Positions 1 through 64,000 are shown, counted from the first letter of the stretch. The stretch: DNA of 64,000 nt from an uncultured archaeon (GCA_964587725.1 CAZPLO010000001.1:16327-80326); one strand, 5' to 3'. A program made the numbers and translations. Notes: generated from the sequence alone by a model not told the origin.

Positions 1-368
1 CCCAGCCGCCTGCACTCCTCGCACACGGTGCGTTCAGGCCGCACCTCCCAATGCAGTCTGTCTTCGAACGGAACACGTTTGTAGGATGCCTTCACCTCGA
101 CGTCGAACAGCATGCTACCTGCCTTCTCTTCCGCCCGCACCCGCAGCCGCCTTACCCTAACCCCCTCCGGCGGGTGGATGCTCTTCTCCGCGACGTCGTG
201 GAACAGTTTCATCCGGTCGTCGTACCATTTGCCTTTGAAGAACATGAGCCCGCACTCGCACACCCGGTACGAGTCCGGCTTCACCCTGAACGGGTGCTTC
301 TTCACATAGCATTCCGGGCACACGCCGCCTGAGGGGCGGCCGCAGCTTGGACACGGTAAATCAGCCAT
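1..368 (-). CDS. Partial (5' part, runs off window) NMD3-like 60S ribosomal subunit export/maturation adaptor; N-terminal Cys-cluster region
   Basis: Minus-strand ATG at 366-368 gives MADLPCPSCGRPSGGVCPECYVKKHP...CEECRRL with CxxC...CxxC clusters typical of the NMD3 N-terminus. Not in the ORF track because there is no stop codon inside the window. Confidence 0.5.
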   Translation of the reverse strand, partial: MADLPCPSCGRPSGGVCPECYVKKHPFRVKPDSYRVCECGLMFFKGKWYDDRMKLFHDVAEKSIHPPEGVRVRRLRVRAEEKAGSMLFDVEVKASYKRVPFEDRLHWEVRPERTVCEECRRL

Positions 369-407
369 ACAGGCTTTTTATAGGAAGATACCCTATAAAA
401 TAGGGTC

Positions 408-563
408 ATGGCCCGGAACAAGGAGCAGCACAAGAAGGACGAGCTCGTTAAAGCCAACAGAACCCGGAAACGAGCCCCCATATGGGTTTTCGTCAAAACA
501 GACCGGAAAGTAAGGGACAGCCCCAAAAGCAGGAGAAACTGGAGGCGCAGCAGCCTCTACTAG
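408..563 (+). CDS. rpl39e: Ribosomal protein L39e (51 aa)
   Basis: Hand translation gives MARNKEQHKKDELVKANRTRKRAPIWVFVKTDRKVRDSPKSRRNWRRSSLY. This is the classic L39e basic signature (MARNK...P.WV..KT.R.V...P.RR.WRR). It is below the ORF-track size cutoff. A TATA-like TTTTTATAGG lies about 27 nt upstream. Confidence 0.8.
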   Translation: MARNKEQHKKDELVKANRTRKRAPIWVFVKTDRKVRDSPKSRRNWRRSSLY

Positions 564-1309
564 AAGGATTCTATTAAACCAGACAGCTCCCTACGCACTC
601 GTTCATCCCGCAGGTCATGCACGTCCAGGTCTACCGGCCGATCATAGAGGTTAAGCCCGTCCAGCAGCTGCGGAATGTCTGAAGCCTCCATCTGGGACAC
701 AATCTCCTCCAGGTTATTGGAGCGGGGCTTAACCCACACCGTGGTTGAGTTGACGTATCCGTCCTTATGCTTCACCGGATGGGCTAAGGACGCCGGGTCC
801 CTCTGGACGCCATGGGCTATCTCAACCCCCTCATGCGCTATGACGGTGAAGTGCTCAAGGTCGTATTCCTTCCCGGTCATCTGCTCAAAGCCGGTTAGGG
901 TGCATCTGTCACGTATCCCCTTTGACGCTTTTTCAATGGATTCTCTGTCGCCTACAAACCATACCGTTGACATAGACGACTCCCACACGTCCGCGTAGTC
1001 TCTTGGAGTGAATGATACCACACCCCCCTCCGGAGTCTTCTTCACAACCAGACGATGTCCCGCCGGGGTTTTGTAGTCGAATCTTTCAATAGACGACTGT
1101 AGAACGGGCTCTCCAAAATAGTCCGATGGTGCGTTGAAAAAACGCAGCTTCGAGAAAAAACACTCTCCCTCCGCCGGCAGGAGAAGATGCCTGACAGCTG
1201 ACAATCCTGATATACCCTGGGGCTCGCCGCCGGCCATCAACTCAACATCCGGCACCGGCTCTTTACCCCTGTTCCTCTGACGTCCTTTACCCCCTACAGT
1301 GTTCATCAT
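560..1309 (-). CDS. Conserved hypothetical protein (249 aa)
   Basis: Long ORF with non-repetitive composition, convergent with rpl39e and overlapping it by 4 nt. It contains an H-x-T-x element (EHFTVIAH). I recognise no clear family; membership of the 2H phosphoesterase superfamily is only a weak guess. Confidence 0.45.
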   Translation of the reverse strand: MMNTVGGKGRQRNRGKEPVPDVELMAGGEPQGISGLSAVRHLLLPAEGECFFSKLRFFNAPSDYFGEPVLQSSIERFDYKTPAGHRLVVKKTPEGGVVSFTPRDYADVWESSMSTVWFVGDRESIEKASKGIRDRCTLTGFEQMTGKEYDLEHFTVIAHEGVEIAHGVQRDPASLAHPVKHKDGYVNSTTVWVKPRSNNLEEIVSQMEASDIPQLLDGLNLYDRPVDLDVHDLRDERVRRELSGLIESF

Positions 1310-1316
1310 CCCAGCT

Positions 1317-2201
1317 CTACTGATTCTTTACGTGCTGATAAGCCCGCAAAGCAGCCACACATGCTTCGCCCACGGCCTTCGCAATCTGCGGTATGCCGCC
1401 GGTGACGTCGCCTGCCGCATACACGCCCGGCAGGTTGGTGGCCATGTCACGGTTGACTTTGATGAATCCTTTGTCGTCCAGTTCCACGCCCGCCTGCGAC
1501 GCCACCTCGGCGGAGGGGACGCTGCCGGCTGCAATGAACACGCCTTCCACATCCAACGTCTCGCCGGACTTCAGCGCAACCGAGTTCAGGAACTCGTCGC
1601 CGAGTATTTCAACAACCGAGTCCGACACAGCCTCCACACCGGACGACTCCAGCCTCTCCAGCAGAACCTCCTCGGCCGTCAGCTTATCGGACACCAGGTA
1701 TGTTTTCGACGCCAACGTGTTGAGGTATAGTGCGTCCTCCACCGCCATGTTGCCGCCGCCGACGACGACAACCTTCCTGCCCTTGAAGAAGGGGCCGTCG
1801 CACGTAGCGCAGTAGCTGACGCCCTTGCCCACATAGTCTTCCTCGCCCTTCACCTTCAGTTTCCGGTGCTGGCCGCCCGTAGCCAGTATTACCGCTGATG
1901 AAGTGATTTTTTTGTCGCGCAGTGTGATTGTCTTCTCACCCCCCTGCAGGTCCATGGACACGGCCTCGTCGTATATGAACTCCGCCCCCAGGGATTTCGC
2001 GTGCTCCTCCATCCTTTTAGAAAGTTCTACGCCGCTGATAAGGGTGTCGCCGGGCCAGTTCCCTATCTCCGACGCCAACTGCATCTGCCCGCCCAAGGTC
2101 ATCCTCTCCAACACCACGGCCTTCAGTTTCCGGCGGACACAGTATATTGCCGCCGTCAAACCCGCAGGGCCGCCGCCGACGATGACCACCTCATAGTCCA
2201 T
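1317..2201 (-). CDS. trxB: Thioredoxin-disulfide reductase
   Basis: N-terminal FAD site VVIVGGGPAGLTAA, redox-active CATCDG motif, second GGGNMAVEDALYL NAD(P)-binding motif; about 294 aa. Confidence 0.9.
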   Translation of the reverse strand: MDYEVVIVGGGPAGLTAAIYCVRRKLKAVVLERMTLGGQMQLASEIGNWPGDTLISGVELSKRMEEHAKSLGAEFIYDEAVSMDLQGGEKTITLRDKKITSSAVILATGGQHRKLKVKGEEDYVGKGVSYCATCDGPFFKGRKVVVVGGGNMAVEDALYLNTLASKTYLVSDKLTAEEVLLERLESSGVEAVSDSVVEILGDEFLNSVALKSGETLDVEGVFIAAGSVPSAEVASQAGVELDDKGFIKVNRDMATNLPGVYAAGDVTGGIPQIAKAVGEACVAALRAYQHVKNQ

Positions 2202-2209
2202 AGAAAATG

Positions 2210-2623
2210 TTAAGAGACTTCAAGTATAATAGTCGCTTCACCGCCTTTCTTCAGCACCTCCACCAAGTCCCTGCCGAGGTCGCAGGCGGCCTTGTCCGCA
2301 TTTACGGCGAGGGTACGGGGGCATATGAACGCGCTCTTCCGTATGACGGCATCGGTGGGGTGCGTCAATATGAGGCCGGGGTGACCACGGGCGACGACGG
2401 TGTAGGAGACGCCACCGCATTCTACAGTCATGGTTAAGACGGCGTTTTCCGAACGCAACGCGTCCTTGAACTCCGCAGGCAGGTCCGGGAGTGATTTGTC
2501 CGCCGCAACAGCGAATATGCAGTCGCCCCGCGGCGTCAAATGCGTTTCCCGTGTGAACTCCAGCGTGGTCTCATGAAGGGACAGGACGTTCGGGTGGCCG
2601 CGGGCACGCACTTCAACCCTCAT
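2210..2623 (-). CDS. Conserved archaeal hypothetical protein (DUF371-like?)
   Basis: ORF MRVEVRARGHPNVLSLHETTLEFTRE.... The internal Met was chosen as start so that it does not overlap the RIO kinase stop. It resembles small conserved archaeal proteins of unknown function. The family assignment comes from memory only. Confidence 0.4.
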   Translation of the reverse strand: MRVEVRARGHPNVLSLHETTLEFTRETHLTPRGDCIFAVAADKSLPDLPAEFKDALRSENAVLTMTVECGGVSYTVVARGHPGLILTHPTDAVIRKSAFICPRTLAVNADKAACDLGRDLVEVLKKGGEATIILEVS

Positions 2624-3362
2624 CCAACACACCCCGCAGGGCTTCGCCGTAGTCCGCCTCCACCCCAACCTTGTTGAAGTAGTTGACTATGTTCCGGACG
2701 TCACGCTGTAGGAACTCCATCGCCTTCGGATGATCCAGCAGCACGCCGGCGCTGAAGTCTATTATCACAGGTTCACCGTAGTCGAGGATGTTGTATTCGC
2801 TCAAGTCCGCATGCACAAGACGCAGCTTACGCATTTCTTTGACATACCCCATCACCCTGCCAAAATAGGCTGCGGGCTCACTGGGCGCAGACTCCTTCAG
2901 CTTCGGGGCAGGCAGAGCATCGTCGCCGATGAACTCCATCACCAAAACGTTCCTGTAATGCTCAACCGGCTGCGGACACCTTATCTTCTCGCGCACCCTC
3001 ATCAGGTTCTTATATTCCTTCTGCGCCCACATGTGGACGAGCTGGCGGCGGTTCTTCCACGAACTGAACCGCGGGTCGCCGCGGACGTACTTGCTCATGT
3101 GCCGGAAGTCGCTGGTCTCCACCTTATACACCTTCAACGCCACATCCGCGTCGCCGCGGCGGCCGTGGTAGACGTTGGCCTCCTTGCCTGTGGAGACTAG
3201 ACTTACTATTTCACTGAAGGCGTCCTTCTTCGCCAGCTTATACAACGCCATCAGCGTCTCGCGGTCAAACACGGCCTCGCTGATTTTCCGGCTGTGAGCC
3301 TCCCTACGCGCCTCCTTCAAATCCCCGACGTCCAGGCGTTGAAAGAGTTCATCCTCCCTCAT
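2613..3362 (-). CDS. rio1: RIO-type serine/threonine protein kinase (Rio1-like)
   Basis: RIO domain signatures: ...STGKEANVYHG..., LVHADLSEYNIL, DFSAG. About 249 aa; next to aIF1A, as in many archaea. Confidence 0.9.
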   Translation of the reverse strand: MREDELFQRLDVGDLKEARREAHSRKISEAVFDRETLMALYKLAKKDAFSEIVSLVSTGKEANVYHGRRGDADVALKVYKVETSDFRHMSKYVRGDPRFSSWKNRRQLVHMWAQKEYKNLMRVREKIRCPQPVEHYRNVLVMEFIGDDALPAPKLKESAPSEPAAYFGRVMGYVKEMRKLRLVHADLSEYNILDYGEPVIIDFSAGVLLDHPKAMEFLQRDVRNIVNYFNKVGVEADYGEALRGVLDEG

Positions 3363-3396
3363 GGAAAATGCATTAGGCCGTGGCGGTTAAATAGAC

Positions 3397-3765
3397 TCAG
3401 AATTCCTCTATGCCTTCCAGGTAGCCGTGTTTCCGAAGCCAGTCGGCCTGCTGGTTGGTGTAACGCCACAGTATGTCGCCGCGCTCCTTAGACTGCACCT
3501 CCCACGGCTCCACCAACACGATGTTGCCTTCCTTAATCCAGATGCGCCGACGTATCTTCCCTGGTATGCGGCACAGGCGGGTGTGGCCGTCGGTGCAGCG
3601 GACGCTCATACGGCGGTCTCCGAGGAGCTGCTCCACCCCCCCCAATAGCTGCCCCCTCTTGGGCAACCTCACCCTGACTATGACTTCGCCGTCCTCACTC
3701 AACTCCGGTTTCGGATTATACGCCACTTTCTTTAATAACGAATGCGGCCTTATTAAATACATGGC
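3397..3765 (-). CDS. eif1a: Translation initiation factor aIF-1A
   Basis: S1-like OB core [51 protein letters not shown]...DILWRY. The ATG start at 3765 is used here. A GTG at 3727-3729 would give a typical 110-aa protein beginning (M)[13 protein letters not shown]. Confidence 0.8.
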
Positions 3766-4150
3766 CTTGTGGGATGAGCTGAAGACGCGGAAAATAAACG
3801 ACATAGACGGTCTCGTCACCGTGGTGGTGCAGGACGCGGAAAACAAGGATGTGCTGATGTTGGCGTACGCCAACCGTGAGGCGGTGGAGAAGACACTGGA
3901 AACCGGGTTGGCCCACTACTACAGCACCTCCAGAAACAAGCTGTGGTTGAAGGGCGAGAGCAGCGGAAACACCCAGAAAGTGCACGAGGTGCTGGTGGAC
4001 TGCGACGGAGACGCCCTCATATACAGGGTTGGGCAGAAGGGCGGCGCATGCCATAAAGGCTACAGGACCTGCTTCTACCGCAGGGTAGAGGATGGCAGCC
4101 TCGAAGTGGTGGGGGAGAAGGTGTTCGACCCGGACAACGCATACAAGTGA
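3761..4150 (+). CDS. hisI: Phosphoribosyl-AMP cyclohydrolase
   Basis: Internal ATG of track ORF 3473..4150; the upstream part of that ORF overlaps eif1a on the other strand. The protein MALWDELK...[29 protein letters not shown]...[29 protein letters not shown]...GACH matches HisI, with TTTAATAA about 25 nt upstream. Confidence 0.8.
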
Positions 4151-4180
4151 GCTTTTATAATACGACGCTCATATTTTACC

Positions 4181-4576
4181 ATGAAGACCGAGGAGAAAGC
4201 GGCGGTCATCGGAGTAGTGGTCGTTGTAGCCTTAGTTCTATTCCTCGGCGGAGGCGAGCAGCCCACCGCCACAACCACGACCACGGTGAGAAGGGTCACG
4301 CAGACGACGCTGATGCCGGACATACAGAACTTCAGGGAAGCCGTCGCAGGCACAGACGCCAGCGAATGCGACAAAATAGAGCGCCAGCGAATGAAGGACA
4401 TATGCATACGTGACATCGCGGTCAAAAACGACGACCTGGAGCTGTGCGGAACAATAGAGACGGAGGACCTGGCTGACCTCTGCTACTACAAGATAGCCGT
4501 GAACAGGGGAGACGGCGGAGTCTGCGGCAGCATAGCCAACGAGTTCGTGAGAAACAGCTGTCTCGACAAGACGTAA
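4181..4576 (+). CDS. Small secreted/membrane-anchored Cys-repeat protein
   Basis: N-terminal hydrophobic helix (VIGVVVVVALVLFLGG), Thr stretch, then two copies of a roughly 20-aa motif C(I/Y)xxIAVxxxDxxxCG.I. It is paralogous to 19381..19704. Confidence 0.5.
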   Translation: MKTEEKAAVIGVVVVVALVLFLGGGEQPTATTTTTVRRVTQTTLMPDIQNFREAVAGTDASECDKIERQRMKDICIRDIAVKNDDLELCGTIETEDLADLCYYKIAVNRGDGGVCGSIANEFVRNSCLDKT

Positions 4577-4577
4577 T

Positions 4578-6059
4578 TCACTCGGCGGAGTTGTTCATGC
4601 CTTTTATCTCAGATATCACCCTCTTGGGGTTCCGGTGATATTTCTGGAAGAAGTTCTGGACTGCGTCGTTGTCGCGTATCCCCTTCGCCATCATGTACTG
4701 CAGCACCTTTTCGCGGATGAGGAGTTCAGTGTTCAACCGCTTCTTGGTGATGCCGCAGTCCTTGGCTATCTTCTCCGTCAACAATATGGGGTAGTCGGTG
4801 CGCTTGACCTGGTCGCTGTTGATGTCGTAGTAGAAGATGTCGCCCAGCTGCACCACCTCCCCTTCGACGCCAGACACCTCCGAAACCTGCGTGATCCTCC
4901 TCATCATACCGCGCTTCCGGTCGAATATCCGGTTCATCACCACAATCAAATTCAACAGGGGAATCATGCGTATGGGAACGTTCATGGGCTCGTCCATCAG
5001 CCGGATGGTGGTCTCGCGGGAGTTGTTGGCGTGCAGCGTGCACATGCTCCCGTCCAATCCGATGTCCATGGCCACGAACAACGTCTCAGCCTCCTGCCCC
5101 CTCACCTCGCCGACGATGACGCGGTCGGGCCGCATGCGGAGGCTGTTTTTCAGGAGACTATGCATGCTTAATCTGTGGCTCAAATCTGTTACGGTAGGGG
5201 ATGCCTCCAGCGGCACCCAGTTCTCTATGAACTCGAAGTTAAGCTCCAACGTGTCCTCAACCGTAACCACCCGCTCCGTCTTCGGAATGAACATGGCGAG
5301 GGCGTTCAACAACGTCGTCTTCCCTGAGCCCGCGCCGCCCGCAATCAGCAAATCCACGGGCGACAGCCCGAACCCCTCCACGCACACCCACAGGAACGCC
5401 GCCAGCTCCGAGCTCATGCTCCCCAACTCGATGAGGTCTAATATGTTATAGGGGGTCTTCTTGAACTTCCGTATAGTCACCGCCGGCCCGTAGGGGGCTG
5501 CGGGAGGGATGGCCACGTTCGCCCGGCTGCCGTCGGGCATGTGCGCGTCCAGCAGCGGACTCTCCTCGTTCAGTTCGCGGCCGACGTAGTTGGCGAGCCA
5601 GTGTATCAGATCCTCCAGCGGCTCATGGGATTCGAAGTTTACGTTGGTCACGCACATCCCGTGCTTGCGGTGGACGACGAACACGGGGTTGTTGACGCCG
5701 TTGACCATGATTTCCTCCAGCATCTCATCCCTCATCAACGGCCCCAGGCGGCCGTAGCCGAGGAATATGTCGTCCATCACCGTCGAAACCACGTACTCCA
5801 GGTTCTCGGCGGAAACGTTCCGGCCCTTAATCTGCTCCTTCAAATAGTTTCGGAGGAACTCCTCCTTCTCCACGCTGCTGTGTATCTTCTCCAGCTCCGC
5901 GGTAATCTTCTTGTAGTCTCCTATGAAGTTACGGGCCTCGGAGATGACCTTCTTCTCCTCCTCAGTCAGTTCAGGCGTCAACGAGATGTAGTAGGGTATC
6001 TGGTCCCCATCCCCCTCCATAATCTTCACGTTCCCGTAGGAGTCCAGCAGCTCAGGCAT
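4578..6059 (-). CDS. Type IV filament / secretion ATPase, FlaI/PilB/GspE family (orphan copy)
   Basis: Walker A LLIAGGAGSGKTTLLNAL, Asp box and Walker B (RPDRVIVGEVRG), His box (TLHANN); 493 aa. There is no adjacent platform gene. Confidence 0.85.
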   Translation of the reverse strand: MPELLDSYGNVKIMEGDGDQIPYYISLTPELTEEEKKVISEARNFIGDYKKITAELEKIHSSVEKEEFLRNYLKEQIKGRNVSAENLEYVVSTVMDDIFLGYGRLGPLMRDEMLEEIMVNGVNNPVFVVHRKHGMCVTNVNFESHEPLEDLIHWLANYVGRELNEESPLLDAHMPDGSRANVAIPPAAPYGPAVTIRKFKKTPYNILDLIELGSMSSELAAFLWVCVEGFGLSPVDLLIAGGAGSGKTTLLNALAMFIPKTERVVTVEDTLELNFEFIENWVPLEASPTVTDLSHRLSMHSLLKNSLRMRPDRVIVGEVRGQEAETLFVAMDIGLDGSMCTLHANNSRETTIRLMDEPMNVPIRMIPLLNLIVVMNRIFDRKRGMMRRITQVSEVSGVEGEVVQLGDIFYYDINSDQVKRTDYPILLTEKIAKDCGITKKRLNTELLIREKVLQYMMAKGIRDNDAVQNFFQKYHRNPKRVISEIKGMNNSAE

Positions 6060-6089
6060 CAGTAAACTATTATGTCCCGCGAATAAAAA

Positions 6090-6911
6090 CTACAAGCGGG
6101 TGCGTGACAGCATGTCCTCGACTTCGCCGTCGTCAAACCCTATCAGCGGATGATACACCGGCACATCCTTCTTCCGCATGCTGACGTCCTCCACCGACGC
6201 AGGAGACACCAGCCCCAGGGAGCACTGGAGTGCTTCCTCCAGTGAACCGTAGACTTTCACGCCGGGGTTGCTGTAGTAACTGAGTTTCACAGCGTATTCC
6301 TTCGGACCCAGCAGGTTTATCAGGCAGCCGCGGCGCATCATCATCCACGCAGCCAACGCACCCCTTCGGGTGTTTACTTCCGCAGCCAGCGGACCCTGGG
6401 TCCCATACGGGAGGCCTCCGAATCCATCGTATGATGCGGTGTGCACGTATGCGGTGTCGGATTTCACCTCCACCCCCACCGTCACATCCGGGTTCGACAG
6501 ATCAACGGGGTTCCCGTATTCTTCCTGGATGCGGGCGCCCAGCATACTCTCCAACTCCCTGCTCGACCTCCCGTAATCCCTTGACCTGCGGACCCTAACA
6601 GCGAAGGAGCCGTCCAGGCCTCTGAACTGTTCGACAACGGATTCAGCCAGTTTCCGAGGGTCGGAGTCGACTTCGACAGCGGGGCTGACCGACTTAACCC
6701 CGAAGACTTCTGCAACCCGTTTGGCGGCCTTATCGGCTTCCGGGGACTTCAGGTATATGCGGTGCCTCTTTGTCAGAATCTTAGCCTCTAAGCCGGAGGA
6801 GTCGAGTGCGTGGCGTACGTTGCCTACCAGTTGTCGGGTGAACTGCCGGCGCACGTAGCCGCTCTTCAGAAAAATCTCGCCGTAACGGACTATGACTGTG
6901 TCGCAGTCCAT
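6090..6911 (-). CDS. ThiI-like THUMP-domain protein lacking a canonical PP-loop
   Basis: The N-terminus IVRYGEIFLKSGYVRRQF is the ThiI/THUMP signature. A C-terminal ...RPLIGFDDGEV-like element is also ThiI-like. The expected SGGxDS PP-loop is replaced by ...TRRGALAAWMMMRRG..., and the protein is about 100 aa shorter than ThiI. Confidence 0.6.
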   Translation of the reverse strand: MDCDTVIVRYGEIFLKSGYVRRQFTRQLVGNVRHALDSSGLEAKILTKRHRIYLKSPEADKAAKRVAEVFGVKSVSPAVEVDSDPRKLAESVVEQFRGLDGSFAVRVRRSRDYGRSSRELESMLGARIQEEYGNPVDLSNPDVTVGVEVKSDTAYVHTASYDGFGGLPYGTQGPLAAEVNTRRGALAAWMMMRRGCLINLLGPKEYAVKLSYYSNPGVKVYGSLEEALQCSLGLVSPASVEDVSMRKKDVPVYHPLIGFDDGEVEDMLSRTRL

Positions 6912-6917
6912 CGTGTT

Positions 6918-7265
6918 TCAGCCGCCCGTCGGTGGCTGCAGCATCCCCTGGATTTCGGAGCGCATCTGGTTGAGTTTCTCGGCTAGCTTCTTCTCCTGCT
7001 TCTCCAGCACCTTCAGCTTAGCGGAGGCGGTGTCCTTCTCGTCTCCCAGGTACTTGAGGCCGTCGTCTTTGTTGGTTTCCACCATCACCGGCCCCACCAT
7101 ACGGTACACCTTACCCTGCTGGAGTTTGTCCAGCTCCTTCCGGGCATTCTCCAAGTCCGTGCTCTGCAGCATCAGCTGTTGTTTCTGCACCGCAATCATC
7201 TGAAGCTGGTTCTGGAGGTTCTGGAACTGCGCCAGCTTATCCTGCACCTGCTGTGGAACATCCAT
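6918..7265 (-). CDS. pfdB: Prefoldin beta subunit
   Basis: 115-aa coiled-coil protein with QQ/LQ-rich helices flanking a central beta hairpin (KVYRMVGPVMVE), typical of prefoldin beta; it sits at the conserved position after pcc1/rpoP. Confidence 0.85.
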   Translation of the reverse strand: MDVPQQVQDKLAQFQNLQNQLQMIAVQKQQLMLQSTDLENARKELDKLQQGKVYRMVGPVMVETNKDDGLKYLGDEKDTASAKLKVLEKQEKKLAEKLNQMRSEIQGMLQPPTGG

Positions 7266-7287
7266 TGCCTCAATACATAAGGAGAGA

Positions 7288-7361
7288 GGGTATAAAAGGG
7301 GGGAGGGAGGAGTATAAGATATTCAGAAAAAAGTTTAAACAGTTTAAAATAAAGTTTAAAC
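7288..7361 (-). promoter_or_regulatory. pcc1-pfdB intergenic region: oligo-T terminator-like stretch, three AGTTTAAA(C) direct repeats, TATA-like box for pfdB
   Basis: The minus strand reads GTTTAAACTTTATTTTAAACTGTTTAAACTTTTTTCTGAAT...CCTTTTATACCC, located about 25-35 nt upstream of the pfdB ATG at 7265. Confidence 0.4.
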
Positions 7362-7597
7362 TATTTTGACTCCGTGAGTTTCAGGCACATGTCGAGCCAC
7401 CGTATGTAGGTGTTGGCGGCGGCCCGCATCGCATGGAGGTCCCCGGCCTTCGCATTGAGTACGATTTCGCAGTCTTCATAGGAGAGGCTGACTTCGCTGC
7501 GCTGGTAGGCGTCGGACTCCGCCTCCGGCTTAATCGACTGCAGGACTGCTTCGGCGGCTTCCACTGGAACCTTCACCCTGACAGTGAGTGTGTTCAT
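7361..7597 (-). CDS. pcc1: KEOPS complex subunit Pcc1
   Basis: 78-aa protein between rpoP and pfdB, the conserved superoperon position of Pcc1. The layout is a small alpha/beta protein (VRVKVPVEAAEAV...). Confidence 0.65.
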   Translation of the reverse strand: MNTLTVRVKVPVEAAEAVLQSIKPEAESDAYQRSEVSLSYEDCEIVLNAKAGDLHAMRAAANTYIRWLDMCLKLTESK

Positions 7598-7746
7598 CTC
7601 GCGATGACGGTCTTGGTTATGTTTTCGGGGCGCTTTTTAATCCAGATGTTGCTCCTCTTCTCAGTGCAGCTGTTGCACTTCATCTTGTTCCGCGCCAGCT
7701 CCTCGTACTCGTATTCCGCACCGCACTCTATGCATACGTAGGTCAT
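7594..7746 (-). CDS. rpoP: DNA-directed RNA polymerase subunit P (Rpo12/RpoP)
   Basis: Internal ATG of track ORF 7594..7869. The 49-aa Zn-ribbon protein is MTYVCIECGAEYEYEE...KCNSCT (CxxC..CxxC). It overlaps the rpl37ae stop by 4 nt. Confidence 0.8.
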   Translation of the reverse strand: MTYVCIECGAEYEYEELARNKMKCNSCTEKRSNIWIKKRPENITKTVIAR

Positions 7747-7991
7747 TGCTCCTCCTCCGCCGTCACCCGGCGGACAACGGGTACGTGGGAGCCGCCCGTG
7801 AACGTGTATCCGCAGGTCCGGCACATCCAGACGCCCGCGGAAACCCGCTTCAGCTTCCCCCTGCTGCATGTGGGGCAGCCGCTGGCCTTCCTCCGGTCAA
7901 CCTCCACCTTAACGGCTTCGTTCCGGAGTTTCCGGCCTACGCGGGTGCCGTAGCGGCCCATGCTCCCGACCTTGCGTGTGTGACTGAACAT
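7743..7991 (-). CDS. rpl37ae: Ribosomal protein L37ae (eL43)
   Basis: GRYGTRVGRKLRNEAVKVE...CPTCSRGKLKRVSAGVWMCRTCGYTFTGG is the classic L37ae Zn-ribbon. Confidence 0.9.
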   Translation of the reverse strand: MFSHTRKVGSMGRYGTRVGRKLRNEAVKVEVDRRKASGCPTCSRGKLKRVSAGVWMCRTCGYTFTGGSHVPVVRRVTAEEEQ

Positions 7992-8037
7992 CTTGGCTTA
8001 TGTTGTAGGAAGTAGGGGGTTATAAATATCGCCGGCC

Positions 8038-8060
8038 GGTTGGGCCGGCGATTAAAACCC
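8038..8060 (-). terminator. Perfect 9-bp-stem hairpin immediately after the rrp42 stop, followed by a TATA-like ATATTTAT ahead of rpl37ae
   Basis: TCGCCGGCC-GGTTG-GGCCGGCGA inverted repeat at 8038..8060; TTTATA element at 8031..8038. Confidence 0.45.
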
Positions 8061-8837
8061 TTATTTCTCCATCACAGACCGTATCTCCTTGCCCCTCTTG
8101 AAGGCTGTGTCGACGCACGACTTCGCCTCGTCGACGGTGAAGGAGCCTGTCCCGCCCTTCTGCAACGCGTTCAGCGTGTCCGTGGTGGTTACCGTCAGAC
8201 GCGCGTCCATCGCGTACTCTTCGTCGGTGGTCGGGTCAAGTATTATCTTGTCCCGGATCTTGTGGAAGGTCAGCGGCACGGGCGTCGACTCCATGGGGAT
8301 TTTACCGTCCCATTCCCCGCGCACGGCCCTGCCGTCCTCCAATTTCGGCATCCTCGAATCCAACAATGCTGCTGCTGCGGATATGCCGCAGGCGTCGATT
8401 AGGTTGCCGTCGTTGTTGAGTATGTGGATGTCCAAGAACAGAATCCACACCTTCCCTTCTTCGATGAAGAGTTTCTTGAAGTCTATGCAGCCTGACTCCC
8501 GTATTCCTCGGTCAACGACACGCGCCAACTCAATCGCGTGTTCACGCGGAGGCCCCGACTCGAAATACGGTGACGCAATCGGCCGCAGCTCCGCTGCCGT
8601 CGTCATGACGCCGGAGTCCGGCGAGTCCGGGTAGGGTTCCGCGACGTCCATGCTGACGCCCGTCAACACCTCGGTGTCGCCGAGTTTCACATATGCGGAG
8701 CCGCTGGACTTCTCCCCGACGTAGCCCTTTGTTATCTCCAACGGCCTTATTTCGTCGAGTTTCCGGCCGTCAACCCTCTTGCCCTCCGACACGAGGTTGG
8801 CTATGTAGTCTCTCTTGAGATAGTATTCTATTTTCAT
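8061..8837 (-). CDS. rrp42: Exosome complex component Rrp42 (RNase PH-like, inactive subunit)
   Basis: RNase PH fold protein (...[16 protein letters not shown]...[13 protein letters not shown]...) immediately after rrp41, the conserved order. Confidence 0.85.
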
Positions 8838-9562
8838 TCCTGCACCTCCACTTCCTTAAGCGTCTTCTTCATGAGTTCGTACACCTGCATGCAGCCGTCG
8901 AACGCGAGGTCGAAGGCCTTCTCGAACTCTTCCTGCGTCAATACGCCGTCCATCTGCAGCAGCACTACCTCCCCGGTCCTGGGCACGATCGCCAGCGGCA
9001 GGTCGCATTGTCCGAAGTTGTCCTCCTCCTTCATCAAATCGAGGATTATTTCTCCGTCCGCCTTCCCGGCCGCGCAGGCCACAACCAGGTCCCTCATGGG
9101 GATTCCCGCGTCCGCCAAAGCCAGCGACGCCGCAGTCAACCCGACGCACCGTGTGCCGGCGTCCGCCTGCAGTATCTCCACGAAGACGTCGATTGCCGCG
9201 TTCGGGTACTTGTGTGTGCGTACGACGTTGGTCAGCGCCTCGCTGCTTATCTTGCTGATTTCAACGCTTCTCCTGTCGGGGCCCGGCCGCTTGCGGTCGT
9301 CCACGCTGAACGCCGCCATATTGTAAGTCAGACGCACCGTAGCCTCCGTCGGGTTCTGGAGGCGCCGCGGATGCATCTCCCGCGGACCGTACACTCCAGC
9401 CAACACCTTGTTTTTACCCCACTCAACGTAGGCGGAGCCCTGGGCGTTCTTCAACACCCTGACCTTCATCTTTATCTCCCTAAGTTGGTCGAACTTTCGG
9501 CCGTCCAGTCTGACGCCCTTGTCTATCAACTTCATATTCGTTTCGCCACTCATTTGCATCAC
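8834..9562 (-). CDS. rrp41: Exosome complex exonuclease Rrp41 (RNase PH-like, catalytic subunit)
   Basis: ...[17 protein letters not shown]...[19 protein letters not shown]...; RNase PH signatures, 242 aa, overlapping-stop coupling with rrp4 and rrp42. Confidence 0.9.
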
Positions 9563-10218
9563 TTCTTCTTTGATTTTGAACTAAGGAACTTGGTAACCCT
9601 GTCTGTCAAGCCGGAGGTCTGGGCCTCCCGCTCCACCATCCGCAGCGCCTCCACCGCCAGCGGAAGGTTTCCGCCCTTCAGCCATATGAGGCCGTTCTGC
9701 CCCACGATGATATGAGATCGTGTATTATCACGTATCAACGTTATCATCGATCTTTTGCGGCCGATTATGCGGGGCACCCGCATGGGCTTAACCCTTATCA
9801 CGTACCCCTCCTCGAGCTTCCTGGGGCCCGTCAGCTGAGCCTCCTTCACCTCGTCAACGTACACTATCTTCGCACTCAACAAATCGCCGACAGAGTATGA
9901 CTCCTGCTCCCTGGGGCCGCGGCGGTCGTTCCTCGGCTCCCGGAGCACGCCCAGGTAGGGGCCGTCCAAGTCCACCAGGTATATGCCTCCGAGGTCGCGG
10001 TCTACCACGCCCAGTACGACGTCGCCTGACTTCGGCACGTACGCGCCGTCCGACGGTATGATGTTCACGTTCTTGCCGCTGACCCGCGCCAGCCCCCTCA
10101 CCAGAGAGTATGCGCTGTCTCCCTCGGCAATGCATTCTCCTTCGCATCTCACGCCTTCACCCAGTTTCTCCCCGGGCAACACTATCTGCCTGTCTTTCAC
10201 GTTACTCATGTTTAACAA
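9559..10218 (-). CDS. rrp4: Exosome RNA-binding cap subunit Rrp4 (S1 + KH)
   Basis: N-terminal domain + S1 ([26 protein letters not shown]) + C-terminal KH ([10 protein letters not shown]) arrangement; conserved position upstream of rrp41. Confidence 0.85.
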
Positions 10219-10915
10219 CCTTCGTCTTCACGTCGCCGTGTGTCATACTGTTAAGCCGGCTGAACAGTTCGTCCTGCATGCCAGCAGGTATCTCAATCAG
10301 CACGTACTGTTCGCCGCCAACCCAGTCCTCCTTCTTCACGTCACCGTATTCCCGGAGGGTGCTGTACATCTTCCCCGCGTACTCCGCGGGTATTTTCACG
10401 GCTATCTCGAGTTTCTCGAATTTGATTGGTATTATGGGCTTCAGCGCCTTCAGCACCTTCTCCACCTGCTCCCTCGCGCTCTTGGAAAGCAGTATCTCAA
10501 CCCGCGCCTCCTCCATCGCCGCCTCGATGCGATTGATTGGGTGGGGGGTGTTGGTCTGCGGGTTTATGGCGTTCCGCGCTATTACGGCGGCCACCTGTTT
10601 CCAGCGGTCCTCCATCATCTTCCGCCTCTGCTCGGTGGTGAGGTGGAGTTCGCCCTTGCGGAGTATCTCGTCGTATACCCCGTTCATGTCCTCGGCCTTG
10701 AACAGTTCGAGGAGGTGTTCCTCGCTGGCCTTCTCCCCCTTTTTGGCGTCCTTGAACACGTGCTCCGCGGCCAGTACGTCTTCGAGGCGGACGTCTCCGC
10801 CGCTCTTGTATTCGAGGGCCGGGTCTGGGTCCACGTATATCTCGTATGTTTCGCCGTGGGTCTTCAACCGCACTATCACGGCGTCTTCTAAACTGGTCAT
10901 GCTTCCACACTCCAT
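10202..10915 (-). CDS. sdo1: Ribosome maturation protein Sdo1/SBDS
   Basis: The N-terminal FYSH-like domain (VIVRLKTHGETYEIYVDPDPALEYKSG) and the 237-aa length match archaeal SBDS; conserved superoperon position. Confidence 0.85.
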   Translation of the reverse strand: MECGSMTSLEDAVIVRLKTHGETYEIYVDPDPALEYKSGGDVRLEDVLAAEHVFKDAKKGEKASEEHLLELFKAEDMNGVYDEILRKGELHLTTEQRRKMMEDRWKQVAAVIARNAINPQTNTPHPINRIEAAMEEARVEILLSKSAREQVEKVLKALKPIIPIKFEKLEIAVKIPAEYAGKMYSTLREYGDVKKEDWVGGEQYVLIEIPAGMQDELFSRLNSMTHGDVKTKVVKHE

Positions 10916-10952
10916 CCACGCACAAAAGGCAGATGATATATTCTGATGAACG

Positions 10953-11696
10953 TTACTCCTTGGGTTCCTTACTGTCTAGTTCCTTACCCAATTCTTTAAT
11001 AGACTTCTCTATCTCCCCGGTCTGCACCGGCACGTACTTGTCCTTGACTTCGACGGTTATCATGTCGACGCTCTCCGCCTTCACCTTGCCCTCGGACACC
11101 CTGTTCAATCCTATGAGGGCGAGGTTGACCGCCTCCTGCCTGCTGACCCCGGGGCTGTACTTCTCCTCCAGCAGCTTCTCCACGTCCCGCTTCCCCATCC
11201 CTATGGCGCCCGCCATGTATTCTGTGAACGCGCCGCTGGGGTCTGTCTCGAACAGATGCGGGCGGTCGTTGACCCCAGCAACCAGCAGCGCGGTGCCGAA
11301 TGGGCGTGCGCCGCCGAACTGGGTGTAAGCCTGCTTGATATCGCACAGCTCCCTGGTTAGGCCTGCAACGTTCACGGGCTCGCTGTATACGAGACGGTGG
11401 CGCTGAGCCCTCACCCGCGCGTCTTCGACAAGACGTCGGGCGTCAGCCACCAAACCGGATGTCGCAACTGCAATGTGCTCGTCTATCTGGAATATTTTCT
11501 CGATGCTTTTGGGGACAATCAGGCTGGTTGAAACGTTTTTGTCCACAGCCAACAGCACGCCGCCACCGTACACTATTCCCACCGCCGTGGTGCCCCTTTT
11601 GACTGCTTCACGGGCGTATTCGACCTGGAATAGTCTGCCATCGGGGCTGAAAACCGTTATAGCGCGGTCGTATGCCGCAGGACCTTGAGGATACAT
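10953..11696 (-). CDS. psmA: Proteasome subunit alpha
   Basis: YDRAITVFSPDGRLFQVEYA N-terminal alpha-subunit signature; 247 aa. Confidence 0.95.
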   Translation of the reverse strand: MYPQGPAAYDRAITVFSPDGRLFQVEYAREAVKRGTTAVGIVYGGGVLLAVDKNVSTSLIVPKSIEKIFQIDEHIAVATSGLVADARRLVEDARVRAQRHRLVYSEPVNVAGLTRELCDIKQAYTQFGGARPFGTALLVAGVNDRPHLFETDPSGAFTEYMAGAIGMGKRDVEKLLEEKYSPGVSRQEAVNLALIGLNRVSEGKVKAESVDMITVEVKDKYVPVQTGEIEKSIKELGKELDSKEPKE

Positions 11697-11760
11697 TTTT
11701 TCTGCCTGATTCTACCTATTCACTACGTAGCAATGAATATGTAGTTTACCTTTAAAAAGC

Positions 11761-12258
11761 CTACTTGAGGATGTCCCTCGCCAAGTTCAGCCGCTCTGCG
11801 ACGGATTTCCCTTCCCTGGGCCTGTAGCCCTTGGTTTCCCCCACGTAGTCGAGCAGATCGCTCACGTTCGCGCCTGTGAGGCTGGCTGCCTGGGTTACGG
11901 AGACTCCGCGGCTGTGTAGCCGGGAGGCAATCTTTATCCTGGCTTTCCCGACGAGGCCGCCTTCGAAGAACCCGTGTTCGCTGTCGAATTTATCTATTTC
12001 AGAGAGTATGCCGTCGAAATCGTGTTCCCCCAGCTTCATCACCGCCTTTTCAGCGATTTCCTCTGTCTTCTCGCGCATGTGGAGTTTTATGTAGATTTTG
12101 TGGAAGCAGTAGGTTACCATGGCGAGCTTTATCATGTCCTCGCCCTGGGTGGTGGATGCTTCGTCGCTGTAGTGGGACGCGAGCTCCCGCAGCTTCACCG
12201 AATCCCCTGATTTTATGGCCTCCGCGACTTCATCAAGCTTTTTCACTGTAAACTCCAC
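11761..12258 (-). CDS. Hypothetical protein with C-terminal HTH-like segment (165 aa)
   Basis: ORF between the eIF2B-like gene and psmA, overlapping the former by 16 nt. The C-terminal ...RGVSVTQAASLTGANVSDLLDYV... resembles a helix-turn-helix. No confident family. Confidence 0.4.
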   Translation of the reverse strand: MEFTVKKLDEVAEAIKSGDSVKLRELASHYSDEASTTQGEDMIKLAMVTYCFHKIYIKLHMREKTEEIAEKAVMKLGEHDFDGILSEIDKFDSEHGFFEGGLVGKARIKIASRLHSRGVSVTQAASLTGANVSDLLDYVGETKGYRPREGKSVAERLNLARDILK

Positions 12259-13139
12259 CCGAAACGTTCCTTTATGAGGTTGTATGCAGCCTCAGGGGGT
12301 ATTACCCCGTACTCGGTCACAATCATGTTCACGTATTCTTTCTGGGTGACGTCGAATGCTGGGTTGAACACGCCCACACCTTCTATGTCGGCGACTTCCT
12401 TGGGGTCGCGTTCCTCAATTTCTGAAATCATACCCTGCATGCTGTAGGGGGAGAACTTTATGGATTCCGTGCAGACTATGAATTCGACGCCCGCGTGCTT
12501 AGCGGTGACGGCAACCTGGCTGGTGCCTATCTTGTTTATGACGTCGCCGTTCGCGTACACGGTGTCCGCGCCCACGAACACCTTCTTCACGTCGCGGTGT
12601 AGCATGGTGTGGTATGCTGCGCCGTCCACAATCAAGGTCACATCCACCCCCGCCGCCGATAGGTCTTTGGCTGTGATGTGGCCCTGCCACCTCGGCCGCG
12701 TCTCGCATGCGTACACCTTGAACCGTTTCCCCTGCCCCCACGCACGGGACATGGTTTCGGTGACTGTGCGGCTGTTACATATCGTCAACAAAATGTCGCC
12801 GTCTTCGATGAGGTTCGCGCCTATGTCGGCGGCCTTGTCTATGGACGAGTCCAGCTGGGATATGAAGTCCGACACGTCCGCCAGCAGGGTGGCTTTGGCT
12901 ATGCTGGGGTCCTCGTCTCGGTGGGATTCAGCCAGGTGGAGGATGTAGTTGATGGCATTCGGGAGTGAAACAGCGGTGGGCCGCGCATCCCTCAAGATGT
13001 CGCCGGCCTTCACCAGCTCGTCATACGACGCGCCCTCCGAAATCCTCTCCTCCAAGGCCTTGGACGCCGAGACCGCAATCTTCAACGCGCCCCGAACCTC
13101 CATGGACCGAATCTTGCCGGCGGTGTCTTCGACGGACAT
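12243..13139 (-). CDS. eIF-2B alpha/beta/delta family protein (aIF-2B-like or ribose-1,5-bisphosphate isomerase)
   Basis: 298 aa with the family layout: N-terminal helical region, then Rossmann-like domain with ...TICNSRTV..., ...VFVGADTVYANGDVINKIGTSQVAV..., ...FIVCTESIKF.... Confidence 0.75.
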   Translation of the reverse strand: MSVEDTAGKIRSMEVRGALKIAVSASKALEERISEGASYDELVKAGDILRDARPTAVSLPNAINYILHLAESHRDEDPSIAKATLLADVSDFISQLDSSIDKAADIGANLIEDGDILLTICNSRTVTETMSRAWGQGKRFKVYACETRPRWQGHITAKDLSAAGVDVTLIVDGAAYHTMLHRDVKKVFVGADTVYANGDVINKIGTSQVAVTAKHAGVEFIVCTESIKFSPYSMQGMISEIEERDPKEVADIEGVGVFNPAFDVTQKEYVNMIVTEYGVIPPEAAYNLIKERFGWSLQ

Positions 13140-13159
13140 GGTAGAATATTGTTTTACAG

Positions 13160-16100
13160 TTATAAGTCCCTGAGGCCTTTTGTCCGCGGACGCCCGCGGG
13201 AGATGGCATATGCGGCTGCGGCAGCCAATGTAAACCCGGACGCAATCAGTAATCCCAGGTAGATGAGTGCTGTAGAGGCGCCGGCTTCCGGCTGCGTAGT
13301 GGACGTTGACTCCACTGCGGCGGGTGACGGAACCTCAGCCGCCAACGCTATAGTCGATGACGTTGGATGAGACGACATCATTGTGGAGTATGTCGTCTGG
13401 GTTGGGGGGGTAGAGTGGGATGACGCTGTAGAGTAGATCGTTGAAGTAGACGACGTCGTTGTGGAGTATGTCTTCGTGGTGGTCGACTGGGTTGTAGTGG
13501 CCACGCCGACCGCCTCCACCATGCATTCCATAAGCCGGTACCCACTTTTGCTAGTCAGTATCTCGTATAAGCCGGGGGCGGAGGGCGTGAAGGATACTCT
13601 GCCCCCAGAGTCGGTTTTACCCTCAAACACGAGTTCACCACCGAGATAGATTGAAACCACAGCATTCATTATAATAGCTCCTGTTCCGCGGCCATCATCC
13701 AGGCGGACGGTGATTCCGTATGGGACGCCGACCGTCAACTCACCCGGACACGCCATGCGCAGCTCAGGCTTAACGCTCCTGCCCACGCCTCCGCCTCCGG
13801 GGGCGGGGACGCTGACAGTCAATGAATAGTTTGTGGAGTTTCCGGCGTTACCCACGGAGTCGAAGCAGGACACACGCCAAGTGTATGCACCATCGGGGAG
13901 GTTTAGGGTGAACGACTGGGTTGTGTCCTCGGAGACTGTGTCGTCGGTCTCATTCAACGGGCCATTGAGGTAGAGGCTGCAGTTCGCCACATTAGACAAT
14001 ACGTCGGAGACGTTGTACCGGAGGGTTACCGTCGCGGATTGTGTTGTGGAACCGTTGTCCGGGCCCACAAGGTTCACTGTCGGCGGCGTCGAATCCGACT
14101 TCAATGATTGATTGCTATCTCCCCAGTCGCTGAGGTTGGCGTCGTCGTATGCGAGGCAGTTCCACAGGTAAAAACCGTCTTCAAGTGTCCTGGCCCAGCC
14201 GATGGCGTTCGACAAATCAGATACGTCCGCGGTTTCGTTGGCGTGCCAGCCACTCCAGTTCCCGTACAGGGTTATGTTCACCACGACGTTGTCGTCTACG
14301 GCGGAGCAATTGAAGGTCACGTTCGAAGAAGACGAGTTGAAGCCGTCCACAGGCGCGTCCAACACGACCGTGGGGGCTGAGACGCTGACCGTCAGGTTGT
14401 ATGCGGACGAGTTCCCGACGTTGCCGACGATGTCGCTGCAGTTTATGCTCCAGTTGTATTGGCCGTTCGCCAGCACCTTGGTGAAGGATTGTGTGGTGTC
14501 TTCGGCGACGGAGTCGTCTGAATCGTTCCAGACGCCATTCAGGTAGAAGGTGCAGTTTAGGATATGGGATGTGGTGTCGGACACGTTGTATTCGAAGTCT
14601 ACAACATGGGTGGTCTGCTCCAGCGTGTCGTCTCCCGGACTCTCCAAATACACTGCAGGCGGTGTGGTGTCGAGCAGGTAAGTGTTTGTTTCAGATTTGT
14701 TGTAGTTGCCGTCGGAGTCGTTGGCGGACGCGTTCAGATAGTAGAGGTCGTCCGGCAGGTTGGTGATGTTCCAGTAGAGGGGGGTTGAGGCGGAGGAGTT
14801 GGTGGCGTGCAGGGTGGAGGAGTTGTAGAGGTATGCTGTGACGTTGATTAGGTTGTCGTCCACCGCAGACACGTTGGCTGTGACGTAGTCTCTGCTGTAG
14901 TTTCCGGCTGGCGTCGTGGGGTCGGCCAACGACACCTCCGGGGTGACCCACAGGTCCGAGAGGGGGAGGTAGTCAACGTTGTCTGGTGCTAGGGTGTGGA
15001 TTTCGTCGCAGAAGCCGTCGAACAACGTGTCGTTGCAGTTTTCGCTGTGGCCGCTGCCGTCAGGATTGAGCCAGACGTTCCCGCCCAACACGTTCCCGCC
15101 CAACACGTTAACACCGGTAGCATTTGTCGTGTTCCAGTCGTTATGGTATGTGGCGCCCGCGAACTGCGCATTGACGGTGTTGTTGAAGAGGTTGTTGTAT
15201 AAGCTGTTGTCGGGGCTGGAGTATAACATTACGCCGTAGTTGCTGTTGGCGGTGAAGTTGCAAGCGGATACGGTGTTGTTGGAGCAGTACATAAAGTACA
15301 TGCCGTATGTGTTGCGTGTTATGGAGGAGTTCACCACCGACACGTTCACGCCGTAGTCGATGCGCGCCCCGTAAGAGCCGCTGCCGTTGAAGCGAAGGTC
15401 TTCGAGCATAGGGTGGTTTGAGTTGCTCACGTACAGACAGTAGTCTTTGCAGTAGTTCATGTGGATGGAGGTGAAGTTGCAGTAGTCGGAGTACTGGACT
15501 GATATGCCGTCGTCTGAGTTGTTGTCGGCTGTGAAGCCGTCGACGACCGCGTAGTGGGAGTAGTAGAGGGTCAGCGCCTCCTGGGTGTTGCTGTCGGCTG
15601 TGAGGTTGAAGAACCTGTTTCCGAACCCGTATCGGTCGTACACGCCGTAGACGTTTTCGTCCAAGGTGACGTTACTCAAGGTGATGTTGGTGGAGTTGAG
15701 CATGTAGACGCCGTAGTATGCGTTGGTGGAGTTGGAATCCAGTATGCGGGAGTTGTTCGTCCGATACAAGAAAATGAGGTCGTCTGCGGTCATTTTCACA
15801 GTCACGTTGTCGCAGCCTATCAGGCTCAAATGGGAGTATGCTGTTCCGTAGTCGAGCAGCTGGTTGTCCGGGCAGGGATTGTATACGCCGTCGAAGTATT
15901 TTACGGGCTTGCCGTTGATGGTGTTGCTGGCATCTATGTCGTTGACGTATTCGTCGGCAACCCAGAGACCTCTGACCCTCCCCCGTAATATGCTGGTGTT
16001 CCTGAACGTGTTGTTCACGCTACTGGACAGGTAGCTTCCATAGGCGGTGTTGTTCTCCAGCCACAGGTCTGCGAGGTTGTTATATGAACTCGAATACATG

Positions 16101-18277
16101 TACAGCCCCCTTGAGTTGTCGCCCGCTGTTCCATTGAATATGTTATTGTATGAACTCGAAGACAGATAGAGGCCGTAGTATTTGTTGCCGTCTGCTGTTA
16201 CGTTGAGTAGTGTGTTGTTCATGGAATCATCCACTTCAACCCCGATACCCCAGTCACCGTATAGGCCGTGGTTGTGGCTGGAGGTTGAGTTGATGAGTTT
16301 ATTGCTGGAGCCCCCGGACAACAGGATTCCGTGTTCGGAGTTGTTGTACGTCCACACGTTCCTGACCGTGCTGTAGGCGGTCGAAGACAACAGGATTCCG
16401 CGGTTGTTGTTGGTTGCGTTCACGTACTCTATAAGGCCGCCGTAGTTCGAGGCGAAGAATATGCCTGACTTGTAGTGATGATTCGTCCCGGTTATCGGTG
16501 TTGCAGTACCCACACGGACAGTACAGTTTCTCACCCGGGTGTTGTTGTAGCCGGATGTTACACCATAGTAGTAGGTGTACAAACTGCTGTTGCCATAGTC
16601 TATTGTGTGGCCTAGGCAGTCAAGGGTGACGTTGTCCGCCTCGACAGTTATGCAAGTCTCCTCTGAGAAGACGTCGTTCAACAGATAATGTGTGGTGTCT
16701 TCCAAGGTGAGGTTCCTGCAGAAGGTGACGTTCTCCCCGGTTTCGACGTTAAATGATGTGGATGCCTCGCCCCAGCTGCCGGCGGTGTCGTTGCAGTAGA
16801 ATGTGACATTGTGGAAACCGTCCGGTACTGTGGAGTTGACATAGCCAAAGTTGAAGGCCGTGATATTCCCCATGCTCGTATTTTCTCCGCCGTCGAGGCT
16901 GAATCCGCACCAGCTCCCCTCCTTGTCCAAGGTGACGTTAAAGTACACTGTCTGGGCGGAGTAGTTGCTGTACTGCGGCGAATCTATAGTAACCACCACC
17001 GGCTCACTCCCACCCTCTAAGACTATGTCGCGGACCTCATTATCGTTGCCGGAGAACATGAAATACGTTGAGTTTGTCAGGTAGCCGGCCTTGCTCGCGT
17101 TTAAGGTGTGGTTCCAGTAGGATGCGGTACCGGAGTGGTTTATGTAGTACACCAACGCCAGCAGGTCTGTCAGGCCCCCGGAGTCCGTCAGCACCTCATA
17201 CTCCAATGTGCCGGATTCATTCCACAACCTGACCTTGGCGTCCTGCAGTTGTGACGTGCTGTTGGACACATTCACCCGCAGATACCATTTCCGGACTAAA
17301 TTACACGGCCAGTTTTCAGGCATGCCCCAATTCTGGAAGTATTCTGTCTCATAGGTTGAGTTCAGGAATGTGACGTTCGAGCACTCGGACCGCATGTACA
17401 AGTCATAGTCGCCGGAGTTCTCAACCACAATGTTACTGTAGAGGTTGTGATTTCCCTGATTCAAATACATTCCATAGTCTCCGCTGTTGTTGATGTACCC
17501 GTTGACAATGCTTATCCTGTCTGAGCGGTCGTTGTAGAAGCCAGTCCAGGAACCACCCTGTATTTCAACGCCTTCAAAGTGGTTGTCGTCTGCTAGAGAA
17601 ACATAGACTGTGGAGCCCCGGACCACCACGTCCCTGTAGACGCCGTACTCGGACCACCGGATGTACATCATCTTGCCTATGGACTCCAAGTGTTCGCCGT
17701 AGGTGTACGTCTGGTCCTCCAAGTAGTAGTTGTATGAACCGCCGCTGCCGCTGACGGTGATGTTGGTCATGTTAAGGTAGTAGACGTTGGCGTTGTTGCT
17801 GTAGACGCCGTAGTATCCGTTCGACGACAGATTCAGGTTCTGGAGCAGCGCAGACCATGTGTTGCCAACCCAGACACCAAATCGGGGGCTGGTGGTGCGG
17901 GTTGTCGTGATAAGGCAGTTCCGGACCGTGGAGTCGTTGTTATATAATTCTCCGGAGGATGGCAGGATGTAGACTCCTGAGTAGAAGGTCGAGCCGGATG
18001 ATGTCCCGTAGGTGACGGTGTTGCTCCAGCTAACACAGTCGAGTGTGACGTTGGATGCGTTTATGGTGAAGCAGGTGCCTGTTGAGGACACGGGCTGGGT
18101 GAGGCGATAGGTTTTGCCGGACTCGTTCAAGACGCGGCAGCCAGTGATGTCTTCGGTGTCTGCTGAAACGGTGGAGAGCATGAACAGTAGAGCAACGGCT
18201 GACAACACAGGATATTGTTTGACGTCCAATCCGCCACCTTTATGGATTCTACACCCCTTATTTAATTCGAGTAACAC
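13160..18277 (-). CDS. Giant (1705 aa) secreted surface protein: parallel beta-helix repeats, heavily N-glycosylatable, Thr/Ser-rich stalk, C-terminal TM anchor (S-layer/adhesin candidate)
   Basis: GTG start and a signal-peptide-like N-terminus (PVLSAVALLFMLSTVSA). Many NxS/T sequons. Repeated N.GxY.YNN..N...YN type beta-helix (pectate-lyase-like) repeats. Ig-like modules near the C-terminus. The tail is a Thr-rich stalk (TTTQSTTTKTYSTTTSSTST...), a TM (ALIYLGLLIASGFTLAAAAAYAI), then a basic end (SRGRPRTK...). Confidence 0.7.
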   Translation of the reverse strand: MLLELNKGCRIHKGGGLDVKQYPVLSAVALLFMLSTVSADTEDITGCRVLNESGKTYRLTQPVSSTGTCFTINASNVTLDCVSWSNTVTYGTSSGSTFYSGVYILPSSGELYNNDSTVRNCLITTTRTTSPRFGVWVGNTWSALLQNLNLSSNGYYGVYSNNANVYYLNMTNITVSGSGGSYNYYLEDQTYTYGEHLESIGKMMYIRWSEYGVYRDVVVRGSTVYVSLADDNHFEGVEIQGGSWTGFYNDRSDRISIVNGYINNSGDYGMYLNQGNHNLYSNIVVENSGDYDLYMRSECSNVTFLNSTYETEYFQNWGMPENWPCNLVRKWYLRVNVSNSTSQLQDAKVRLWNESGTLEYEVLTDSGGLTDLLALVYYINHSGTASYWNHTLNASKAGYLTNSTYFMFSGNDNEVRDIVLEGGSEPVVVTIDSPQYSNYSAQTVYFNVTLDKEGSWCGFSLDGGENTSMGNITAFNFGYVNSTVPDGFHNVTFYCNDTAGSWGEASTSFNVETGENVTFCRNLTLEDTTHYLLNDVFSEETCITVEADNVTLDCLGHTIDYGNSSLYTYYYGVTSGYNNTRVRNCTVRVGTATPITGTNHHYKSGIFFASNYGGLIEYVNATNNNRGILLSSTAYSTVRNVWTYNNSEHGILLSGGSSNKLINSTSSHNHGLYGDWGIGVEVDDSMNNTLLNVTADGNKYYGLYLSSSSYNNIFNGTAGDNSRGLYMYSSSYNNLADLWLENNTAYGSYLSSSVNNTFRNTSILRGRVRGLWVADEYVNDIDASNTINGKPVKYFDGVYNPCPDNQLLDYGTAYSHLSLIGCDNVTVKMTADDLIFLYRTNNSRILDSNSTNAYYGVYMLNSTNITLSNVTLDENVYGVYDRYGFGNRFFNLTADSNTQEALTLYYSHYAVVDGFTADNNSDDGISVQYSDYCNFTSIHMNYCKDYCLYVSNSNHPMLEDLRFNGSGSYGARIDYGVNVSVVNSSITRNTYGMYFMYCSNNTVSACNFTANSNYGVMLYSSPDNSLYNNLFNNTVNAQFAGATYHNDWNTTNATGVNVLGGNVLGGNVWLNPDGSGHSENCNDTLFDGFCDEIHTLAPDNVDYLPLSDLWVTPEVSLADPTTPAGNYSRDYVTANVSAVDDNLINVTAYLYNSSTLHATNSSASTPLYWNITNLPDDLYYLNASANDSDGNYNKSETNTYLLDTTPPAVYLESPGDDTLEQTTHVVDFEYNVSDTTSHILNCTFYLNGVWNDSDDSVAEDTTQSFTKVLANGQYNWSINCSDIVGNVGNSSAYNLTVSVSAPTVVLDAPVDGFNSSSSNVTFNCSAVDDNVVVNITLYGNWSGWHANETADVSDLSNAIGWARTLEDGFYLWNCLAYDDANLSDWGDSNQSLKSDSTPPTVNLVGPDNGSTTQSATVTLRYNVSDVLSNVANCSLYLNGPLNETDDTVSEDTTQSFTLNLPDGAYTWRVSCFDSVGNAGNSTNYSLTVSVPAPGGGGVGRSVKPELRMACPGELTVGVPYGITVRLDDGRGTGAIIMNAVVSIYLGGELVFEGKTDSGGRVSFTPSAPGLYEILTSKSGYRLMECMVEAVGVATTTQSTTTKTYSTTTSSTSTIYSTASSHSTPPTQTTYSTMMSSHPTSSTIALAAEVPSPAAVESTSTTQPEAGASTALIYLGLLIASGFTLAAAAAYAISRGRPRTKGLRDL

Positions 18278-18322
18278 TTTTTATAAAGTATTAAGGGGTT
18301 TTCAAAACAATTTCAAACAAAG

Positions 18323-19384
18323 ATGAAGACGGAGCTGTCGAGCGTCGACCTGCGGGTGCTGGTGCGGGAGTTCCAGGAGCTGCTGGTCGGGTCGAGGGTG
18401 GATAAGGTGTTTCAGGTGGGTGAGCGGGAGCTGGTGTTCCGTTTATACGGGGGCGGGAGCAGGGAGCTCGTCTACAACCCGGACTTCATCTGCTTGACAA
18501 GATACAGGCGGACGCCGCCGAAGCAGCCGTCTTCGTTCGCGATGCAGTTGAGGAAACACTTGAGGGGGAAGGAGATAACTGGGGTCAGGCAGCACGGATT
18601 CGACCGCGTCGTGGAACTGTTATTCGATGAATATGTCTTGGTGTTCGAATTGTTCAGCAAAGGCAACGCCATACTATGCGACAACGACATGAATATTCTG
18701 GGGTTGTTGGACTGGCAGAAGTGGCGGGCTAGGACGCTGGGTGTCGGAAAAAAATACGAGTACCCACCAGAGGTGACGGACCCCTACGAAGTCGACAGGG
18801 GAGGGTTCGACCGGATTATGGAGGAATCCGGGAAAGGTGTTGCGGCGACGCTTGCCACGAAGTTCAGCCTCGGCGGAGAATACGCCGAACAGGTGTGTGA
18901 AAAGGCCGGGGTTAAGCCGGACGCGGAGGAGGGCGGGGAAGAGCTGTGGCAGGCATTCAAATCGTTTCTGGAGCGCGTGGGCGGGGAAGTCGACGCACGG
19001 GTGTCGGAGGATGATGTTACTCCGTTCGGCGGAGACGGCGAGAAAAAGGAAACCTTCAACGACGCCGTCGACGACTACTTCAGCAGGAAGGAGATTGCTG
19101 AGAAGAAGGACGTCATTGAATCCAGGGTAGACGACAGGAGGGGGAAGATAGAGGACATACTCCGGAAGCAGGAGGAAGCACTGGAGGACGCGGAGAAACG
19201 CGCTGAAGAAGAGAAGGGCATAGGCGACGCCATATACGCCCGCATGGTTGAAGTGGAGGAGGCCGGAGCTAAAGCCAGGGAGTTGCGTGACCGCGGCTTG
19301 TCGGACGAAGAAATACTCCAGGAACTCCGGAGATACGGGTTCGTGAAGGGCGTCAGCAGACCGGAGCTGGTTCTAGAATTCTAG
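18323..19384 (+). CDS. NFACT-N domain protein (short Rqc2/NEMF/FbpA-like homolog)
   Basis: The N-terminus MKTELSSVDLRVLVREFQELLVGSRVDKVFQVGERELVFRL matches the NFACT-N signature; charged coiled-coil C-terminus. At 353 aa it is shorter than typical archaeal NEMF homologs (about 600 aa or more). Confidence 0.55.
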   Translation: MKTELSSVDLRVLVREFQELLVGSRVDKVFQVGERELVFRLYGGGSRELVYNPDFICLTRYRRTPPKQPSSFAMQLRKHLRGKEITGVRQHGFDRVVELLFDEYVLVFELFSKGNAILCDNDMNILGLLDWQKWRARTLGVGKKYEYPPEVTDPYEVDRGGFDRIMEESGKGVAATLATKFSLGGEYAEQVCEKAGVKPDAEEGGEELWQAFKSFLERVGGEVDARVSEDDVTPFGGDGEKKETFNDAVDDYFSRKEIAEKKDVIESRVDDRRGKIEDILRKQEEALEDAEKRAEEEKGIGDAIYARMVEVEEAGAKARELRDRGLSDEEILQELRRYGFVKGVSRPELVLEF

Positions 19385-19704
19385 AGTGTAGCGCTGGATA
19401 TGCAGTCGTTGAGGCGCCAGTCGTCGTTTTTTATGTTAAGGCAAATCTGGACGTCCCCGACCTTCTTAGCAACCTTATGATAACAGAGGTTGCGGAGGTT
19501 ATGCATGCAAACGTCCGCACACAATGGAGCCTTGGAGCTGTGGACTGCAGCATCCACAATACACTGGTCCCTGGACTCCCCCGCCAGCCTACCGCATACG
19601 ACAAGCTCCGGCTTTGTTGAAACAGGGCATTCCGTCTCAGCCTCCGAAGTGGAGCCGATGCACCCGCAGACGAGCAGAACACACACTAGAGGCAGATACC
19701 TCAT
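19381..19704 (-). CDS. Small secreted Cys-repeat protein (paralog of 4181..4576)
   Basis: Lipobox-like N-terminus (LLVCGCIGS). Two copies of the C(Y)xK(V/I)AxxxxDxxICxxI motif (NLCYHKVAKKVGDVQICLNIKNDD). Confidence 0.5.
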   Translation of the reverse strand: MRYLPLVCVLLVCGCIGSTSEAETECPVSTKPELVVCGRLAGESRDQCIVDAAVHSSKAPLCADVCMHNLRNLCYHKVAKKVGDVQICLNIKNDDWRLNDCISSATL

Positions 19705-19745
19705 TTAGACCACCTATATATTGTTCAGTGGATAATATAAGGAGG

Positions 19746-21923
19746 ATGGATTTGAAGGACCTGCTGAAATCCAGTGTGTGGAAGCTGGGTGCGGTGGTCT
19801 TCGCCGTGTCCTTCGCGGCGAGGGCGGTGCTCGACTTCATGTTCCAGAGCCGCCTGGGATGGCATGCAGTCAACCACGCGGAGTCCTGGCTGTATACCGG
19901 CGTCATGAAAGGCACCCATGTCACAGGCTACATGCTCCAAGACCCGACGGTGTGGCTTCTTCGCGGGGTGGGCGTTTTCTTCCCCGGCAACCTAGCACTG
20001 TATGGCGTGTTCTTAACCTCGGCGGCTTTGTCCGCCCTCACTGCCTCCCTCATACTCCTCCTGGCTTCGGAATTGTACGACAAGAAGACGGGGTTTATCG
20101 CAGGCATGGCATACGGGGGGATGGTGGAGCCCCTGGCTCTGTCGCTGTCGGGGTTCACCCACGACCACCTGCAGCTGCCGGTGATGGTGCTGCTGCTTTG
20201 GATGACAGTGAAGGCTGTTAAGGTCAAGGGCTGGATGCGGTACAGCCTGGTTGTCGCGTACGCGATCATAGTGTATTGGGCGCGGTTCATCAACGAAGTC
20301 GTCTACGTCGCGGTCGGCGCATCCGCAGTGTATGTCGGATACGTTGTGCTTGAAAGATACTATGGGGGGAGGAACGTACACGCCGCCTATATGACATTGG
20401 GTTTGGTGGCGTTGGCGGCCGCCGGTCAGTGGGGCCTCAACACGTACCTCGCATCCAAGCTCGAACTCCTCCCGCAGGGGAGGATGGGGAGCGTCGACGT
20501 GCTGCCCCTGAGCATGCTGACGTTCTGGCTCAGATACAACATGCTGTTGTTCCTCATGCCCTTCGGCGTAGCAGCCGCGTACAAAAGGAGGGACACTGTG
20601 GGGCTGACGCTTACGGCGGTCGGGTTTGTGGTGGCGACGGTGATGGACCGGGGTACGAGGATAAGCGACCTCGGCGTAGCGTTGTTGTTTTCTTACGCGG
20701 TCGTGGACTGGGGTGTGAAGGAGAAGGTCTTGGGGCTGGACAGGAGAAACAGGCTGTACCTGACCGCCGGTTCCGGGGTGCTTGCGTCCGCGTACGTCTA
20801 CTTCAACACCCACCAGCCGCTGCATTACAACATCATATACCTTCTGGGGGGGGCAGTCCTACTCTTCACACTGTGGAGGGTCAATGGCGTGAAGGGCATG
20901 GTTGCCGCCGCTTCCGTTGTTGTTTTGGTGGGTGTAGCGGCCAACGCGGCGTACGTATACAATCTGGAGCCTAGGAGGATAGTGTCGGACACTGAATACC
21001 ATGTCCTTGAATGGCTGCGCGGCAACAACGACGGAGGCATGGTGCTGACGGGGTGGGACCGCGGATACATGGTGGAGGTGGTGTCCGGGTTGGAAGCCGC
21101 TTCCACGCCGGGGAGGATACGGGCTGAAGTACACGACATGCTGTGGCAGCTGGACCGTCAGGCGGCAGCCAACCTCCGTAAAGCCGGCGTACGGTATGTG
21201 ATGCTGACCAGCGAACACTTCAACGTGGTAAAGATGGGGGATGAGATGGCCTACCGGATAAGCGGGGGGTTAGTGTTCGCCCCAGAAAACCAGCCGCCGA
21301 TGGAGTTCACCAACCGCCTCACAGTGTACAAGCTGAGACACGACACCGCACCCCGGTACTTCAGACTGTTGAAAAACGAGACGGACCCCTCCACTGGCGT
21401 GAAGGTGATGCTGTACGAGGTGGCTTCAGAACCGGCGGAGGGTTCGTTGGTCGGGGGCATCGCAGTCAACCACGGCTCTGAAAAAAACGCGTCCCTGGAG
21501 GCTGCAGCCTACGGCAGCAGGGAATACTCTGAGGTCTACGTGGAAACCTTCAAGTCGAACGAGGTGAAGGAGGTGGTGTATCCTGTGGGGAAGTGGATGC
21601 GGGAGTTCAACTGCAGTCTGGCGCCCGTGGACGAGTGGGGATACACCGGAACCATAACGTACCTGAACATGGGGGGAGCCCACACAGTTGACGCTAACGT
21701 TGTTTTAGTGGACGCGGGTTCAGGGGAGACTGTGGACTCCGCTCTCCTCAGGATTAGTTTCAGAGCAGGAGAAAAGAGGACAGTCCAGTACACCTTCAAA
21801 CCCGAGGACCTGTCCAGGGAGTACCTAGTGGGCCACAACGTCATAGAAGGCGTCGACGTGTTGGAGAACGAGTCCACGCCCCCCGTCCTTGAGGGCGTGG
21901 GCGTGCTGGCTATGTTCTGCTAG
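19746..21923 (+). CDS. aglB: AglB/STT3-like oligosaccharyltransferase (GT-C fold) with degenerate WWDYG motif
   Basis: Internal ATG of track ORF 19524..21923, preceded by GGAGG. About 13 predicted TM helices, then a soluble C-terminal domain. The segment TEYHVLEWLRGNNDGGMVLTGWDRGYMVEV matches the STT3/PglB pattern E..L.W(L/V)RENt.....V.sWWDYGY in position and spacing. Confidence 0.55.
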   Translation: MDLKDLLKSSVWKLGAVVFAVSFAARAVLDFMFQSRLGWHAVNHAESWLYTGVMKGTHVTGYMLQDPTVWLLRGVGVFFPGNLALYGVFLTSAALSALTASLILLLASELYDKKTGFIAGMAYGGMVEPLALSLSGFTHDHLQLPVMVLLLWMTVKAVKVKGWMRYSLVVAYAIIVYWARFINEVVYVAVGASAVYVGYVVLERYYGGRNVHAAYMTLGLVALAAAGQWGLNTYLASKLELLPQGRMGSVDVLPLSMLTFWLRYNMLLFLMPFGVAAAYKRRDTVGLTLTAVGFVVATVMDRGTRISDLGVALLFSYAVVDWGVKEKVLGLDRRNRLYLTAGSGVLASAYVYFNTHQPLHYNIIYLLGGAVLLFTLWRVNGVKGMVAAASVVVLVGVAANAAYVYNLEPRRIVSDTEYHVLEWLRGNNDGGMVLTGWDRGYMVEVVSGLEAASTPGRIRAEVHDMLWQLDRQAAANLRKAGVRYVMLTSEHFNVVKMGDEMAYRISGGLVFAPENQPPMEFTNRLTVYKLRHDTAPRYFRLLKNETDPSTGVKVMLYEVASEPAEGSLVGGIAVNHGSEKNASLEAAAYGSREYSEVYVETFKSNEVKEVVYPVGKWMREFNCSLAPVDEWGYTGTITYLNMGGAHTVDANVVLVDAGSGETVDSALLRISFRAGEKRTVQYTFKPEDLSREYLVGHNVIEGVDVLENESTPPVLEGVGVLAMFC

Positions 21924-23668
21924 GTAACCGGCGCCACCCCGCCGACGACGTTGCTGCCGGCCTGCCCCTGCGCGAACAACCAGTCGAACAGCGCCGGCAA
22001 TGCCACGGCCAGTATGGCCACGAACCACACCATCAGCACGAAATCCAGCAATGCCGTGTATTTGCTGCCGCCGTCCACCATCTTTATCGAGTAAGCTGAA
22101 AAGGCCGCGTGTAGCAGCAGCACGATGAACAGGAGGTCCTGCACCAAAGGCACGTTTATTTCACCTATCGACGGGAGCAGGCCCTGAGTGAGGCTGCTAA
22201 CCGACGGCGTCTGAGCTATCGCCGCGAAAGACTGCTTGAACGTGTTGTCTAGTATGCCGACCATCCGGAGTGTGGCGTAGGCTGAACCGGTGACCCCCAG
22301 CAGCGTCCCGTAGTATACGCCTTTGACGCTGGACGCCAGCTGAAGCCGCAGCTCCCTAAGGGACAGCAGCTGTATGAAGTTGTCGCTGATTATCTGGCTC
22401 GCCTCCTCCGGGTCGCCTCCGAGGTTGATGACCTGTATGAATATGCTGCCGAACTTCTCTATCATGTTGCTGCCTGTCTCGCCGGCGAAGTACATCCACG
22501 ACTGGAATTTGTCGCAACGCACCTTCAAACGCATGTAGAGTTTGTTGACCGCGTCGTTGAGGACCCCGAACTCGTGTATCCTGAGCGGCCCTATGGTACT
22601 GTATAAACTGCCGCCGCGGGCCGACAGTGAGCCGCCGAGGGAGCGGACGAACGCGGGGAAAGCCTGATCCTTGCGTATTACGGCGTTCTCCATCTGCTGG
22701 GACATGAACCCTATCACCGCCAGGGGGGAGGCGGAAATGGCCATCAGCACGGGAAACCAGGGGAGGGGTCTGAATATTAGGAGGGGTACGCCCAAGACGA
22801 AGCAGGACGCTATTACGGGTATCAAAACCCGCCTCATTTTCTTATATTCTGGAGGCTTGATGGGGAGGCGGTGGGTTATGGGGTCGTGGGTTATGAAACT
22901 GTCTATGAACACAATCGACAGCAGATCTATGAAGAATAGTGCGAGTGCGCTGAGGCCGACGAGCATGTAGATGTTGTAGCCCATCACCAACGGCAACATA
23001 AAGGCGATGGCCATCATGAAGGATATGGCTATGGTGAGTGATACAAGGGCGTCCTGGACCAGGCTAAGTGTTTGGAGGCTCTGCTTGTACTCGGATGCAA
23101 AGTCCTCCATGACGGCGGACTGCTCCTTCCGGAGGAAGGCGTCGATGCGTTCACCGAAGTCGAAGGCCGCGCTCATCCGGTCCAGGAAGTTGCCGAGAAT
23201 CTTCGACGGCACAAGGGTGCTGAGTTTCCTGCACGTCCTCACCAGCCCCAGGTTCCAGTAGTCCGACAAATACGCGACCTTCTCCATCACCTTCGCAATC
23301 TCCCCGTATTCGACGCGCTGGGATGCTAGGCGGAACAGCTGCCGGCGTTTCACGTGCAGGGTTGAGAGGGCGCCGGCGTAGGTTATGAAGTAGTGTATGT
23401 TCTCGTGTATGTTCACCTTAATACGCTCTATCACGTAGTAGGGGTAGACGAAGATGGCGGAAACCCCGAGTATCATTATTATCATCGGCGCCAGCAGCAA
23501 AACCATGGGGGGCACGCCCAGGTCGAAGGTGCCGCCGTAGAATACCACGAACAGTAGGCCGGAGATGAACAACACCATGGTGACCGCCAGCACCGGTGCC
23601 ACGAATTTCTTGAAGTAGTCGTCTACAGTGTTGTAGCCTGCTAGCCTGATTGCCTCCTCGAAGTCCAT
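21920..23668 (-). CDS. flaJ: Type IV filament platform membrane protein FlaJ/TadC family (two T2SSF-like halves)
   Basis: 582-aa polytopic membrane protein with two repeated cytoplasmic T2SSF-type domains, immediately downstream of the FlaI-like ATPase (adjacent stop and start codons, 1-nt gap). Confidence 0.8.
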   Translation of the reverse strand: MDFEEAIRLAGYNTVDDYFKKFVAPVLAVTMVLFISGLLFVVFYGGTFDLGVPPMVLLLAPMIIMILGVSAIFVYPYYVIERIKVNIHENIHYFITYAGALSTLHVKRRQLFRLASQRVEYGEIAKVMEKVAYLSDYWNLGLVRTCRKLSTLVPSKILGNFLDRMSAAFDFGERIDAFLRKEQSAVMEDFASEYKQSLQTLSLVQDALVSLTIAISFMMAIAFMLPLVMGYNIYMLVGLSALALFFIDLLSIVFIDSFITHDPITHRLPIKPPEYKKMRRVLIPVIASCFVLGVPLLIFRPLPWFPVLMAISASPLAVIGFMSQQMENAVIRKDQAFPAFVRSLGGSLSARGGSLYSTIGPLRIHEFGVLNDAVNKLYMRLKVRCDKFQSWMYFAGETGSNMIEKFGSIFIQVINLGGDPEEASQIISDNFIQLLSLRELRLQLASSVKGVYYGTLLGVTGSAYATLRMVGILDNTFKQSFAAIAQTPSVSSLTQGLLPSIGEINVPLVQDLLFIVLLLHAAFSAYSIKMVDGGSKYTALLDFVLMVWFVAILAVALPALFDWLFAQGQAGSNVVGGVAPVT

Positions 23669-23669
23669 G

Positions 23670-25322
23670 TTACACCGAGAATGGGAGACCCTCCTTGCCC
23701 TTGTAGTAGTAGGACTTTATTATCTCCCACACGTCGAAGTAGTTGAATATGCCCTCAGATATCATCTTGTTTATGATTTTTGCCCTGTACTCGAGTTCAT
23801 TGTATATTTCGCGCACGTCCTTGTAGCCGAGCATCCGGGCTATCTTCTCCTCCAGGATGTAACTGTTGTGGTAGCCGAGGAAGCCGAACTCGTCCGACGT
23901 CGGCACCCACTCGAACACGGCCGCGGTTCCGACCTTGCCGAGTTCGTCGTAGTATTTGATAAGCTCTGTGACGCTCAGGACACGGCGGACGAACTTCCCG
24001 TGAAGGTACACGGCCTGCTGGATTAAGACGACGTTGAGGTTGTCTATCGCAGATATGGGGACGTTGATTGGGTGGCCGGTCATACGCTGTATCATCTTGT
24101 GGGGGTCGCCGGCGTGGAAGGTGCTCATAACCGGGTGGCCGGTCTGCATCGCCTGGAACGCTATGTTGCCCTCTTTCTCACGTATCTCACCCACGATGAT
24201 GTAGTTGGGCCTTGACCGGAGGGCCGCCACCAGCAGCGTCATCATGGTCACGTCCGTTTCCTTCCCGGACTCCCTAGTTACGAGGTGCTGCCACGCCGGA
24301 TGCGGCATCGTTACCTCGGGTGTGTTTTCGACGCTGTAGACCTTAGCGTCCGGTTTGATGAATGCGCTGACAGCGTTCAACGTCGTCGTCTTCCCGGAGG
24401 CTGTTTCGCCGCAGATGAATATGCTCATCCCGTTCTCCAGGCACAGCCACATGTATGCGGCCATGTCCGCGGTCATCGTGCGCCAGTTCACCAATTGGGT
24501 GATGCTGATGGGGACCTTGCTGAACTTCCGGATGGTGAAGCTGCTGCCCTCCAAACTTACTTCGCGACCGTAGATGAAGTTGGCCCGGCTGCCATCCGGC
24601 ATGATGGCGTCCACCACCGGCTGCGCCTCGCTAACCGGCCGCTCCACCCGCTCGCTGCTGTTGAAGACGTACTTGTCCAACTGCAGGTCTGTGTTGAATA
24701 TGATGTTTGTGGCAACCATCTCGAAAATCTTGTGGATGGTATACACTCTCGCGACGCCTATGCAGTGTATGTCCTCTATGTAGGGGTCACGGAGCAGCGG
24801 CTCCAGTATGCCGTAGCCGACCCGTTCGCGGATGAGAAAGTACTTGATTTTCTCGTACTCCTGCTGGGTCATCCTGATTCTTCCGCCACCTCCTAACTGC
24901 GACATAATATTTTCTATGGCGCCTTTCTTCCTGCCGGACTCCAGCCTCTTACCCTCCACCTCCACCAAATCACCCATCAGCTTCACCAGTATGTCGCTGA
25001 GGTCCTCGGTGGTCTCGCTGGTGTCCATGGTGTGAGCTATCTTAATCAGCTGGTCGCTGATTTTGTTGAACATCTCCTGCTCATGCGGCATCAGCTGAGG
25101 CTCCACCGCAATGTACTGGGTCTCGTTCTCCCCGGGGCGGCGGAGGATGTGGATGAATATGGGGTCGCCGACGGGGTACATGATGTTGGGGAACTCCTCC
25201 CCCTTCAGACTCCGGTCCAGCTGCACGTAGAAGTCCGGCTTCTCCACGCTCTTGTTCTGCAGGTACTCCCGCAGGTGCGGGTTCCTCGCCTGCGCCTCCT
25301 GGAACTCCTTCTCGTCCGGCAT
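23670..25322 (-). CDS. flaI: Archaeal type IV filament ATPase FlaI/ArlI-like
   Basis: Walker A FICGETASGKTTTLNAV, Walker B (RPNYIIVGEIREKEG), His box (MSTFHAGD); 550 aa with the FlaI-like N-terminal domain. Confidence 0.9.
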   Translation of the reverse strand: MPDEKEFQEAQARNPHLREYLQNKSVEKPDFYVQLDRSLKGEEFPNIMYPVGDPIFIHILRRPGENETQYIAVEPQLMPHEQEMFNKISDQLIKIAHTMDTSETTEDLSDILVKLMGDLVEVEGKRLESGRKKGAIENIMSQLGGGGRIRMTQQEYEKIKYFLIRERVGYGILEPLLRDPYIEDIHCIGVARVYTIHKIFEMVATNIIFNTDLQLDKYVFNSSERVERPVSEAQPVVDAIMPDGSRANFIYGREVSLEGSSFTIRKFSKVPISITQLVNWRTMTADMAAYMWLCLENGMSIFICGETASGKTTTLNAVSAFIKPDAKVYSVENTPEVTMPHPAWQHLVTRESGKETDVTMMTLLVAALRSRPNYIIVGEIREKEGNIAFQAMQTGHPVMSTFHAGDPHKMIQRMTGHPINVPISAIDNLNVVLIQQAVYLHGKFVRRVLSVTELIKYYDELGKVGTAAVFEWVPTSDEFGFLGYHNSYILEEKIARMLGYKDVREIYNELEYRAKIINKMISEGIFNYFDVWEIIKSYYYKGKEGLPFSV

Positions 25323-25323
25323 C

Positions 25324-26052
25324 CTAAGCCAAACCTCCTATGTCTATGATGAGGCCCTGGCCCGGCTCAACACGGAACGCAATCTGGGGAACAACCTGTA
25401 TCTTGCTGCGCTTGAACCGGTTCACCGCCATGTACTTCTTGGTTTCCCCTCCCAGCTCCTTCATCCCGAACTCCAGGTATATGTCCGACACCGACCGGAA
25501 GAGCGTTAACAGGCTCTTGTTCAATTGGTCGGGGTCGACGGTCATCATCACAATCTTCCCCTTGTTGGTGAGTTTCTTGAAGAACTTAATGACCTCGAAT
25601 GCTTTCTCGTCGCTGATGTTGCCCTGCACCAGCAGAAAGGATATGGTATCTATGATTATCACCGTCTTCTCGAATAGTTTCTTGGCGGACAGCAGCCTTT
25701 CAAGAAAGTCTTTCCGCAGTTTTCCTCCGCCTATGAACGGGAACATGGGTATGAACAGGAGGCGCTCGTCTATCACGTATTCGTCGACCACGTACTGGAG
25801 GGAGTCCATCTGCTCCAGGAACTCCTTCGTCGACAGTTCCGCGCTGATGTAGGTGGCGGTTGCGCCGTTAACCAGCGACGAATACAGGAGACGCTGGACC
25901 AGCAGGCTCTTGCCCATCCCGTCCTTCCCCTCTATAAGCATCAGGGAACCGTAGGGAAGGGCGCCGCCTAACTTGGTGTGCAGCATGTCCCTTTTAATCC
26001 GCATGCTCAGGAACTGGTTGTCGGATTCCTGCTCGTCTGGTTCCTCAGCCAT
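25324..26052 (-). CDS. flaH: FlaH/ArlH-like KaiC/RecA-superfamily ATPase
   Basis: Single RecA-like domain of about 240 aa with Walker A LIEGKDGMGKSLLVQ. Located immediately upstream of flaI, as in archaellum operons. Confidence 0.75.
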   Translation of the reverse strand: MAEEPDEQESDNQFLSMRIKRDMLHTKLGGALPYGSLMLIEGKDGMGKSLLVQRLLYSSLVNGATATYISAELSTKEFLEQMDSLQYVVDEYVIDERLLFIPMFPFIGGGKLRKDFLERLLSAKKLFEKTVIIIDTISFLLVQGNISDEKAFEVIKFFKKLTNKGKIVMMTVDPDQLNKSLLTLFRSVSDIYLEFGMKELGGETKKYMAVNRFKRSKIQVVPQIAFRVEPGQGLIIDIGGLA

Positions 26053-26083
26053 CCTGCGTTACAGTATTTGTAAAGGGTATATA

Positions 26084-26419
26084 TTATTCCGATTCAGCGT
26101 TCTCCTGCGCCTCCTGCTGTCCCTGTTCCCTGACACCCGCCTTCTCCAGCAGGTTTTCCGACATGGCTATGATCCTCTCCAGATTGTCTTCGATGCTGGT
26201 GAGCCGCTCCTGATTCTCGTGAGTGAGTTCAAGGGTTTTTGAGACTGTAACGTCGAGTTCGTCGGTTTTGGACTCCAGCGTGTGTATGCGGTCGTTTATC
26301 TGCTCCTTTGCTTCGTTGAACTCCTTGACCTGTTCGGCAATAATTTCCAGTCTGACGGTGGTGACACTCTTCTTCCGCCTGAATAACCCCCCCAACTTGT
26401 TCAGCAATCCGTCCAACAT
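26084..26419 (-). CDS. Small coiled-coil protein (111 aa) in the FlaHIJ-like operon
   Basis: Heptad-rich sequence (EQVKEFNEAKEQINDRIHTLESKTDELDVTVSKTLELTHENQERLTSIEDNLERI); position where FlaC/D/E/G/F-type accessory genes would occur. Confidence 0.45.
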   Translation of the reverse strand: MLDGLLNKLGGLFRRKKSVTTVRLEIIAEQVKEFNEAKEQINDRIHTLESKTDELDVTVSKTLELTHENQERLTSIEDNLERIIAMSENLLEKAGVREQGQQEAQENAESE

Positions 26420-26467
26420 AGACCCGGGACACCCAAGAGTACTTACGTTTAAGCGTATAAAACGGCT

Positions 26468-27193
26468 TCAGCGGGGGCATACCAGCGAGTACCCGCGTTC
26501 CAGCTGGGTCTCGCATTCCGCCACCTTCATAGGGTTCATGAACGACCTGCACAGGCTCTCGTTGTTGAGGTTGAACGCCACGCACATGATGCATTTGTCG
26601 TGTATCGCCATCAAGTCGATGTCCTCGCCGGGAACACGCTTGCATATCTCTGTGTCGTTGAGTTTCATCCCCACCGACCCGTAGCAGTTGTATGTTGCCT
26701 TCTGCGTGGACAGTTTGTCGCATAAGGTGACGTTGGCTGTGCTCAACGCGAGGGAGAGGAAGCAGCGGTCTCGCTCCGCCGGGTCGGTTTTTTTATCGCA
26801 GAGTTTGACTGTCTGGAAGGTGGTGGTGTAATAGACTGCCACCGCCACCACGAGAATCAACAGCGCCACAACCGCCACCACAAACCATTTGGTGAAGTTT
26901 ATCCGCTCCAGGATGTGTATTTTCCCGCGTTTCTCCTCCACCGTGCGATGGTACCCTGGGACGTGGAGGGTCTCCTTCGCCAGCACCTCCTTCGTCCTCT
27001 CCAGGCCGACGTAGTCGATGAAAACGTTTTTGATTATCCTGTTGAGGACCAGCTTCAGCTGCTCGTCCTTCAGCTCGTCCTCCGAGACGCCGGTTTTCTT
27101 GACCGCCTGGTCTACCTTCTGAACTCCATCGGGACCCTCGTAGAGTACGAACGCCTTCTTCCGGAGGTCCTCTATCTTCGGGTTCATATACAT
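26468..27193 (-). CDS. Bitopic membrane protein: N-terminal cytoplasmic domain, single TM, Cys-rich (about 14 Cys) extracellular domain
   Basis: TM helix WFVVAVVALLILVVAVAVYY; the ectodomain has LCDK...C..L...YNCYG...C repeats. First gene of the minus-strand FlaHIJ-like operon. Confidence 0.5.
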   Translation of the reverse strand: MYMNPKIEDLRKKAFVLYEGPDGVQKVDQAVKKTGVSEDELKDEQLKLVLNRIIKNVFIDYVGLERTKEVLAKETLHVPGYHRTVEEKRGKIHILERINFTKWFVVAVVALLILVVAVAVYYTTTFQTVKLCDKKTDPAERDRCFLSLALSTANVTLCDKLSTQKATYNCYGSVGMKLNDTEICKRVPGEDIDLMAIHDKCIMCVAFNLNNESLCRSFMNPMKVAECETQLERGYSLVCPR

Positions 27194-27238
27194 GAGTATA
27201 TGCGGTGTTTAATAAAATACCCGGCTTATATTCTATCG
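27194..27238. promoter_or_regulatory. Divergent promoter region between the FlaHIJ-like operon (-) and the five-gene pilin operon (+)
   Basis: AT-rich 45-bp spacer with TTTAATAAAAT about 25 nt upstream of the pilin ATG (27239) and a TATA-like CATATACAT / ATATGTATATG element on the other side. Confidence 0.4.
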
Positions 27239-27667
27239 ATGAGTGGTCAGGCCTCGGTGGAATGGATTGTGATAATGTCCGTCGCCATACTGGTGCTCGC
27301 CATCATGCTCTCCCTGAACGAAAACAGCTACCAGACGTTCAAGAGCAACGTCCGCGTGGGGAAGGCGAAGGCGGCGTTGAACGACATCAAAAACGCGGTG
27401 GACTTCGTGTACAGCCAGGGAACGGGCGCCAAGACCAGACTCTATGTCACGGTGCCGGAGGCCAGCAACTTCACCATAACCACGCTGCCCGGTGGCGTGG
27501 GACACATACAGTGCATAGTGTATGTGCGCGGTCAGGAGGAGGTGTTCGACGCGTTCACTGACGCTAACATAACAGGGAGCATACCGTCGACATCTGGAGG
27601 ATACTGCATCGACGTGGAATACGCGGAAGCGGCGGTCAGCATAACCAGGAGCAGCGGCTCGTGTTGA
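27239..27667 (+). CDS. Type IV pilin-like protein, class III signal peptide (DUF361/QxSxEY type)
   Basis: Internal ATG of track ORF 26915..27667. MSG|QASVEWIVIMSVAILVLAI is a prepilin-peptidase-type signal peptide; TTTAATAAAAT TATA box about 25 nt upstream. Confidence 0.75.
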   Translation: MSGQASVEWIVIMSVAILVLAIMLSLNENSYQTFKSNVRVGKAKAALNDIKNAVDFVYSQGTGAKTRLYVTVPEASNFTITTLPGGVGHIQCIVYVRGQEEVFDAFTDANITGSIPSTSGGYCIDVEYAEAAVSITRSSGSC

Positions 27668-28080
27668 GGATGAACGGGGGACAGGTTACGGTGGAATACA
27701 TCATAATCACCGGGATAGTGTCCATTATCTTTCTGGTGGCGTTCAACTTCATATCCGAGGAGCGGAAGACCACGGCAGAGGACATCTGGTCCATGGACGG
27801 CGACAAGACTGCGGAGGCCGTAGCCCACGCCATAAACACCGCATACCTCGCAGGCGACGGCGCGGAAGTCAACGTCACCCTGCCTGAGAAGCTGACAGGT
27901 GGCTTAGACTACACGGTGACGGTGTATCGGCGGCTGGTGACAGTGGAGGTGCCCTCCTACGGCAGGGAGTTCGAGTGGAAGTACGTCACCGGCGGAGTAA
28001 ATGGAACCACGGACGGCCTCACACTCGGCAAAGGCACGGTGACTGTTGAAAACAGGAACGGGACAATCTATTTGACATGA
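27661..28080 (+). CDS. Type IV pilin-like protein, class III signal peptide
   Basis: (MLR)MNGG|QVTVEYIIITGIVSIIFLVAF has the QxxVEY motif followed by a hydrophobic helix; tightly packed with neighbouring genes. Confidence 0.7.
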   Translation: MLRMNGGQVTVEYIIITGIVSIIFLVAFNFISEERKTTAEDIWSMDGDKTAEAVAHAINTAYLAGDGAEVNVTLPEKLTGGLDYTVTVYRRLVTVEVPSYGREFEWKYVTGGVNGTTDGLTLGKGTVTVENRNGTIYLT

Positions 28081-28592
28081 AATCTTCGGACAACAGGGGG
28101 CTGGTGTTGACGTTGGATTTAGTGGCGGCGCTGCTGCTTTTCCTGGTTATAATACTGACGGTTCTGTGGCTGTGGGGGCTTTCAAGAACCAATGTAACGG
28201 ATTACCGGGAGACGGACGCCCGCCAGGAGAGGCTGCTGGCTGTGTCTTCCATGCTGGTCGGCACGGGGGGGCAGCCTCCTGACTGGCACCTCCAGGGATC
28301 GATAGACAGGGATAACGTCGACGCCCTCGGCCTCGCATCCGATCCGCACATACTGGACAGGAACAAACTGGAGGCGTTAGAGGCCGCAGACTACCAGGAC
28401 CTCCGGGAGATACTGGGGCTGGGGGACGAAGAATTCAACGTCAGCGTAATAGAGAACTGGAGCGGCGACGCCAGGGTATTGTACAGCGCCGGCCGGACGG
28501 TGGAGTCTGGTGAGGTCAGGGTTTTCAGGCGCTACGCGCTGCTGAACGATACGAGGGTGGAGTTGAGGTTGGAGGCGTACTACGACAAATGA
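28077..28592 (+). CDS. Pilin-like / pilus accessory protein with N-terminal hydrophobic helix
   Basis: MKSSDNRG|LVLTLDLVAALLLFLVIILTV...; 4-nt overlaps with both neighbouring genes. Confidence 0.5.
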   Translation: MKSSDNRGLVLTLDLVAALLLFLVIILTVLWLWGLSRTNVTDYRETDARQERLLAVSSMLVGTGGQPPDWHLQGSIDRDNVDALGLASDPHILDRNKLEALEAADYQDLREILGLGDEEFNVSVIENWSGDARVLYSAGRTVESGEVRVFRRYALLNDTRVELRLEAYYDK

Positions 28593-28978
28593 AAAAAGGG
28601 TTCATACTCACCATGGACGCGATGGTGGCCCTCATGGTGGGGGCGGTGCTGGTGACCGGCATACTGTATTTCGTAACCCGCCCCAGCCACGACACCGGCG
28701 AACAAATGTATGCGGCGGCCGCTGACTTCCTGGCCGTGGGAGACAAGGAGGGCAGCATCGTCGACGCGTTGAACGGCCGGCCGGGAGACGTCAGCGAGCT
28801 CATGTATTCGATGCCCCATAACCTGTGCCTCAACCTGACGGTGGTGAACGCATCAGGGCAAGTGTTTTACAGCAACAGCAGCGGCTGCAACGAATCATAC
28901 AGTTACGTGATGGCGAAACGCATCATAGTGAACGGCACCGACTATTACACAGCCAGGGCGAGGGTGTGGTCGAGATGA
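28589..28978 (+). CDS. Type IV pilin-like protein, class III signal peptide
   Basis: MKKG|FILTMDAMVALMVGAVLV resembles the bacterial G|FTLxE type; NxS/T sequons in the C-terminal part. Confidence 0.65.
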   Translation: MKKGFILTMDAMVALMVGAVLVTGILYFVTRPSHDTGEQMYAAAADFLAVGDKEGSIVDALNGRPGDVSELMYSMPHNLCLNLTVVNASGQVFYSNSSGCNESYSYVMAKRIIVNGTDYYTARARVWSR

Positions 28979-30234
28979 GAGGCTACCTGTTCACCGCCTT
29001 GACGGTGTTGATGCTGGCGTCCCTGTTCGTATTCTCCTACTACTTCTACACCACAGACTACGCCTCCACCGCCGCAGACATACGAGCCGAAAAAACAGCC
29101 AACGTATTCGACGACGTCGCCTGTGACGTGGAGGAAATACTGGGGTTGGACGCCGCCGTTAGGGCGGGCTCGGACACCGTATACGGGTTCAACGACCGGT
29201 TCCCCGCCGCAGGAATACCGTCGACCATACGGAACTACACAGACTACGTTGAAGGCGCGTACGCCACTGAAACAGCGGCGGAACTCTCGTTGAACGCTGG
29301 AGCACTGTCTTCTGCCACCGCGTCGGTGGACTTCACACTCCATCCGTTCAAGTACGCGTACGGTTACGGGAACCTCAGCAAGAAGACGGTTTGGTTCAGG
29401 AACCTCACCCTGGAGTACGAGCCCCTGGAATTGAACCTGACGCTCGACTTCCGCGGCGAGAACGCTAAAGACATGATATGGACGGAGGCTGAAGACTACT
29501 CCCTCACAGGCGAAACAGTGGTGGACGACTCCGACGCGTCCGAAGACAGCTACGTAAGGGACTTCGCCTCCATGAACACGTTCATAGATGTGCCCTTGAA
29601 CGTTAACTACACGTTATGGGTCAGAACAGTATACGACAATAGCAGCAAAAACTTCACCGTGGAAATAGACGGACGGAATAGCAGCAGATTCGACTTGAGG
29701 GATGAGGGGGCATCTTCCGCGTCGTTCAAATGGTTCAACGACACCGACGAATTCAACCTCACCGCCGGGGTGAAGACGGTGAAGGTGCATTCACTGGGCG
29801 CCGGGACGGAGTCCATAGACGTCATCATGCTGACGACGGACTACCTCGACCTGGCGGACGCGCACAATACCCGGCCCCGAGACCCCTTCACATTCTACAA
29901 CATAAGCGGTGGAGACATGGAGGTGAATGTGAAGGTGTTGTTCGACAACGCCAACCACACCCACACGTCGGATTTGAGCAGGACTGCGGAGTCGCAGTGG
30001 AACATCACATTCAGGGACGGGGACGGGGTGAACGTGCGTCTCGGAGGAGCGGATGGACACTACAGCAGCTTCACCGCGGCATTGAACGACACAGTGAACT
30101 CCAGCAACGGAAACCTGAACTCTTCGGCGGTGTTCTCGGACACGGGCGACGAACGGTACGTGGACAGCGGCTGCACGCTCAACCAGGCCGGCGGACTCGC
30201 TAGAACAGGAAGGCTGTGGCTCGCAGCCGGCTGA
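28975..30234 (+). CDS. Large pilin-like / pilus-tip candidate protein (419 aa), N-glycosylatable
   Basis: Internal ATG of track ORF 28825..30234 (ATGA overlap with the upstream gene). N-terminus MRG|YLFTALTVLMLASLFVFSYYF; more than 15 NxS/T sequons. Confidence 0.55.
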   Translation: MRGYLFTALTVLMLASLFVFSYYFYTTDYASTAADIRAEKTANVFDDVACDVEEILGLDAAVRAGSDTVYGFNDRFPAAGIPSTIRNYTDYVEGAYATETAAELSLNAGALSSATASVDFTLHPFKYAYGYGNLSKKTVWFRNLTLEYEPLELNLTLDFRGENAKDMIWTEAEDYSLTGETVVDDSDASEDSYVRDFASMNTFIDVPLNVNYTLWVRTVYDNSSKNFTVEIDGRNSSRFDLRDEGASSASFKWFNDTDEFNLTAGVKTVKVHSLGAGTESIDVIMLTTDYLDLADAHNTRPRDPFTFYNISGGDMEVNVKVLFDNANHTHTSDLSRTAESQWNITFRDGDGVNVRLGGADGHYSSFTAALNDTVNSSNGNLNSSAVFSDTGDERYVDSGCTLNQAGGLARTGRLWLAAG

Positions 30235-30268
30235 AGTTTTTATTACTGCACAGTAATGGTTTAGTAGG

Positions 30269-32008
30269 ATGGTCGAGATCAGGACTAAAGCGGACGCGCT
30301 GGTCGACGCGGTGAGGAAGTCCGAGGAGGGGGTGGGACTCGACCGCCTCGCAAAGGAAGCCGGCGTCGACGCAGACACAGCGGAACGCTGGGTCAACCAG
30401 ATGGAGGACATGCTGGACATAGACTACAGCATAAACCTGTTCAAGAAACCCACCGTCCGGATGAAAAAAGCCGAAGTCAAACGCACACCCAACATATTCC
30501 TAGACAGCGAAGGTGAGACCATCGAATCCTACGACATAACCGTCGACAAGGTCCCCGCGCAGATAATCATCCAGGACCGGAAAGGCGACTTCATGCGCAC
30601 CTACTACGTTGGAATGCCTGTTTTGGGAGAGGGAACCCACACCCTACTCAACAACGTGGTTAAGGAACTCGCGGTGAAGGTGTCCACCCGCACCGAAGAC
30701 ATATCAGACCCCCGGAAGGCGTCCGAGATAAAAGGCAAGTTCAGGATGGAGGCGCGGCAGAGGATACTTGACGAGATGCCGGTTACGGAGGAGCAGGCCG
30801 ACATACTCTCCGGGCTGATAATGCACAGGGTGTACGGCCTCGACGACCTGGAGATAATCCTGGGAGACGACCTCATAGAGGAACTGTGCATAAACGCCGG
30901 CGACCTCCCCATCATAGTGTATCACAGGAAGTACGGGTGGCTGAAGACCAACGTCGTCGTGCCGGAGGAGAAGGACATATTCGACTACGCCTCCCTCATC
31001 GGCCGTAAGGTGGGTAAGGACATCACCAACTTGAACCCGCTGATGGACGCCCGCCTCATCACCGGCGACCGCGTCGCGGCGTCGCTGTTCCCCATCTCCT
31101 CACAGGGGAATACGATAACCATACGGAAGTTCGCGCGGGAGCCGTGGACGATAGTGGACTTCATGAGCCCGGAATACAACACCATCTCTTCCGAGATAGC
31201 GGCGTTCCTGTGGCTGTGCATACAATACGAGTTGAGCGTCATGGTCGCCGGCGGCACAGCCTCCGGGAAGACGAGCATGCTCAACAGTTTGTGCGCGTTC
31301 ATACCGCCGGGGCAGAGGGTGGTAAGCATAGAGGACACCCGCGAGATACAACTGCCGTCGCACCTGGGATTGAACTGGATACAGCTGACCACGCGGGAGC
31401 CGAACCCCGACGGCCTCGGAGGCGTCACCATGCTGGATTTGATTGTGTCTTCGCTGAGGATGCGACCGGACCGCGTGATAGTGGGCGAGATACGGAACCG
31501 GGACGAGGCGGAGGTATTGTTCGAGGCCATGCACACCGGCCACTCAGTGTATTCGACGATGCACGCGGACACCGCCATGCACGTCCGCCGGCGGGTGACG
31601 GAGCCGCCGATACAGATTCCGGAGGCCGAATTGGAGGCACTGCAGGTGATACTTACACAGTACCGTGACCGCCTGCACGGGATACGCCGCACATTCGAGA
31701 TAGCGGAGGTCATACCTGGGACGAGGGAGCGGCGGCTGGAGCTGAAGTACCTTTACAGGTGGAGGATCAAGACCGACACCTTCGAACAGGTCGACAGAAG
31801 CAACCGCGTATACAACGACCTCAACCTGTACACCGGCATGAGCGTGAAGGAGATAGAGCAGGACCTGCTGGAAAAAAAGCAGGTGCTGGAGTGGCTGCTG
31901 GAGAACAAAGTCAACCGGATGGACGAGATAGGGCAGGTCATGAACATGTACTACACGGACAAGGACGAACTCATAAACGCGGTCCAAGCCAAGAAGAAGA
32001 TAGAATGA
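30269..32008 (+). CDS. TadA/FlaI/VirB11-family secretion ATPase with N-terminal extra domain
   Basis: Walker A MVAGGTASGKTSMLNSL, Walker B (RPDRVIVGEIRNRDE), His box (VYSTMHAD); 579 aa with an N-terminal HTH-like segment (GLDRLAKEAGVDADTAERWVNQ). Confidence 0.85.
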   Translation: MVEIRTKADALVDAVRKSEEGVGLDRLAKEAGVDADTAERWVNQMEDMLDIDYSINLFKKPTVRMKKAEVKRTPNIFLDSEGETIESYDITVDKVPAQIIIQDRKGDFMRTYYVGMPVLGEGTHTLLNNVVKELAVKVSTRTEDISDPRKASEIKGKFRMEARQRILDEMPVTEEQADILSGLIMHRVYGLDDLEIILGDDLIEELCINAGDLPIIVYHRKYGWLKTNVVVPEEKDIFDYASLIGRKVGKDITNLNPLMDARLITGDRVAASLFPISSQGNTITIRKFAREPWTIVDFMSPEYNTISSEIAAFLWLCIQYELSVMVAGGTASGKTSMLNSLCAFIPPGQRVVSIEDTREIQLPSHLGLNWIQLTTREPNPDGLGGVTMLDLIVSSLRMRPDRVIVGEIRNRDEAEVLFEAMHTGHSVYSTMHADTAMHVRRRVTEPPIQIPEAELEALQVILTQYRDRLHGIRRTFEIAEVIPGTRERRLELKYLYRWRIKTDTFEQVDRSNRVYNDLNLYTGMSVKEIEQDLLEKKQVLEWLLENKVNRMDEIGQVMNMYYTDKDELINAVQAKKKIE

Positions 32009-32892
32009 GGGTCTACGCCATGGTGCTGCCTCAGGCGGCGGGCAGGAAACTCGGCAGCAGGTTCGAGTGGCTGGGGAGGATTCTGACGGACTTCACGCCG
32101 CAGCTGAAAAGCGACATCGTGCTGTCGAACATAGACATGACCGCGGAGGAATACATGGTGTCTTCGCTGGCGTCCGCGTCCATACTGGGGGCTATGATGT
32201 TCACCTTCACCTACCTGCCAGTTTATTTACTGGAGATGGTGCCCGGCAGCGAACTCATCGTTTCCATTGCGCCGGCGGTGGTGATAGCGTTGCTGGACTT
32301 CTTCATAATGATGCAATATCCTCGGATACTCGCCGTTAAACGGGCGGAGCTTATAGACCGAGACCTCATATACGCGCTCAAGGAGCTGCTGCTGAACATG
32401 AGCGCCGGCCTGAGCCTGTTCGAAAGCCTCCGCCGGGTGTCGGACGCCAATTACGGGTACGTGTCATCCGACCTCCGGGGGGTGGTGGAGAAGACCACGC
32501 AGGGGACTCCGTTGGACGACGCCCTTGAAGGCCTCGCCCTCCGGACGTCGAGCGAGTACATGAGGAACGCGCTGTGGCAGACGGTGAACGCGGTGAAGGC
32601 TGGCACCAGCGTCAAAGAAGCATTGTCGGGCATAATAGACGCGCTGGTGCGGGAGCAGACGCGGAAGATACGCAATTACATACAGGAATTGAACGTCCTC
32701 ACCATGGTGTATATGCTGTTCGCAGTCGCCGTCCCCACCATAATAACGACTGTACTGGTGGTATTGACTTCGCTGATGGGGACGGGGGTGGACGAGATAA
32801 CCTACGTAACCGTCATAGTGGTGTGCATATTCATACAGGTGGCGTTGGTGGGTTTCATAAGGAGCAGGCGGCCGCTGGTCTACAGCATCTAG
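32005..32892 (+). CDS. Single-domain T2SSF-family platform protein (TadB/TadC-like)
   Basis: Internal ATG of track ORF 31759..32892, overlapping the ATPase stop (ATGA). One cytoplasmic T2SSF-like domain flanked by TM helices. Confidence 0.7.
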   Translation: MRVYAMVLPQAAGRKLGSRFEWLGRILTDFTPQLKSDIVLSNIDMTAEEYMVSSLASASILGAMMFTFTYLPVYLLEMVPGSELIVSIAPAVVIALLDFFIMMQYPRILAVKRAELIDRDLIYALKELLLNMSAGLSLFESLRRVSDANYGYVSSDLRGVVEKTTQGTPLDDALEGLALRTSSEYMRNALWQTVNAVKAGTSVKEALSGIIDALVREQTRKIRNYIQELNVLTMVYMLFAVAVPTIITTVLVVLTSLMGTGVDEITYVTVIVVCIFIQVALVGFIRSRRPLVYSI

Positions 32893-33209
32893 GCCTCCGG
32901 CTTCCCCATCAGGTTGGGGCTGCGGGGTTTCTTGTAGCCTCTGTCGTGGACGCGGTAGGATTCCTCGTTCAAGCCCAGTATGCTCACCAGCTCCGAACGC
33001 GCCACCAGAAACCTGCTGTGCCCGAGGAACGTGGACAGGTAGTCGGTGGTCAGACCGTTCAGCAGGCTCTCTTTTTCGACATCGCTCATGTGCTCGACGT
33101 CCATTATGCCTAGTTTCTTCATCTCGTTAACCAGGACCAATCCCCCGGACTTGCCGGACCACTTGAACATGAACTCCAGCAGCTGTCTGCCCACCTTGGC
33201 CATCTTCAC
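32889..33209 (-). CDS. Small hypothetical protein (106 aa) coupled to the KaiC-like ATPase
   Basis: Its start overlaps the KaiC-like stop by 4 nt; no recognisable family. Confidence 0.4.
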   Translation of the reverse strand: MKMAKVGRQLLEFMFKWSGKSGGLVLVNEMKKLGIMDVEHMSDVEKESLLNGLTTDYLSTFLGHSRFLVARSELVSILGLNEESYRVHDRGYKKPRSPNLMGKPEA

Positions 33210-33913
33210 TTATACAGTACCTTCAATCCCTCCGACGATATGTCGTAGTCTACGAAGTTTTTGACGTGATTTGAGCCGCGCATCTTATGGACCTTCACCT
33301 GCCGCCCCCACTCCTCCCTGATTCGGAACAACGTGACGGAGTCGGCTAGGAAGTCCTCCATGCCGAAACGGCTGGTGTCGTTCGACGAATACGGTATCTC
33401 GGTGGTGAACACGGTGGTGATGCCCATCTTCTTCAGCGACACCATGAAACGGAACAGCTCCGCCCTGAATACTTTCTCGTCCTCGTACGCGATAGCCAGC
33501 GGCACCACGCTGTCCAACCCCAGGCGGACTGCATCGCTGTAGTTCAACTGTATGAACTCCAGCAGGTTCTCGAAGCGGAGCGGACTCTCCGGGCTCTCCA
33601 CCTCGTCGGCGGTGTTCAACGCGTTGACACGTAGCGAGGACAGGTCGAACATGGTGAGCATGTCATCGTCCACGTCCTCCAGGTCGAGGCCGACCGTTTT
33701 GCTGTCCCTTACTATGTGGTCCCTCATCTCCTCCAAGGTAATGTAAACTCCCTTCTGCCCGTACTTCACCGCCCCGTTGTAGAGAAAGTAGAGGGTGAAC
33801 AGGGTCTTCCCGGAGCCGCTGCACCCGCACAGCAGGTTTATGCTGTGGGGTATAAAGCCGCCCCCCAAAAGGTTGTCGTAGCCTTCAATGCCGGTCTTGA
33901 TTCGCTCATCCAT
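33206..33913 (-). CDS. KaiC-like / FlaH-like single-domain RecA-superfamily ATPase
   Basis: GIEGYDNLLGGGFIPHSINLLCGCSGSGKTLFTLYFLYNG (Walker A) with the KaiC/RadA-like layout; 235 aa. Confidence 0.8.
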   Translation of the reverse strand: MDERIKTGIEGYDNLLGGGFIPHSINLLCGCSGSGKTLFTLYFLYNGAVKYGQKGVYITLEEMRDHIVRDSKTVGLDLEDVDDDMLTMFDLSSLRVNALNTADEVESPESPLRFENLLEFIQLNYSDAVRLGLDSVVPLAIAYEDEKVFRAELFRFMVSLKKMGITTVFTTEIPYSSNDTSRFGMEDFLADSVTLFRIREEWGRQVKVHKMRGSNHVKNFVDYDISSEGLKVLYK

Positions 33914-33983
33914 AATAAAACCCCCCTTAGAACGTTAGATATTGAATGTTTTATTAAAATAACCGGGATTTAATACATTACCT

Positions 33984-34964
33984 ATGGAACGGACCTACAT
34001 CCTCGCCTCCCGGATTTTCCCATCCAGGGTTAATAGAAGCATCAGCGACCTCCTCAGGTACTGCGGAAGCACCATGACGGCCGAGACCTGGCTGGGGAGG
34101 GCCGCCATAATCAGCATCATAATATTCGTTTTAACGGCGGCGGTGTTTTTGTTCACCGTCCAAAACCCCCTGATGGCCCTGTTCCTGGTATTGGTGGGGC
34201 TCCTGATATTCCACGTGGCAAACTACATGCTCCTGTATTTGAAGGCGGAGAGCAGGGCTAGGGCTGTGGAACGCGTTCTCCCCAATCTCCTGCAGCTGAT
34301 AGCCGCCAACCTCAACTCCGGGATGACGCCTTTCCAGGCTGTGAAGGAGGCGTCTAGGATAGAGTTCGGAATCCTGAAGGAGGAGATAGACACCGCCATC
34401 GCATTGTCGCTGGGGACCATGCCTTTCCCGGACGCGCTGATGTACATGACGACGAAGGTGAAATCCGAAACCTTCAGGAACGTGATGGAGTTGTTCGTGG
34501 AGGGGATGAGGACGGGGGGGCCCCTGGCCACCCTGCTGAACGACATAGCAGACGACATAATAGAGAACCTGGACCTGCGGCGGGAGATTGTCACGCGGAG
34601 CAAAAGCTACATACTGTTCATATCCTTCATCGTGGTGGTGGGGGCTCCGCTGCTGTCGGCGGTGTCGATACACTTCATCCGCACCATCACCAGCATAACA
34701 AGCACCGTCGCCTTGGACGTGCCGGAGGTGGCTAACGTGGGCGGCATAACATTCGGGCAGCTGAGCCTCACCGAAAGCTTCCTCACCACCGTGTCGGTGG
34801 CCAACATACTGGTGACCGCGTTGATTGCGAGCTGGCTGATTGCCATAATAGCGGAGGGCAGGGACAAGTACATGTTCAAGTACGCCATAATGCTGGTGCC
34901 GTTCTCCATGGTCATGTTCTACTCCCTCGACTACCTGATAGCGCTGGTATTGACCGTAGAATGA
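33984..34964 (+). CDS. Single-domain T2SSF-family platform protein (TadC-like)
   Basis: N-terminal TM helices, then one T2SSF-type cytoplasmic domain (...NLNSGMTPFQAVKEA...), then C-terminal TM helices; 326 aa. Confidence 0.7.
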   Translation: MERTYILASRIFPSRVNRSISDLLRYCGSTMTAETWLGRAAIISIIIFVLTAAVFLFTVQNPLMALFLVLVGLLIFHVANYMLLYLKAESRARAVERVLPNLLQLIAANLNSGMTPFQAVKEASRIEFGILKEEIDTAIALSLGTMPFPDALMYMTTKVKSETFRNVMELFVEGMRTGGPLATLLNDIADDIIENLDLRREIVTRSKSYILFISFIVVVGAPLLSAVSIHFIRTITSITSTVALDVPEVANVGGITFGQLSLTESFLTTVSVANILVTALIASWLIAIIAEGRDKYMFKYAIMLVPFSMVMFYSLDYLIALVLTVE

Positions 34965-36064
34965 AAATAGCGTTGATCTGCGAGTTCTTCCCGGAGTCCA
35001 GCGGCCGGGAGATGCGAGGGGGCGTCGAAGCCCGGACGTACTTCATGGGCAGGGGCCTGGCGAAACGACACGACGTCACCGTATACAGCGTCAAAGAACC
35101 GGGGTTTACGAACACTTCCATTGACGGCATGGACGTGGTGCGGGTGGGGCCGGAGATGAAGTACACGCAGGCGTCGTCGCTGCCAGACAGAATCCGTTTC
35201 ATGCGAGACGCCGCCGAGCAGGTGAAAGGCTTTGACGTGGTGGACGGAGCCAGCGTCATAGGCTACCCGGCCGCGTGGTGGAGCAAATGCCCCGTGAAGA
35301 CTGTGACATACCATGACGTGTGGGTCGGACGCTGGATTCGAAACATCGGGTGGAAGGGCGCGTTCGGCGAACTCATGGAACGATACGTGCTGTCGCGCCG
35401 GTGGAATCTGGTGACGGCGGTGAGCGAGTACACGAAACAGAATCTCGTGAAACACGGCGTAGACGCTGAAAAGATTACGGTGGCGCCGAACGGCATAGAC
35501 GTCCGCGAATACGCGGGGGTGAAGGCGGAGAAATTCGACAAACCCACCGTGTGCACGGTAGCGAGGCTGGTGAAGTACAAGCGGGTCGGCGACCTCATTC
35601 AAGCGGCTGCGAATATGAAGGAGGACGTACCCGGCCTTCAGGTGAAGGTTGTGGGGACGGGGCCGGAGAGGAAAACCCTGGAGCGTCTCGCACGTGACCT
35701 CGGAGTAGATGCGGATTTCATGGGGTACGTGCCAAAACACTCCAGGGTGTTGGAGACAGTGAAGGCGTCGCACGCGTTCTGCTTGCCCAGCGCGGTGGAA
35801 GGCTACGGCATCACCGTCGTGGAGGCGATGGCGTTGGATGTCCCGTACGTGGCGTCCGACATACCCGCCGTCAGGGAGGCGACGCGGAACGGTTCAGGGG
35901 GCCTGCTGTATGAGACAGGCAACATAGGGAAGCTTGCAGACGGACTGAAGACTGTGCTGCAGGGAGGCGTTGAAGGCGGCGTGGACTTCATCGGCGAATA
36001 CGAGTGGAGCCGTACGGTGGAGAAGGTGGAGGAGGCGTATGAAAGGGCATCTGACATTAAGTGA
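34961..36064 (+). CDS. GT4-family (GT-B) glycosyltransferase
   Basis: N-terminus MKIALICEFFPESSGREMRGG. The C-terminal EX7E motif is ...PSAVEGYGITVVEAMA.... Confidence 0.85.
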   Translation: MKIALICEFFPESSGREMRGGVEARTYFMGRGLAKRHDVTVYSVKEPGFTNTSIDGMDVVRVGPEMKYTQASSLPDRIRFMRDAAEQVKGFDVVDGASVIGYPAAWWSKCPVKTVTYHDVWVGRWIRNIGWKGAFGELMERYVLSRRWNLVTAVSEYTKQNLVKHGVDAEKITVAPNGIDVREYAGVKAEKFDKPTVCTVARLVKYKRVGDLIQAAANMKEDVPGLQVKVVGTGPERKTLERLARDLGVDADFMGYVPKHSRVLETVKASHAFCLPSAVEGYGITVVEAMALDVPYVASDIPAVREATRNGSGGLLYETGNIGKLADGLKTVLQGGVEGGVDFIGEYEWSRTVEKVEEAYERASDIK

Positions 36065-37592
36065 CCGGCACGGGCTGGCAGTCATACTGCTGGTTGCTCT
36101 GGCGCTGATGCTCCAGCACATAGGCGGCGCCTTCGGGGGATACCACGGATTCAACGAAGCATTCTACACCCGGCTGGCCGGGAGCATAGCAGAAAACCCC
36201 CTGTCGTATCCGCGGCTGCCCGAAGGCAGAGCAGACTACAACATACCCCCGCTCCTCGCCTACCTCCTCGGATACGCGTTCATACTGTTCGGGGAAGGGG
36301 AGGCGGTTGCGAGGATGGTTCCCGTAGCATTCAGCCTCCTCGCGGTCGCATCAACATACCTCATCGGCAGGAGACTGTATGGGGGGCGGACGGGGCTGGC
36401 GGCGGCCGCCATACTTTCCGTGACGCCCATGCACTTCATCGTAGGCAGGAACGTGCAGACGGACATGGTGTTCGTGGCATTGGGGTTGACCGCAGTATAC
36501 CTGTATCTCCGAGGGTCGGTGAAGGCCGCCGGCGCAGTATTGGGGCTGGGATTCCTCGCCAAACAGCCGGCGGCACTGTATTACGTGGGGTTGCTGGCGT
36601 ACGAGGTTTGGCGGACGCACGACTCGGAAGACCGCCGTGGAACCTTGAAAAAGTTCGCAGTGTTCACTGCGTGCGCCGCTGCAGTGGCAGCACCGTATAT
36701 AATATACAATCTCGTCAACGACCCCGGAGGGTTCCTGGGCGGGCAGACACGCGACGTCATGCTCGCCTCGACCGGCGGCCCGGGATTGTTCGCGCTAGCC
36801 TCCGAAGCATACAATGGATTGTCTCCGCTGACTACATTGGCATTCATCGCAGGCGTCATACTCGTGCTGCGTAAACGTGAACGCGACCTCACACTCATCT
36901 ACACGGCATTGTTTGCGGTGTTCTTCCTGTTCTACAACTTCCACTCATACTATGCGCTGCCGCTGGCGGCGTTCGCTGCATTGGCGGCGGCACGGGCATG
37001 CTCAGGGATACCGTCTAAGAAACTCCGCCTAGCAGCCATCTTACTACTCTACTGCGCTGGACTCTTCAACACCGCGCTGATGATGTGCGCCAACAAATAC
37101 GGGTACGAAGAGTTCAGGAGGCTGCCCCGGCACATCCCCGAACAGGATGCTGTGCTTGTTGCTTCAGACGTCATAGAACGCAGTTACCTGCCGGTGCTCC
37201 AATACTATGCGGACAAGGAGGTGGTTGCAGCCGGCGGATACGACGTCGAAGCAGGTGAAATGTATCCGCTGGACTACTCGAAACCCACGTATGCGCTGAT
37301 ACACCGGAGCGAAGTGGACCTGGGGCGGCTGACCGAACAGCACCGGCAGAGACTAGTTGACAACGGCGTCTACGCGGACGTGCACGCGCTAGCCCTGGGC
37401 GGCGTGGTATTCCACCGGCCGCCCATAAACCCCCACTTCTTCACCAACGGCCCACTACAGGTGGAGTGGCTGCTTCCCCCAACATCATACGGGGTCGTGA
37501 AGGTGGGTGAGGTGCCGGAGGTGTTCGCCGTGAAACTGCGGCCCAGCGAACGCCTGTACAGAAGCGACAGAGGAGGCTACAGCATCAGATAG
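36039..37592 (+). CDS. GT-C membrane glycosyltransferase, GT39/GT83 (PMT/ArnT)-like
   Basis: Internal ATG of track ORF 35970..37592. Polytopic membrane protein with ...VAVASTYLIGRRLYGGRTGLAAAAILSVTPMHFIVGRNVQTDMVFVALGL..., typical of the PMT/ArnT family. Confidence 0.65.
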   Translation: MKGHLTLSDRHGLAVILLVALALMLQHIGGAFGGYHGFNEAFYTRLAGSIAENPLSYPRLPEGRADYNIPPLLAYLLGYAFILFGEGEAVARMVPVAFSLLAVASTYLIGRRLYGGRTGLAAAAILSVTPMHFIVGRNVQTDMVFVALGLTAVYLYLRGSVKAAGAVLGLGFLAKQPAALYYVGLLAYEVWRTHDSEDRRGTLKKFAVFTACAAAVAAPYIIYNLVNDPGGFLGGQTRDVMLASTGGPGLFALASEAYNGLSPLTTLAFIAGVILVLRKRERDLTLIYTALFAVFFLFYNFHSYYALPLAAFAALAAARACSGIPSKKLRLAAILLLYCAGLFNTALMMCANKYGYEEFRRLPRHIPEQDAVLVASDVIERSYLPVLQYYADKEVVAAGGYDVEAGEMYPLDYSKPTYALIHRSEVDLGRLTEQHRQRLVDNGVYADVHALALGGVVFHRPPINPHFFTNGPLQVEWLLPPTSYGVVKVGEVPEVFAVKLRPSERLYRSDRGGYSIR

Positions 37593-37638
37593 TGTTTTTA
37601 ACCGTCTCTTTGAATACATTACATCAAGGTGATAGACT

Positions 37639-38337
37639 ATGGTTGAGCGCGTTCAAACGGGTATACCGGGGCTCGACGAGCTCCTCGGCGGCGGATTCAT
37701 CAGGAGACGGCATGTTGTCATATGCGGCGGCCCGGGAACCGGAAAGACCACGCTGGCATACGAGTTCCTGTACCGGGGGGCCGAACAATACGGTGAGAAA
37801 GGGTTGTTCGTGTCATTGGAGCAGAGCCCCGAACGGGTGGTGGATGGGGCGAAGGCGTTGTTCAGCAGCTGGGACTGGGACAGACACCTGGACTCTAACA
37901 TAGTGGTGACGAGGGTGCAGATAGACGACTTCACCCACCTCCAGGACATCATAGGAAACTACGTCAAGGAACACGGTGTGAAGCGGGTGGCGTTGGACAG
38001 CCTAACCCTGCTGCGGCTGTATTTCAGGGGCGAAGACGCGTACCGGAACAATCTGTATGAGCTGCTCACGTTCCTCGGAGACCTCGACTGCACCACCCTG
38101 CTGACGCTGGAGAAGGCGATGAACCGACGGTCCGACGCCCAATACGACATGGAGGAGTTCGTAGCAGACGGCGTAATCAACATGTATCTGGTTCCGAAGG
38201 AGCGGGACCGTCTGAGGGTATTGGAGATTGTGAAGATGAGGGACACCGACCACAGCACCCGCCTTAGCCCGTTCAAGATAACACCGGACGGACTGATGAT
38301 TTCCCCTGACGCGCAGATGTTCGGAGACATCGAGTGA
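37639..38337 (+). CDS. KaiC-like single-domain RecA-superfamily ATPase
   Basis: GIPGLDELLGGGFIRRRHVVICGGPGTGKTTLAYEFLYRG; 232 aa; related to 33206..33913. Confidence 0.8.
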   Translation: MVERVQTGIPGLDELLGGGFIRRRHVVICGGPGTGKTTLAYEFLYRGAEQYGEKGLFVSLEQSPERVVDGAKALFSSWDWDRHLDSNIVVTRVQIDDFTHLQDIIGNYVKEHGVKRVALDSLTLLRLYFRGEDAYRNNLYELLTFLGDLDCTTLLTLEKAMNRRSDAQYDMEEFVADGVINMYLVPKERDRLRVLEIVKMRDTDHSTRLSPFKITPDGLMISPDAQMFGDIE

Positions 38338-39221
38338 AGATGGACAAGGCATCCCGGGTGTACTCCAGCCTGCTCGCCGGCGAAACAGCATACCTTGCTA
38401 AGGTGAACCCGCAGCTGGCTGCGAAGACGCTGGAGGAGAAGGCGGAGGCGCTGAAGAAGGCCGGCGTACAGTATACTGTAGAAGGCGGTCTGAAGATAAC
38501 CGAGGCACCCGAAAACTCCGGGGAGCTGCTGTATCAGACCATACTCGACTTGGCAGCACCCTATGAGAAACAGTACGGGGTGAACAAGCTCTGGAACCCG
38601 CTGAAGACCGTGATAGTGAAGGTGTTCCAGAAGAACCGGGACGTGGTCCGGGAGACGGGCATGGAGGTTCCCGTCGCAAAGTACGAGATAGAGTACATGA
38701 TACTGGAGACGCTGTTCGGCTTCCAGGGCACCGACTTCCGGAAGAAGAGGTGGATAAACGGGGCCGTGCTCGTGACAAACCACGAAATCGTGCTGCCGGA
38801 GGACGGCGGCGCAGAACACATTCCCTTGCAGGCCGTCGCCACCGTCGGCCGCGAAATATACGTGGGCTACGAGCACGAGATGACCAAGGGGATAGTACGG
38901 GCCATAGACTACCAGGTGAAGGAGTCCGGGATGTCCTGTGCGGTGCTGCTGGCGAAGGGGGAGTTGATGAAGGAGTTCATGAAGGTCGCGTCCGTCATGA
39001 GGGCGGAGTATCGGAGGCTGAACCCCACGGAGGAGAGGATACTGCTCGCATTATACGATGAGACGCCGGTTGAACAGCTGGCGGGAAAGACAGGTGTGAA
39101 GGGGGTCGACGTGACGGCCGCCTTCAAGCGGCTGATGGAGCTCCGGTACACGGACGGGAAAGGCCACCTCACGTCGTATGGCATTAACGCTTCAATGGAG
39201 TTGAAACAGAGAGGTAGATGA
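38334..39221 (+). CDS. Hypothetical protein (295 aa) with C-terminal winged-helix-like region, translationally coupled to the KaiC-like ATPase
   Basis: ATGA overlap with the upstream gene. The C-terminal ...TEERILLALYDETPVEQLAGKTGVKGVDVTAAFKRLMELRY... looks like a wHTH. The N-terminal 230 aa are not recognised. Confidence 0.45.
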   Translation: MKMDKASRVYSSLLAGETAYLAKVNPQLAAKTLEEKAEALKKAGVQYTVEGGLKITEAPENSGELLYQTILDLAAPYEKQYGVNKLWNPLKTVIVKVFQKNRDVVRETGMEVPVAKYEIEYMILETLFGFQGTDFRKKRWINGAVLVTNHEIVLPEDGGAEHIPLQAVATVGREIYVGYEHEMTKGIVRAIDYQVKESGMSCAVLLAKGELMKEFMKVASVMRAEYRRLNPTEERILLALYDETPVEQLAGKTGVKGVDVTAAFKRLMELRYTDGKGHLTSYGINASMELKQRGR

Positions 39222-39919
39222 AGATGACGGTTGATTTAAGGAGGAGTGTTGTTGTGAACTTTAAGACGTACGAGCAGGCCACCGGCGCCAAGGCAGTGGC
39301 GTTGGCGAAAGTATGCGACGAGGTGGCGCGGGAGCTCGGCGCCAACATCGTGGTTACTGTACAGGCAGTGGACTTGAAGGCCGTGGCTGACGCCGTCGGC
39401 ATACCAGTGTTCGCACAGCACATCGACCCCGTGAGGTACGGCAGCAACACCGGGTGGGTGCTGGCCGAAGCCGTTAAGGAGGCCGGCGCGGTCGGGACGC
39501 TGATTAACCACAGCGAACACAAGCTGCCGCTGGAGGAAATCAGGAAACGGATTGAACGGGCCCGTGAAATAGGTCTGACGACAATCGTATGCTCCGGCAA
39601 GGACAGCAACGAGGAGACAATCGACGAAACCAAAGCTATTGCGGCGTTGAAGCCCGACTTCGTGGCCGCTGAACCCCCGGACCTCATCGGCGGAGACGTT
39701 TCAGTGACCACACGGCCGGAGCTGGTGACGGGTGTCGTGGATGCCGTGAACGAAGTGGACTCCGGAGTCGGCGTGTTGACGGGGGCGGGGGTGAAGACGG
39801 GAGACGACGTCCGGGATGCACTGAAGCTCGGCACACTCGGCGTGCTGCTCGCCTCCGGGGTTACGAAGGCGAAGGACCCGGCGGCTGCGCTGAAGAACCT
39901 GTGCAGGGGGCTGGAATAA
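39218..39919 (+). CDS. tpiA: Triosephosphate isomerase (archaeal type)
   Basis: VVVNFKTYEQATG, LINHSEH, ...GGDVSVTT...; about 225 aa, the archaeal short TIM. Confidence 0.85.
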   Translation: MKMTVDLRRSVVVNFKTYEQATGAKAVALAKVCDEVARELGANIVVTVQAVDLKAVADAVGIPVFAQHIDPVRYGSNTGWVLAEAVKEAGAVGTLINHSEHKLPLEEIRKRIERAREIGLTTIVCSGKDSNEETIDETKAIAALKPDFVAAEPPDLIGGDVSVTTRPELVTGVVDAVNEVDSGVGVLTGAGVKTGDDVRDALKLGTLGVLLASGVTKAKDPAAALKNLCRGLE

Positions 39920-39981
39920 ACCAGCCCTTTCACAATTATTATAATTTATTTAAAATAGTTTATAATTTTTTCTAAACAGTT

Positions 39982-40992
39982 TCAACTGCGTTTTCTGCGG
40001 TATTTTTCTATGATTCCTTCGACGTCCGCCGGCTGCTCGGACAGTTCAGCAAGCTGTTCGGCGTTTATGTGGTAGTAGCCGTGGGTGCGCTGGAGTTCGG
40101 AGGAGTCGTATACGGGGACGCCTTTTTCCAGGAGGTGTTCGCGCACCTTCTTCTTGGACGTGAACGCAGCCTTCAACCCCTCCACTGACTCCGGGACCTG
40201 CTCCACCAGCGCCATCCCGCAGACGACGTTGGGGCAGACCCCCACCAACAACGTGCTCCCCAACATGACATCATCCAGCAGGCGGCGGCACTCAGACAGC
40301 TCCCCCACCTTCCGGGACAGTGTTTTGACTCGGGGGCCGGGCTTCACCTTCGGACGGGACTTCACGTGTTTACGGCGTTTCTCGGCAGCCAACTTCTCCT
40401 TTAGAACCTGTATTGTTTCGTCGCGTTCAGACGCCTCATTGGAGAGGACCCTAACCCGCTTCTCAAGGGAGCGTATCTGTTTCTCCTCCTCAGACGGTTC
40501 ACGGTGGGGCTGCGCTTCAACCTCCCGCTCCTCATCCTCCGGATCCTCCTCCAAAGACTGACAGGCCCGGCTGATGCTCTTGCCCTGCAGCACAAAGTGC
40601 TTAACATCCTCCCCCAGGCCGAGGGACTCTATCTTCTGCATCTTGTTCCTGAACTGGCTGAACGCGTGCAATGCGGCAGCCAATGCGTCACGCTGGTGGG
40701 CGTCGGAGACATCATATTCCCTGGTCAACTCCAGCTTCTCCTGAACCGTCAAAGACTTTTCAGGCACGTAGAAGGTGACGCCGAAGTTTGACGCGATGCG
40801 GGAAACAAACTCCGGGCCGGGGCGGACGTCGCATGCTATGACAGACGGATGACCCATGGACACTATGTACTCTATCGCGGAAGACAAGCCCATCTCCTTC
40901 CCGCTTGTCACCCCAACCAGTCCACCCTTCAGGTCGACCGCAGCCACCGCGGTGGTGGTCCCCGGGTCGACTCCAAAGATAAGGTGTTTCAT
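39982..40992 (-). CDS. DUF460-like archaeal protein with N-terminal RNase H-like (YqgF/RuvC-like) fold and central coiled coil
   Basis: MKHLIFGVDPGTTTAVAAVDLKG is an RNase-H-like-fold start; charged coiled-coil middle; 4-nt overlap with purF. Confidence 0.5.
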   Translation of the reverse strand: MKHLIFGVDPGTTTAVAAVDLKGGLVGVTSGKEMGLSSAIEYIVSMGHPSVIACDVRPGPEFVSRIASNFGVTFYVPEKSLTVQEKLELTREYDVSDAHQRDALAAALHAFSQFRNKMQKIESLGLGEDVKHFVLQGKSISRACQSLEEDPEDEEREVEAQPHREPSEEEKQIRSLEKRVRVLSNEASERDETIQVLKEKLAAEKRRKHVKSRPKVKPGPRVKTLSRKVGELSECRRLLDDVMLGSTLLVGVCPNVVCGMALVEQVPESVEGLKAAFTSKKKVREHLLEKGVPVYDSSELQRTHGYYHINAEQLAELSEQPADVEGIIEKYRRKRS

Positions 40993-42344
40993 GACAGTCT
41001 GGTCTGACGGTCCTCAAGGGGATACGCGCCGGTGAGGCATGCGAGGCACAGCTGCTTATCCCCATGGCCTATCGCTTCGACGAGGCCGTCGACGCTGAGG
41101 TATGCGATGGAATCCGCGCCTATGGCGTCGCCTATCTCCTCCACCGTCTTCTCCGACGCGATGAACTCCTTGGCGGTCTGCATGTCTATGCCGTACAGGC
41201 ACGGGTTCTTAATCGGCGGCGACGCTATGCGAACGTGGACCTCCCGCGCACCCGCCCCGCGGAGCAGCGAAACGATGCGCTTCAACGTGGTGCCGCGGAC
41301 TATGGAGTCGTCAACGATTATGATGCGCTTGCCCTCCACCTCCGACTTCACGGGATTCAACTTCACCCTCACACCCAGGTCCCGCTGCCTCTGGTCCGGC
41401 ATTATGAAGGTGCGGCCGACGTAACGGTTTTTTATCAAACCCTCGCCGTAGCTGATGCCGGAGCCCTCCGAGTAGCCGATGGCGTGTGTGATTCCGCTGT
41501 CCGGAACCGCACACACCAGATCAGCGCCGACGGGCGACTCCTCAGCCAGTATCCTGCCCAGGTTCCTCCGCACCTCGTACACGGACTTACCGTCTATGAT
41601 GCTGTCCTCGCGGGCGAAGTAGACGTACTCGAACATGCAGTGACACATTCTGCCCTTGGGGCCGGTGTAGGAGCGGAGCGTGTCGCCCAACACAATAATC
41701 TCCGACGGCTTCACGTCCCGCACCAGCTCCGCACCCAACACATCCAATGCGCAGCTCTCCGAGGCGAGATAGTATGCGTCGTCTAACTGGCCGAGGCACA
41801 GGGGGCGGACGCCGCCGGGGTCCCGGACGCCTATTACGCCACCGTCGTAGAGTATGGCGAGTGAGTATGAGCCCACCAGCTGCTTCATCGCCGCCTTCAC
41901 CGCCTTGATGAAGTCGCCCTGGCGGAGGTGCTCCTGCGCAATAAGCTTTGCAATGATTTCGGTGTCCGTGGTGGTGGTGAATATTCCGCCAGTGGACTCG
42001 AGTTTCTGACGGAGTTCGGCGTGGTTGACGATGTTGCCGTTGTGGGCTATGGCGAACGAATGCTGGCCGTAGTTTATAAGCAGCGGCTGCGCGTTCTCCG
42101 GCCGGGACTCCCCCGTCGTCGAGTAGCGTACGTGTCCGATGCCGCATCCCCCAGACAGGTAAGCGTTTTTGAAGACTTCGGTTACCAGCCCCATCCCCTT
42201 GTGCACACGTATTTTGTCGTTGCAGGTGGCTATGCCGGCGCTCTCCTGGCCGCGGTGCTGCATGGAGTGGAGGGCGTAGTACACGCTTTCGAAGACGTCC
42301 GTGCCGGATTTAGCCCCGAATACCGCGCATTTCTCCCTCATTCT
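40989..42344 (-). CDS. purF: Amidophosphoribosyltransferase
   Basis: N-terminal nucleophile region (MREK)CAVFGA, a glutamine amidotransferase class-II domain, and a PRTase motif ...IIIVDDSIVRGTTLKRIV.... The start was placed at Met17 of the track ORF, leaving a 3-residue propeptide before the catalytic Cys. Confidence 0.85.
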   Translation of the reverse strand, partial: RMREKCAVFGAKSGTDVFESVYYALHSMQHRGQESAGIATCNDKIRVHKGMGLVTEVFKNAYLSGGCGIGHVRYSTTGESRPENAQPLLINYGQHSFAIAHNGNIVNHAELRQKLESTGGIFTTTTDTEIIAKLIAQEHLRQGDFIKAVKAAMKQLVGSYSLAILYDGGVIGVRDPGGVRPLCLGQLDDAYYLASESCALDVLGAELVRDVKPSEIIVLGDTLRSYTGPKGRMCHCMFEYVYFAREDSIIDGKSVYEVRRNLGRILAEESPVGADLVCAVPDSGITHAIGYSEGSGISYGEGLIKNRYVGRTFIMPDQRQRDLGVRVKLNPVKSEVEGKRIIIVDDSIVRGTTLKRIVSLLRGAGAREVHVRIASPPIKNPCLYGIDMQTAKEFIASEKTVEEIGDAIGADSIAYLSVDGLVEAIGHGDKQLCLACLTGAYPLEDRQTRLS

Positions 42345-42390
42345 GACGAAGGTAATACTTTTCAACACCAGGGTATAATAATGTAAGGCC

Positions 42391-43539
42391 ATGAAATACA
42401 GGAGGAAATACTACGGCGTCTGCCAGCCGGGGTTCAAGGCCGGCGGCTCCCGGAAGGGAAAATACGGCGTCGCACTGATACTCGCCGACAGAGTCTGTGA
42501 AACCGCTGCGGTGTTCACGCGGAACACCGTGAAGGCCGCGCCTGTGAAGTACACAAGACGCATGTTCAGGAGGGGGGTGCAGGCCGTGGTCGCCAACTCC
42601 GGGAACGCCAACTGCTGCGTCCCCGAGGGGATGAATGACGCCGGAGAGATGGTGGAGGAAGCAGCCGACGTTCTGAAAGTCGATGTAGGAGATGTTGCCG
42701 TATCCTCCACCGGCATAATAGGTCGTCGAATGGATGTGAAAACCGTCCGCCAGCTGATACGGGAGACGTCCGTGCGTTCCGGGCGCCGCGGCAGCTCCGA
42801 CGCCGCGAAGGCCATCATGACCACGGACACGCGGATGAAGATGTACGCCGCAGAATACCGCGGCATACGTGTGGGGGGCATATGCAAGGGCGCCGGCATG
42901 ATTGCGCCCGACATGGCCACCATGCTCTGTTACATAACAACCAACGCCGACCTCCCGCGCAGCAGACTGCAGGAGGCATTGTCGGAGGCGGTGGGGGACA
43001 GCTTCAACATGATTTCGGTGGAGGGGGACATGAGCACCAACGACACCGTGTTGTTGATGAGCAACCGGACACGCAAATGCGGTGTGAAGGACTTCAAGGG
43101 GCTGATGAAGCACGTCACCGCGGAGCTGGCGAAGATGATAGTCCGCGACGGCGAAGGCGCCAGCAAATTCATCGAAGTCGAGGTAAAGGGTGCCAAATCA
43201 GTGAAGGATGCGAGGACGGCGGTGAATGCCGTCATAAACTCCCCGCTGGTGAAGACCGCGTTCTACGGCGAGAACCCCAACTGGGGCCGCATAACAGCAG
43301 CCATCGGGTCCAGAATCAAGGTGGACGAGTCCAGGGTGGACATCACCTACTCGTCTGGGAGGAAGCGGGTGAAGCTGGTGTCCAAGGGCGGGGGCCGGAG
43401 GACTCCGGAAGCGAAGAAGGTTATGAAAAACAGGGACATCAAGGTCACAGTAGACCTCCGCATGGGACGGTATCAGGCTGTTGGGTGGGGATGCGACCTC
43501 ACAGAGGAATACGTGCGGGTGAACGCGGGCTACAGCTGA
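42391..43539 (+). CDS. argJ: Glutamate N-acetyltransferase / ornithine acetyltransferase ArgJ
   Basis: ...GFKAGGSRKGKYGVALI... N-terminus and the autoproteolytic ATML site (PDMATMLCYITTNA). Confidence 0.85.
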   Translation: MKYRRKYYGVCQPGFKAGGSRKGKYGVALILADRVCETAAVFTRNTVKAAPVKYTRRMFRRGVQAVVANSGNANCCVPEGMNDAGEMVEEAADVLKVDVGDVAVSSTGIIGRRMDVKTVRQLIRETSVRSGRRGSSDAAKAIMTTDTRMKMYAAEYRGIRVGGICKGAGMIAPDMATMLCYITTNADLPRSRLQEALSEAVGDSFNMISVEGDMSTNDTVLLMSNRTRKCGVKDFKGLMKHVTAELAKMIVRDGEGASKFIEVEVKGAKSVKDARTAVNAVINSPLVKTAFYGENPNWGRITAAIGSRIKVDESRVDITYSSGRKRVKLVSKGGGRRTPEAKKVMKNRDIKVTVDLRMGRYQAVGWGCDLTEEYVRVNAGYS

Positions 43540-43572
43540 GCTTTTATATGCCAAACACTTATGTAGTGTGAA

Positions 43573-44187
43573 ATGTTTTGGATGCAGCGCGGAAGGGTCA
43601 TAGAGTATCTGATACTAGCTAACGCCTTCATGTTCATGGTGACGGTGGCGGTTCCCGAGCTGGCCATACGTTACCTTGCCGTGACCCCCGACAGGGTGCT
43701 GCAGATGCCGTGGACGCTCGTAACAAACATGTTCGTGCACGCCGGGGTCATGCACTTGTTCTTCAACATGTTCTTCGGCGTGTTGATGTTCGGCGGCTAC
43801 CTTGAAAGGATCATAGGGGAACGGGAGTTTCTGCGGGTGTATTTCCTCGGCGGACTCGCAGCCGCACTGTTTTACGTGCTGTTGGCGCTGGGTTTCGGGT
43901 TCCCAGACCCCAGTACTCCCGCGGTCGGCGCGTCGGGTGCGGTGTTCGCCGTAATAGGAGCGTTGGTTATGCTGCGGCCGAACATGCAGATTTTCCTATA
44001 CTTCCTGTTCCCCATGCCCCTGTGGGTGTTCGCCGGATTCTATGTGTTATACAGCATATTCGCGATACCCACCATGGGGGGGGTTGCCGTGTCGGCGCAC
44101 CTAGGCGGACTGCTGGCGGGCCTCTACTTCGGGCTTAAGAACAAAGGCGGTGGGGAGCCCGAATACCAGTACGTAAGGTACTACTGA
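43573..44187 (+). CDS. Rhomboid-family intramembrane serine protease
   Basis: Six TM helices with the GxSG motif (GASGAVFAV) and a downstream His (AHLGGLLAG). Confidence 0.8.
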   Translation: MFWMQRGRVIEYLILANAFMFMVTVAVPELAIRYLAVTPDRVLQMPWTLVTNMFVHAGVMHLFFNMFFGVLMFGGYLERIIGEREFLRVYFLGGLAAALFYVLLALGFGFPDPSTPAVGASGAVFAVIGALVMLRPNMQIFLYFLFPMPLWVFAGFYVLYSIFAIPTMGGVAVSAHLGGLLAGLYFGLKNKGGGEPEYQYVRYY

Positions 44188-45056
44188 TCAGGTATCAGCC
44201 GTACGGTGCCGCCGCCGACCGGGTAAACCTGTTTTCCACCGTATCCCATATCGCCTTTATACAGTATCCATAGGCCGTGGCCGCGGTAGCCGTGTTCGCC
44301 GACCGCATTCAATACTGTGTCGTCGTATGAGCCAACGTAGGGGTCGTAGCGGAACGTCTGAACCGCCCGTCGGGGAACATACGTTGCGTACGAGGGGTAG
44401 AATCCAGTCTCCGACACCGCGTCTGCAAAGGTTACGTAGTCGTCGCCCACCAGGTAGGATGCAACCAGCAGAACCAGGAGGGTGACTGCAGAAATCCGCA
44501 GAGCCCTCTTCAACTCCCCCCTACGGTCCATCGACCCCGATTTATCCACGACACGGGCGGCTAAAAAATATACCAACCCGAAGCCGAACAGTAGGCCTGT
44601 CATCAGACGGAGTTCGTTGCTGCTCTCCCGCATCATCAGAAGCGTCTGGGTGATGCCGTCCACAGTCAATGGAATGAAGGACAGTATCAGGAAGGGGACG
44701 GACCTGAAGAAACGGTGAAGCTTCAACCCCAGAAGCGGAGTCAAACCGCCGAGGAGGCAGCCGAAGTACACCCCCATGTCTCGGGCGCACATCGGCGTCT
44801 GAAAGCCGTTCAGGAACAGGGAGCGCTGTGGCATCTGATGGCAGTTGGTTGCTAGGTAGCCGTAGTTGTATGCTAGCATGCTCAGTCCGAACAGCAGCCT
44901 GCTGGAGGACTGCGCCAGCAGCGGCGTCAGCAGAAACCACGCCAACATTATCGCGTCCAACGCAACGTATACCAGCAGCAGAAGGTAGAGGAACTCCACA
45001 GTCGACTGCCTGTTCATGTAAGACGTCAGCAGGGATTTCAGTTGTTGCGCGTCCAT
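44181..45056 (-). CDS. DUF2085-family membrane protein
   Basis: Contains the NCHQMPQRS(F) motif characteristic of DUF2085, plus multiple TM helices. Confidence 0.6.
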   Translation of the reverse strand: MDAQQLKSLLTSYMNRQSTVEFLYLLLLVYVALDAIMLAWFLLTPLLAQSSSRLLFGLSMLAYNYGYLATNCHQMPQRSLFLNGFQTPMCARDMGVYFGCLLGGLTPLLGLKLHRFFRSVPFLILSFIPLTVDGITQTLLMMRESSNELRLMTGLLFGFGLVYFLAARVVDKSGSMDRRGELKRALRISAVTLLVLLVASYLVGDDYVTFADAVSETGFYPSYATYVPRRAVQTFRYDPYVGSYDDTVLNAVGEHGYRGHGLWILYKGDMGYGGKQVYPVGGGTVRLIPDQ

Positions 45057-45057
45057 G

Positions 45058-45585
45058 TTAGAACCTGTTGTACGATACAGTGTCGTTTAAATCCTTCCGC
45101 GGCTTCGGGTCCGGCTCCTCCCAGGGCACACCGAATGCTAGAAGGGCGATGGGAGAATAAGACTCCTGAATCCCGAACATTTCTGTGAACTCTTCCACTC
45201 CTGTTTCGTCCATGGGGGAGGTCATGACGATGCCCCCGTAGCCCAGGTCGACCGCTGCCAGGAGCATGTTCTCGCACGCCAGCATCGTAGACCAGTCGAA
45301 GCGCGGCTTAGAAGCGTCCGCGCATGCCAGAACTAGGATGCCAGCCTCCAGGAAGGAGGAGTCCTGCTCGTACAGTCTCAGCCGTTCACGGGCGCGGTCG
45401 TACAAGCCCCTCAACTTCTTCTTCAGCCCTGGTTCGTCGACGACTATGAAACGCCACGGTTGCGTGTTCAAACCGGACGGAGCCCACCGCCCCGCCTCCA
45501 ATATCTTTTTCAAATCGTCTTCCGGCACAGGCTCGGTGAACCTGCGCACCGACCTCCGGCGCAAAGCCAGGTCAAGAAAACCCAT
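45058..45585 (-). CDS. Nitroreductase-family protein
   Basis: N-terminal RRSVRRF...GRWAPSGLNTQPWRFIVV is the typical nitroreductase FMN-binding signature. Confidence 0.75.
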   Translation of the reverse strand: MGFLDLALRRRSVRRFTEPVPEDDLKKILEAGRWAPSGLNTQPWRFIVVDEPGLKKKLRGLYDRARERLRLYEQDSSFLEAGILVLACADASKPRFDWSTMLACENMLLAAVDLGYGGIVMTSPMDETGVEEFTEMFGIQESYSPIALLAFGVPWEEPDPKPRKDLNDTVSYNRF

Positions 45586-45646
45586 GGGAGAATATCTGAT
45601 TCCGCGCTTTTATAACAGGAACCCCTTGTAGTATAAGGTTGATTCA

Positions 45647-45880
45647 ATGGACGTCAAAGTTTATTCTACCCCCACCTGCCCCTGGTGCAAACGCACCAAG
45701 GAGTTTCTGGACAAAAACGGCGTGGAATACGAGGACGTTAACGTGTCCGGCAACCAGGAGGCCGCGCAGGAGATGGTTAAGAAGAGCAAGCAGATGGGCG
45801 TCCCGGTGGTGGACGTGGACGGCACCATCGTGGTGGGATACGACGAGGACGCGCTCAGGAAGGCGCTCAACCTTAACTGA
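45647..45880 (+). CDS. Glutaredoxin/NrdH-like small redoxin
   Basis: 77 aa, VKVYSTPTCPWCKRTKEFL (CPWC active site). Confidence 0.8.
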   Translation: MDVKVYSTPTCPWCKRTKEFLDKNGVEYEDVNVSGNQEAAQEMVKKSKQMGVPVVDVDGTIVVGYDEDALRKALNLN

Positions 45881-45890
45881 CGGATTATCT

Positions 45891-46091
45891 ATGGCTAAGT
45901 GGATTATCGAACACGACCGTGACGCGTGCATCGGCTGCGGAGCCTGCGAGAAGGCGTGCGAGAACTGGGCTATGATGCCCGACGGAAAAAGCAAGCCCAA
46001 GAAGACCGATGTGGACGAGGTGGGGTGTAACCGTGACGCCGTCGACGTATGCCCCGTAGCATGCATTAAAGTGGTTGAAAAGAAGAAGTGA
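45891..46091 (+). CDS. 4Fe-4S ferredoxin (66 aa)
   Basis: Internal ATG of track ORF 45639..46091. CIGCGACEKAC plus a second Cys cluster ...C....D.CPVAC. Confidence 0.75.
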   Translation: MAKWIIEHDRDACIGCGACEKACENWAMMPDGKSKPKKTDVDEVGCNRDAVDVCPVACIKVVEKKK

Positions 46092-46110
46092 AAGGGGTTT
46101 AACCCCCTTT
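46091..46110. terminator. GC hairpin between convergent ferredoxin (+) and PC4-like (-) genes
   Basis: AAAGGGG-TTTAA-CCCCCTTT directly after the ferredoxin stop codon; flanked by A/T runs on both strands, so it could act bidirectionally. Confidence 0.45.
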
Positions 46111-46117
46111 GCAGATT

Positions 46118-46387
46118 CTAGTCCTCCAGGTCTTCGCCTGCGGACTCTGACTCGCCCGCCGGCACCTTCATGACCGACTGAAGCTTCTCTATTATCCCGT
46201 TTACTATCTCCTCCTCGGGCGGGAAACCAATCCCCCTCTGGTATCTCTTCTCCCCCTCTGGGGTGTAGTAGCCCTTGCTTATGTTCAAGAACACCGCGTT
46301 GTCTGGCATGACGCGCTTCTTTGATATCTCAATAAACTTGTTGCGTCCGTAGTCCACGTATTCTCCGGATATTGTCTCGTATTCCAT
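46118..46387 (-). CDS. PC4/YdbC-like putative ssDNA-binding protein (89 aa)
   Basis: ...GRNKFIEISKKRV....AVFLNISKGYYTPEGEKRYQRGIGFPPEE... resembles the PC4 C-terminal domain pattern (G..R.V.V..F.GK..IDIREY....G...PG.KGISL..EQ). Confidence 0.4.
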   Translation of the reverse strand: MEYETISGEYVDYGRNKFIEISKKRVMPDNAVFLNISKGYYTPEGEKRYQRGIGFPPEEEIVNGIIEKLQSVMKVPAGESESAGEDLED

Positions 46388-46460
46388 TTCCTTACCTCAA
46401 AACCTAAAGCCTAGTTTATAAGTAATCTATATTATAATTTAAATAGGAGAGGGTGAGAGA
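46388..46460 (+). promoter_or_regulatory. Promoter region of the second pilin operon
   Basis: AT-rich segment with TTTATAAGTAAT and TATATTATAATTTAAATAGG upstream of pilin gene 46461..46886. Confidence 0.35.
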
Positions 46461-46886
46461 TTGACTTCTAAGGGACAGGCTTCGCTGGAGTACATGGTTA
46501 TGCTGGCCATTTCGCTGGCGGTGTTCGCCGCCGTACTGTACGTCACCAGCATCCTCATCAGCACGAGCAGCGTTCAGGTGGGGGTGGACTCTGCCAACCG
46601 GGCTGTTGAGAAGCTCAAGTCTGCGGCGGACTTCATATACGTCCACGGCCACCCGTCGAGGACGGAGGTGAACGTCTACATACCCCCGAACATAGAAAAC
46701 ATGGACATCGTCGGCCGAAACAACAGTCTGAGGGCTAGGGTGGCGGTGGGGGAGACGTACACGGACATATACGGCGTGACGAAGGGGAAGATTTACGGCG
46801 ATTTGTCCTACGTGGACAAGGAAGGATACTACGTTTTGAGGGTGGAGTCGACTTCCCCCCACACCATAAACATCAGCGTGTTATGA
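46461..46886 (+). CDS. Type IV pilin, class III signal peptide (canonical DUF361 KG|QASLEY)
   Basis: (M)TSKG|QASLEYMVMLAISLAVFAAVLYV. The non-ATG start is taken from the track. An AT-rich promoter region lies upstream. Confidence 0.8.
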   Translation: MTSKGQASLEYMVMLAISLAVFAAVLYVTSILISTSSVQVGVDSANRAVEKLKSAADFIYVHGHPSRTEVNVYIPPNIENMDIVGRNNSLRARVAVGETYTDIYGVTKGKIYGDLSYVDKEGYYVLRVESTSPHTINISVL

Positions 46887-47834
46887 ATGCTCATGGACCG
46901 CAGAGCACAAGCGAGTATAGAGTTCATGGTGGTGGTGGGCGTAGTGCTGATGGTGTTCATCATACTCGGGTACGTCGTCTACAGGAATTTCGTGAAAAGC
47001 AATGACCTGAAGATACACATAGACGGCACCCGGGTGGCCAACCACGTGGCCGACAGCATCAACACAGTCAACGTCCTCGGCGACGGCTACAGCACCACCT
47101 CCATGGTCCCTGGCACACTCTACGGAGGCCGCCCGTACACCGTCAACTTCTACGAGAACGAGTCCGCAGTGTATTTGATGGGGAGCGGGTTCTCAACAGG
47201 CAGCGAACTCACCTTCAGCAGCCCGTTGTATACGAGCCAGATAGAATGCCTGCTCCCCGGTTGCGCCTCGGGATGCAACCAGACCGGCGGGGAACAGTGC
47301 CTGCAGGTCAACGACTCCATGACTGTGAAGCTGACGGGGTGGGGTGGAAGTGTGTACTTGAGCCCGAAGTTCAACGTGGAACAGCAGAGCTTGAGGGGGG
47401 ATGTAGTGTCTTATACCTCATACCAGGACCCCGACCCCTTCGCGGCCGAAGGCTTCGTATTGGGCGAGGAAGTGAACTGGAACGTGATGTATGTACATGA
47501 GAACGTCGACGACGGCTCGTTGAGCCTGGTGTTCAGCCTTAACCTGTCGGGGGAGGGGTTTAGGGCCGACGTCGAGGAGGTCTTGGGGGAGCGGGTGGAG
47601 TTCGGGTCGAACGATGACTTGGACGAATTCAACATGGACGTCGTGCCAGGAGCCGACGAGGGCCGGTGGAGTTCCGGCGGAGGGGACGTCGACGGAGGCT
47701 ACGTGAAATACGCCGGCGGATTCAGGGTGTGCGTGCAGCCGGAGACCATGCCGTCCGTGGAGTGGAGGTTCCTCAGCTCCGACGGAAACCACCTGACATT
47801 ATACGATGAGAGAGTATGCGTAACGTATCCGTGA
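46887..47834 (+). CDS. Pilin-like protein, class III signal peptide (315 aa)
   Basis: MLMDRRA|QASIEFMVVVGVVLMVFIILGYV (QASIEF motif); the start abuts the previous stop (TGAATG). Confidence 0.6.
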   Translation: MLMDRRAQASIEFMVVVGVVLMVFIILGYVVYRNFVKSNDLKIHIDGTRVANHVADSINTVNVLGDGYSTTSMVPGTLYGGRPYTVNFYENESAVYLMGSGFSTGSELTFSSPLYTSQIECLLPGCASGCNQTGGEQCLQVNDSMTVKLTGWGGSVYLSPKFNVEQQSLRGDVVSYTSYQDPDPFAAEGFVLGEEVNWNVMYVHENVDDGSLSLVFSLNLSGEGFRADVEEVLGERVEFGSNDDLDEFNMDVVPGADEGRWSSGGGDVDGGYVKYAGGFRVCVQPETMPSVEWRFLSSDGNHLTLYDERVCVTYP

Positions 47835-47836
47835 CG

Positions 47837-50086
47837 ATGAAGAAGGGGCAGATTTTCACGTGGGACATGATATTCGGGATTACGGTATTCCTGGTCGCCC
47901 TGGTGTTGGTGGTTTACCTGTGGGAGGCATCCTACCGTGAGCTCCGTCATGCGGAGGAAGCCTATGGGATGAACTGGCTTGCGGAGACGGTGTCGGAGCA
48001 GCTGGTGCGCACCGGCGGAGAGCCTCATTACTGGATTCCTGAGCAGGTGGTGGCATACGGATTAGCGGAGGTGCGCGGAGGGGAGGTGGCCGTGGATCCC
48101 CATGATCTGCAGATCAAGGTTTCGAGGAAGCCTGTGGAGAGCAGGGTGTTGGACGCGGACAAGATACTGTACCTGATAAAAGCCTTCCAAGAAGACTACG
48201 AGGGAGTCAGGAACAGGATGCTCGGTTCCTCCAGATACGATCTGTATGTGGAGCTGTCGTGCGTCAACCGCAGCGACCTCACCTGCCTGCAGGGATTGCA
48301 CCTGGACAACGTCAACGAACCCGTGCACTGCACAAACACCAGGGTAAGCGTCAGCGGATTCAGGACAGACAGTTACGTGTGGCTGGAGGCCGAGGACGTG
48401 TGGGGCAGCCCATCATCATCATTCTGCCTGAAGGGATGCAGCGGCGGAAACACGAGCAGGATAGATGATGTGGAACCTGTGACAGTGGGCATAGACCCGG
48501 GAAAGTACCAGATATGGGTTCGGGCCTACGAAGACAACAGCGACGCCAAGATAGTGTTGGATGGCGTGGAACACGGGATATATGGCCTCAGGCGACCGGG
48601 CAGCCTGGGGTGGAGCCACGTTGGCGAACAGGATCTCGACAGCGAAGTGGTGATAGGGTTCGCCGACACGGAGGATGGAAACCGGGTGGATGCTGTACTG
48701 CTTTCAACCGAAGGATCCTACACCCCCGGCGTAGAAAACATAGAATTTTACGGCAACCCCAACACCTTCGAATCGTGTATAATTGGAAATCCGAGTGAGG
48801 GAAGCGATACTGTGAGCTCCGCCAAAACCGCGGTGGTTGGCGTGCCCCTGAGCAGGACGGAGTTGCTGGGGGGCGTGCACAGGATACTCGACAAAGTGGT
48901 TGAGGTGAAGGTGGTTGTGTGGGGCGGGGAGGCTCTGCCGCCGCGTGAGATATCCGGGGAGTCGGCGACAACAACGACTACTACCCTGCCTCCAACGGAC
49001 ATAATATGCAGCGGCGGTGAACTGACGGAATACTGCGTAGCCAACTACCCGCCGGCCATAGACGTGACCGGCGTTAAGTTCTCCGGGGGGAACACGCTGT
49101 CGTGCGGAGACAGCAAGGACTTTACGGTGTCGTGGAGGGGCACCCACCTCAGGGACCCCAACTATTTCGCGTTCTACTTAGACAACAGGAGCTTCTTCCT
49201 CGGCGCCTGCAGCAGCTTCGTGGACGAAGGCGACCTCGGCTACCACAATTACAACATGAGCTGCGCCGTGGACGTGCCGGAAGGGCTGGATGTGGTGGAC
49301 GGGCAGCACGAGTTTATCGTAACCGCAGAAGACGAGGACGGATACTGCATGCCCGGTGACGAACGTGCCGACGACCAGGAATCCTACGCCGTCAACATCC
49401 AGAACTGTCTCGGCTACGCCAACCTGCCCTGTTCGCAGACGTACGGCAAGAAGAGTGGGTGCGTGGAGAACGTGAACAGCGTGGACACAGTATACAGGAT
49501 GGAGTCGAACGGTCTGGAGTGCACCAACTACGGCAACACCGCGGACACCTACTGGGGCGGCGGCCACGGAGACAGTGGGACAGTGTACTGGACCTATCTC
49601 CTGGAGGTCGACGGCTCATACGTGTGCCTCGCCACCTGCGAGTCCACGGGGGCGACAGCACACTATAACATGAGCTGCACGTTGAACCTGGGATCCGACT
49701 GCGACGGAAATCCATTAAACATTCCGGACGGACAGTACCGTCTGCTGGTTACCGCGGAAACCCACCCCGAAAACTACTGCAGAGACCCAGAGGCCGCGGA
49801 TGCTGTGGGCTCCGGCACGGTGTCTTGGAGCTGCGAAACCGGAGGGAGTAACGTCTTACTCACGTATTATATAGCCGACGCGTCCGGCGTCGAAGAGGCG
49901 GAACTATACTCTGACGTGTCAGGCAGCTGGGGTTACACCGCGGTTGAACCAGCCCCCACCCATAATGCGGGGGAGAATGCGGTGTTGTTGGTGAACGTGC
50001 CCCCAGGCACCTACCAGTGGAACATCAAACTACAGCCCCTGAGAGGCTTCTTATATGGGGAAAACCAAGTTTTTACTGTGGAGTAA
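47837..50086 (+). CDS. Large pilin-like adhesin (about 749 aa), class III signal peptide, Cys-rich
   Basis: Internal ATG of track ORF 47816..50086. MKKG|QIFTWDMIFGITVFLVALVLVV; many paired Cys, NxS/T sequons, Thr linker (ATTTTTTLPPT). Confidence 0.6.
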   Translation: MKKGQIFTWDMIFGITVFLVALVLVVYLWEASYRELRHAEEAYGMNWLAETVSEQLVRTGGEPHYWIPEQVVAYGLAEVRGGEVAVDPHDLQIKVSRKPVESRVLDADKILYLIKAFQEDYEGVRNRMLGSSRYDLYVELSCVNRSDLTCLQGLHLDNVNEPVHCTNTRVSVSGFRTDSYVWLEAEDVWGSPSSSFCLKGCSGGNTSRIDDVEPVTVGIDPGKYQIWVRAYEDNSDAKIVLDGVEHGIYGLRRPGSLGWSHVGEQDLDSEVVIGFADTEDGNRVDAVLLSTEGSYTPGVENIEFYGNPNTFESCIIGNPSEGSDTVSSAKTAVVGVPLSRTELLGGVHRILDKVVEVKVVVWGGEALPPREISGESATTTTTTLPPTDIICSGGELTEYCVANYPPAIDVTGVKFSGGNTLSCGDSKDFTVSWRGTHLRDPNYFAFYLDNRSFFLGACSSFVDEGDLGYHNYNMSCAVDVPEGLDVVDGQHEFIVTAEDEDGYCMPGDERADDQESYAVNIQNCLGYANLPCSQTYGKKSGCVENVNSVDTVYRMESNGLECTNYGNTADTYWGGGHGDSGTVYWTYLLEVDGSYVCLATCESTGATAHYNMSCTLNLGSDCDGNPLNIPDGQYRLLVTAETHPENYCRDPEAADAVGSGTVSWSCETGGSNVLLTYYIADASGVEEAELYSDVSGSWGYTAVEPAPTHNAGENAVLLVNVPPGTYQWNIKLQPLRGFLYGENQVFTVE

Positions 50087-50087
50087 C

Positions 50088-52196
50088 ATGAGGTGGCAGC
50101 ATATTATGGTGGTGGCGGTTCTTGCTTCCGCGGCCGCGGGGCAGCTGTCGATGCAGGTGGACGAGAGCAGCCAGACCTCCGGCGGCGGAGAATCCGTGGA
50201 ATACGGTTTAACGGTCACCAACGATGGAGCCGCCACACTGTGGGTGGACTTCCAGGCAATCGGTTTAAGCGAGGGTATGTCGGCTGCGATAGTCTACCGG
50301 GGGGGTTTCCTGGCTCCAGGAAACTCAAAAAATGCGATGGTGAAGGTGACGTCGGCCCCGTATGTTCCTGTCGGCTCATATCCCCTGCAGTTGAAGGCGA
50401 TACCGTCTGAGGGAATCCCTGTTGAAGTATCCGTAACATACAACGTGAACTCCACCCCCGTCACCACCACAACACTGTACCCGCCCACAACAACATCTTC
50501 AACCACTACGACACAGCCGACGACGTCGACCACAGTACCAACCAACGAAACCAGCACATCAACCAGCACACCAAGTTCGTCAACAAGTAGCACCTCATCC
50601 AGCACCAGCACGGCACCGTCAACCGCCTCAACCAGCTCATCATCAACCACCACGCCAAGTTCAACAAGCACGGCACCTTCTACCACAACCAGCACCGAAA
50701 CACCCACTACAACCACACTACCTCCAACCACCACGACCATAGTCAACATCACCACCACAACCTCCACAACCCAGCCGACCACCACCACCATACCCTCCTC
50801 CCTCGTGGCGGAGGGGACGGTGTACAGCTGCCCCGGCTCCTGCTACGACACCTACTGGTTCGACTCATCCAGCTTGTGCGGCGGCGCGCAGATAGGGGAC
50901 TGGGTTGGCTTCTACACCGGCGTGGAAACAGGGAACTGCTATCAGATTGCAGACACGTACTGCGACTACTGCTGGGACATATACCCGTGCGTGGATTTAG
51001 GGGTTCCGGTGAGGATAGCCACGAACGACCAGTTCAAGGTCTGGGGGCTGCAGGCCGACTGCCTTAACACGGTTCCGTCAACCACGACAACCACCCTGGC
51101 GCCGACCACAACGACACTGGCCCCCACAACCACTACAGTCACCAACGCCACAACCACCACACAGGCTCCGACCACCACGACCACGCCTTCTGGGCAGATA
51201 CTCCAGGGCACAGTATACAGCTGCTGGGAAGACTGCGCCAACGCAGACTACATAGACTCAACAGCACTCTGCGGGCCGGCGCAAACCGGAGACTACATAG
51301 GCTTCGCCACCGGACCCTCCGCGGGAACATGCGTTGAAATAATAGACCTGTACTGCGACGGATGCTGGAACATCGATTTCAACTGCGTCGGATTCCCCAC
51401 CCCGTTGACCATACAACCAGGAGACACCTTCGAAATATACGCCACACAGACGGAATGCGCAACCAACATGCCATCGACCACAACCACAACATCCACGACA
51501 ACCACCCTGGCGCCGACCACAACCATACCACCAACCACAACCACACGACCAACAGGCATGATACTCCAAGGCACAGTATACAGCTGCCCCGAACCATGCG
51601 ACAACACAGACTACATAGACTCAACAGCACTCTGCGGGCCGGCGCAAACCGGAGACTACATAGGCTTCGCCACCGGACCCTCCGCGGGAACATGCGTTGA
51701 AATAATAGACCTGTACTGCGACGGATGCTGGAACATCGATTTCAACTGCGTCGGATTCCCCACCCCGTTGACCATACAACCAGGAGACACCTTCGAAATA
51801 TACGCCACACAGACGGAATGCGCAACCAACATGCCATCGACCACAACCACAACATCCACGACAACCACCCTGGCGCCGACCACAACCATACCACCAACCA
51901 CAACCACACGACCAACAGGCATGATACTCCAAGGCACAGTATACAGCTGCTGGGAAGACTGCGCCAACGCAGACTACATAGACAGCCCCAGCCTATGTGG
52001 AGGCACCCAGGTAGGAGATTGGGTCGGCTTCTACAACGGCACCGAGGCAGGGAACTGCTACGAAGTAATAGACATATACTGTGACTACTGCTGGGGGGAC
52101 TACCCGTGCATAGGGACCGGCTTGGGAATGCAGCTGACGGAGGGAGACCTCTTCAGGGTGTGGGGGGCGCAGACGGAGTGTGTAAACTCGTTCTGA
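50088..52196 (+). CDS. Secreted modular protein: N-terminal domain + Thr/Ser-rich linkers + four roughly 100-aa Cys-rich (8 Cys) domains (A-B-B-A' arrangement)
   Basis: Internal ATG of the track ORF. Signal peptide MRWQHIMVVAVLASAAAGQ. Four repeats of GTVYSC..C....(Y)(I)DS..LCG..Q.GD..GF..G...G.C.E.ID.YCD.CW.....C........GD.F......TEC, separated by poly-Thr linkers. Repeats 2 and 3 are nearly identical. Confidence 0.65.
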   Translation: MRWQHIMVVAVLASAAAGQLSMQVDESSQTSGGGESVEYGLTVTNDGAATLWVDFQAIGLSEGMSAAIVYRGGFLAPGNSKNAMVKVTSAPYVPVGSYPLQLKAIPSEGIPVEVSVTYNVNSTPVTTTTLYPPTTTSSTTTTQPTTSTTVPTNETSTSTSTPSSSTSSTSSSTSTAPSTASTSSSSTTTPSSTSTAPSTTTSTETPTTTTLPPTTTTIVNITTTTSTTQPTTTTIPSSLVAEGTVYSCPGSCYDTYWFDSSSLCGGAQIGDWVGFYTGVETGNCYQIADTYCDYCWDIYPCVDLGVPVRIATNDQFKVWGLQADCLNTVPSTTTTTLAPTTTTLAPTTTTVTNATTTTQAPTTTTTPSGQILQGTVYSCWEDCANADYIDSTALCGPAQTGDYIGFATGPSAGTCVEIIDLYCDGCWNIDFNCVGFPTPLTIQPGDTFEIYATQTECATNMPSTTTTTSTTTTLAPTTTIPPTTTTRPTGMILQGTVYSCPEPCDNTDYIDSTALCGPAQTGDYIGFATGPSAGTCVEIIDLYCDGCWNIDFNCVGFPTPLTIQPGDTFEIYATQTECATNMPSTTTTTSTTTTLAPTTTIPPTTTTRPTGMILQGTVYSCWEDCANADYIDSPSLCGGTQVGDWVGFYNGTEAGNCYEVIDIYCDYCWGDYPCIGTGLGMQLTEGDLFRVWGAQTECVNSF
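51244..51961 (+). repeat. Perfect tandem duplication, 2 x 363 bp (about 355 bp of identity per copy), inside CDS 50088..52196
   Basis: A long identical DNA string begins around 51244 and again around 51607 (gactacatagactcaacagcactctgcgggccggcgcaaaccggagactacatagg...). The ORF track shows identical antisense ORFs offset by exactly 363 nt (51258..51569 and 51621..51932). Confidence 0.85.
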
Positions 52197-52229
52197 CGGG
52201 TTTTTAGACCCTAGTCTGTATTATAGTAC

Positions 52230-53702
52230 ATGGTCGCGTGGAGGAGGATAGCGTCTGAAACCCCCAGGTATCTGCCATACGCATTACTCGCCGTGATGGT
52301 GCTGGGGCATTTCATAGGGTTCTCCGCGACCGTGTTGAACGAGTTCAACAGGTTCTGGTACGGGAACTTCGACCTCGGCATACCAGACCAGGGCATGTGG
52401 CTGCTGTCGCGGTTCCACAACCCCTACCTGACGACGAGGGGCCTGCATTTGTTCGGAGACCACGCATCCTACATACACCTTCTGGTGGCGCCCCTGTACT
52501 GGATATGGAATGATGTGAAGGCGCTGCTGCTGCTCCACACCGCAGTCCTCGCGATAGGGGCGGTGCCCGTGTACCTGCTGGCTAAAGACAGATTCGGAGA
52601 CCGGTGGACTCCCCTGGTCTTCTCCCTCTCCTACCTGATGCTGCCTGCGCTTCATTACAGCAACCTCGACCAAGGATACCACTACGAGTCGTTCATGGTT
52701 CCGCTGATGCTGTTCGGCCACTGGCTCCTCACCCGCAAAAAAACCCGGCTGTACTACGGCACCGTTTTCCTGTCGCTGATATGTAAGGAGGAGATTGCGT
52801 TGACGTACATACTCTACGGGCTGTACGTGGCGTTGAAGCACGACCGCCGCGCAGGATTGACAACCTCCGTGGTTTCGCTAGTGTACCTGCTGGCAGTGAT
52901 GACTGTGCTGCTGCCGGCGTTCAACCAGGAGGGCGCGTTCTACAGCGGCAGGACACTTGGCTCGTACGGAGACACCATGGGGGAGAAAATAAGAAGCCTC
53001 ACCAACCCCTACTTCATGGAGGACAAAATCAACACCCCCGTGAACAGGAGATACGTGAAGGAGGTGCTGGCGCCCGTAGGCTACCTGCCGGTGTTAGAGC
53101 CGCTGGCGATAGCGTCTTCCGGTTCGCTGTGGCTTAACCTCCTCCAGGACTGGCCGTACGCCCACCATATACAGTACCACTATGTCACACCCATCATACC
53201 GATGATTTACATCGCCCTCATAGCCGGCGTCGGAAGGTTCAAAAATAATCTGTGGCTGAAGCAGGTGCTTTTGTTCACGGTCCTCGCATCCGCCGTGATA
53301 GGAAACTACCTGTACGCGCCCGACCAGAGCAGCCTCCGAGACCCAGGGCGAATGCTGGAGGAGGTTAGGAACTTCGACCGCGTGTCGGACGAGAACAGGG
53401 AGATACTCGAGTTGATGGAGTCCATACCCGACGACGCCTCCGTGTCGGCTTCATACGACTTCGTCAGCCACCTCAGCCACCGCATAACAATCTACATGTT
53501 CCCCAACCCCTTCCGCGTCAACCTCTACGGCATAGACGACAAAGGCGTCCACCCGGACCGGCGTGTCGACTACGTGCTCCTGGACGCCCGCCTCACAGAT
53601 GAGGAGGAAAGGGAACACGGCACCGTCAGCATGGTGAGGGACGAATACGAGCTGGTAGACGGCAGGGGGTACGCGCAGCTGTGGAAGAGAAAAAGTGAAT
53701 AA
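52230..53702 (+). CDS. DUF2079-like polytopic membrane protein (probable GT-C-type glycosyl/lipid transferase)
   Basis: 490 aa, about 11 TM helices, large loop with conserved-looking Asp/His residues (FGDHASYIHLL). The family assignment comes from memory of overall layout. Confidence 0.5.
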   Translation: MVAWRRIASETPRYLPYALLAVMVLGHFIGFSATVLNEFNRFWYGNFDLGIPDQGMWLLSRFHNPYLTTRGLHLFGDHASYIHLLVAPLYWIWNDVKALLLLHTAVLAIGAVPVYLLAKDRFGDRWTPLVFSLSYLMLPALHYSNLDQGYHYESFMVPLMLFGHWLLTRKKTRLYYGTVFLSLICKEEIALTYILYGLYVALKHDRRAGLTTSVVSLVYLLAVMTVLLPAFNQEGAFYSGRTLGSYGDTMGEKIRSLTNPYFMEDKINTPVNRRYVKEVLAPVGYLPVLEPLAIASSGSLWLNLLQDWPYAHHIQYHYVTPIIPMIYIALIAGVGRFKNNLWLKQVLLFTVLASAVIGNYLYAPDQSSLRDPGRMLEEVRNFDRVSDENREILELMESIPDDASVSASYDFVSHLSHRITIYMFPNPFRVNLYGIDDKGVHPDRRVDYVLLDARLTDEEEREHGTVSMVRDEYELVDGRGYAQLWKRKSE

Positions 53703-53750
53703 TTTAAATGAATTATAAAATAGTTTGAAGATAAGTTCAAATAATTTAAA

Positions 53751-54437
53751 ATGCCCGAGTACAGCGTGTTGATTCCCGTATACAACGAGGAGGCGATACT
53801 GGAGGAGAAGCTGAAGCAGCTGGCAGACTACCTTGACGTCTTCAACCCCGACTACGAGGTCATCGTGTGCAGCAACGGCAGCAACGACCGTACGGACGAG
53901 GTAGGAGAGTCGTTGGGGATGCCGAAGGTCAGGTTCGCCGCCATCCCCGACAGGGGTGTGGGCAGGGCCTTCAAAAAAATGGTTCAGGAAGCCGGAAGCG
54001 AAAAAATTATTTCGATGGACGTGGATTTGAGCTCCGACCTCGAGTTCATACCAGAGTGCGTGCGCATGCTAGACGAATACGACGTCGTAGTCGGCTCAAA
54101 ACGGAAGGGGGAGCAGGAGCGGCAGTGGCACCGGACCTTCATAAGCGGCGTGTTCATTTGGATGGTTAAGGTGCTGCTCGGCCTAACATACGGGGACTAC
54201 AGCATCGGCACCAAGGGTTGGCGGCGGAGCAGCATAATAGGGTACGTTGATGGAATAGACCACGGCAGCTCCTACGTGGTGGAACTCATATACTATGTGG
54301 AACGCTCAGGCGGGAAGGTCATCGAGGTGCCCGTGTACTGTTCGGACACCCGGGGCAGCAGATTCAATCTCGTGCACGAGGTGTTCTACAGACTGAAGAA
54401 CCTTTTAAGCTTCTGGCTGCGGCCGAAGACCGTGTAG
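53751..54437 (+). CDS. GT2-family glycosyltransferase (dolichyl-phosphate hexose synthase-like)
   Basis: YSVLIPVYNEE N-terminus and a DxD-like motif (MDVDLSSD); 228 aa; an AT-rich promoter is upstream. The 3' end overlaps the convergent gene by about 50 nt, so one of the two ends is uncertain. Confidence 0.8.
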   Translation: MPEYSVLIPVYNEEAILEEKLKQLADYLDVFNPDYEVIVCSNGSNDRTDEVGESLGMPKVRFAAIPDRGVGRAFKKMVQEAGSEKIISMDVDLSSDLEFIPECVRMLDEYDVVVGSKRKGEQERQWHRTFISGVFIWMVKVLLGLTYGDYSIGTKGWRRSSIIGYVDGIDHGSSYVVELIYYVERSGGKVIEVPVYCSDTRGSRFNLVHEVFYRLKNLLSFWLRPKTV

Positions 54438-56593
54438 AGTATTACGGCGGCCGCGGAGACGGTGAGGAGGATGCCCAGCCAATCCACCGCGGTCTTACTG
54501 TATACCAGCCGCACCCGCTCCTCCGCCGGATAAACCAGCATGAAAGACGGCGACACCAGATAGACCCTGTCCGCGCCCTCCGCCCGCCAGCTCGGATAAT
54601 AGGAGACGCTTATTATGTGGGGTTCGCCCACGCAGTCGGTGGTGAACTCTATCGACTCCGCCTCCACGATTTCCCGGACGCTGCACTCCCTGCCGACGGG
54701 AGCTCCTTCCAGGGTTTCGAGGTCGCCCATCACCGCATCCTCGTAGACGGAGGTGAAGTGCTCACGGTCCACCGAATCCACGGAGTGTTTGAAGGCCACG
54801 GGCGTGTCCAACAGTTCAACGCGCTTGAACCATTGGTAGCTGATGTTCTTCCAGTCCGACGTCTCAAACAATACCGGACGGTTCTCTGGAACAGTCACGT
54901 ACTGCCCGGTGTTGGTGGTGAGCTCCCACACCTCAAACGGGTCCTCCGAGTAGGCGAGCCGCCACTCCGGATGCTCTCTTAAAGCTTTTTTGGCTTTCTC
55001 GCTCCGCGCAACCAGATACTGTGTGTTGAACAGCTTCAGGTGCTCGGTGCCGTTTCCAAGATTGAATGAGGTGCACGGATATATCGCCCAGAAGGGGCAG
55101 CTCTGCTGTTCACTCACCTCCGACTGTATGTAGAATGTGAAGGGGGACGTGTGTATGGACTGCATGTACAGGCCCTCCAGTATGCTGCGGCCCGCGAACA
55201 AAGGTATGCTCTCGAATGCACGCACGGTGCCGGCTGCGTTGTGCTGGTCGCTGTGCTCGAACTTCGCCCTCGGGCTGGCTACGCCGCCCCCCATGAAGTC
55301 GTTCACCGCCTTATACTGCGGCCACAGACTCTTCCTTTCGAACCCTTCGTAGTTCCACCGCACCCAGTGGGGGGTGAATCCGCTGTACTTCCACTCCAGC
55401 AGCTGCGGAACAACCTGGTTGGTGTTGAACTTCACCCCGTCGTCGGAGACCGACACAACAGCCTTGCTGCCGTTCACCCAGTAAACTGTGAGCAGTACTA
55501 CAATCAACGGGACAATCCATTTGGCCTTCAGCGGGCGGATGAGCTGCTGCAGCCCGTATGCGCCGGCGAGCATCAGCGTAACATAAACGAACGGGAGGAA
55601 CCGTATGTCCACCACACCCAGCTTCGAGGCGAGGAAGAAGAACACCAGACCCGACAATATGGAGTAGCCGAGATACCAGACCCTCTTATCCCGGCTGTAC
55701 AGTGAGGTGAAGAAGCCGAACCCCGCCAAAACCACGAACGGCCACAGAATCGGAGGCATCACGTCCTCCGTAATCCGCCAGGGTATGTCGTATGCTGTGG
55801 TGTATTTTATGCGGGCCAGCAGGGGTATAATCCAGAAGCCAGTAAGCATGAACGCGAGCGGATAGGATTTCGCCATGTACAGTATGCGAGATTTCACGTC
55901 GTCCATGTTTTTCCTCAGCAGCAGATAGGTAGTTGACAGCACAGCCCACAACACCGTGTACACGTGGGTCAACGCCACGAACGCCAGCAACACTGAGTTG
56001 TGGAGCACGTATTTCCTGTCTTCCATGCCGCGGTACATGAGGCCGAGGAACAGTATCGTCAGCGACAGGCTTATGCTGTAGCTGAATTCGCCGGCGAGGG
56101 TGCTGGGGATGTTGCCCCCCCACATGCTGTGGGACTCCATGAACAGGAACGGGAGAGAGAATGCGGCCGCCGCAGAGGGTACGGGGAACTTGAACCGCAT
56201 CAGCTTCATGCACGCGTAAGCCGTCAAAGGCAGGGTGAACACCCCCAGCACGGTCACCAGCTTGAACGCTATCTGCAGGGGCATCACATAGCTCATCAGC
56301 GCCATCAACACGAACGGGACCGTGAAGTAGAACTGGAACAACGGCATGCCGCCGTACCATCCCGGCAGCCACCCCATAACATGGCCTTTAGGCAGCAGTT
56401 CGTCGCGTAGGAACTCCGCAGGATAGTAATGTGATGCGGTGTCTCCGCCGGCGGTTATGGTCTCGCTCAACATCACGTCTGGGGTGAATACACTCAGGAG
56501 GAAGCCGTAGACCGCCAGCAACACCACCGCATCAACCACTGACTCCGCGGCGACCTCAACCCTGCGCCCCATGAACTCGAATGTGCGGCTCAT
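54386..56593 (-). CDS. Large polytopic membrane protein (about 735 aa), GT-C-like/YfhO-like candidate
   Basis: Start placed at the internal Met (MSRTFEF...), which gives a 4-nt overlap with the upstream CARDB-like gene. About 13 TM helices, a first loop with a D..SHYY element, a soluble C-terminal domain and a final TM. Confidence 0.5.
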   Translation of the reverse strand: MSRTFEFMGRRVEVAAESVVDAVVLLAVYGFLLSVFTPDVMLSETITAGGDTASHYYPAEFLRDELLPKGHVMGWLPGWYGGMPLFQFYFTVPFVLMALMSYVMPLQIAFKLVTVLGVFTLPLTAYACMKLMRFKFPVPSAAAAFSLPFLFMESHSMWGGNIPSTLAGEFSYSISLSLTILFLGLMYRGMEDRKYVLHNSVLLAFVALTHVYTVLWAVLSTTYLLLRKNMDDVKSRILYMAKSYPLAFMLTGFWIIPLLARIKYTTAYDIPWRITEDVMPPILWPFVVLAGFGFFTSLYSRDKRVWYLGYSILSGLVFFFLASKLGVVDIRFLPFVYVTLMLAGAYGLQQLIRPLKAKWIVPLIVVLLTVYWVNGSKAVVSVSDDGVKFNTNQVVPQLLEWKYSGFTPHWVRWNYEGFERKSLWPQYKAVNDFMGGGVASPRAKFEHSDQHNAAGTVRAFESIPLFAGRSILEGLYMQSIHTSPFTFYIQSEVSEQQSCPFWAIYPCTSFNLGNGTEHLKLFNTQYLVARSEKAKKALREHPEWRLAYSEDPFEVWELTTNTGQYVTVPENRPVLFETSDWKNISYQWFKRVELLDTPVAFKHSVDSVDREHFTSVYEDAVMGDLETLEGAPVGRECSVREIVEAESIEFTTDCVGEPHIISVSYYPSWRAEGADRVYLVSPSFMLVYPAEERVRLVYSKTAVDWLGILLTVSAAAVILYTVFGRSQKLKRFFSL

Positions 56594-57402
56594 CTCCGCA
56601 CCTGATAGTAAAGTAGTACGACAACCAGCGCAGCCAGTATTAATAGCGGCGTCCAAGGGGGGAGGCCGCCCTCACCCGCCTCCACAATGGACACCATGCC
56701 ATTGGCGGCCGCGCTGTAGTGGAAGTCCTCCTCAGCGTAGTCCATGGTCGCGAAAACAACGTAGCTGGACCCAGGCAGCGCCCCGAACGATTTCACCGGA
56801 AAAGACAGCCGGCTTATGCCCCGGGCTGGGACTTCAATGTCTCTGACGTAGTAGTTGGCTGCGAGTTCATCCGGGAGGTGCAGGCGGACGGTGACGTCAT
56901 GGGGTTTTTCGTCTAGGTTGCTGACCTCCAGGCGTAGGTCGCCTCCTTGTTCAGGGGTTATCTTGAGCTCCTCCACGGCTCCGCGAAGGCGGAACGGGGT
57001 GGGGTTCATGTAGCGTATGAACAGGGGGGAGATGGTGGAGAAGGGGTATGCGTTGGCGTCAGTGTAATGCGTCTTCAACACCACCGCATAGGTTCCCGGC
57101 TTCACGGAGTCGTTGACGGACACGGTGTAGGAGTGCGTCTGGGGTGCATTGGGGTTGAGCACGCCCAGGTGCGCCGGTTCAGCGGTGAAGCCTTCCGGAA
57201 GCACCAAATCCACTTGGACGTCGTATGCCGGCTCGTCGCCGGTGTTCAACACGGTCACGTTCAATGGGAAAGAGTCTTCCGTTACCACCTCCGTCTGCGC
57301 CACAGACACCGTCATCTGTATGTAGGATGCCGAACAAGACCCCGACAGAAGGCATAAGACTAAAAACGCGTTTAAAAGTCCGTCTTTCATGAAATCAGCC
57401 AC
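56590..57402 (-). CDS. Secreted CARDB/DUF11-like Ig-fold protein with C-terminal TM anchor
   Basis: Signal peptide (LLNAFLVLCLLSGSCSA). Two beta-sandwich-like modules (NVTVLNTGDEPAYDVQVDL..., LRLEVSNLDEKPHDVTVRL...). C-terminal TM followed by RR. Confidence 0.55.
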   Translation of the reverse strand: MADFMKDGLLNAFLVLCLLSGSCSASYIQMTVSVAQTEVVTEDSFPLNVTVLNTGDEPAYDVQVDLVLPEGFTAEPAHLGVLNPNAPQTHSYTVSVNDSVKPGTYAVVLKTHYTDANAYPFSTISPLFIRYMNPTPFRLRGAVEELKITPEQGGDLRLEVSNLDEKPHDVTVRLHLPDELAANYYVRDIEVPARGISRLSFPVKSFGALPGSSYVVFATMDYAEEDFHYSAAANGMVSIVEAGEGGLPPWTPLLILAALVVVLLYYQVRR

Positions 57403-57451
57403 TCCCTTTTAATTGGAAATCAATATTATTAACTAGTCGGTTAATAAAAGA

Positions 57452-59176
57452 ATGAATTTCTTAAGACGGCGTGGGCGCGCGGGGCAGGCGGGTTTGGAGA
57501 GCATAATACTCTACGGGGGCGTCATAGTCGTCTTGGCCGTGGGCTTGGTGGTGGTGTGGCAGAGCGGCATCCTCCGCCCCTTCCTGGGCCTCAAAGGCTA
57601 CGTGGGATTCAGCCAGGTGGTGCCTGAGGACTGGTCTGTGGGCGTGGACAACGTAGCCTACATGAGTTTGAAGAACACCGGCAGCGCGCCGGTCAACATA
57701 CACGCCCTCGGCGTCGACGTACGTGTTGGGAGGGTACAGTGTGAGCCCTCTCCTCTGGAGGCGGAGGCCGTGCAGCCTGGAGGCGGAGCCATACTGACGT
57801 TCATATGCCCCGGCCCGCCGCCGATAAACGATGAATACGAGGTCGGAGACTACTACGAAGCGGACGTCACCATAAACTACACCAACCTTGTTTCAAACCG
57901 GTTCCACCAGAGCGTGGGCAAACTATACGGTCTCATGGAGGTCGCGGACCTTCCCATCCCAACCACCGTCACCACCATGACGGGAACGACGCTGCCGTGC
58001 GGATGCTTTGAATGCGAATGCAACAAGTCGGGGGAGATAGATGAGGAAAACTGTGAGAAAATACGGTACGGACAGAGCTGCGACTACTGCCCGGAGAGAC
58101 TGGACCTGGACGGCAAGCGGAAGTGCTGGTACAGGGGCAAATGCGGGGACAACTGCAACATCAACAAGGACTGCGTGGACCGCAACGCCAACTACGGACA
58201 CCTTAACGTCTGCAGGGACTGCGTGGACGGAAAGTGCAGGGAGAGCTCGCACCCCTGGTATCCATCCTGCGGCCAGTGCGATTCGGAGGACGCGGGCACA
58301 CTCTACAGCCCTAAATGCGACGGCGAAGAATGCCCGTACTGCCAGAGGGAGTGGGTGCAGTTGAGCGAGCTCCCCGGCGAAAGCGAAGGATACTATAGTT
58401 ACTCCTGCACCACAGGAGACGACTGCGGGGACTCCTGCCTGAACTTCGGAGACGACGTGTACGAGGAGTGCCAGGTACGGTGCGTGCACTGCAGCGAAAC
58501 CCCTGGCGGAGAGCCCACCTGCAGCCAGGGAAGCTGCGGGGAACGCTGCAGCGTAACAGACGACCCCACCTGCAACAGAGGCTGCCTGTGGTGCAACCTC
58601 ACAACGTACAAGTGCGAATTGGGAGACTGCGGCAGACCCTGCGTGATAGGGGACGACGCCTGCCAGCTCGGCTGTGATACTTGCTGGGACGGACGGTGCG
58701 TCGACACCGAAGTAGGCGTCACCATAGACGCGCACAACGGCACCGGCGGAGACGTGGTGGCTGAGAACACCACCATCCACCTGGACGTCCGCGGAGAATG
58801 CGACGACGGAATACACCGGATTCTGGTCAGCAACAGCATACCTCTGCCCCGTGGATTCGACGGCATCACCAGCTGCAGGGACGTGGCCAACGACCGAAAC
58901 AGGCTCGGCGCGATAGAGGATCCGTACGGCGACCCCCAGACTGCGGAGTGGATGAACACGTGGAACATAACCTGGAACGACACATATAGCTGCGGCGGCG
59001 TGAGCCCCTGCGCCAACGTGTGGGAGACCAACGAGTCCGAGATAAACGTTTACTGTTATTTCGCATTGGCTCAGAAGCAGACGCTGTTCGGCGGAGGCAG
59101 GTGGAGCATGATAGCGTCCGACTACATCCAGGTAGGGGACATCGACGTCTACCTTGCTTTCCCGCCTCCCTTTTAG
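57452..59176 (+). CDS. Pilin-like protein with class III signal peptide and hyper-Cys-rich extracellular region (574 aa, more than 60 Cys)
   Basis: MNFLRRRGRAG|QAGLESIILYGGVIVVLAVGLVVV is a QxxxE prepilin-like start followed by a hydrophobic helix. Residues about 185-400 are packed with CxxC, CGxC and DCxDGKC-type motifs. Confidence 0.6.
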   Translation: MNFLRRRGRAGQAGLESIILYGGVIVVLAVGLVVVWQSGILRPFLGLKGYVGFSQVVPEDWSVGVDNVAYMSLKNTGSAPVNIHALGVDVRVGRVQCEPSPLEAEAVQPGGGAILTFICPGPPPINDEYEVGDYYEADVTINYTNLVSNRFHQSVGKLYGLMEVADLPIPTTVTTMTGTTLPCGCFECECNKSGEIDEENCEKIRYGQSCDYCPERLDLDGKRKCWYRGKCGDNCNINKDCVDRNANYGHLNVCRDCVDGKCRESSHPWYPSCGQCDSEDAGTLYSPKCDGEECPYCQREWVQLSELPGESEGYYSYSCTTGDDCGDSCLNFGDDVYEECQVRCVHCSETPGGEPTCSQGSCGERCSVTDDPTCNRGCLWCNLTTYKCELGDCGRPCVIGDDACQLGCDTCWDGRCVDTEVGVTIDAHNGTGGDVVAENTTIHLDVRGECDDGIHRILVSNSIPLPRGFDGITSCRDVANDRNRLGAIEDPYGDPQTAEWMNTWNITWNDTYSCGGVSPCANVWETNESEINVYCYFALAQKQTLFGGGRWSMIASDYIQVGDIDVYLAFPPPF

Positions 59177-59183
59177 GTTTAAG

Positions 59184-62100
59184 ATGAGCAGAGGCTACGT
59201 GGTCACCTGGGACGCGCTGATTGCCCTCAGCTTCGTCCTCTTCCTGATGGTGGGTTTCATAGGCGTACAGTACTTCGGCCGCGTCGCCCGCGGAGGCAGC
59301 GCCTTCGAACGCGCTCACGCGGTGGCCGAGAACGCCATGGACACCATGAACCGCCAGGGTGTGCTGGAGGAGATAGCCCAGGAGTGGGCTCTCGGAAACA
59401 ACGCGTCCGCAGGAAACCTAACCAAAGAATACTTCGACAACGTAATACCCCCGCAGATGGGATACCGCCTTGAGGCCGTCACCCCCGGGGGTGTGAAGGC
59501 CATATACGGCAGCGGAGACGACCGGCCCCCGGAAGAAGACGCCACGGACCAGACCAAAGCCTCCAGACACCTCTCCGGATACAAGGAGGACGCCCCCAGG
59601 TCGGGGTGGACGGGCCGCGCGTGGCTCATAGAAAACCAGAGCTGGTCCGTAAACCTCGTCTCGAACAGGAGCTCTTTTTTCCCGGGCTGGGAGAGCGTGT
59701 CCCTGAAATACAGTCCTGTTCCCCTGAGAAACAACACATTCTATCTCTTGGTGCCGGGTGGAAGCAGCCTTAAACACGCCTCCTTCAACGTCAGCTGGGA
59801 GGGGGGGTCGGTCCCCTCCTACACCACCTTAACCTCTTCATCCAGTTCGTCGTCCTCCAGCTCAACCTCCTCTTCCTCCACCACGGAGCCGAGGGACTGC
59901 CACGACTGTCCGCCAGGAGAAGGCTGCGGCACACCCGGATGGCATGAGATGTCCGGGGACGACTACAACTACCACAACTTCACCATCGGTTCTGGGGACA
60001 GCTGCAACCTCAACCTTAACATATACCGGGAACCGGCCAACCACATGCTGGGGTTCAACCTCTATGACATATACTTCAACCGGATGGACTACTGCGAGCC
60101 CTGCCCGCCGGATGACCCTAACTGCCAGTGCATGTGCAGCCACCCCGAGAGCAGGCCGGACCTGAGGCCCTGGGACTGCGAGACCATAGACATTTTCTAC
60201 GAAAGCTACGAATCCTGTCCAGTGCCGGACCTGCCTCCCGGAACCTACGAGATTATGGTGGACTGCTGGAACCCTGAGGGGATTTCAGTCGACTTCTGCC
60301 CCGGCAGATACTACGTGTACGTAACCTCCGACGGCGGCGACAACTGCCCCAACGACCCGCCCCCGTCCTTCTCCACATCAACTTCCACCGCGGCGACCAC
60401 CGTGGAGGAACCGGGCATGATAGCGCACTGGAAGTTCGACGAAAGCACCGGGCAGATTGCCCTAGACTCCATAGGCGACCACGACGGCACCCTGTACGGG
60501 CCCGAGCGAACGGATGATGCGGTGGACGGACGGGCTTTGTATTTCACCGGCACCGGCGACCTAGTCAGCGTACCCGACGATTCCGCTCTGGATTTGGCGG
60601 AATTCACCCTTGTGGCGTGGATTAAAATGGACAGCAGCGCCCAGCTAGACAATTACCCCGCCATAGTGGGTAAGGGAACGGGGGGTAACAGTAACAGAAA
60701 CTACCGGATGGGGGTGATACAGGCCTCAGGGACAGCTGAGGGAGGCTTCCACAACACCGCCGGGGGATGGATTTCCGTTGAGGGAGATTACGTGGGAGAC
60801 AACACCTGGCACCATGTGGTGTTAACCTATGACCGGTCCCATCTGAGGATATACGTGGACGGTGAAGAACCAAACTCCTTACCGGCGACCGGCACGCCCG
60901 CAACAAACAACGAACCCCTGGAGATAGGCAATGTTGAAGGTGATGATTTAAAGGGTATCGTAGACGACGTGAGGATGTACAATTACGCCCTTGACGCGGG
61001 GGAGGTTCAGTCCATCTACGATGAAACAAGGCCGGACAACAAGGGAGACGCCTGCACCGAGGACAGCGACTGCATGTCGGGGAACTGCGCGCCAGACTAC
61101 GACGGGGATGGAAGCTGGTGTGCTCCGGCGGGCAACTGCGCCCACAGCCCCACCAGCTCATGCGATGAAACCTGCTACGGATACCGACAGGGAGACTACG
61201 GCGCAGACTGCATAGACGACACCCACCTGCACCAGTGCGACCCGGACGGAAACGGCGACGGGGTGTGGGGAATCGTTCTCTGCCCGGTATGCAGTCCCGC
61301 GGAGCCGGAACCCAAGGACACCCCCTGCATAGGAAGGTGGATGTGCCAGGACACCGGCGGCCATGCCTCCTGCGACGCAGGCTGCACCAGAGACGGGGCG
61401 GCATGCGACTTCTGCGGAAGCTACGCCAGGGACACGCCAGGAAGCGACACTTGGTACGACGGAGAATGCCTGGCCGGGGTGTGCGAGACCGTTAAGATAG
61501 AGTGCCAGCGTTGTATGTCCTGCAGGAACCTGTCACAGTACGAGTGTTTGTGCACGGCAACCGGAGGCGTCAACAACTACGTCTACGGCGAGGAGGATAA
61601 CGTGGGACCCAACACCTGCTACGGAACACAATACTGTGACGGCGCGGGGGGCTGCCTGTCGCCGGTAACATGCTCCAACTGGCCCATCAACATAATATAT
61701 GAGTCAGATATGTGCTCCGACTCGTGGGACTGCGACGACGACGGAAGCGAAGACGGCAACCACACGAGGTTAAGCTGGAGAAACCATGGTTCCGGAGACT
61801 ACTACATTGGGGGGTGGCACGAGTATGATGACCCTGTGGAGGAATGGACTCACACGAACCGGGACGACGATGACGTCTCCATAGGGGTGGAGCAGGTAGA
61901 TTTTGACGGAAGCCCCTACGTACACCACGGCTCCTCATTCGACTTCACAGCCTACGTGGGGGAGGGAGTCGACACGTTAAGCTTTGGCTTCTCTGCCATG
62001 CCAAGAGGCAACTGCTATGAAACAGTAGAACTCTACGCCTCCGGAACCCTGCTGGGATCCTGCGACATAGGGGGCGTGGACTGCAACAACGACAACCTGC

Positions 62101-62300
62101 TACCCCCCGTAGGTGATTCGGTGTGGCATTACTGCACCATAGATGTGAGTGGAATCCAGGGCGGGGGACCGGTGACGCCGGGTGCGGTCAACACATTCAA
62201 CGTCGAATTCCCGCTGCTCCCCGGTGTTTCTGGACCGATGGGTTGCAGCGCGTACCCGTGCACCATGTTCATCGACGCGATAGGTATTACATGCGGCTGA
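59184..62300 (+). CDS. Giant pilin-like adhesin (about 1038 aa) with LamG/ConA-like lectin domain and Cys-rich modules
   Basis: Internal ATG of track ORF 59154..62300. MSRG|YVVTWDALIALSFVLFLMVGF N-terminus. Central LamG-like signature (...GRALYFTGTGDLVSVPDDSALDLAEFTLVAWIKMDS...WHHVVLTYDRSHLRIYVDGEE...DDVRMYNYAL). Ser linker SSSSSSSSSSTSSSS. Many Cys. Confidence 0.6.
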   Translation: MSRGYVVTWDALIALSFVLFLMVGFIGVQYFGRVARGGSAFERAHAVAENAMDTMNRQGVLEEIAQEWALGNNASAGNLTKEYFDNVIPPQMGYRLEAVTPGGVKAIYGSGDDRPPEEDATDQTKASRHLSGYKEDAPRSGWTGRAWLIENQSWSVNLVSNRSSFFPGWESVSLKYSPVPLRNNTFYLLVPGGSSLKHASFNVSWEGGSVPSYTTLTSSSSSSSSSSTSSSSTTEPRDCHDCPPGEGCGTPGWHEMSGDDYNYHNFTIGSGDSCNLNLNIYREPANHMLGFNLYDIYFNRMDYCEPCPPDDPNCQCMCSHPESRPDLRPWDCETIDIFYESYESCPVPDLPPGTYEIMVDCWNPEGISVDFCPGRYYVYVTSDGGDNCPNDPPPSFSTSTSTAATTVEEPGMIAHWKFDESTGQIALDSIGDHDGTLYGPERTDDAVDGRALYFTGTGDLVSVPDDSALDLAEFTLVAWIKMDSSAQLDNYPAIVGKGTGGNSNRNYRMGVIQASGTAEGGFHNTAGGWISVEGDYVGDNTWHHVVLTYDRSHLRIYVDGEEPNSLPATGTPATNNEPLEIGNVEGDDLKGIVDDVRMYNYALDAGEVQSIYDETRPDNKGDACTEDSDCMSGNCAPDYDGDGSWCAPAGNCAHSPTSSCDETCYGYRQGDYGADCIDDTHLHQCDPDGNGDGVWGIVLCPVCSPAEPEPKDTPCIGRWMCQDTGGHASCDAGCTRDGAACDFCGSYARDTPGSDTWYDGECLAGVCETVKIECQRCMSCRNLSQYECLCTATGGVNNYVYGEEDNVGPNTCYGTQYCDGAGGCLSPVTCSNWPINIIYESDMCSDSWDCDDDGSEDGNHTRLSWRNHGSGDYYIGGWHEYDDPVEEWTHTNRDDDDVSIGVEQVDFDGSPYVHHGSSFDFTAYVGEGVDTLSFGFSAMPRGNCYETVELYASGTLLGSCDIGGVDCNNDNLLPPVGDSVWHYCTIDVSGIQGGGPVTPGAVNTFNVEFPLLPGVSGPMGCSAYPCTMFIDAIGITCG

Positions 62301-62338
62301 CGGGCCTGTATTTAAGTCCGAATTCCATAATATAATGG

Positions 62339-62839
62339 ATGGCTTCGGTGATGAAATCCGCTGTTGTTCGCAACATTCTATCGGAGTCCATGAGCGAAAA
62401 CCACATCTGCGTCCTGGATAAGCTGTCCGGGCCCAAGTACGACGAAGACATCGCGTCCGATCTGGGACTGAAGGCCACCATTATTCGAACACTGTTGAAC
62501 GACCTTCACCAGAATAGCCTCGTCGAGTACCAGAGGACGAAAAACAAGAGGACCGGGTGGTACACGTACCTGTGGGTTAGGCGGGAGGACAAGATAAAGG
62601 ACTACGTGCAGGGATACCTGAAAACGCAGCTTTTAGACCTTAACGACCGCCTTGGGGATGAGACGAACGTGGTGACGTTCCAGTGCGAGTGCATGCGCGT
62701 CCCCTATGACGCGGCTATGGAGGCGGGTTTCATATGCCCCCGCTGCAGTAAGCCGTTTGTGGAGTGCGACAACAGCCTGGTCATCGACGGGATAGTTAGC
62801 GAGGTCGCCCGCATAAACAGTCTGCTGGAGCAGACGTGA
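62339..62839 (+). CDS. tfe: Transcription factor E (TFE, TFIIE-alpha homolog)
   Basis: N-terminal winged helix (...ICVLDKLSGPKYDEDIASDLGLKATIIRTLLNDLHQNSLVEY...) plus C-terminal Zn ribbon (FQCECMRVPYDAAMEAGFICPRCSKPF). Confidence 0.8.
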   Translation: MASVMKSAVVRNILSESMSENHICVLDKLSGPKYDEDIASDLGLKATIIRTLLNDLHQNSLVEYQRTKNKRTGWYTYLWVRREDKIKDYVQGYLKTQLLDLNDRLGDETNVVTFQCECMRVPYDAAMEAGFICPRCSKPFVECDNSLVIDGIVSEVARINSLLEQT

Positions 62840-62840
62840 G

Positions 62841-63356
62841 ATGTCTGAGTTAAGCAGGGAAGACGCCATCCGGTTGCTGTCAGATAACAATACACCCCAA
62901 AGAGTTATTGAACATTGTTTAACCGTTTCTTCTTTGGCTGTTGGGATTGCAGAGAAAATAAGGGCTGCCGGCCATGAAGTCGACGTCGAATTCATAGAAA
63001 CAGCCGCCTTATTACACGACATCGGACGCTCCAGGACACAGGAGATGCGGCACAACGTAGAAGGCGCCGACATACTGAAAAAGTATCCGAGGTACGCTCG
63101 AGTGGCTGAACGCCACATCGGGGCAGGCATAACAAAAGCTGAGGCCGCCGAACTCGGACTGCCCGCTAAAGACTATCTGCCTGAAACACTGGAGGAGGGG
63201 ATAATAGCGTACGCAGACAACCTCGTGGACGAAGACCGCGTAGTCAGCTTCGATGAAACTCTGGACAGGTTCAAACGGGAACTCGGACCACAACACCCCG
63301 CAGTCGGACGGCTTAAGAAACTGCACAGGAGAATAACCGAGATAGGGGGTAGTTAG
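62841..63356 (+). CDS. HD-domain phosphohydrolase
   Basis: H...HD motif (ALLHDIGRS) and downstream His/Asp residues (AERHIGAG, AYADNL); 171 aa. Confidence 0.75.
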   Translation: MSELSREDAIRLLSDNNTPQRVIEHCLTVSSLAVGIAEKIRAAGHEVDVEFIETAALLHDIGRSRTQEMRHNVEGADILKKYPRYARVAERHIGAGITKAEAAELGLPAKDYLPETLEEGIIAYADNLVDEDRVVSFDETLDRFKRELGPQHPAVGRLKKLHRRITEIGGS

Positions 63357-64000
63357 ACGAACATGCTGTTTCTGCGGCGCATGGAATAATACAGGTAGCC
63401 GAGAACGGTCAGCAGAAGCATGGACACCATGACCGCCGCCCGGTTGGAATAAATCAGCGAGAAAACCATGTTGGCTAAGACGAAGGTCCTGTCCTGGACA
63501 ACCCTGACGTCCGGCACATCCAATCCGCCGCCGGGCAGGGGAATCCTCAAAGGCTCCAAGACAGTGACCTCCGACATTTCACGTGACCTCAGACTGCCGG
63601 CGGAGTCATATGCGGCTACGGAGAGGTTATGCCTGACGCCCGCGCCCTCCGAAACCGACACCTCCCAGACCACCGACTCCGGCACACCCGCCTCCAAATC
63701 CAATGTCACCCCAGCCGGTGAGCTAAGAACCATGCCTTCAGAGTCCATGAAGCTCAGGTTCACACCGTTTACGTCCCTGGTGGACTGGACTTCAGCCTCC
63801 ACAGTGAATTCCTCGCCAGGGTGGACGTAGTTCCTCGAACGAAGCCTCAAGGTGATGTTAAATTCTGAAGTGGAAACCACGTCCGCTTCACGTATAGATG
63901 GAACATCCTCCGACACAGAATACCCCCCATGTCTCCCCCCACCGAGGGTGGTGGTTGTAGAAGACACGGAGGTGGTGGATGTTGTCGTAGAGGATGTGGT
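63353..64000 (-). CDS. Partial (C-terminal part) Thr-rich surface protein with C-terminal TM anchor; N-terminus lies beyond the window
   Basis: The minus-strand reading frame is open to the window edge (…TTSSTTTSTTSVSSTTTTLGGG...); beta-sandwich-like segment; TM (VMVSMLLLTVLGYLYY) followed by RRR. Confidence 0.5.
   Translation of the reverse strand, partial: TTSSTTTSTTSVSSTTTTLGGGRHGGYSVSEDVPSIREADVVSTSEFNITLRLRSRNYVHPGEEFTVEAEVQSTRDVNGVNLSFMDSEGMVLSSPAGVTLDLEAGVPESVVWEVSVSEGAGVRHNLSVAAYDSAGSLRSREMSEVTVLEPLRIPLPGGGLDVPDVRVVQDRTFVLANMVFSLIYSNRAAVMVSMLLLTVLGYLYYSMRRRNSMFV

Follow-up and report, generated by a model that had tools for sequence, protein, structure and literature searches.

A 64,000-nucleotide stretch of DNA from an uncultured archaeon, here called the window, contains two adjacent genes, A and B, whose products begin like type IV pilins and continue into cysteine-rich regions and, in B, a lectin-like domain (Table 1). 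This raises the question of whether A and B are pilins that present adhesive modules on a pilus, or surface proteins of another kind. Both open reading frames were found as originally predicted, although the description of their products as giant was overstated for proteins of 574 and 1038 aa; it suits paralogs elsewhere, which reach 1804 aa and 209 Cys. Our reading, which we consider probable, is that A and B are modular type IV pilins, conserved as a pair in an Altiarchaeota-like archaeon, and serve as pilus-presented adhesins.

Table 1. Coordinates of genes A and B, their predicted domains and neighbouring genes in the window
Feature	Position	Strand	Details
Gene A, predicted modular type IV pilin	57452..59176	+	574 aa, 45 Cys
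A residues 1-38	57452..57565	+	Basic leader, predicted prepilin cleavage G11/Q12, E+5 (E16), hydrophobic alpha-1 helix
A residues 49-165	57596..57946	+	Predicted pilin beta-sandwich head (GFSQ..P.DW ... INYTN ... S.GK.YG..E); one conserved Cys pair, C97/C119
A residues 166-182	57947..57997	+	Thr-rich linker
A residues 183-418	57998..58705	+	Cys-rich region, 38 Cys (36 in most orthologs)
A residues 419-574	58706..59173	+	C-terminal beta-sandwich domain, two helices, four conserved Cys
Gene B, pilin-like modular protein	59184..62300	+	1038 aa, 51 Cys
B residues 1-215	59184..59828	+	Short leader MSRG, hydrophobic helix (invariant G4, T8, D10), conserved N-domain; alignments A2, A3, A6
B residues 217-234	59832..59885	+	Poly-Ser/Thr linker
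B residues 239-398	59898..60377	+	Cys-containing domain, 14 Cys
B residues 456-609	60549..61010	+	LamG/concanavalin-A-like lectin domain, optional insert
B residues 620-860	61041..61763	+	Cys-rich region, 30 Cys
B residues 861-1038	61764..62297	+	C-terminal domain, predicted beta strands
P1, small pilin	46461..46886	+	141 aa, MTSKGQ/ASLEYMV...; PF04021 25.9 bits, cutoff 23.7
P2, pilin-like	46887..47834	+	315 aa, RRA/QASIEF...; PF04021 21.1 bits, sub-threshold
P3, large pilin-like	47837..50086	+	749 aa from MKKG/QIFTWD, 22 Cys
GT2 glycosyltransferase	53751..54437	+	PF00535; conserved in cluster, synteny
PTPS_related multi-pass membrane protein	54386..56656	-	PF10131; conserved in cluster
CARDB/NPCBM_assoc surface protein	56590..57402	-	Signal peptide and C-terminal membrane anchor; divergent from A
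T4P operon I, candidate assembly machinery	27239..34964	+	Small pilin 27239; pilin-like 28077, 28589, 28975; T2SSE ATPase 30269; TadC-like 31759, 33984

The pilin module of gene A

Gene A belongs to a family of 18 proteins (36-46% identity), the named members of which are all from Ca. Altiarchaeota, and its synteny is kept across related loci. Judged from the named homologs and the synteny, the host would be Altiarchaeota-like. The N-terminus of A, RRRGRAG/QAGLESIILYGGVIVVLAV (slash at the predicted cleavage site), is pilin-like and follows a pattern conserved in the orthologs. Archaeal type IV pilins have a short basic leader that ends in G or A and a hydrophobic helix of ~20 or more residues immediately after it; in A, the leader likewise passes directly into such a helix (RRRGRAG/QAGLESIILYGGVIVVLAVGLVVVW), and residues 14-38 are helical in the AF2 model. 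Q12 (Q+1) and E16 (E+5) are invariant in 16 family members at 37-49% identity, as well as in a 20-sequence alignment that includes stand-alone pilins.

The pilin reading of A is carried by homology to pilins, beyond the mere look of the N-terminus. Hundreds of stand-alone pilins of ~155 aa can be aligned over their whole length with the first ~165 residues of A. A profile of the A family retrieved 417 representative proteins, the majority stand-alone and 140-180 aa long; the stand-alone proteins align over their full length with A residues ~7-160 (E down to 1e-35), are 27-34% identical to the pilin module of A and have canonical [KR]GQxAxEYLxTYGW N-termini. In one MAG, an A-type gene (L003) occurs together with stand-alone members of this family (L018). 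When searched against the PDB, a profile of 73 stand-alone pilins and the N-domain of A (profile A5) matched 8FK7 (E=2.4e-7) and 8Q30 (E=4e-6), which are the T4 pilus subunit of Pyrobaculum calidifontis and the S. acidocaldarius Aap pilin AapB, respectively (PMC10334743, PMC11178815); a profile from A alone gave a weak match to 8FK7 (E=0.47). The AF2 model has a beta-sandwich at residues 49-161 and a pLDDT below 50 at residues 167-182, the junction at which the stand-alone pilins stop exactly. By these comparisons, residues 1-165 of A form a complete archaeal type IV pilin module, and the class III signal (prepilin N-terminus) originally proposed for A is backed by the homology to stand-alone pilins and to 8FK7 and 8Q30.

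The Class_IIIsignal family (PF04021) matched neither A nor B at a threshold as loose as E≤10, and Pfam and NCBIfam searches with N-terminal fragments of both proteins gave no match. The PF04021 model has only 27 positions and is insensitive, matching just 1 of 20 sequences that bear the pilin module of A. The RRR in the leader of A and the lack of a PF04021 match would suit ordinary Sec/Tat-secreted or signal-anchored surface proteins, pilin-like at the N-terminus by coincidence, a reading that is very improbable, and strongly disfavoured for A, given the significant homology to pilins, a hydrophobic stretch of transmembrane length that is part of the mature pilin in homologs, and an invariant G-Q...E in orthologs that do not keep the twin arginines, on which ground a Tat signal in A was rejected.

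Gene B and the cysteine-rich modules

Gene B starts 7 nt past the stop codon of A. The ATG at 59184 is likely to be its start codon, since orthologs open with MRKGY, MGKGY or MKKGY. The pilin-like start attributed to B (MSRG/YVVTWDALIALSF) was recovered, with the leader pattern conserved in orthologs, and here too a basic leader leads directly into a hydrophobic helix (MSRG/YVVTWDALIALSFVLFLMVGFIGV). B lacks Q+1 and E+5 and has invariant T+4 and D+6 instead, so that the former pair of residues is a feature of A only; the G/xxxT.D N-terminus of B recurs in the genes at 28077, 28589 and 47837. The N-domain of B has no relative in Pfam or the PDB and none detectable among known pilins, and in hhalign its likeness to the N-domain of P3 is limited to the first 32 residues. 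The AF2 model of B, made from a 5-sequence alignment, had a pLDDT of 36 and was unusable. We infer from the N-terminal pattern and the context that B is a pilin.

Further features proposed for B were found, namely a poly-Ser linker (a run at residues 217-234), a LamG/ConA-like signature and a Cys-rich C-terminal half. The lectin domain matches PF13385 (Laminin_G_3) over profile positions 2-151 of 151 (95.2 bits, cutoff 27.6, E=5.6e-27), and the LamG-like domain 4qvs in the PDB with E=1.8e-10. Orthologs P0020 and P0021 lack it, and in short forms of B (386-413 aa) the Cys-containing domain at residues 239-398 is the last one. At E≤1, Pfam gave no family at all for A and, for B, LamG-related families only, plus a non-significant match to Y_Y_Y (E=0.075). 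The C-terminal domain of B is conserved in L002 and P0020, has low confidence in AF2 and gave a lone, non-significant hint of CBM6 (E=0.12). Proteins that share the LamG domain of B often contain DUF2341 too; DUF2341 (PF10102) had no Pfam match in A or B.

For A, the claimed count of over 60 Cys within some 300 aa was too high. The protein has 45 Cys, 38 of which lie within residues 183-416 (16%). Cys makes up 0.92% of the products of 34 further genes in the window, and against this background the enrichment is far beyond chance, with P ~7e-35 for 38 or more Cys among 234 residues. Some 37 Cys columns are invariant across the A family, and the number per domain is even, 2 + 36 + 4 in the pilin head, the Cys-rich region and the C-terminal domain. 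A 6-Cys unit occurs in four copies in A (residues 229-264, 323-359, 360-390 and 391-418). An HMM of this unit found six tandem copies in an independent paralog (L009) and no match in B or in the giant paralogs; the Cys-rich modules are, therefore, not all one repeat family. The unit of A is lineage-specific. In B, 30 Cys lie in residues 624-860 (12.7%), and the region opens with C.SGNC..DYDG.GSWCA.AG.C.H, a motif common to the pilin-fused giants L015 and L017. The pilin module of A is itself fused in paralogs to VWA_2 (L012), DUF2341 (L017) or other Cys-rich arrays. Both A and B combine a predicted pilin module, a linker and modules foreign to T4P, which are the LamG domain in B and, after the Thr-rich linker, the Cys-repeat array and an Ig-like domain in A.

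The Cys-rich region of A (pLDDT 53-86) matched no known family in Pfam (E≤1), PDB sequence profiles or a fold search, and that of B matched none in Pfam or PDB sequence profiles. The resemblance to EGF or toxin knots that had been suggested was not borne out, as the same searches (the fold search for A only) returned no EGF, TNFR or knottin-like family. The C-terminal domain of A has the highest confidence in the AF2 model (pLDDT 82-93); pieces of it turn up as separate matches (P0065, P0066 and P0072), and its fold matches are generic Ig-like, PKD and CARDB domains.

Since no disulfide-rich fold family matched in A or B, the arrays could also be read as metal- or sulfide-binding modules (Zn, Fe or Fe-S at the CxxC motifs, eight in A and six in B), rather than as disulfide knots. 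The proteins would then capture metals, attach to minerals or carry out redox chemistry outside the cell, in surroundings that are anoxic and sulfidic. The named relatives are all MAGs of Altiarchaeota, which have been described from the anoxic subsurface (PMC4975002). In such settings, disulfides outside the cell are less obviously stable. However, no metal-binding family matched either (Pfam, E≤1), and both the strictly even, invariant Cys per domain (2/36/4) and a 6-Cys repeat with beta-hairpins are typical of disulfide-bonded extracellular repeats; the conserved Cys of archaeal T4P components have also been read as disulfides (PMC4858521). We regard metal or sulfide binding as improbable. 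The habitat of the relatives makes the proposed adaptation to an oxidising milieu doubtful, and it poses the biochemical question of how and why a lineage of anoxic habitats makes extracellular modules with 16% invariant cysteine.

Gene neighbourhood and candidate assembly machinery

A B-type gene lies directly downstream of the A-type gene in 9 of 9 loci and on 2 further contigs. The pair is part of a conserved cluster that also includes the pilin-like genes P1, P2 and P3 and genes for glycosylation, and the CARDB surface protein adjoins A in all loci. P1, which is 73-76% identical to its orthologs, is likely to be the major pilin of the cluster; it and the pilin module of A belong to different pilin families. 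P2 is conserved in L001, L002 and L005. A, B and P3 (31-46% identity) diverge far faster than P1, as expected of exposed subunits.

An assembly ATPase and a TadC platform, candidates for the assembly of A and B, are encoded in the window. There are three T2SSE ATPases (4578-6059, 23670-25322 and 30269-32008), as well as T2SSF (TadC-like) genes at 21920-23668, 31759-32892 and 33984-34964. Inside the span of T4P operon I, the minus strand carries a KaiC-like gene. An ORF at 13160-18277 has NosD repeats. A tblastn search found no prepilin peptidase (Peptidase_A24) in the 64-kb window; in a related locus (L002), a Peptidase_A24 gene lies ~9 kb downstream of the A-B pair.

The A-B cluster itself has no ATPase or TadC, the nearest being more than 20 kb off, and its other neighbours are envelope and glycosylation genes, including the C-terminally anchored CARDB protein. 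It is possible that the class III signal of A and B serves membrane insertion and processing only. The proteins would then remain at the cell surface, in short pseudopilus- or bindosome-like assemblies or as anchored envelope proteins, and would not be subunits of an extended adhesive pilus. Altiarchaeum has been described as having two membranes, and A and B could be located between them. Class III signals are established in proteins outside pili, for example in the Sulfolobus bindosome (PMC4858521), and bulky modules are hard to reconcile with the body of a filament (PMC8179133). Flexible linkers, however, could allow such modules to be displayed externally. Furthermore, the pilin module of A is full-length and related, at the identity given above, to a family that matches solved pilus subunits, and a genome with an A-type gene also has stand-alone pilins of that family. 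We consider a role without a pilus rather unlikely, while taking it as the most serious alternative.

There is also a slim chance that the pilin-fused hyper-Cys arrays (those of A, the six-unit L009 and the giants of up to 1804 aa and 209 Cys) are parts of an undescribed appendage type. It could be a pilus with rigid rods, cross-linked or bridged by metal, that sheathe its shaft or form barbs on it, and it could serve for attachment much as hami do, in lineages of Altiarchaeota without the hamus gene. Alternatively, it could be a pseudopilus like that of type II secretion, working across the outer membrane in an archaeon with two membranes.

Proposed role and comparison with known systems

As pilus-presented adhesins, the role that we infer as the best-supported mechanism, A and B would be inserted in the membrane and then processed by a prepilin peptidase, which would be EppA-like given the Q at +1. 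T4P ATPase/TadC machinery, such as the set at 30-35 kb, would load them, and their pilin modules would join the filament as a complex, most probably at or near the tip. The bulky modules would be shown outward on flexible, probably glycosylated linkers and act as adhesins, with LamG binding glycans and the Cys-rich arrays forming rigid cross-linked spacers or binding surfaces. The S-layer-piercing fibre of the original prediction found no support. A role as pilus-presented adhesins matches bacterial modular pilins (PMC8179133, PMC9934059) and would also fit the prediction of large adhesins in T4P loci of archaea (PMC4858521).

A design of carrier plus module is known from bacterial pilins and is as yet uncharacterised in archaea. 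To that extent the pair is indeed unusual for archaea, although large pilus-associated adhesins had been predicted there before. The pair and its paralogs would extend the modular-pilin principle, a carrier pilin with a grafted effector, from bacteria to archaea, with LamG, vWA, DUF2341 and a new Cys-repeat family as examples. The analysis also identifies a large archaeal family of ~155-aa pilins without a usable database signature, and offers concrete adhesin candidates for the uncultured, biofilm-forming Altiarchaeota of the subsurface.

Among archaeal surface structures, the hamus protein was rejected as an equivalent of A or B, being Sec-dependent and composed of S_Layer_N, NosD and FKBP_C domains (PMC4460559, PMC4975002). 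The LamG-like region of B resembles haloarchaeal TafC (NF052521; PMC11821415) over TafC positions 144-370; B was rejected as a TafC, since the score was 73.2 bits against a cutoff of 410 and the LamG-like part alone aligns. Tafi subunits are Tat-secreted, independently of a class III signal (PMC11821415). With stand-alone PilA-type pilins (8FK7 and 8Q30), residues 1-165 of A share the N-terminal helix and the Ig-like sandwich; A differs from them in its extension of ~400 residues.

In archaeal T4P loci of Clade 1 (Epd-type), at least 5 minor pilins are encoded together with large adhesins that contain DUF2341 (Makarova, Koonin & Albers 2016, PMC4858521). The present system is likewise of euryarchaeal type. 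Its pilins have Q+1 (EppA-type), there are two TadC-like genes and several minor pilins, and these are accompanied by large proteins resembling adhesins and by an S-layer-like protein with a C-terminal anchor. DUF2341 itself occurs in paralog L017 and in many proteins that share the LamG domain of B. In contrast to the Clade-1 loci, A and B have no DUF2341, their adhesin modules are fused straight to pilin modules, and their Cys-rich arrays are of a kind not described in PMC4858521.

The closest parallel in design is with bacterial modular pilins, such as Streptococcus sanguinis PilB (pilin and vWA) and PilC (pilin, Ig-like and ConA-like lectin domains), and CofB/TcpB, among which PF13385 is a common module (PMC8179133, PMC9934059). 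Shared features are an N-terminal pilin carrier followed by a linker and effector modules that are not pilus-specific, the lectin superfamily of B (PF13385/ConA-like, as in PilC), the vWA domain of paralog L012 (as in PilB), minor pilins that occur as a conserved pair or set, and a predicted role in adhesion. The differences lie in the pilin module of A, which is archaeal (Q+1 and an Ig-like head akin to 8FK7/8Q30) and not of the IPR012902/alpha-beta-roll type, in long S/T-rich linkers, and in effectors that are mostly lineage-specific hyper-Cys repeats without a database signature. With N-termini of the archaeal type (GQ...E, not G/FTLIE), A and B would not be captured by the original survey of bacterial modular pilins (Raynaud et al. 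2021). On this comparison, the best reading of A and B is that they would be the archaeal counterparts of bacterial modular pilins, with a role as adhesins.

Pilin module and Cys-rich region of A

As originally predicted, A begins with a pilin-type N-terminus; an alignment of 16 A sequences shows a [KR]GQxxxEN motif in which Q12 and E16 never vary, and ~37 Cys columns are likewise invariant. The AF2 model (mean pLDDT 73.6) divides the protein into the segments listed in the table. The A-family profile gave 417 matches among 1.84 billion representative proteins, only ~15 of them full-length A-type proteins. The majority were stand-alone proteins of 140-180 aa, which matched end-to-end over A residues ~7-160, ended exactly at the start of A's linker and carried a textbook archaeal prepilin N-terminus, [KR]GQ[ST]A[LM]EYLxTYGWAIL. 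A pilin profile built from 73 stand-alone proteins and A's N-domain matched two PDB entries, 8FK7 (E=2.4e-7; Pyrobaculum calidifontis type IV pilus) and 8Q30 (E=4e-6; S. acidocaldarius Aap pilus) (PMC10334743, PMC11178815), and archaellins more weakly; the profile of A alone had a single PDB match, 8FK7, at a non-significant E=0.47. By homology, then, A combines a complete pilin with an extension. An A-type gene (L003) and two stand-alone pilins of this family, encoded in tandem (L018), occur together in one MAG, CAYXON01. The Pfam class III signal model (27 positions) did not match A and matched 1 of 20 family members; it is insensitive for this pilin family.

The Cys enrichment is real, although the original count (>60 Cys in ~300 aa) was too high: A has 45 Cys, 38 of them in residues 183-416 (16.2%). 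Against a background of 0.92% (mean over 34 ordinary window genes), 38 or more Cys in 234 residues would arise with a probability of ~7e-35. Counts in the family are all even (pilin head 2, Cys-rich region 36, C-terminal domain 4); the window's A exceeds the second by two Cys and the third by one. The extra pair lies at 57998..58021, where the Cys-rich region opens (CGCFECEC versus the family consensus P.CF..EC); C450 (58799) is not conserved, and the total is odd, versus 42 in most orthologs. A 6-Cys unit, G.CG..C-x5-10-C-x3(12)-C..C-x4-9-C, occurs four times in A (residues 229-264, 323-359, 360-390 and 391-418); its HMM found six tandem copies in L009, an independent paralog (423 aa, 40 Cys), and none in B or the other paralogs. 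The Cys-rich region matched no Pfam family at E<=1 and no PDB sequence, and a resemblance to EGF, TNFR or toxin knots is therefore unsupported. The feature is real and in part as first described; the number of Cys and the guesses at the fold were wrong.

Features of the window, of protein A and of paralogous loci
Feature	Position	Strand	Description
A	57452..59176	+	ORF, 574 aa
A alpha helix	residues 14-38		AF2
A beta-sandwich	residues 49-161		AF2
A Thr-rich linker	residues 167-182		disordered, AF2
A Cys-rich region	residues 183-418		AF2
A C-terminal beta-sandwich	residues 421-561		well predicted, AF2
B	59184..62300	+	ORF, 1038 aa counted from ATG
P1	46461..46886	+	first in conserved order; small pilin, 141 aa
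P2	46887..47834	+	after P1; ~315 aa
P3	47837..50086	+	after P2; 750-1090 aa across loci
GT2 glycosyltransferase			after variable stretch
PTPS_related membrane protein		-	after GT2
CARDB/NPCBM_assoc surface protein		-	immediately before A
TFE, then HD-domain protein			downstream of B
Small pilin, P1 paralog	27239..27667	+	~142 aa, MSGQ|ASVEWIVIMSVAIL...
Archaellum-like ArlJ/ArlI/ArlH trio	21920..26052	-	T2SSF-like 582 aa, T2SSE 550 aa, KaiC-like 242 aa
T2SSE ATPase (third)	4578..6059
Two further KaiC-like ATPases	33206..33913 and 37639..38337
Paralog L012	4200-5942		580 aa; pilin module + VWA_2, E=4.8e-7
Paralog L017	9956-14401		1481 aa, 120 Cys; pilin module + DUF2341
Paralog L013	4760-6424		at least 554 aa, 56 Cys; pilin module + ~55-aa 8-Cys repeat arrays
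Paralog L014	1897-5778		1293 aa, 166 Cys; pilin module + ~55-aa 8-Cys repeat arrays
Paralog L015	9974-15388		1804 aa, 209 Cys; pilin module + ~55-aa 8-Cys repeat arrays; weak Lcl_C match

Gene B and its pairing with A

Both ORFs run as first described, with 7 nt between the A stop and the B ATG. A longer B with a TTG start at 59154 would overlap A; since the orthologs open with MRKGY, MGKGY or MKKGY, the ATG is the likely start. In the modular B family the core runs from an N-domain (residues 1-215; G4, T8 and D10 invariant) through an S/T linker to a Cys-containing domain (239-398), after which the short orthologs (386-413 aa) end. In long forms this core is extended by a LamG, which is optional, a Cys-rich region and a C-terminal domain; the window's B and locus L002 have LamG, and the orthologs P0020 and P0021 lack it. 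The predicted poly-Ser linker (residues 217-234) and LamG (a firm call: PF13385, 95.2 bits versus a cutoff of 27.6, residues 456-609; PDB LamG-like domain 4qvs, E=1.8e-10) are both present. So is the Cys-rich C-terminal half, with 30 of the 51 Cys in residues 624-860 (12.7%), besides 14 in residues 239-398; the C-terminal domain has the other 7. The motif with which B's Cys-rich region opens (residues 620-657) is found again in L015 and L017, two of the pilin-fused giants.

The pilin-like N-terminus of B has G|YVVTWD instead of Q+1 and E+5, and the pattern G|xxxT.D is shared with P3 and with the pilin-like genes directly 5' of the ATPase. Because searches of Pfam, NCBIfam and the PDB gave no relative of the N-domain, and AF2 produced no usable model of B, we infer that B is a pilin from the N-terminal pattern, the strict pairing with A and the context.

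A B-type gene (386 aa to >1145 aa; N-terminus [KR]KGY[IV].TWDA.I.L...) lies directly 3' of the A-type gene in 9/9 loci and on two further contigs. The order P1, P2, P3, variable stretch, GT2, PTPS_related, CARDB/NPCBM_assoc, A, B, TFE and HD-domain protein is kept across loci. Orthologs of P1 are 73-76% identical, versus 31-46% for A, B and P3, a faster divergence that fits exposed subunits. In L008 (11689-13745) the B-type gene is in two ORFs (106 aa + 555 aa); a frameshift, decay to a pseudogene or faulty assembly could explain the split.

Between pilin set II (P1-P3) and the glycosylation genes, in a slot that differs among loci, 50055..52196 (+) encodes a protein of 713 aa. It has a Sec-like signal, long linkers of Thr, Ser and Pro, and four Cys-containing repeats of ~100 aa (GTVYSC...LCG...GD.(I/V)GF...G.C...D.YCD.CW), two of them nearly identical; a Pfam search gave no family. 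Just 5' of the set, as in L001, 45647..45880 (+) encodes a 77-aa glutaredoxin-like protein (CPWC motif); it may have no relevance, since it lacks a signal peptide, but is notable beside genes for very Cys-rich exported proteins.

The A family comprises 18 proteins (36-46% identity), each named member coming from a Candidatus Altiarchaeota MAG. Among the species representatives of GTDB, 16 loci were found, every one of them under the label Altiarchaeota, Altiarchaeia, 'uncultured archaeon' or 'Euryarchaeota archaeon', with a GC of 42% to 61%, none close to the 32% of Ca. Altiarchaeum (PMC4975002). The window (57% GC) encodes the archaeal markers TFE-alpha, exosome subunits and proteasome subunits; homology and synteny point to Altiarchaeota.

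Pilus machinery and proposed function

Three T2SSE ATPases and three TadC/ArlJ-like proteins are encoded in the window. The small P1 paralog, which lies inside a longer GTG-started ORF in the ORF list, heads a T4P operon in which the pilin-like genes (28077, 28589, 28975) are followed by an ATPase (30269) and TadC (31759, 33984), the ATPase/TadC set spanning 30269-34964. A prepilin peptidase was not found within the 64-kb window; in L002 one lies ~9 kb 3' of the A-B pair.

The sequences show A's homology to pilins, how the modules are arranged, that A and B are paired in a syntenic setting, and these machinery genes. On balance, A and B seem to be modular type IV pilins that form a conserved pair. 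Prepilin peptidase would process both, and they would enter a pilus, probably at its tip, a position argued for in bacteria where modular pilins are bulky (PMC8179133, PMC9934059). The S/T linkers, and the sequons (N-x-S/T; 8 and 9 sites), may be glycosylated by the adjacent glycosyltransferases, and the proteins may function as adhesins, LamG binding glycans. It is rather unlikely that A and B instead form surface-retained, bindosome- or pseudopilus-like assemblies with no pilus.

The Cys arrays of the putative pilins would be cross-linked by disulfides, as conserved Cys in T4P components have been read (Makarova et al., PMC4858521); the oxidising milieu originally proposed is doubtful, the lineage being known from anoxic habitats. 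That the arrays bind metal rather than forming disulfides is improbable, and assignment of A's region to an intracellular metal-binding family is unsupported by the Pfam and PDB searches. Ordinary Sec or Tat secretion of A and B is very improbable. The RRR of A's leader is not kept in orthologs.

Relation to known systems

The A-type pilin module also carries other extensions (table), which by sequence is a carrier-plus-effector design. The giants L013, L014, L015 and L017 sit in other Altiarchaeota MAGs, and all four are built from a ~55-aa 8-Cys repeat, C..CQ.C.G..F.C...AG.D...CPGAFG.CAG..CNGAGACQYL, read off the sequences and unrelated to A's 6-Cys unit.

Among rejected candidates, similarity of B to TafC is confined to LamG, and the hamus (grappling-hook) protein of Ca. 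Altiarchaeum (1808 aa; S_Layer_N, NosD and FKBP_C domains; PMC4975002) is unrelated to A and B. A 1705-aa secreted-looking ORF at 13160..18277 (-), with 4-5 NosD/right-handed beta-helix repeats, Big_13, CarboxypepD_reg and 30 Cys, may encode something hamus-like or S-layer-like in a high-GC lineage.

Predictions for archaeal Epd-type loci include large adhesins with DUF2341 and five or more minor pilins (PMC4858521); A and B lack DUF2341. In design A and B appear to work like bacterial modular pilins, among which S. sanguinis PilB carries vWA and PilC a ConA-like lectin, PF13385 being a common module (PMC8179133). That survey relied on the prepilin signature of bacteria, and its text nowhere uses the word 'archaea'. 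L012, with its pilin module and von Willebrand A, is a direct archaeal analogue of PilB. A and B would be archaeal modular pilins, of a kind already known from bacteria, with lineage-specific hyper-Cys modules.
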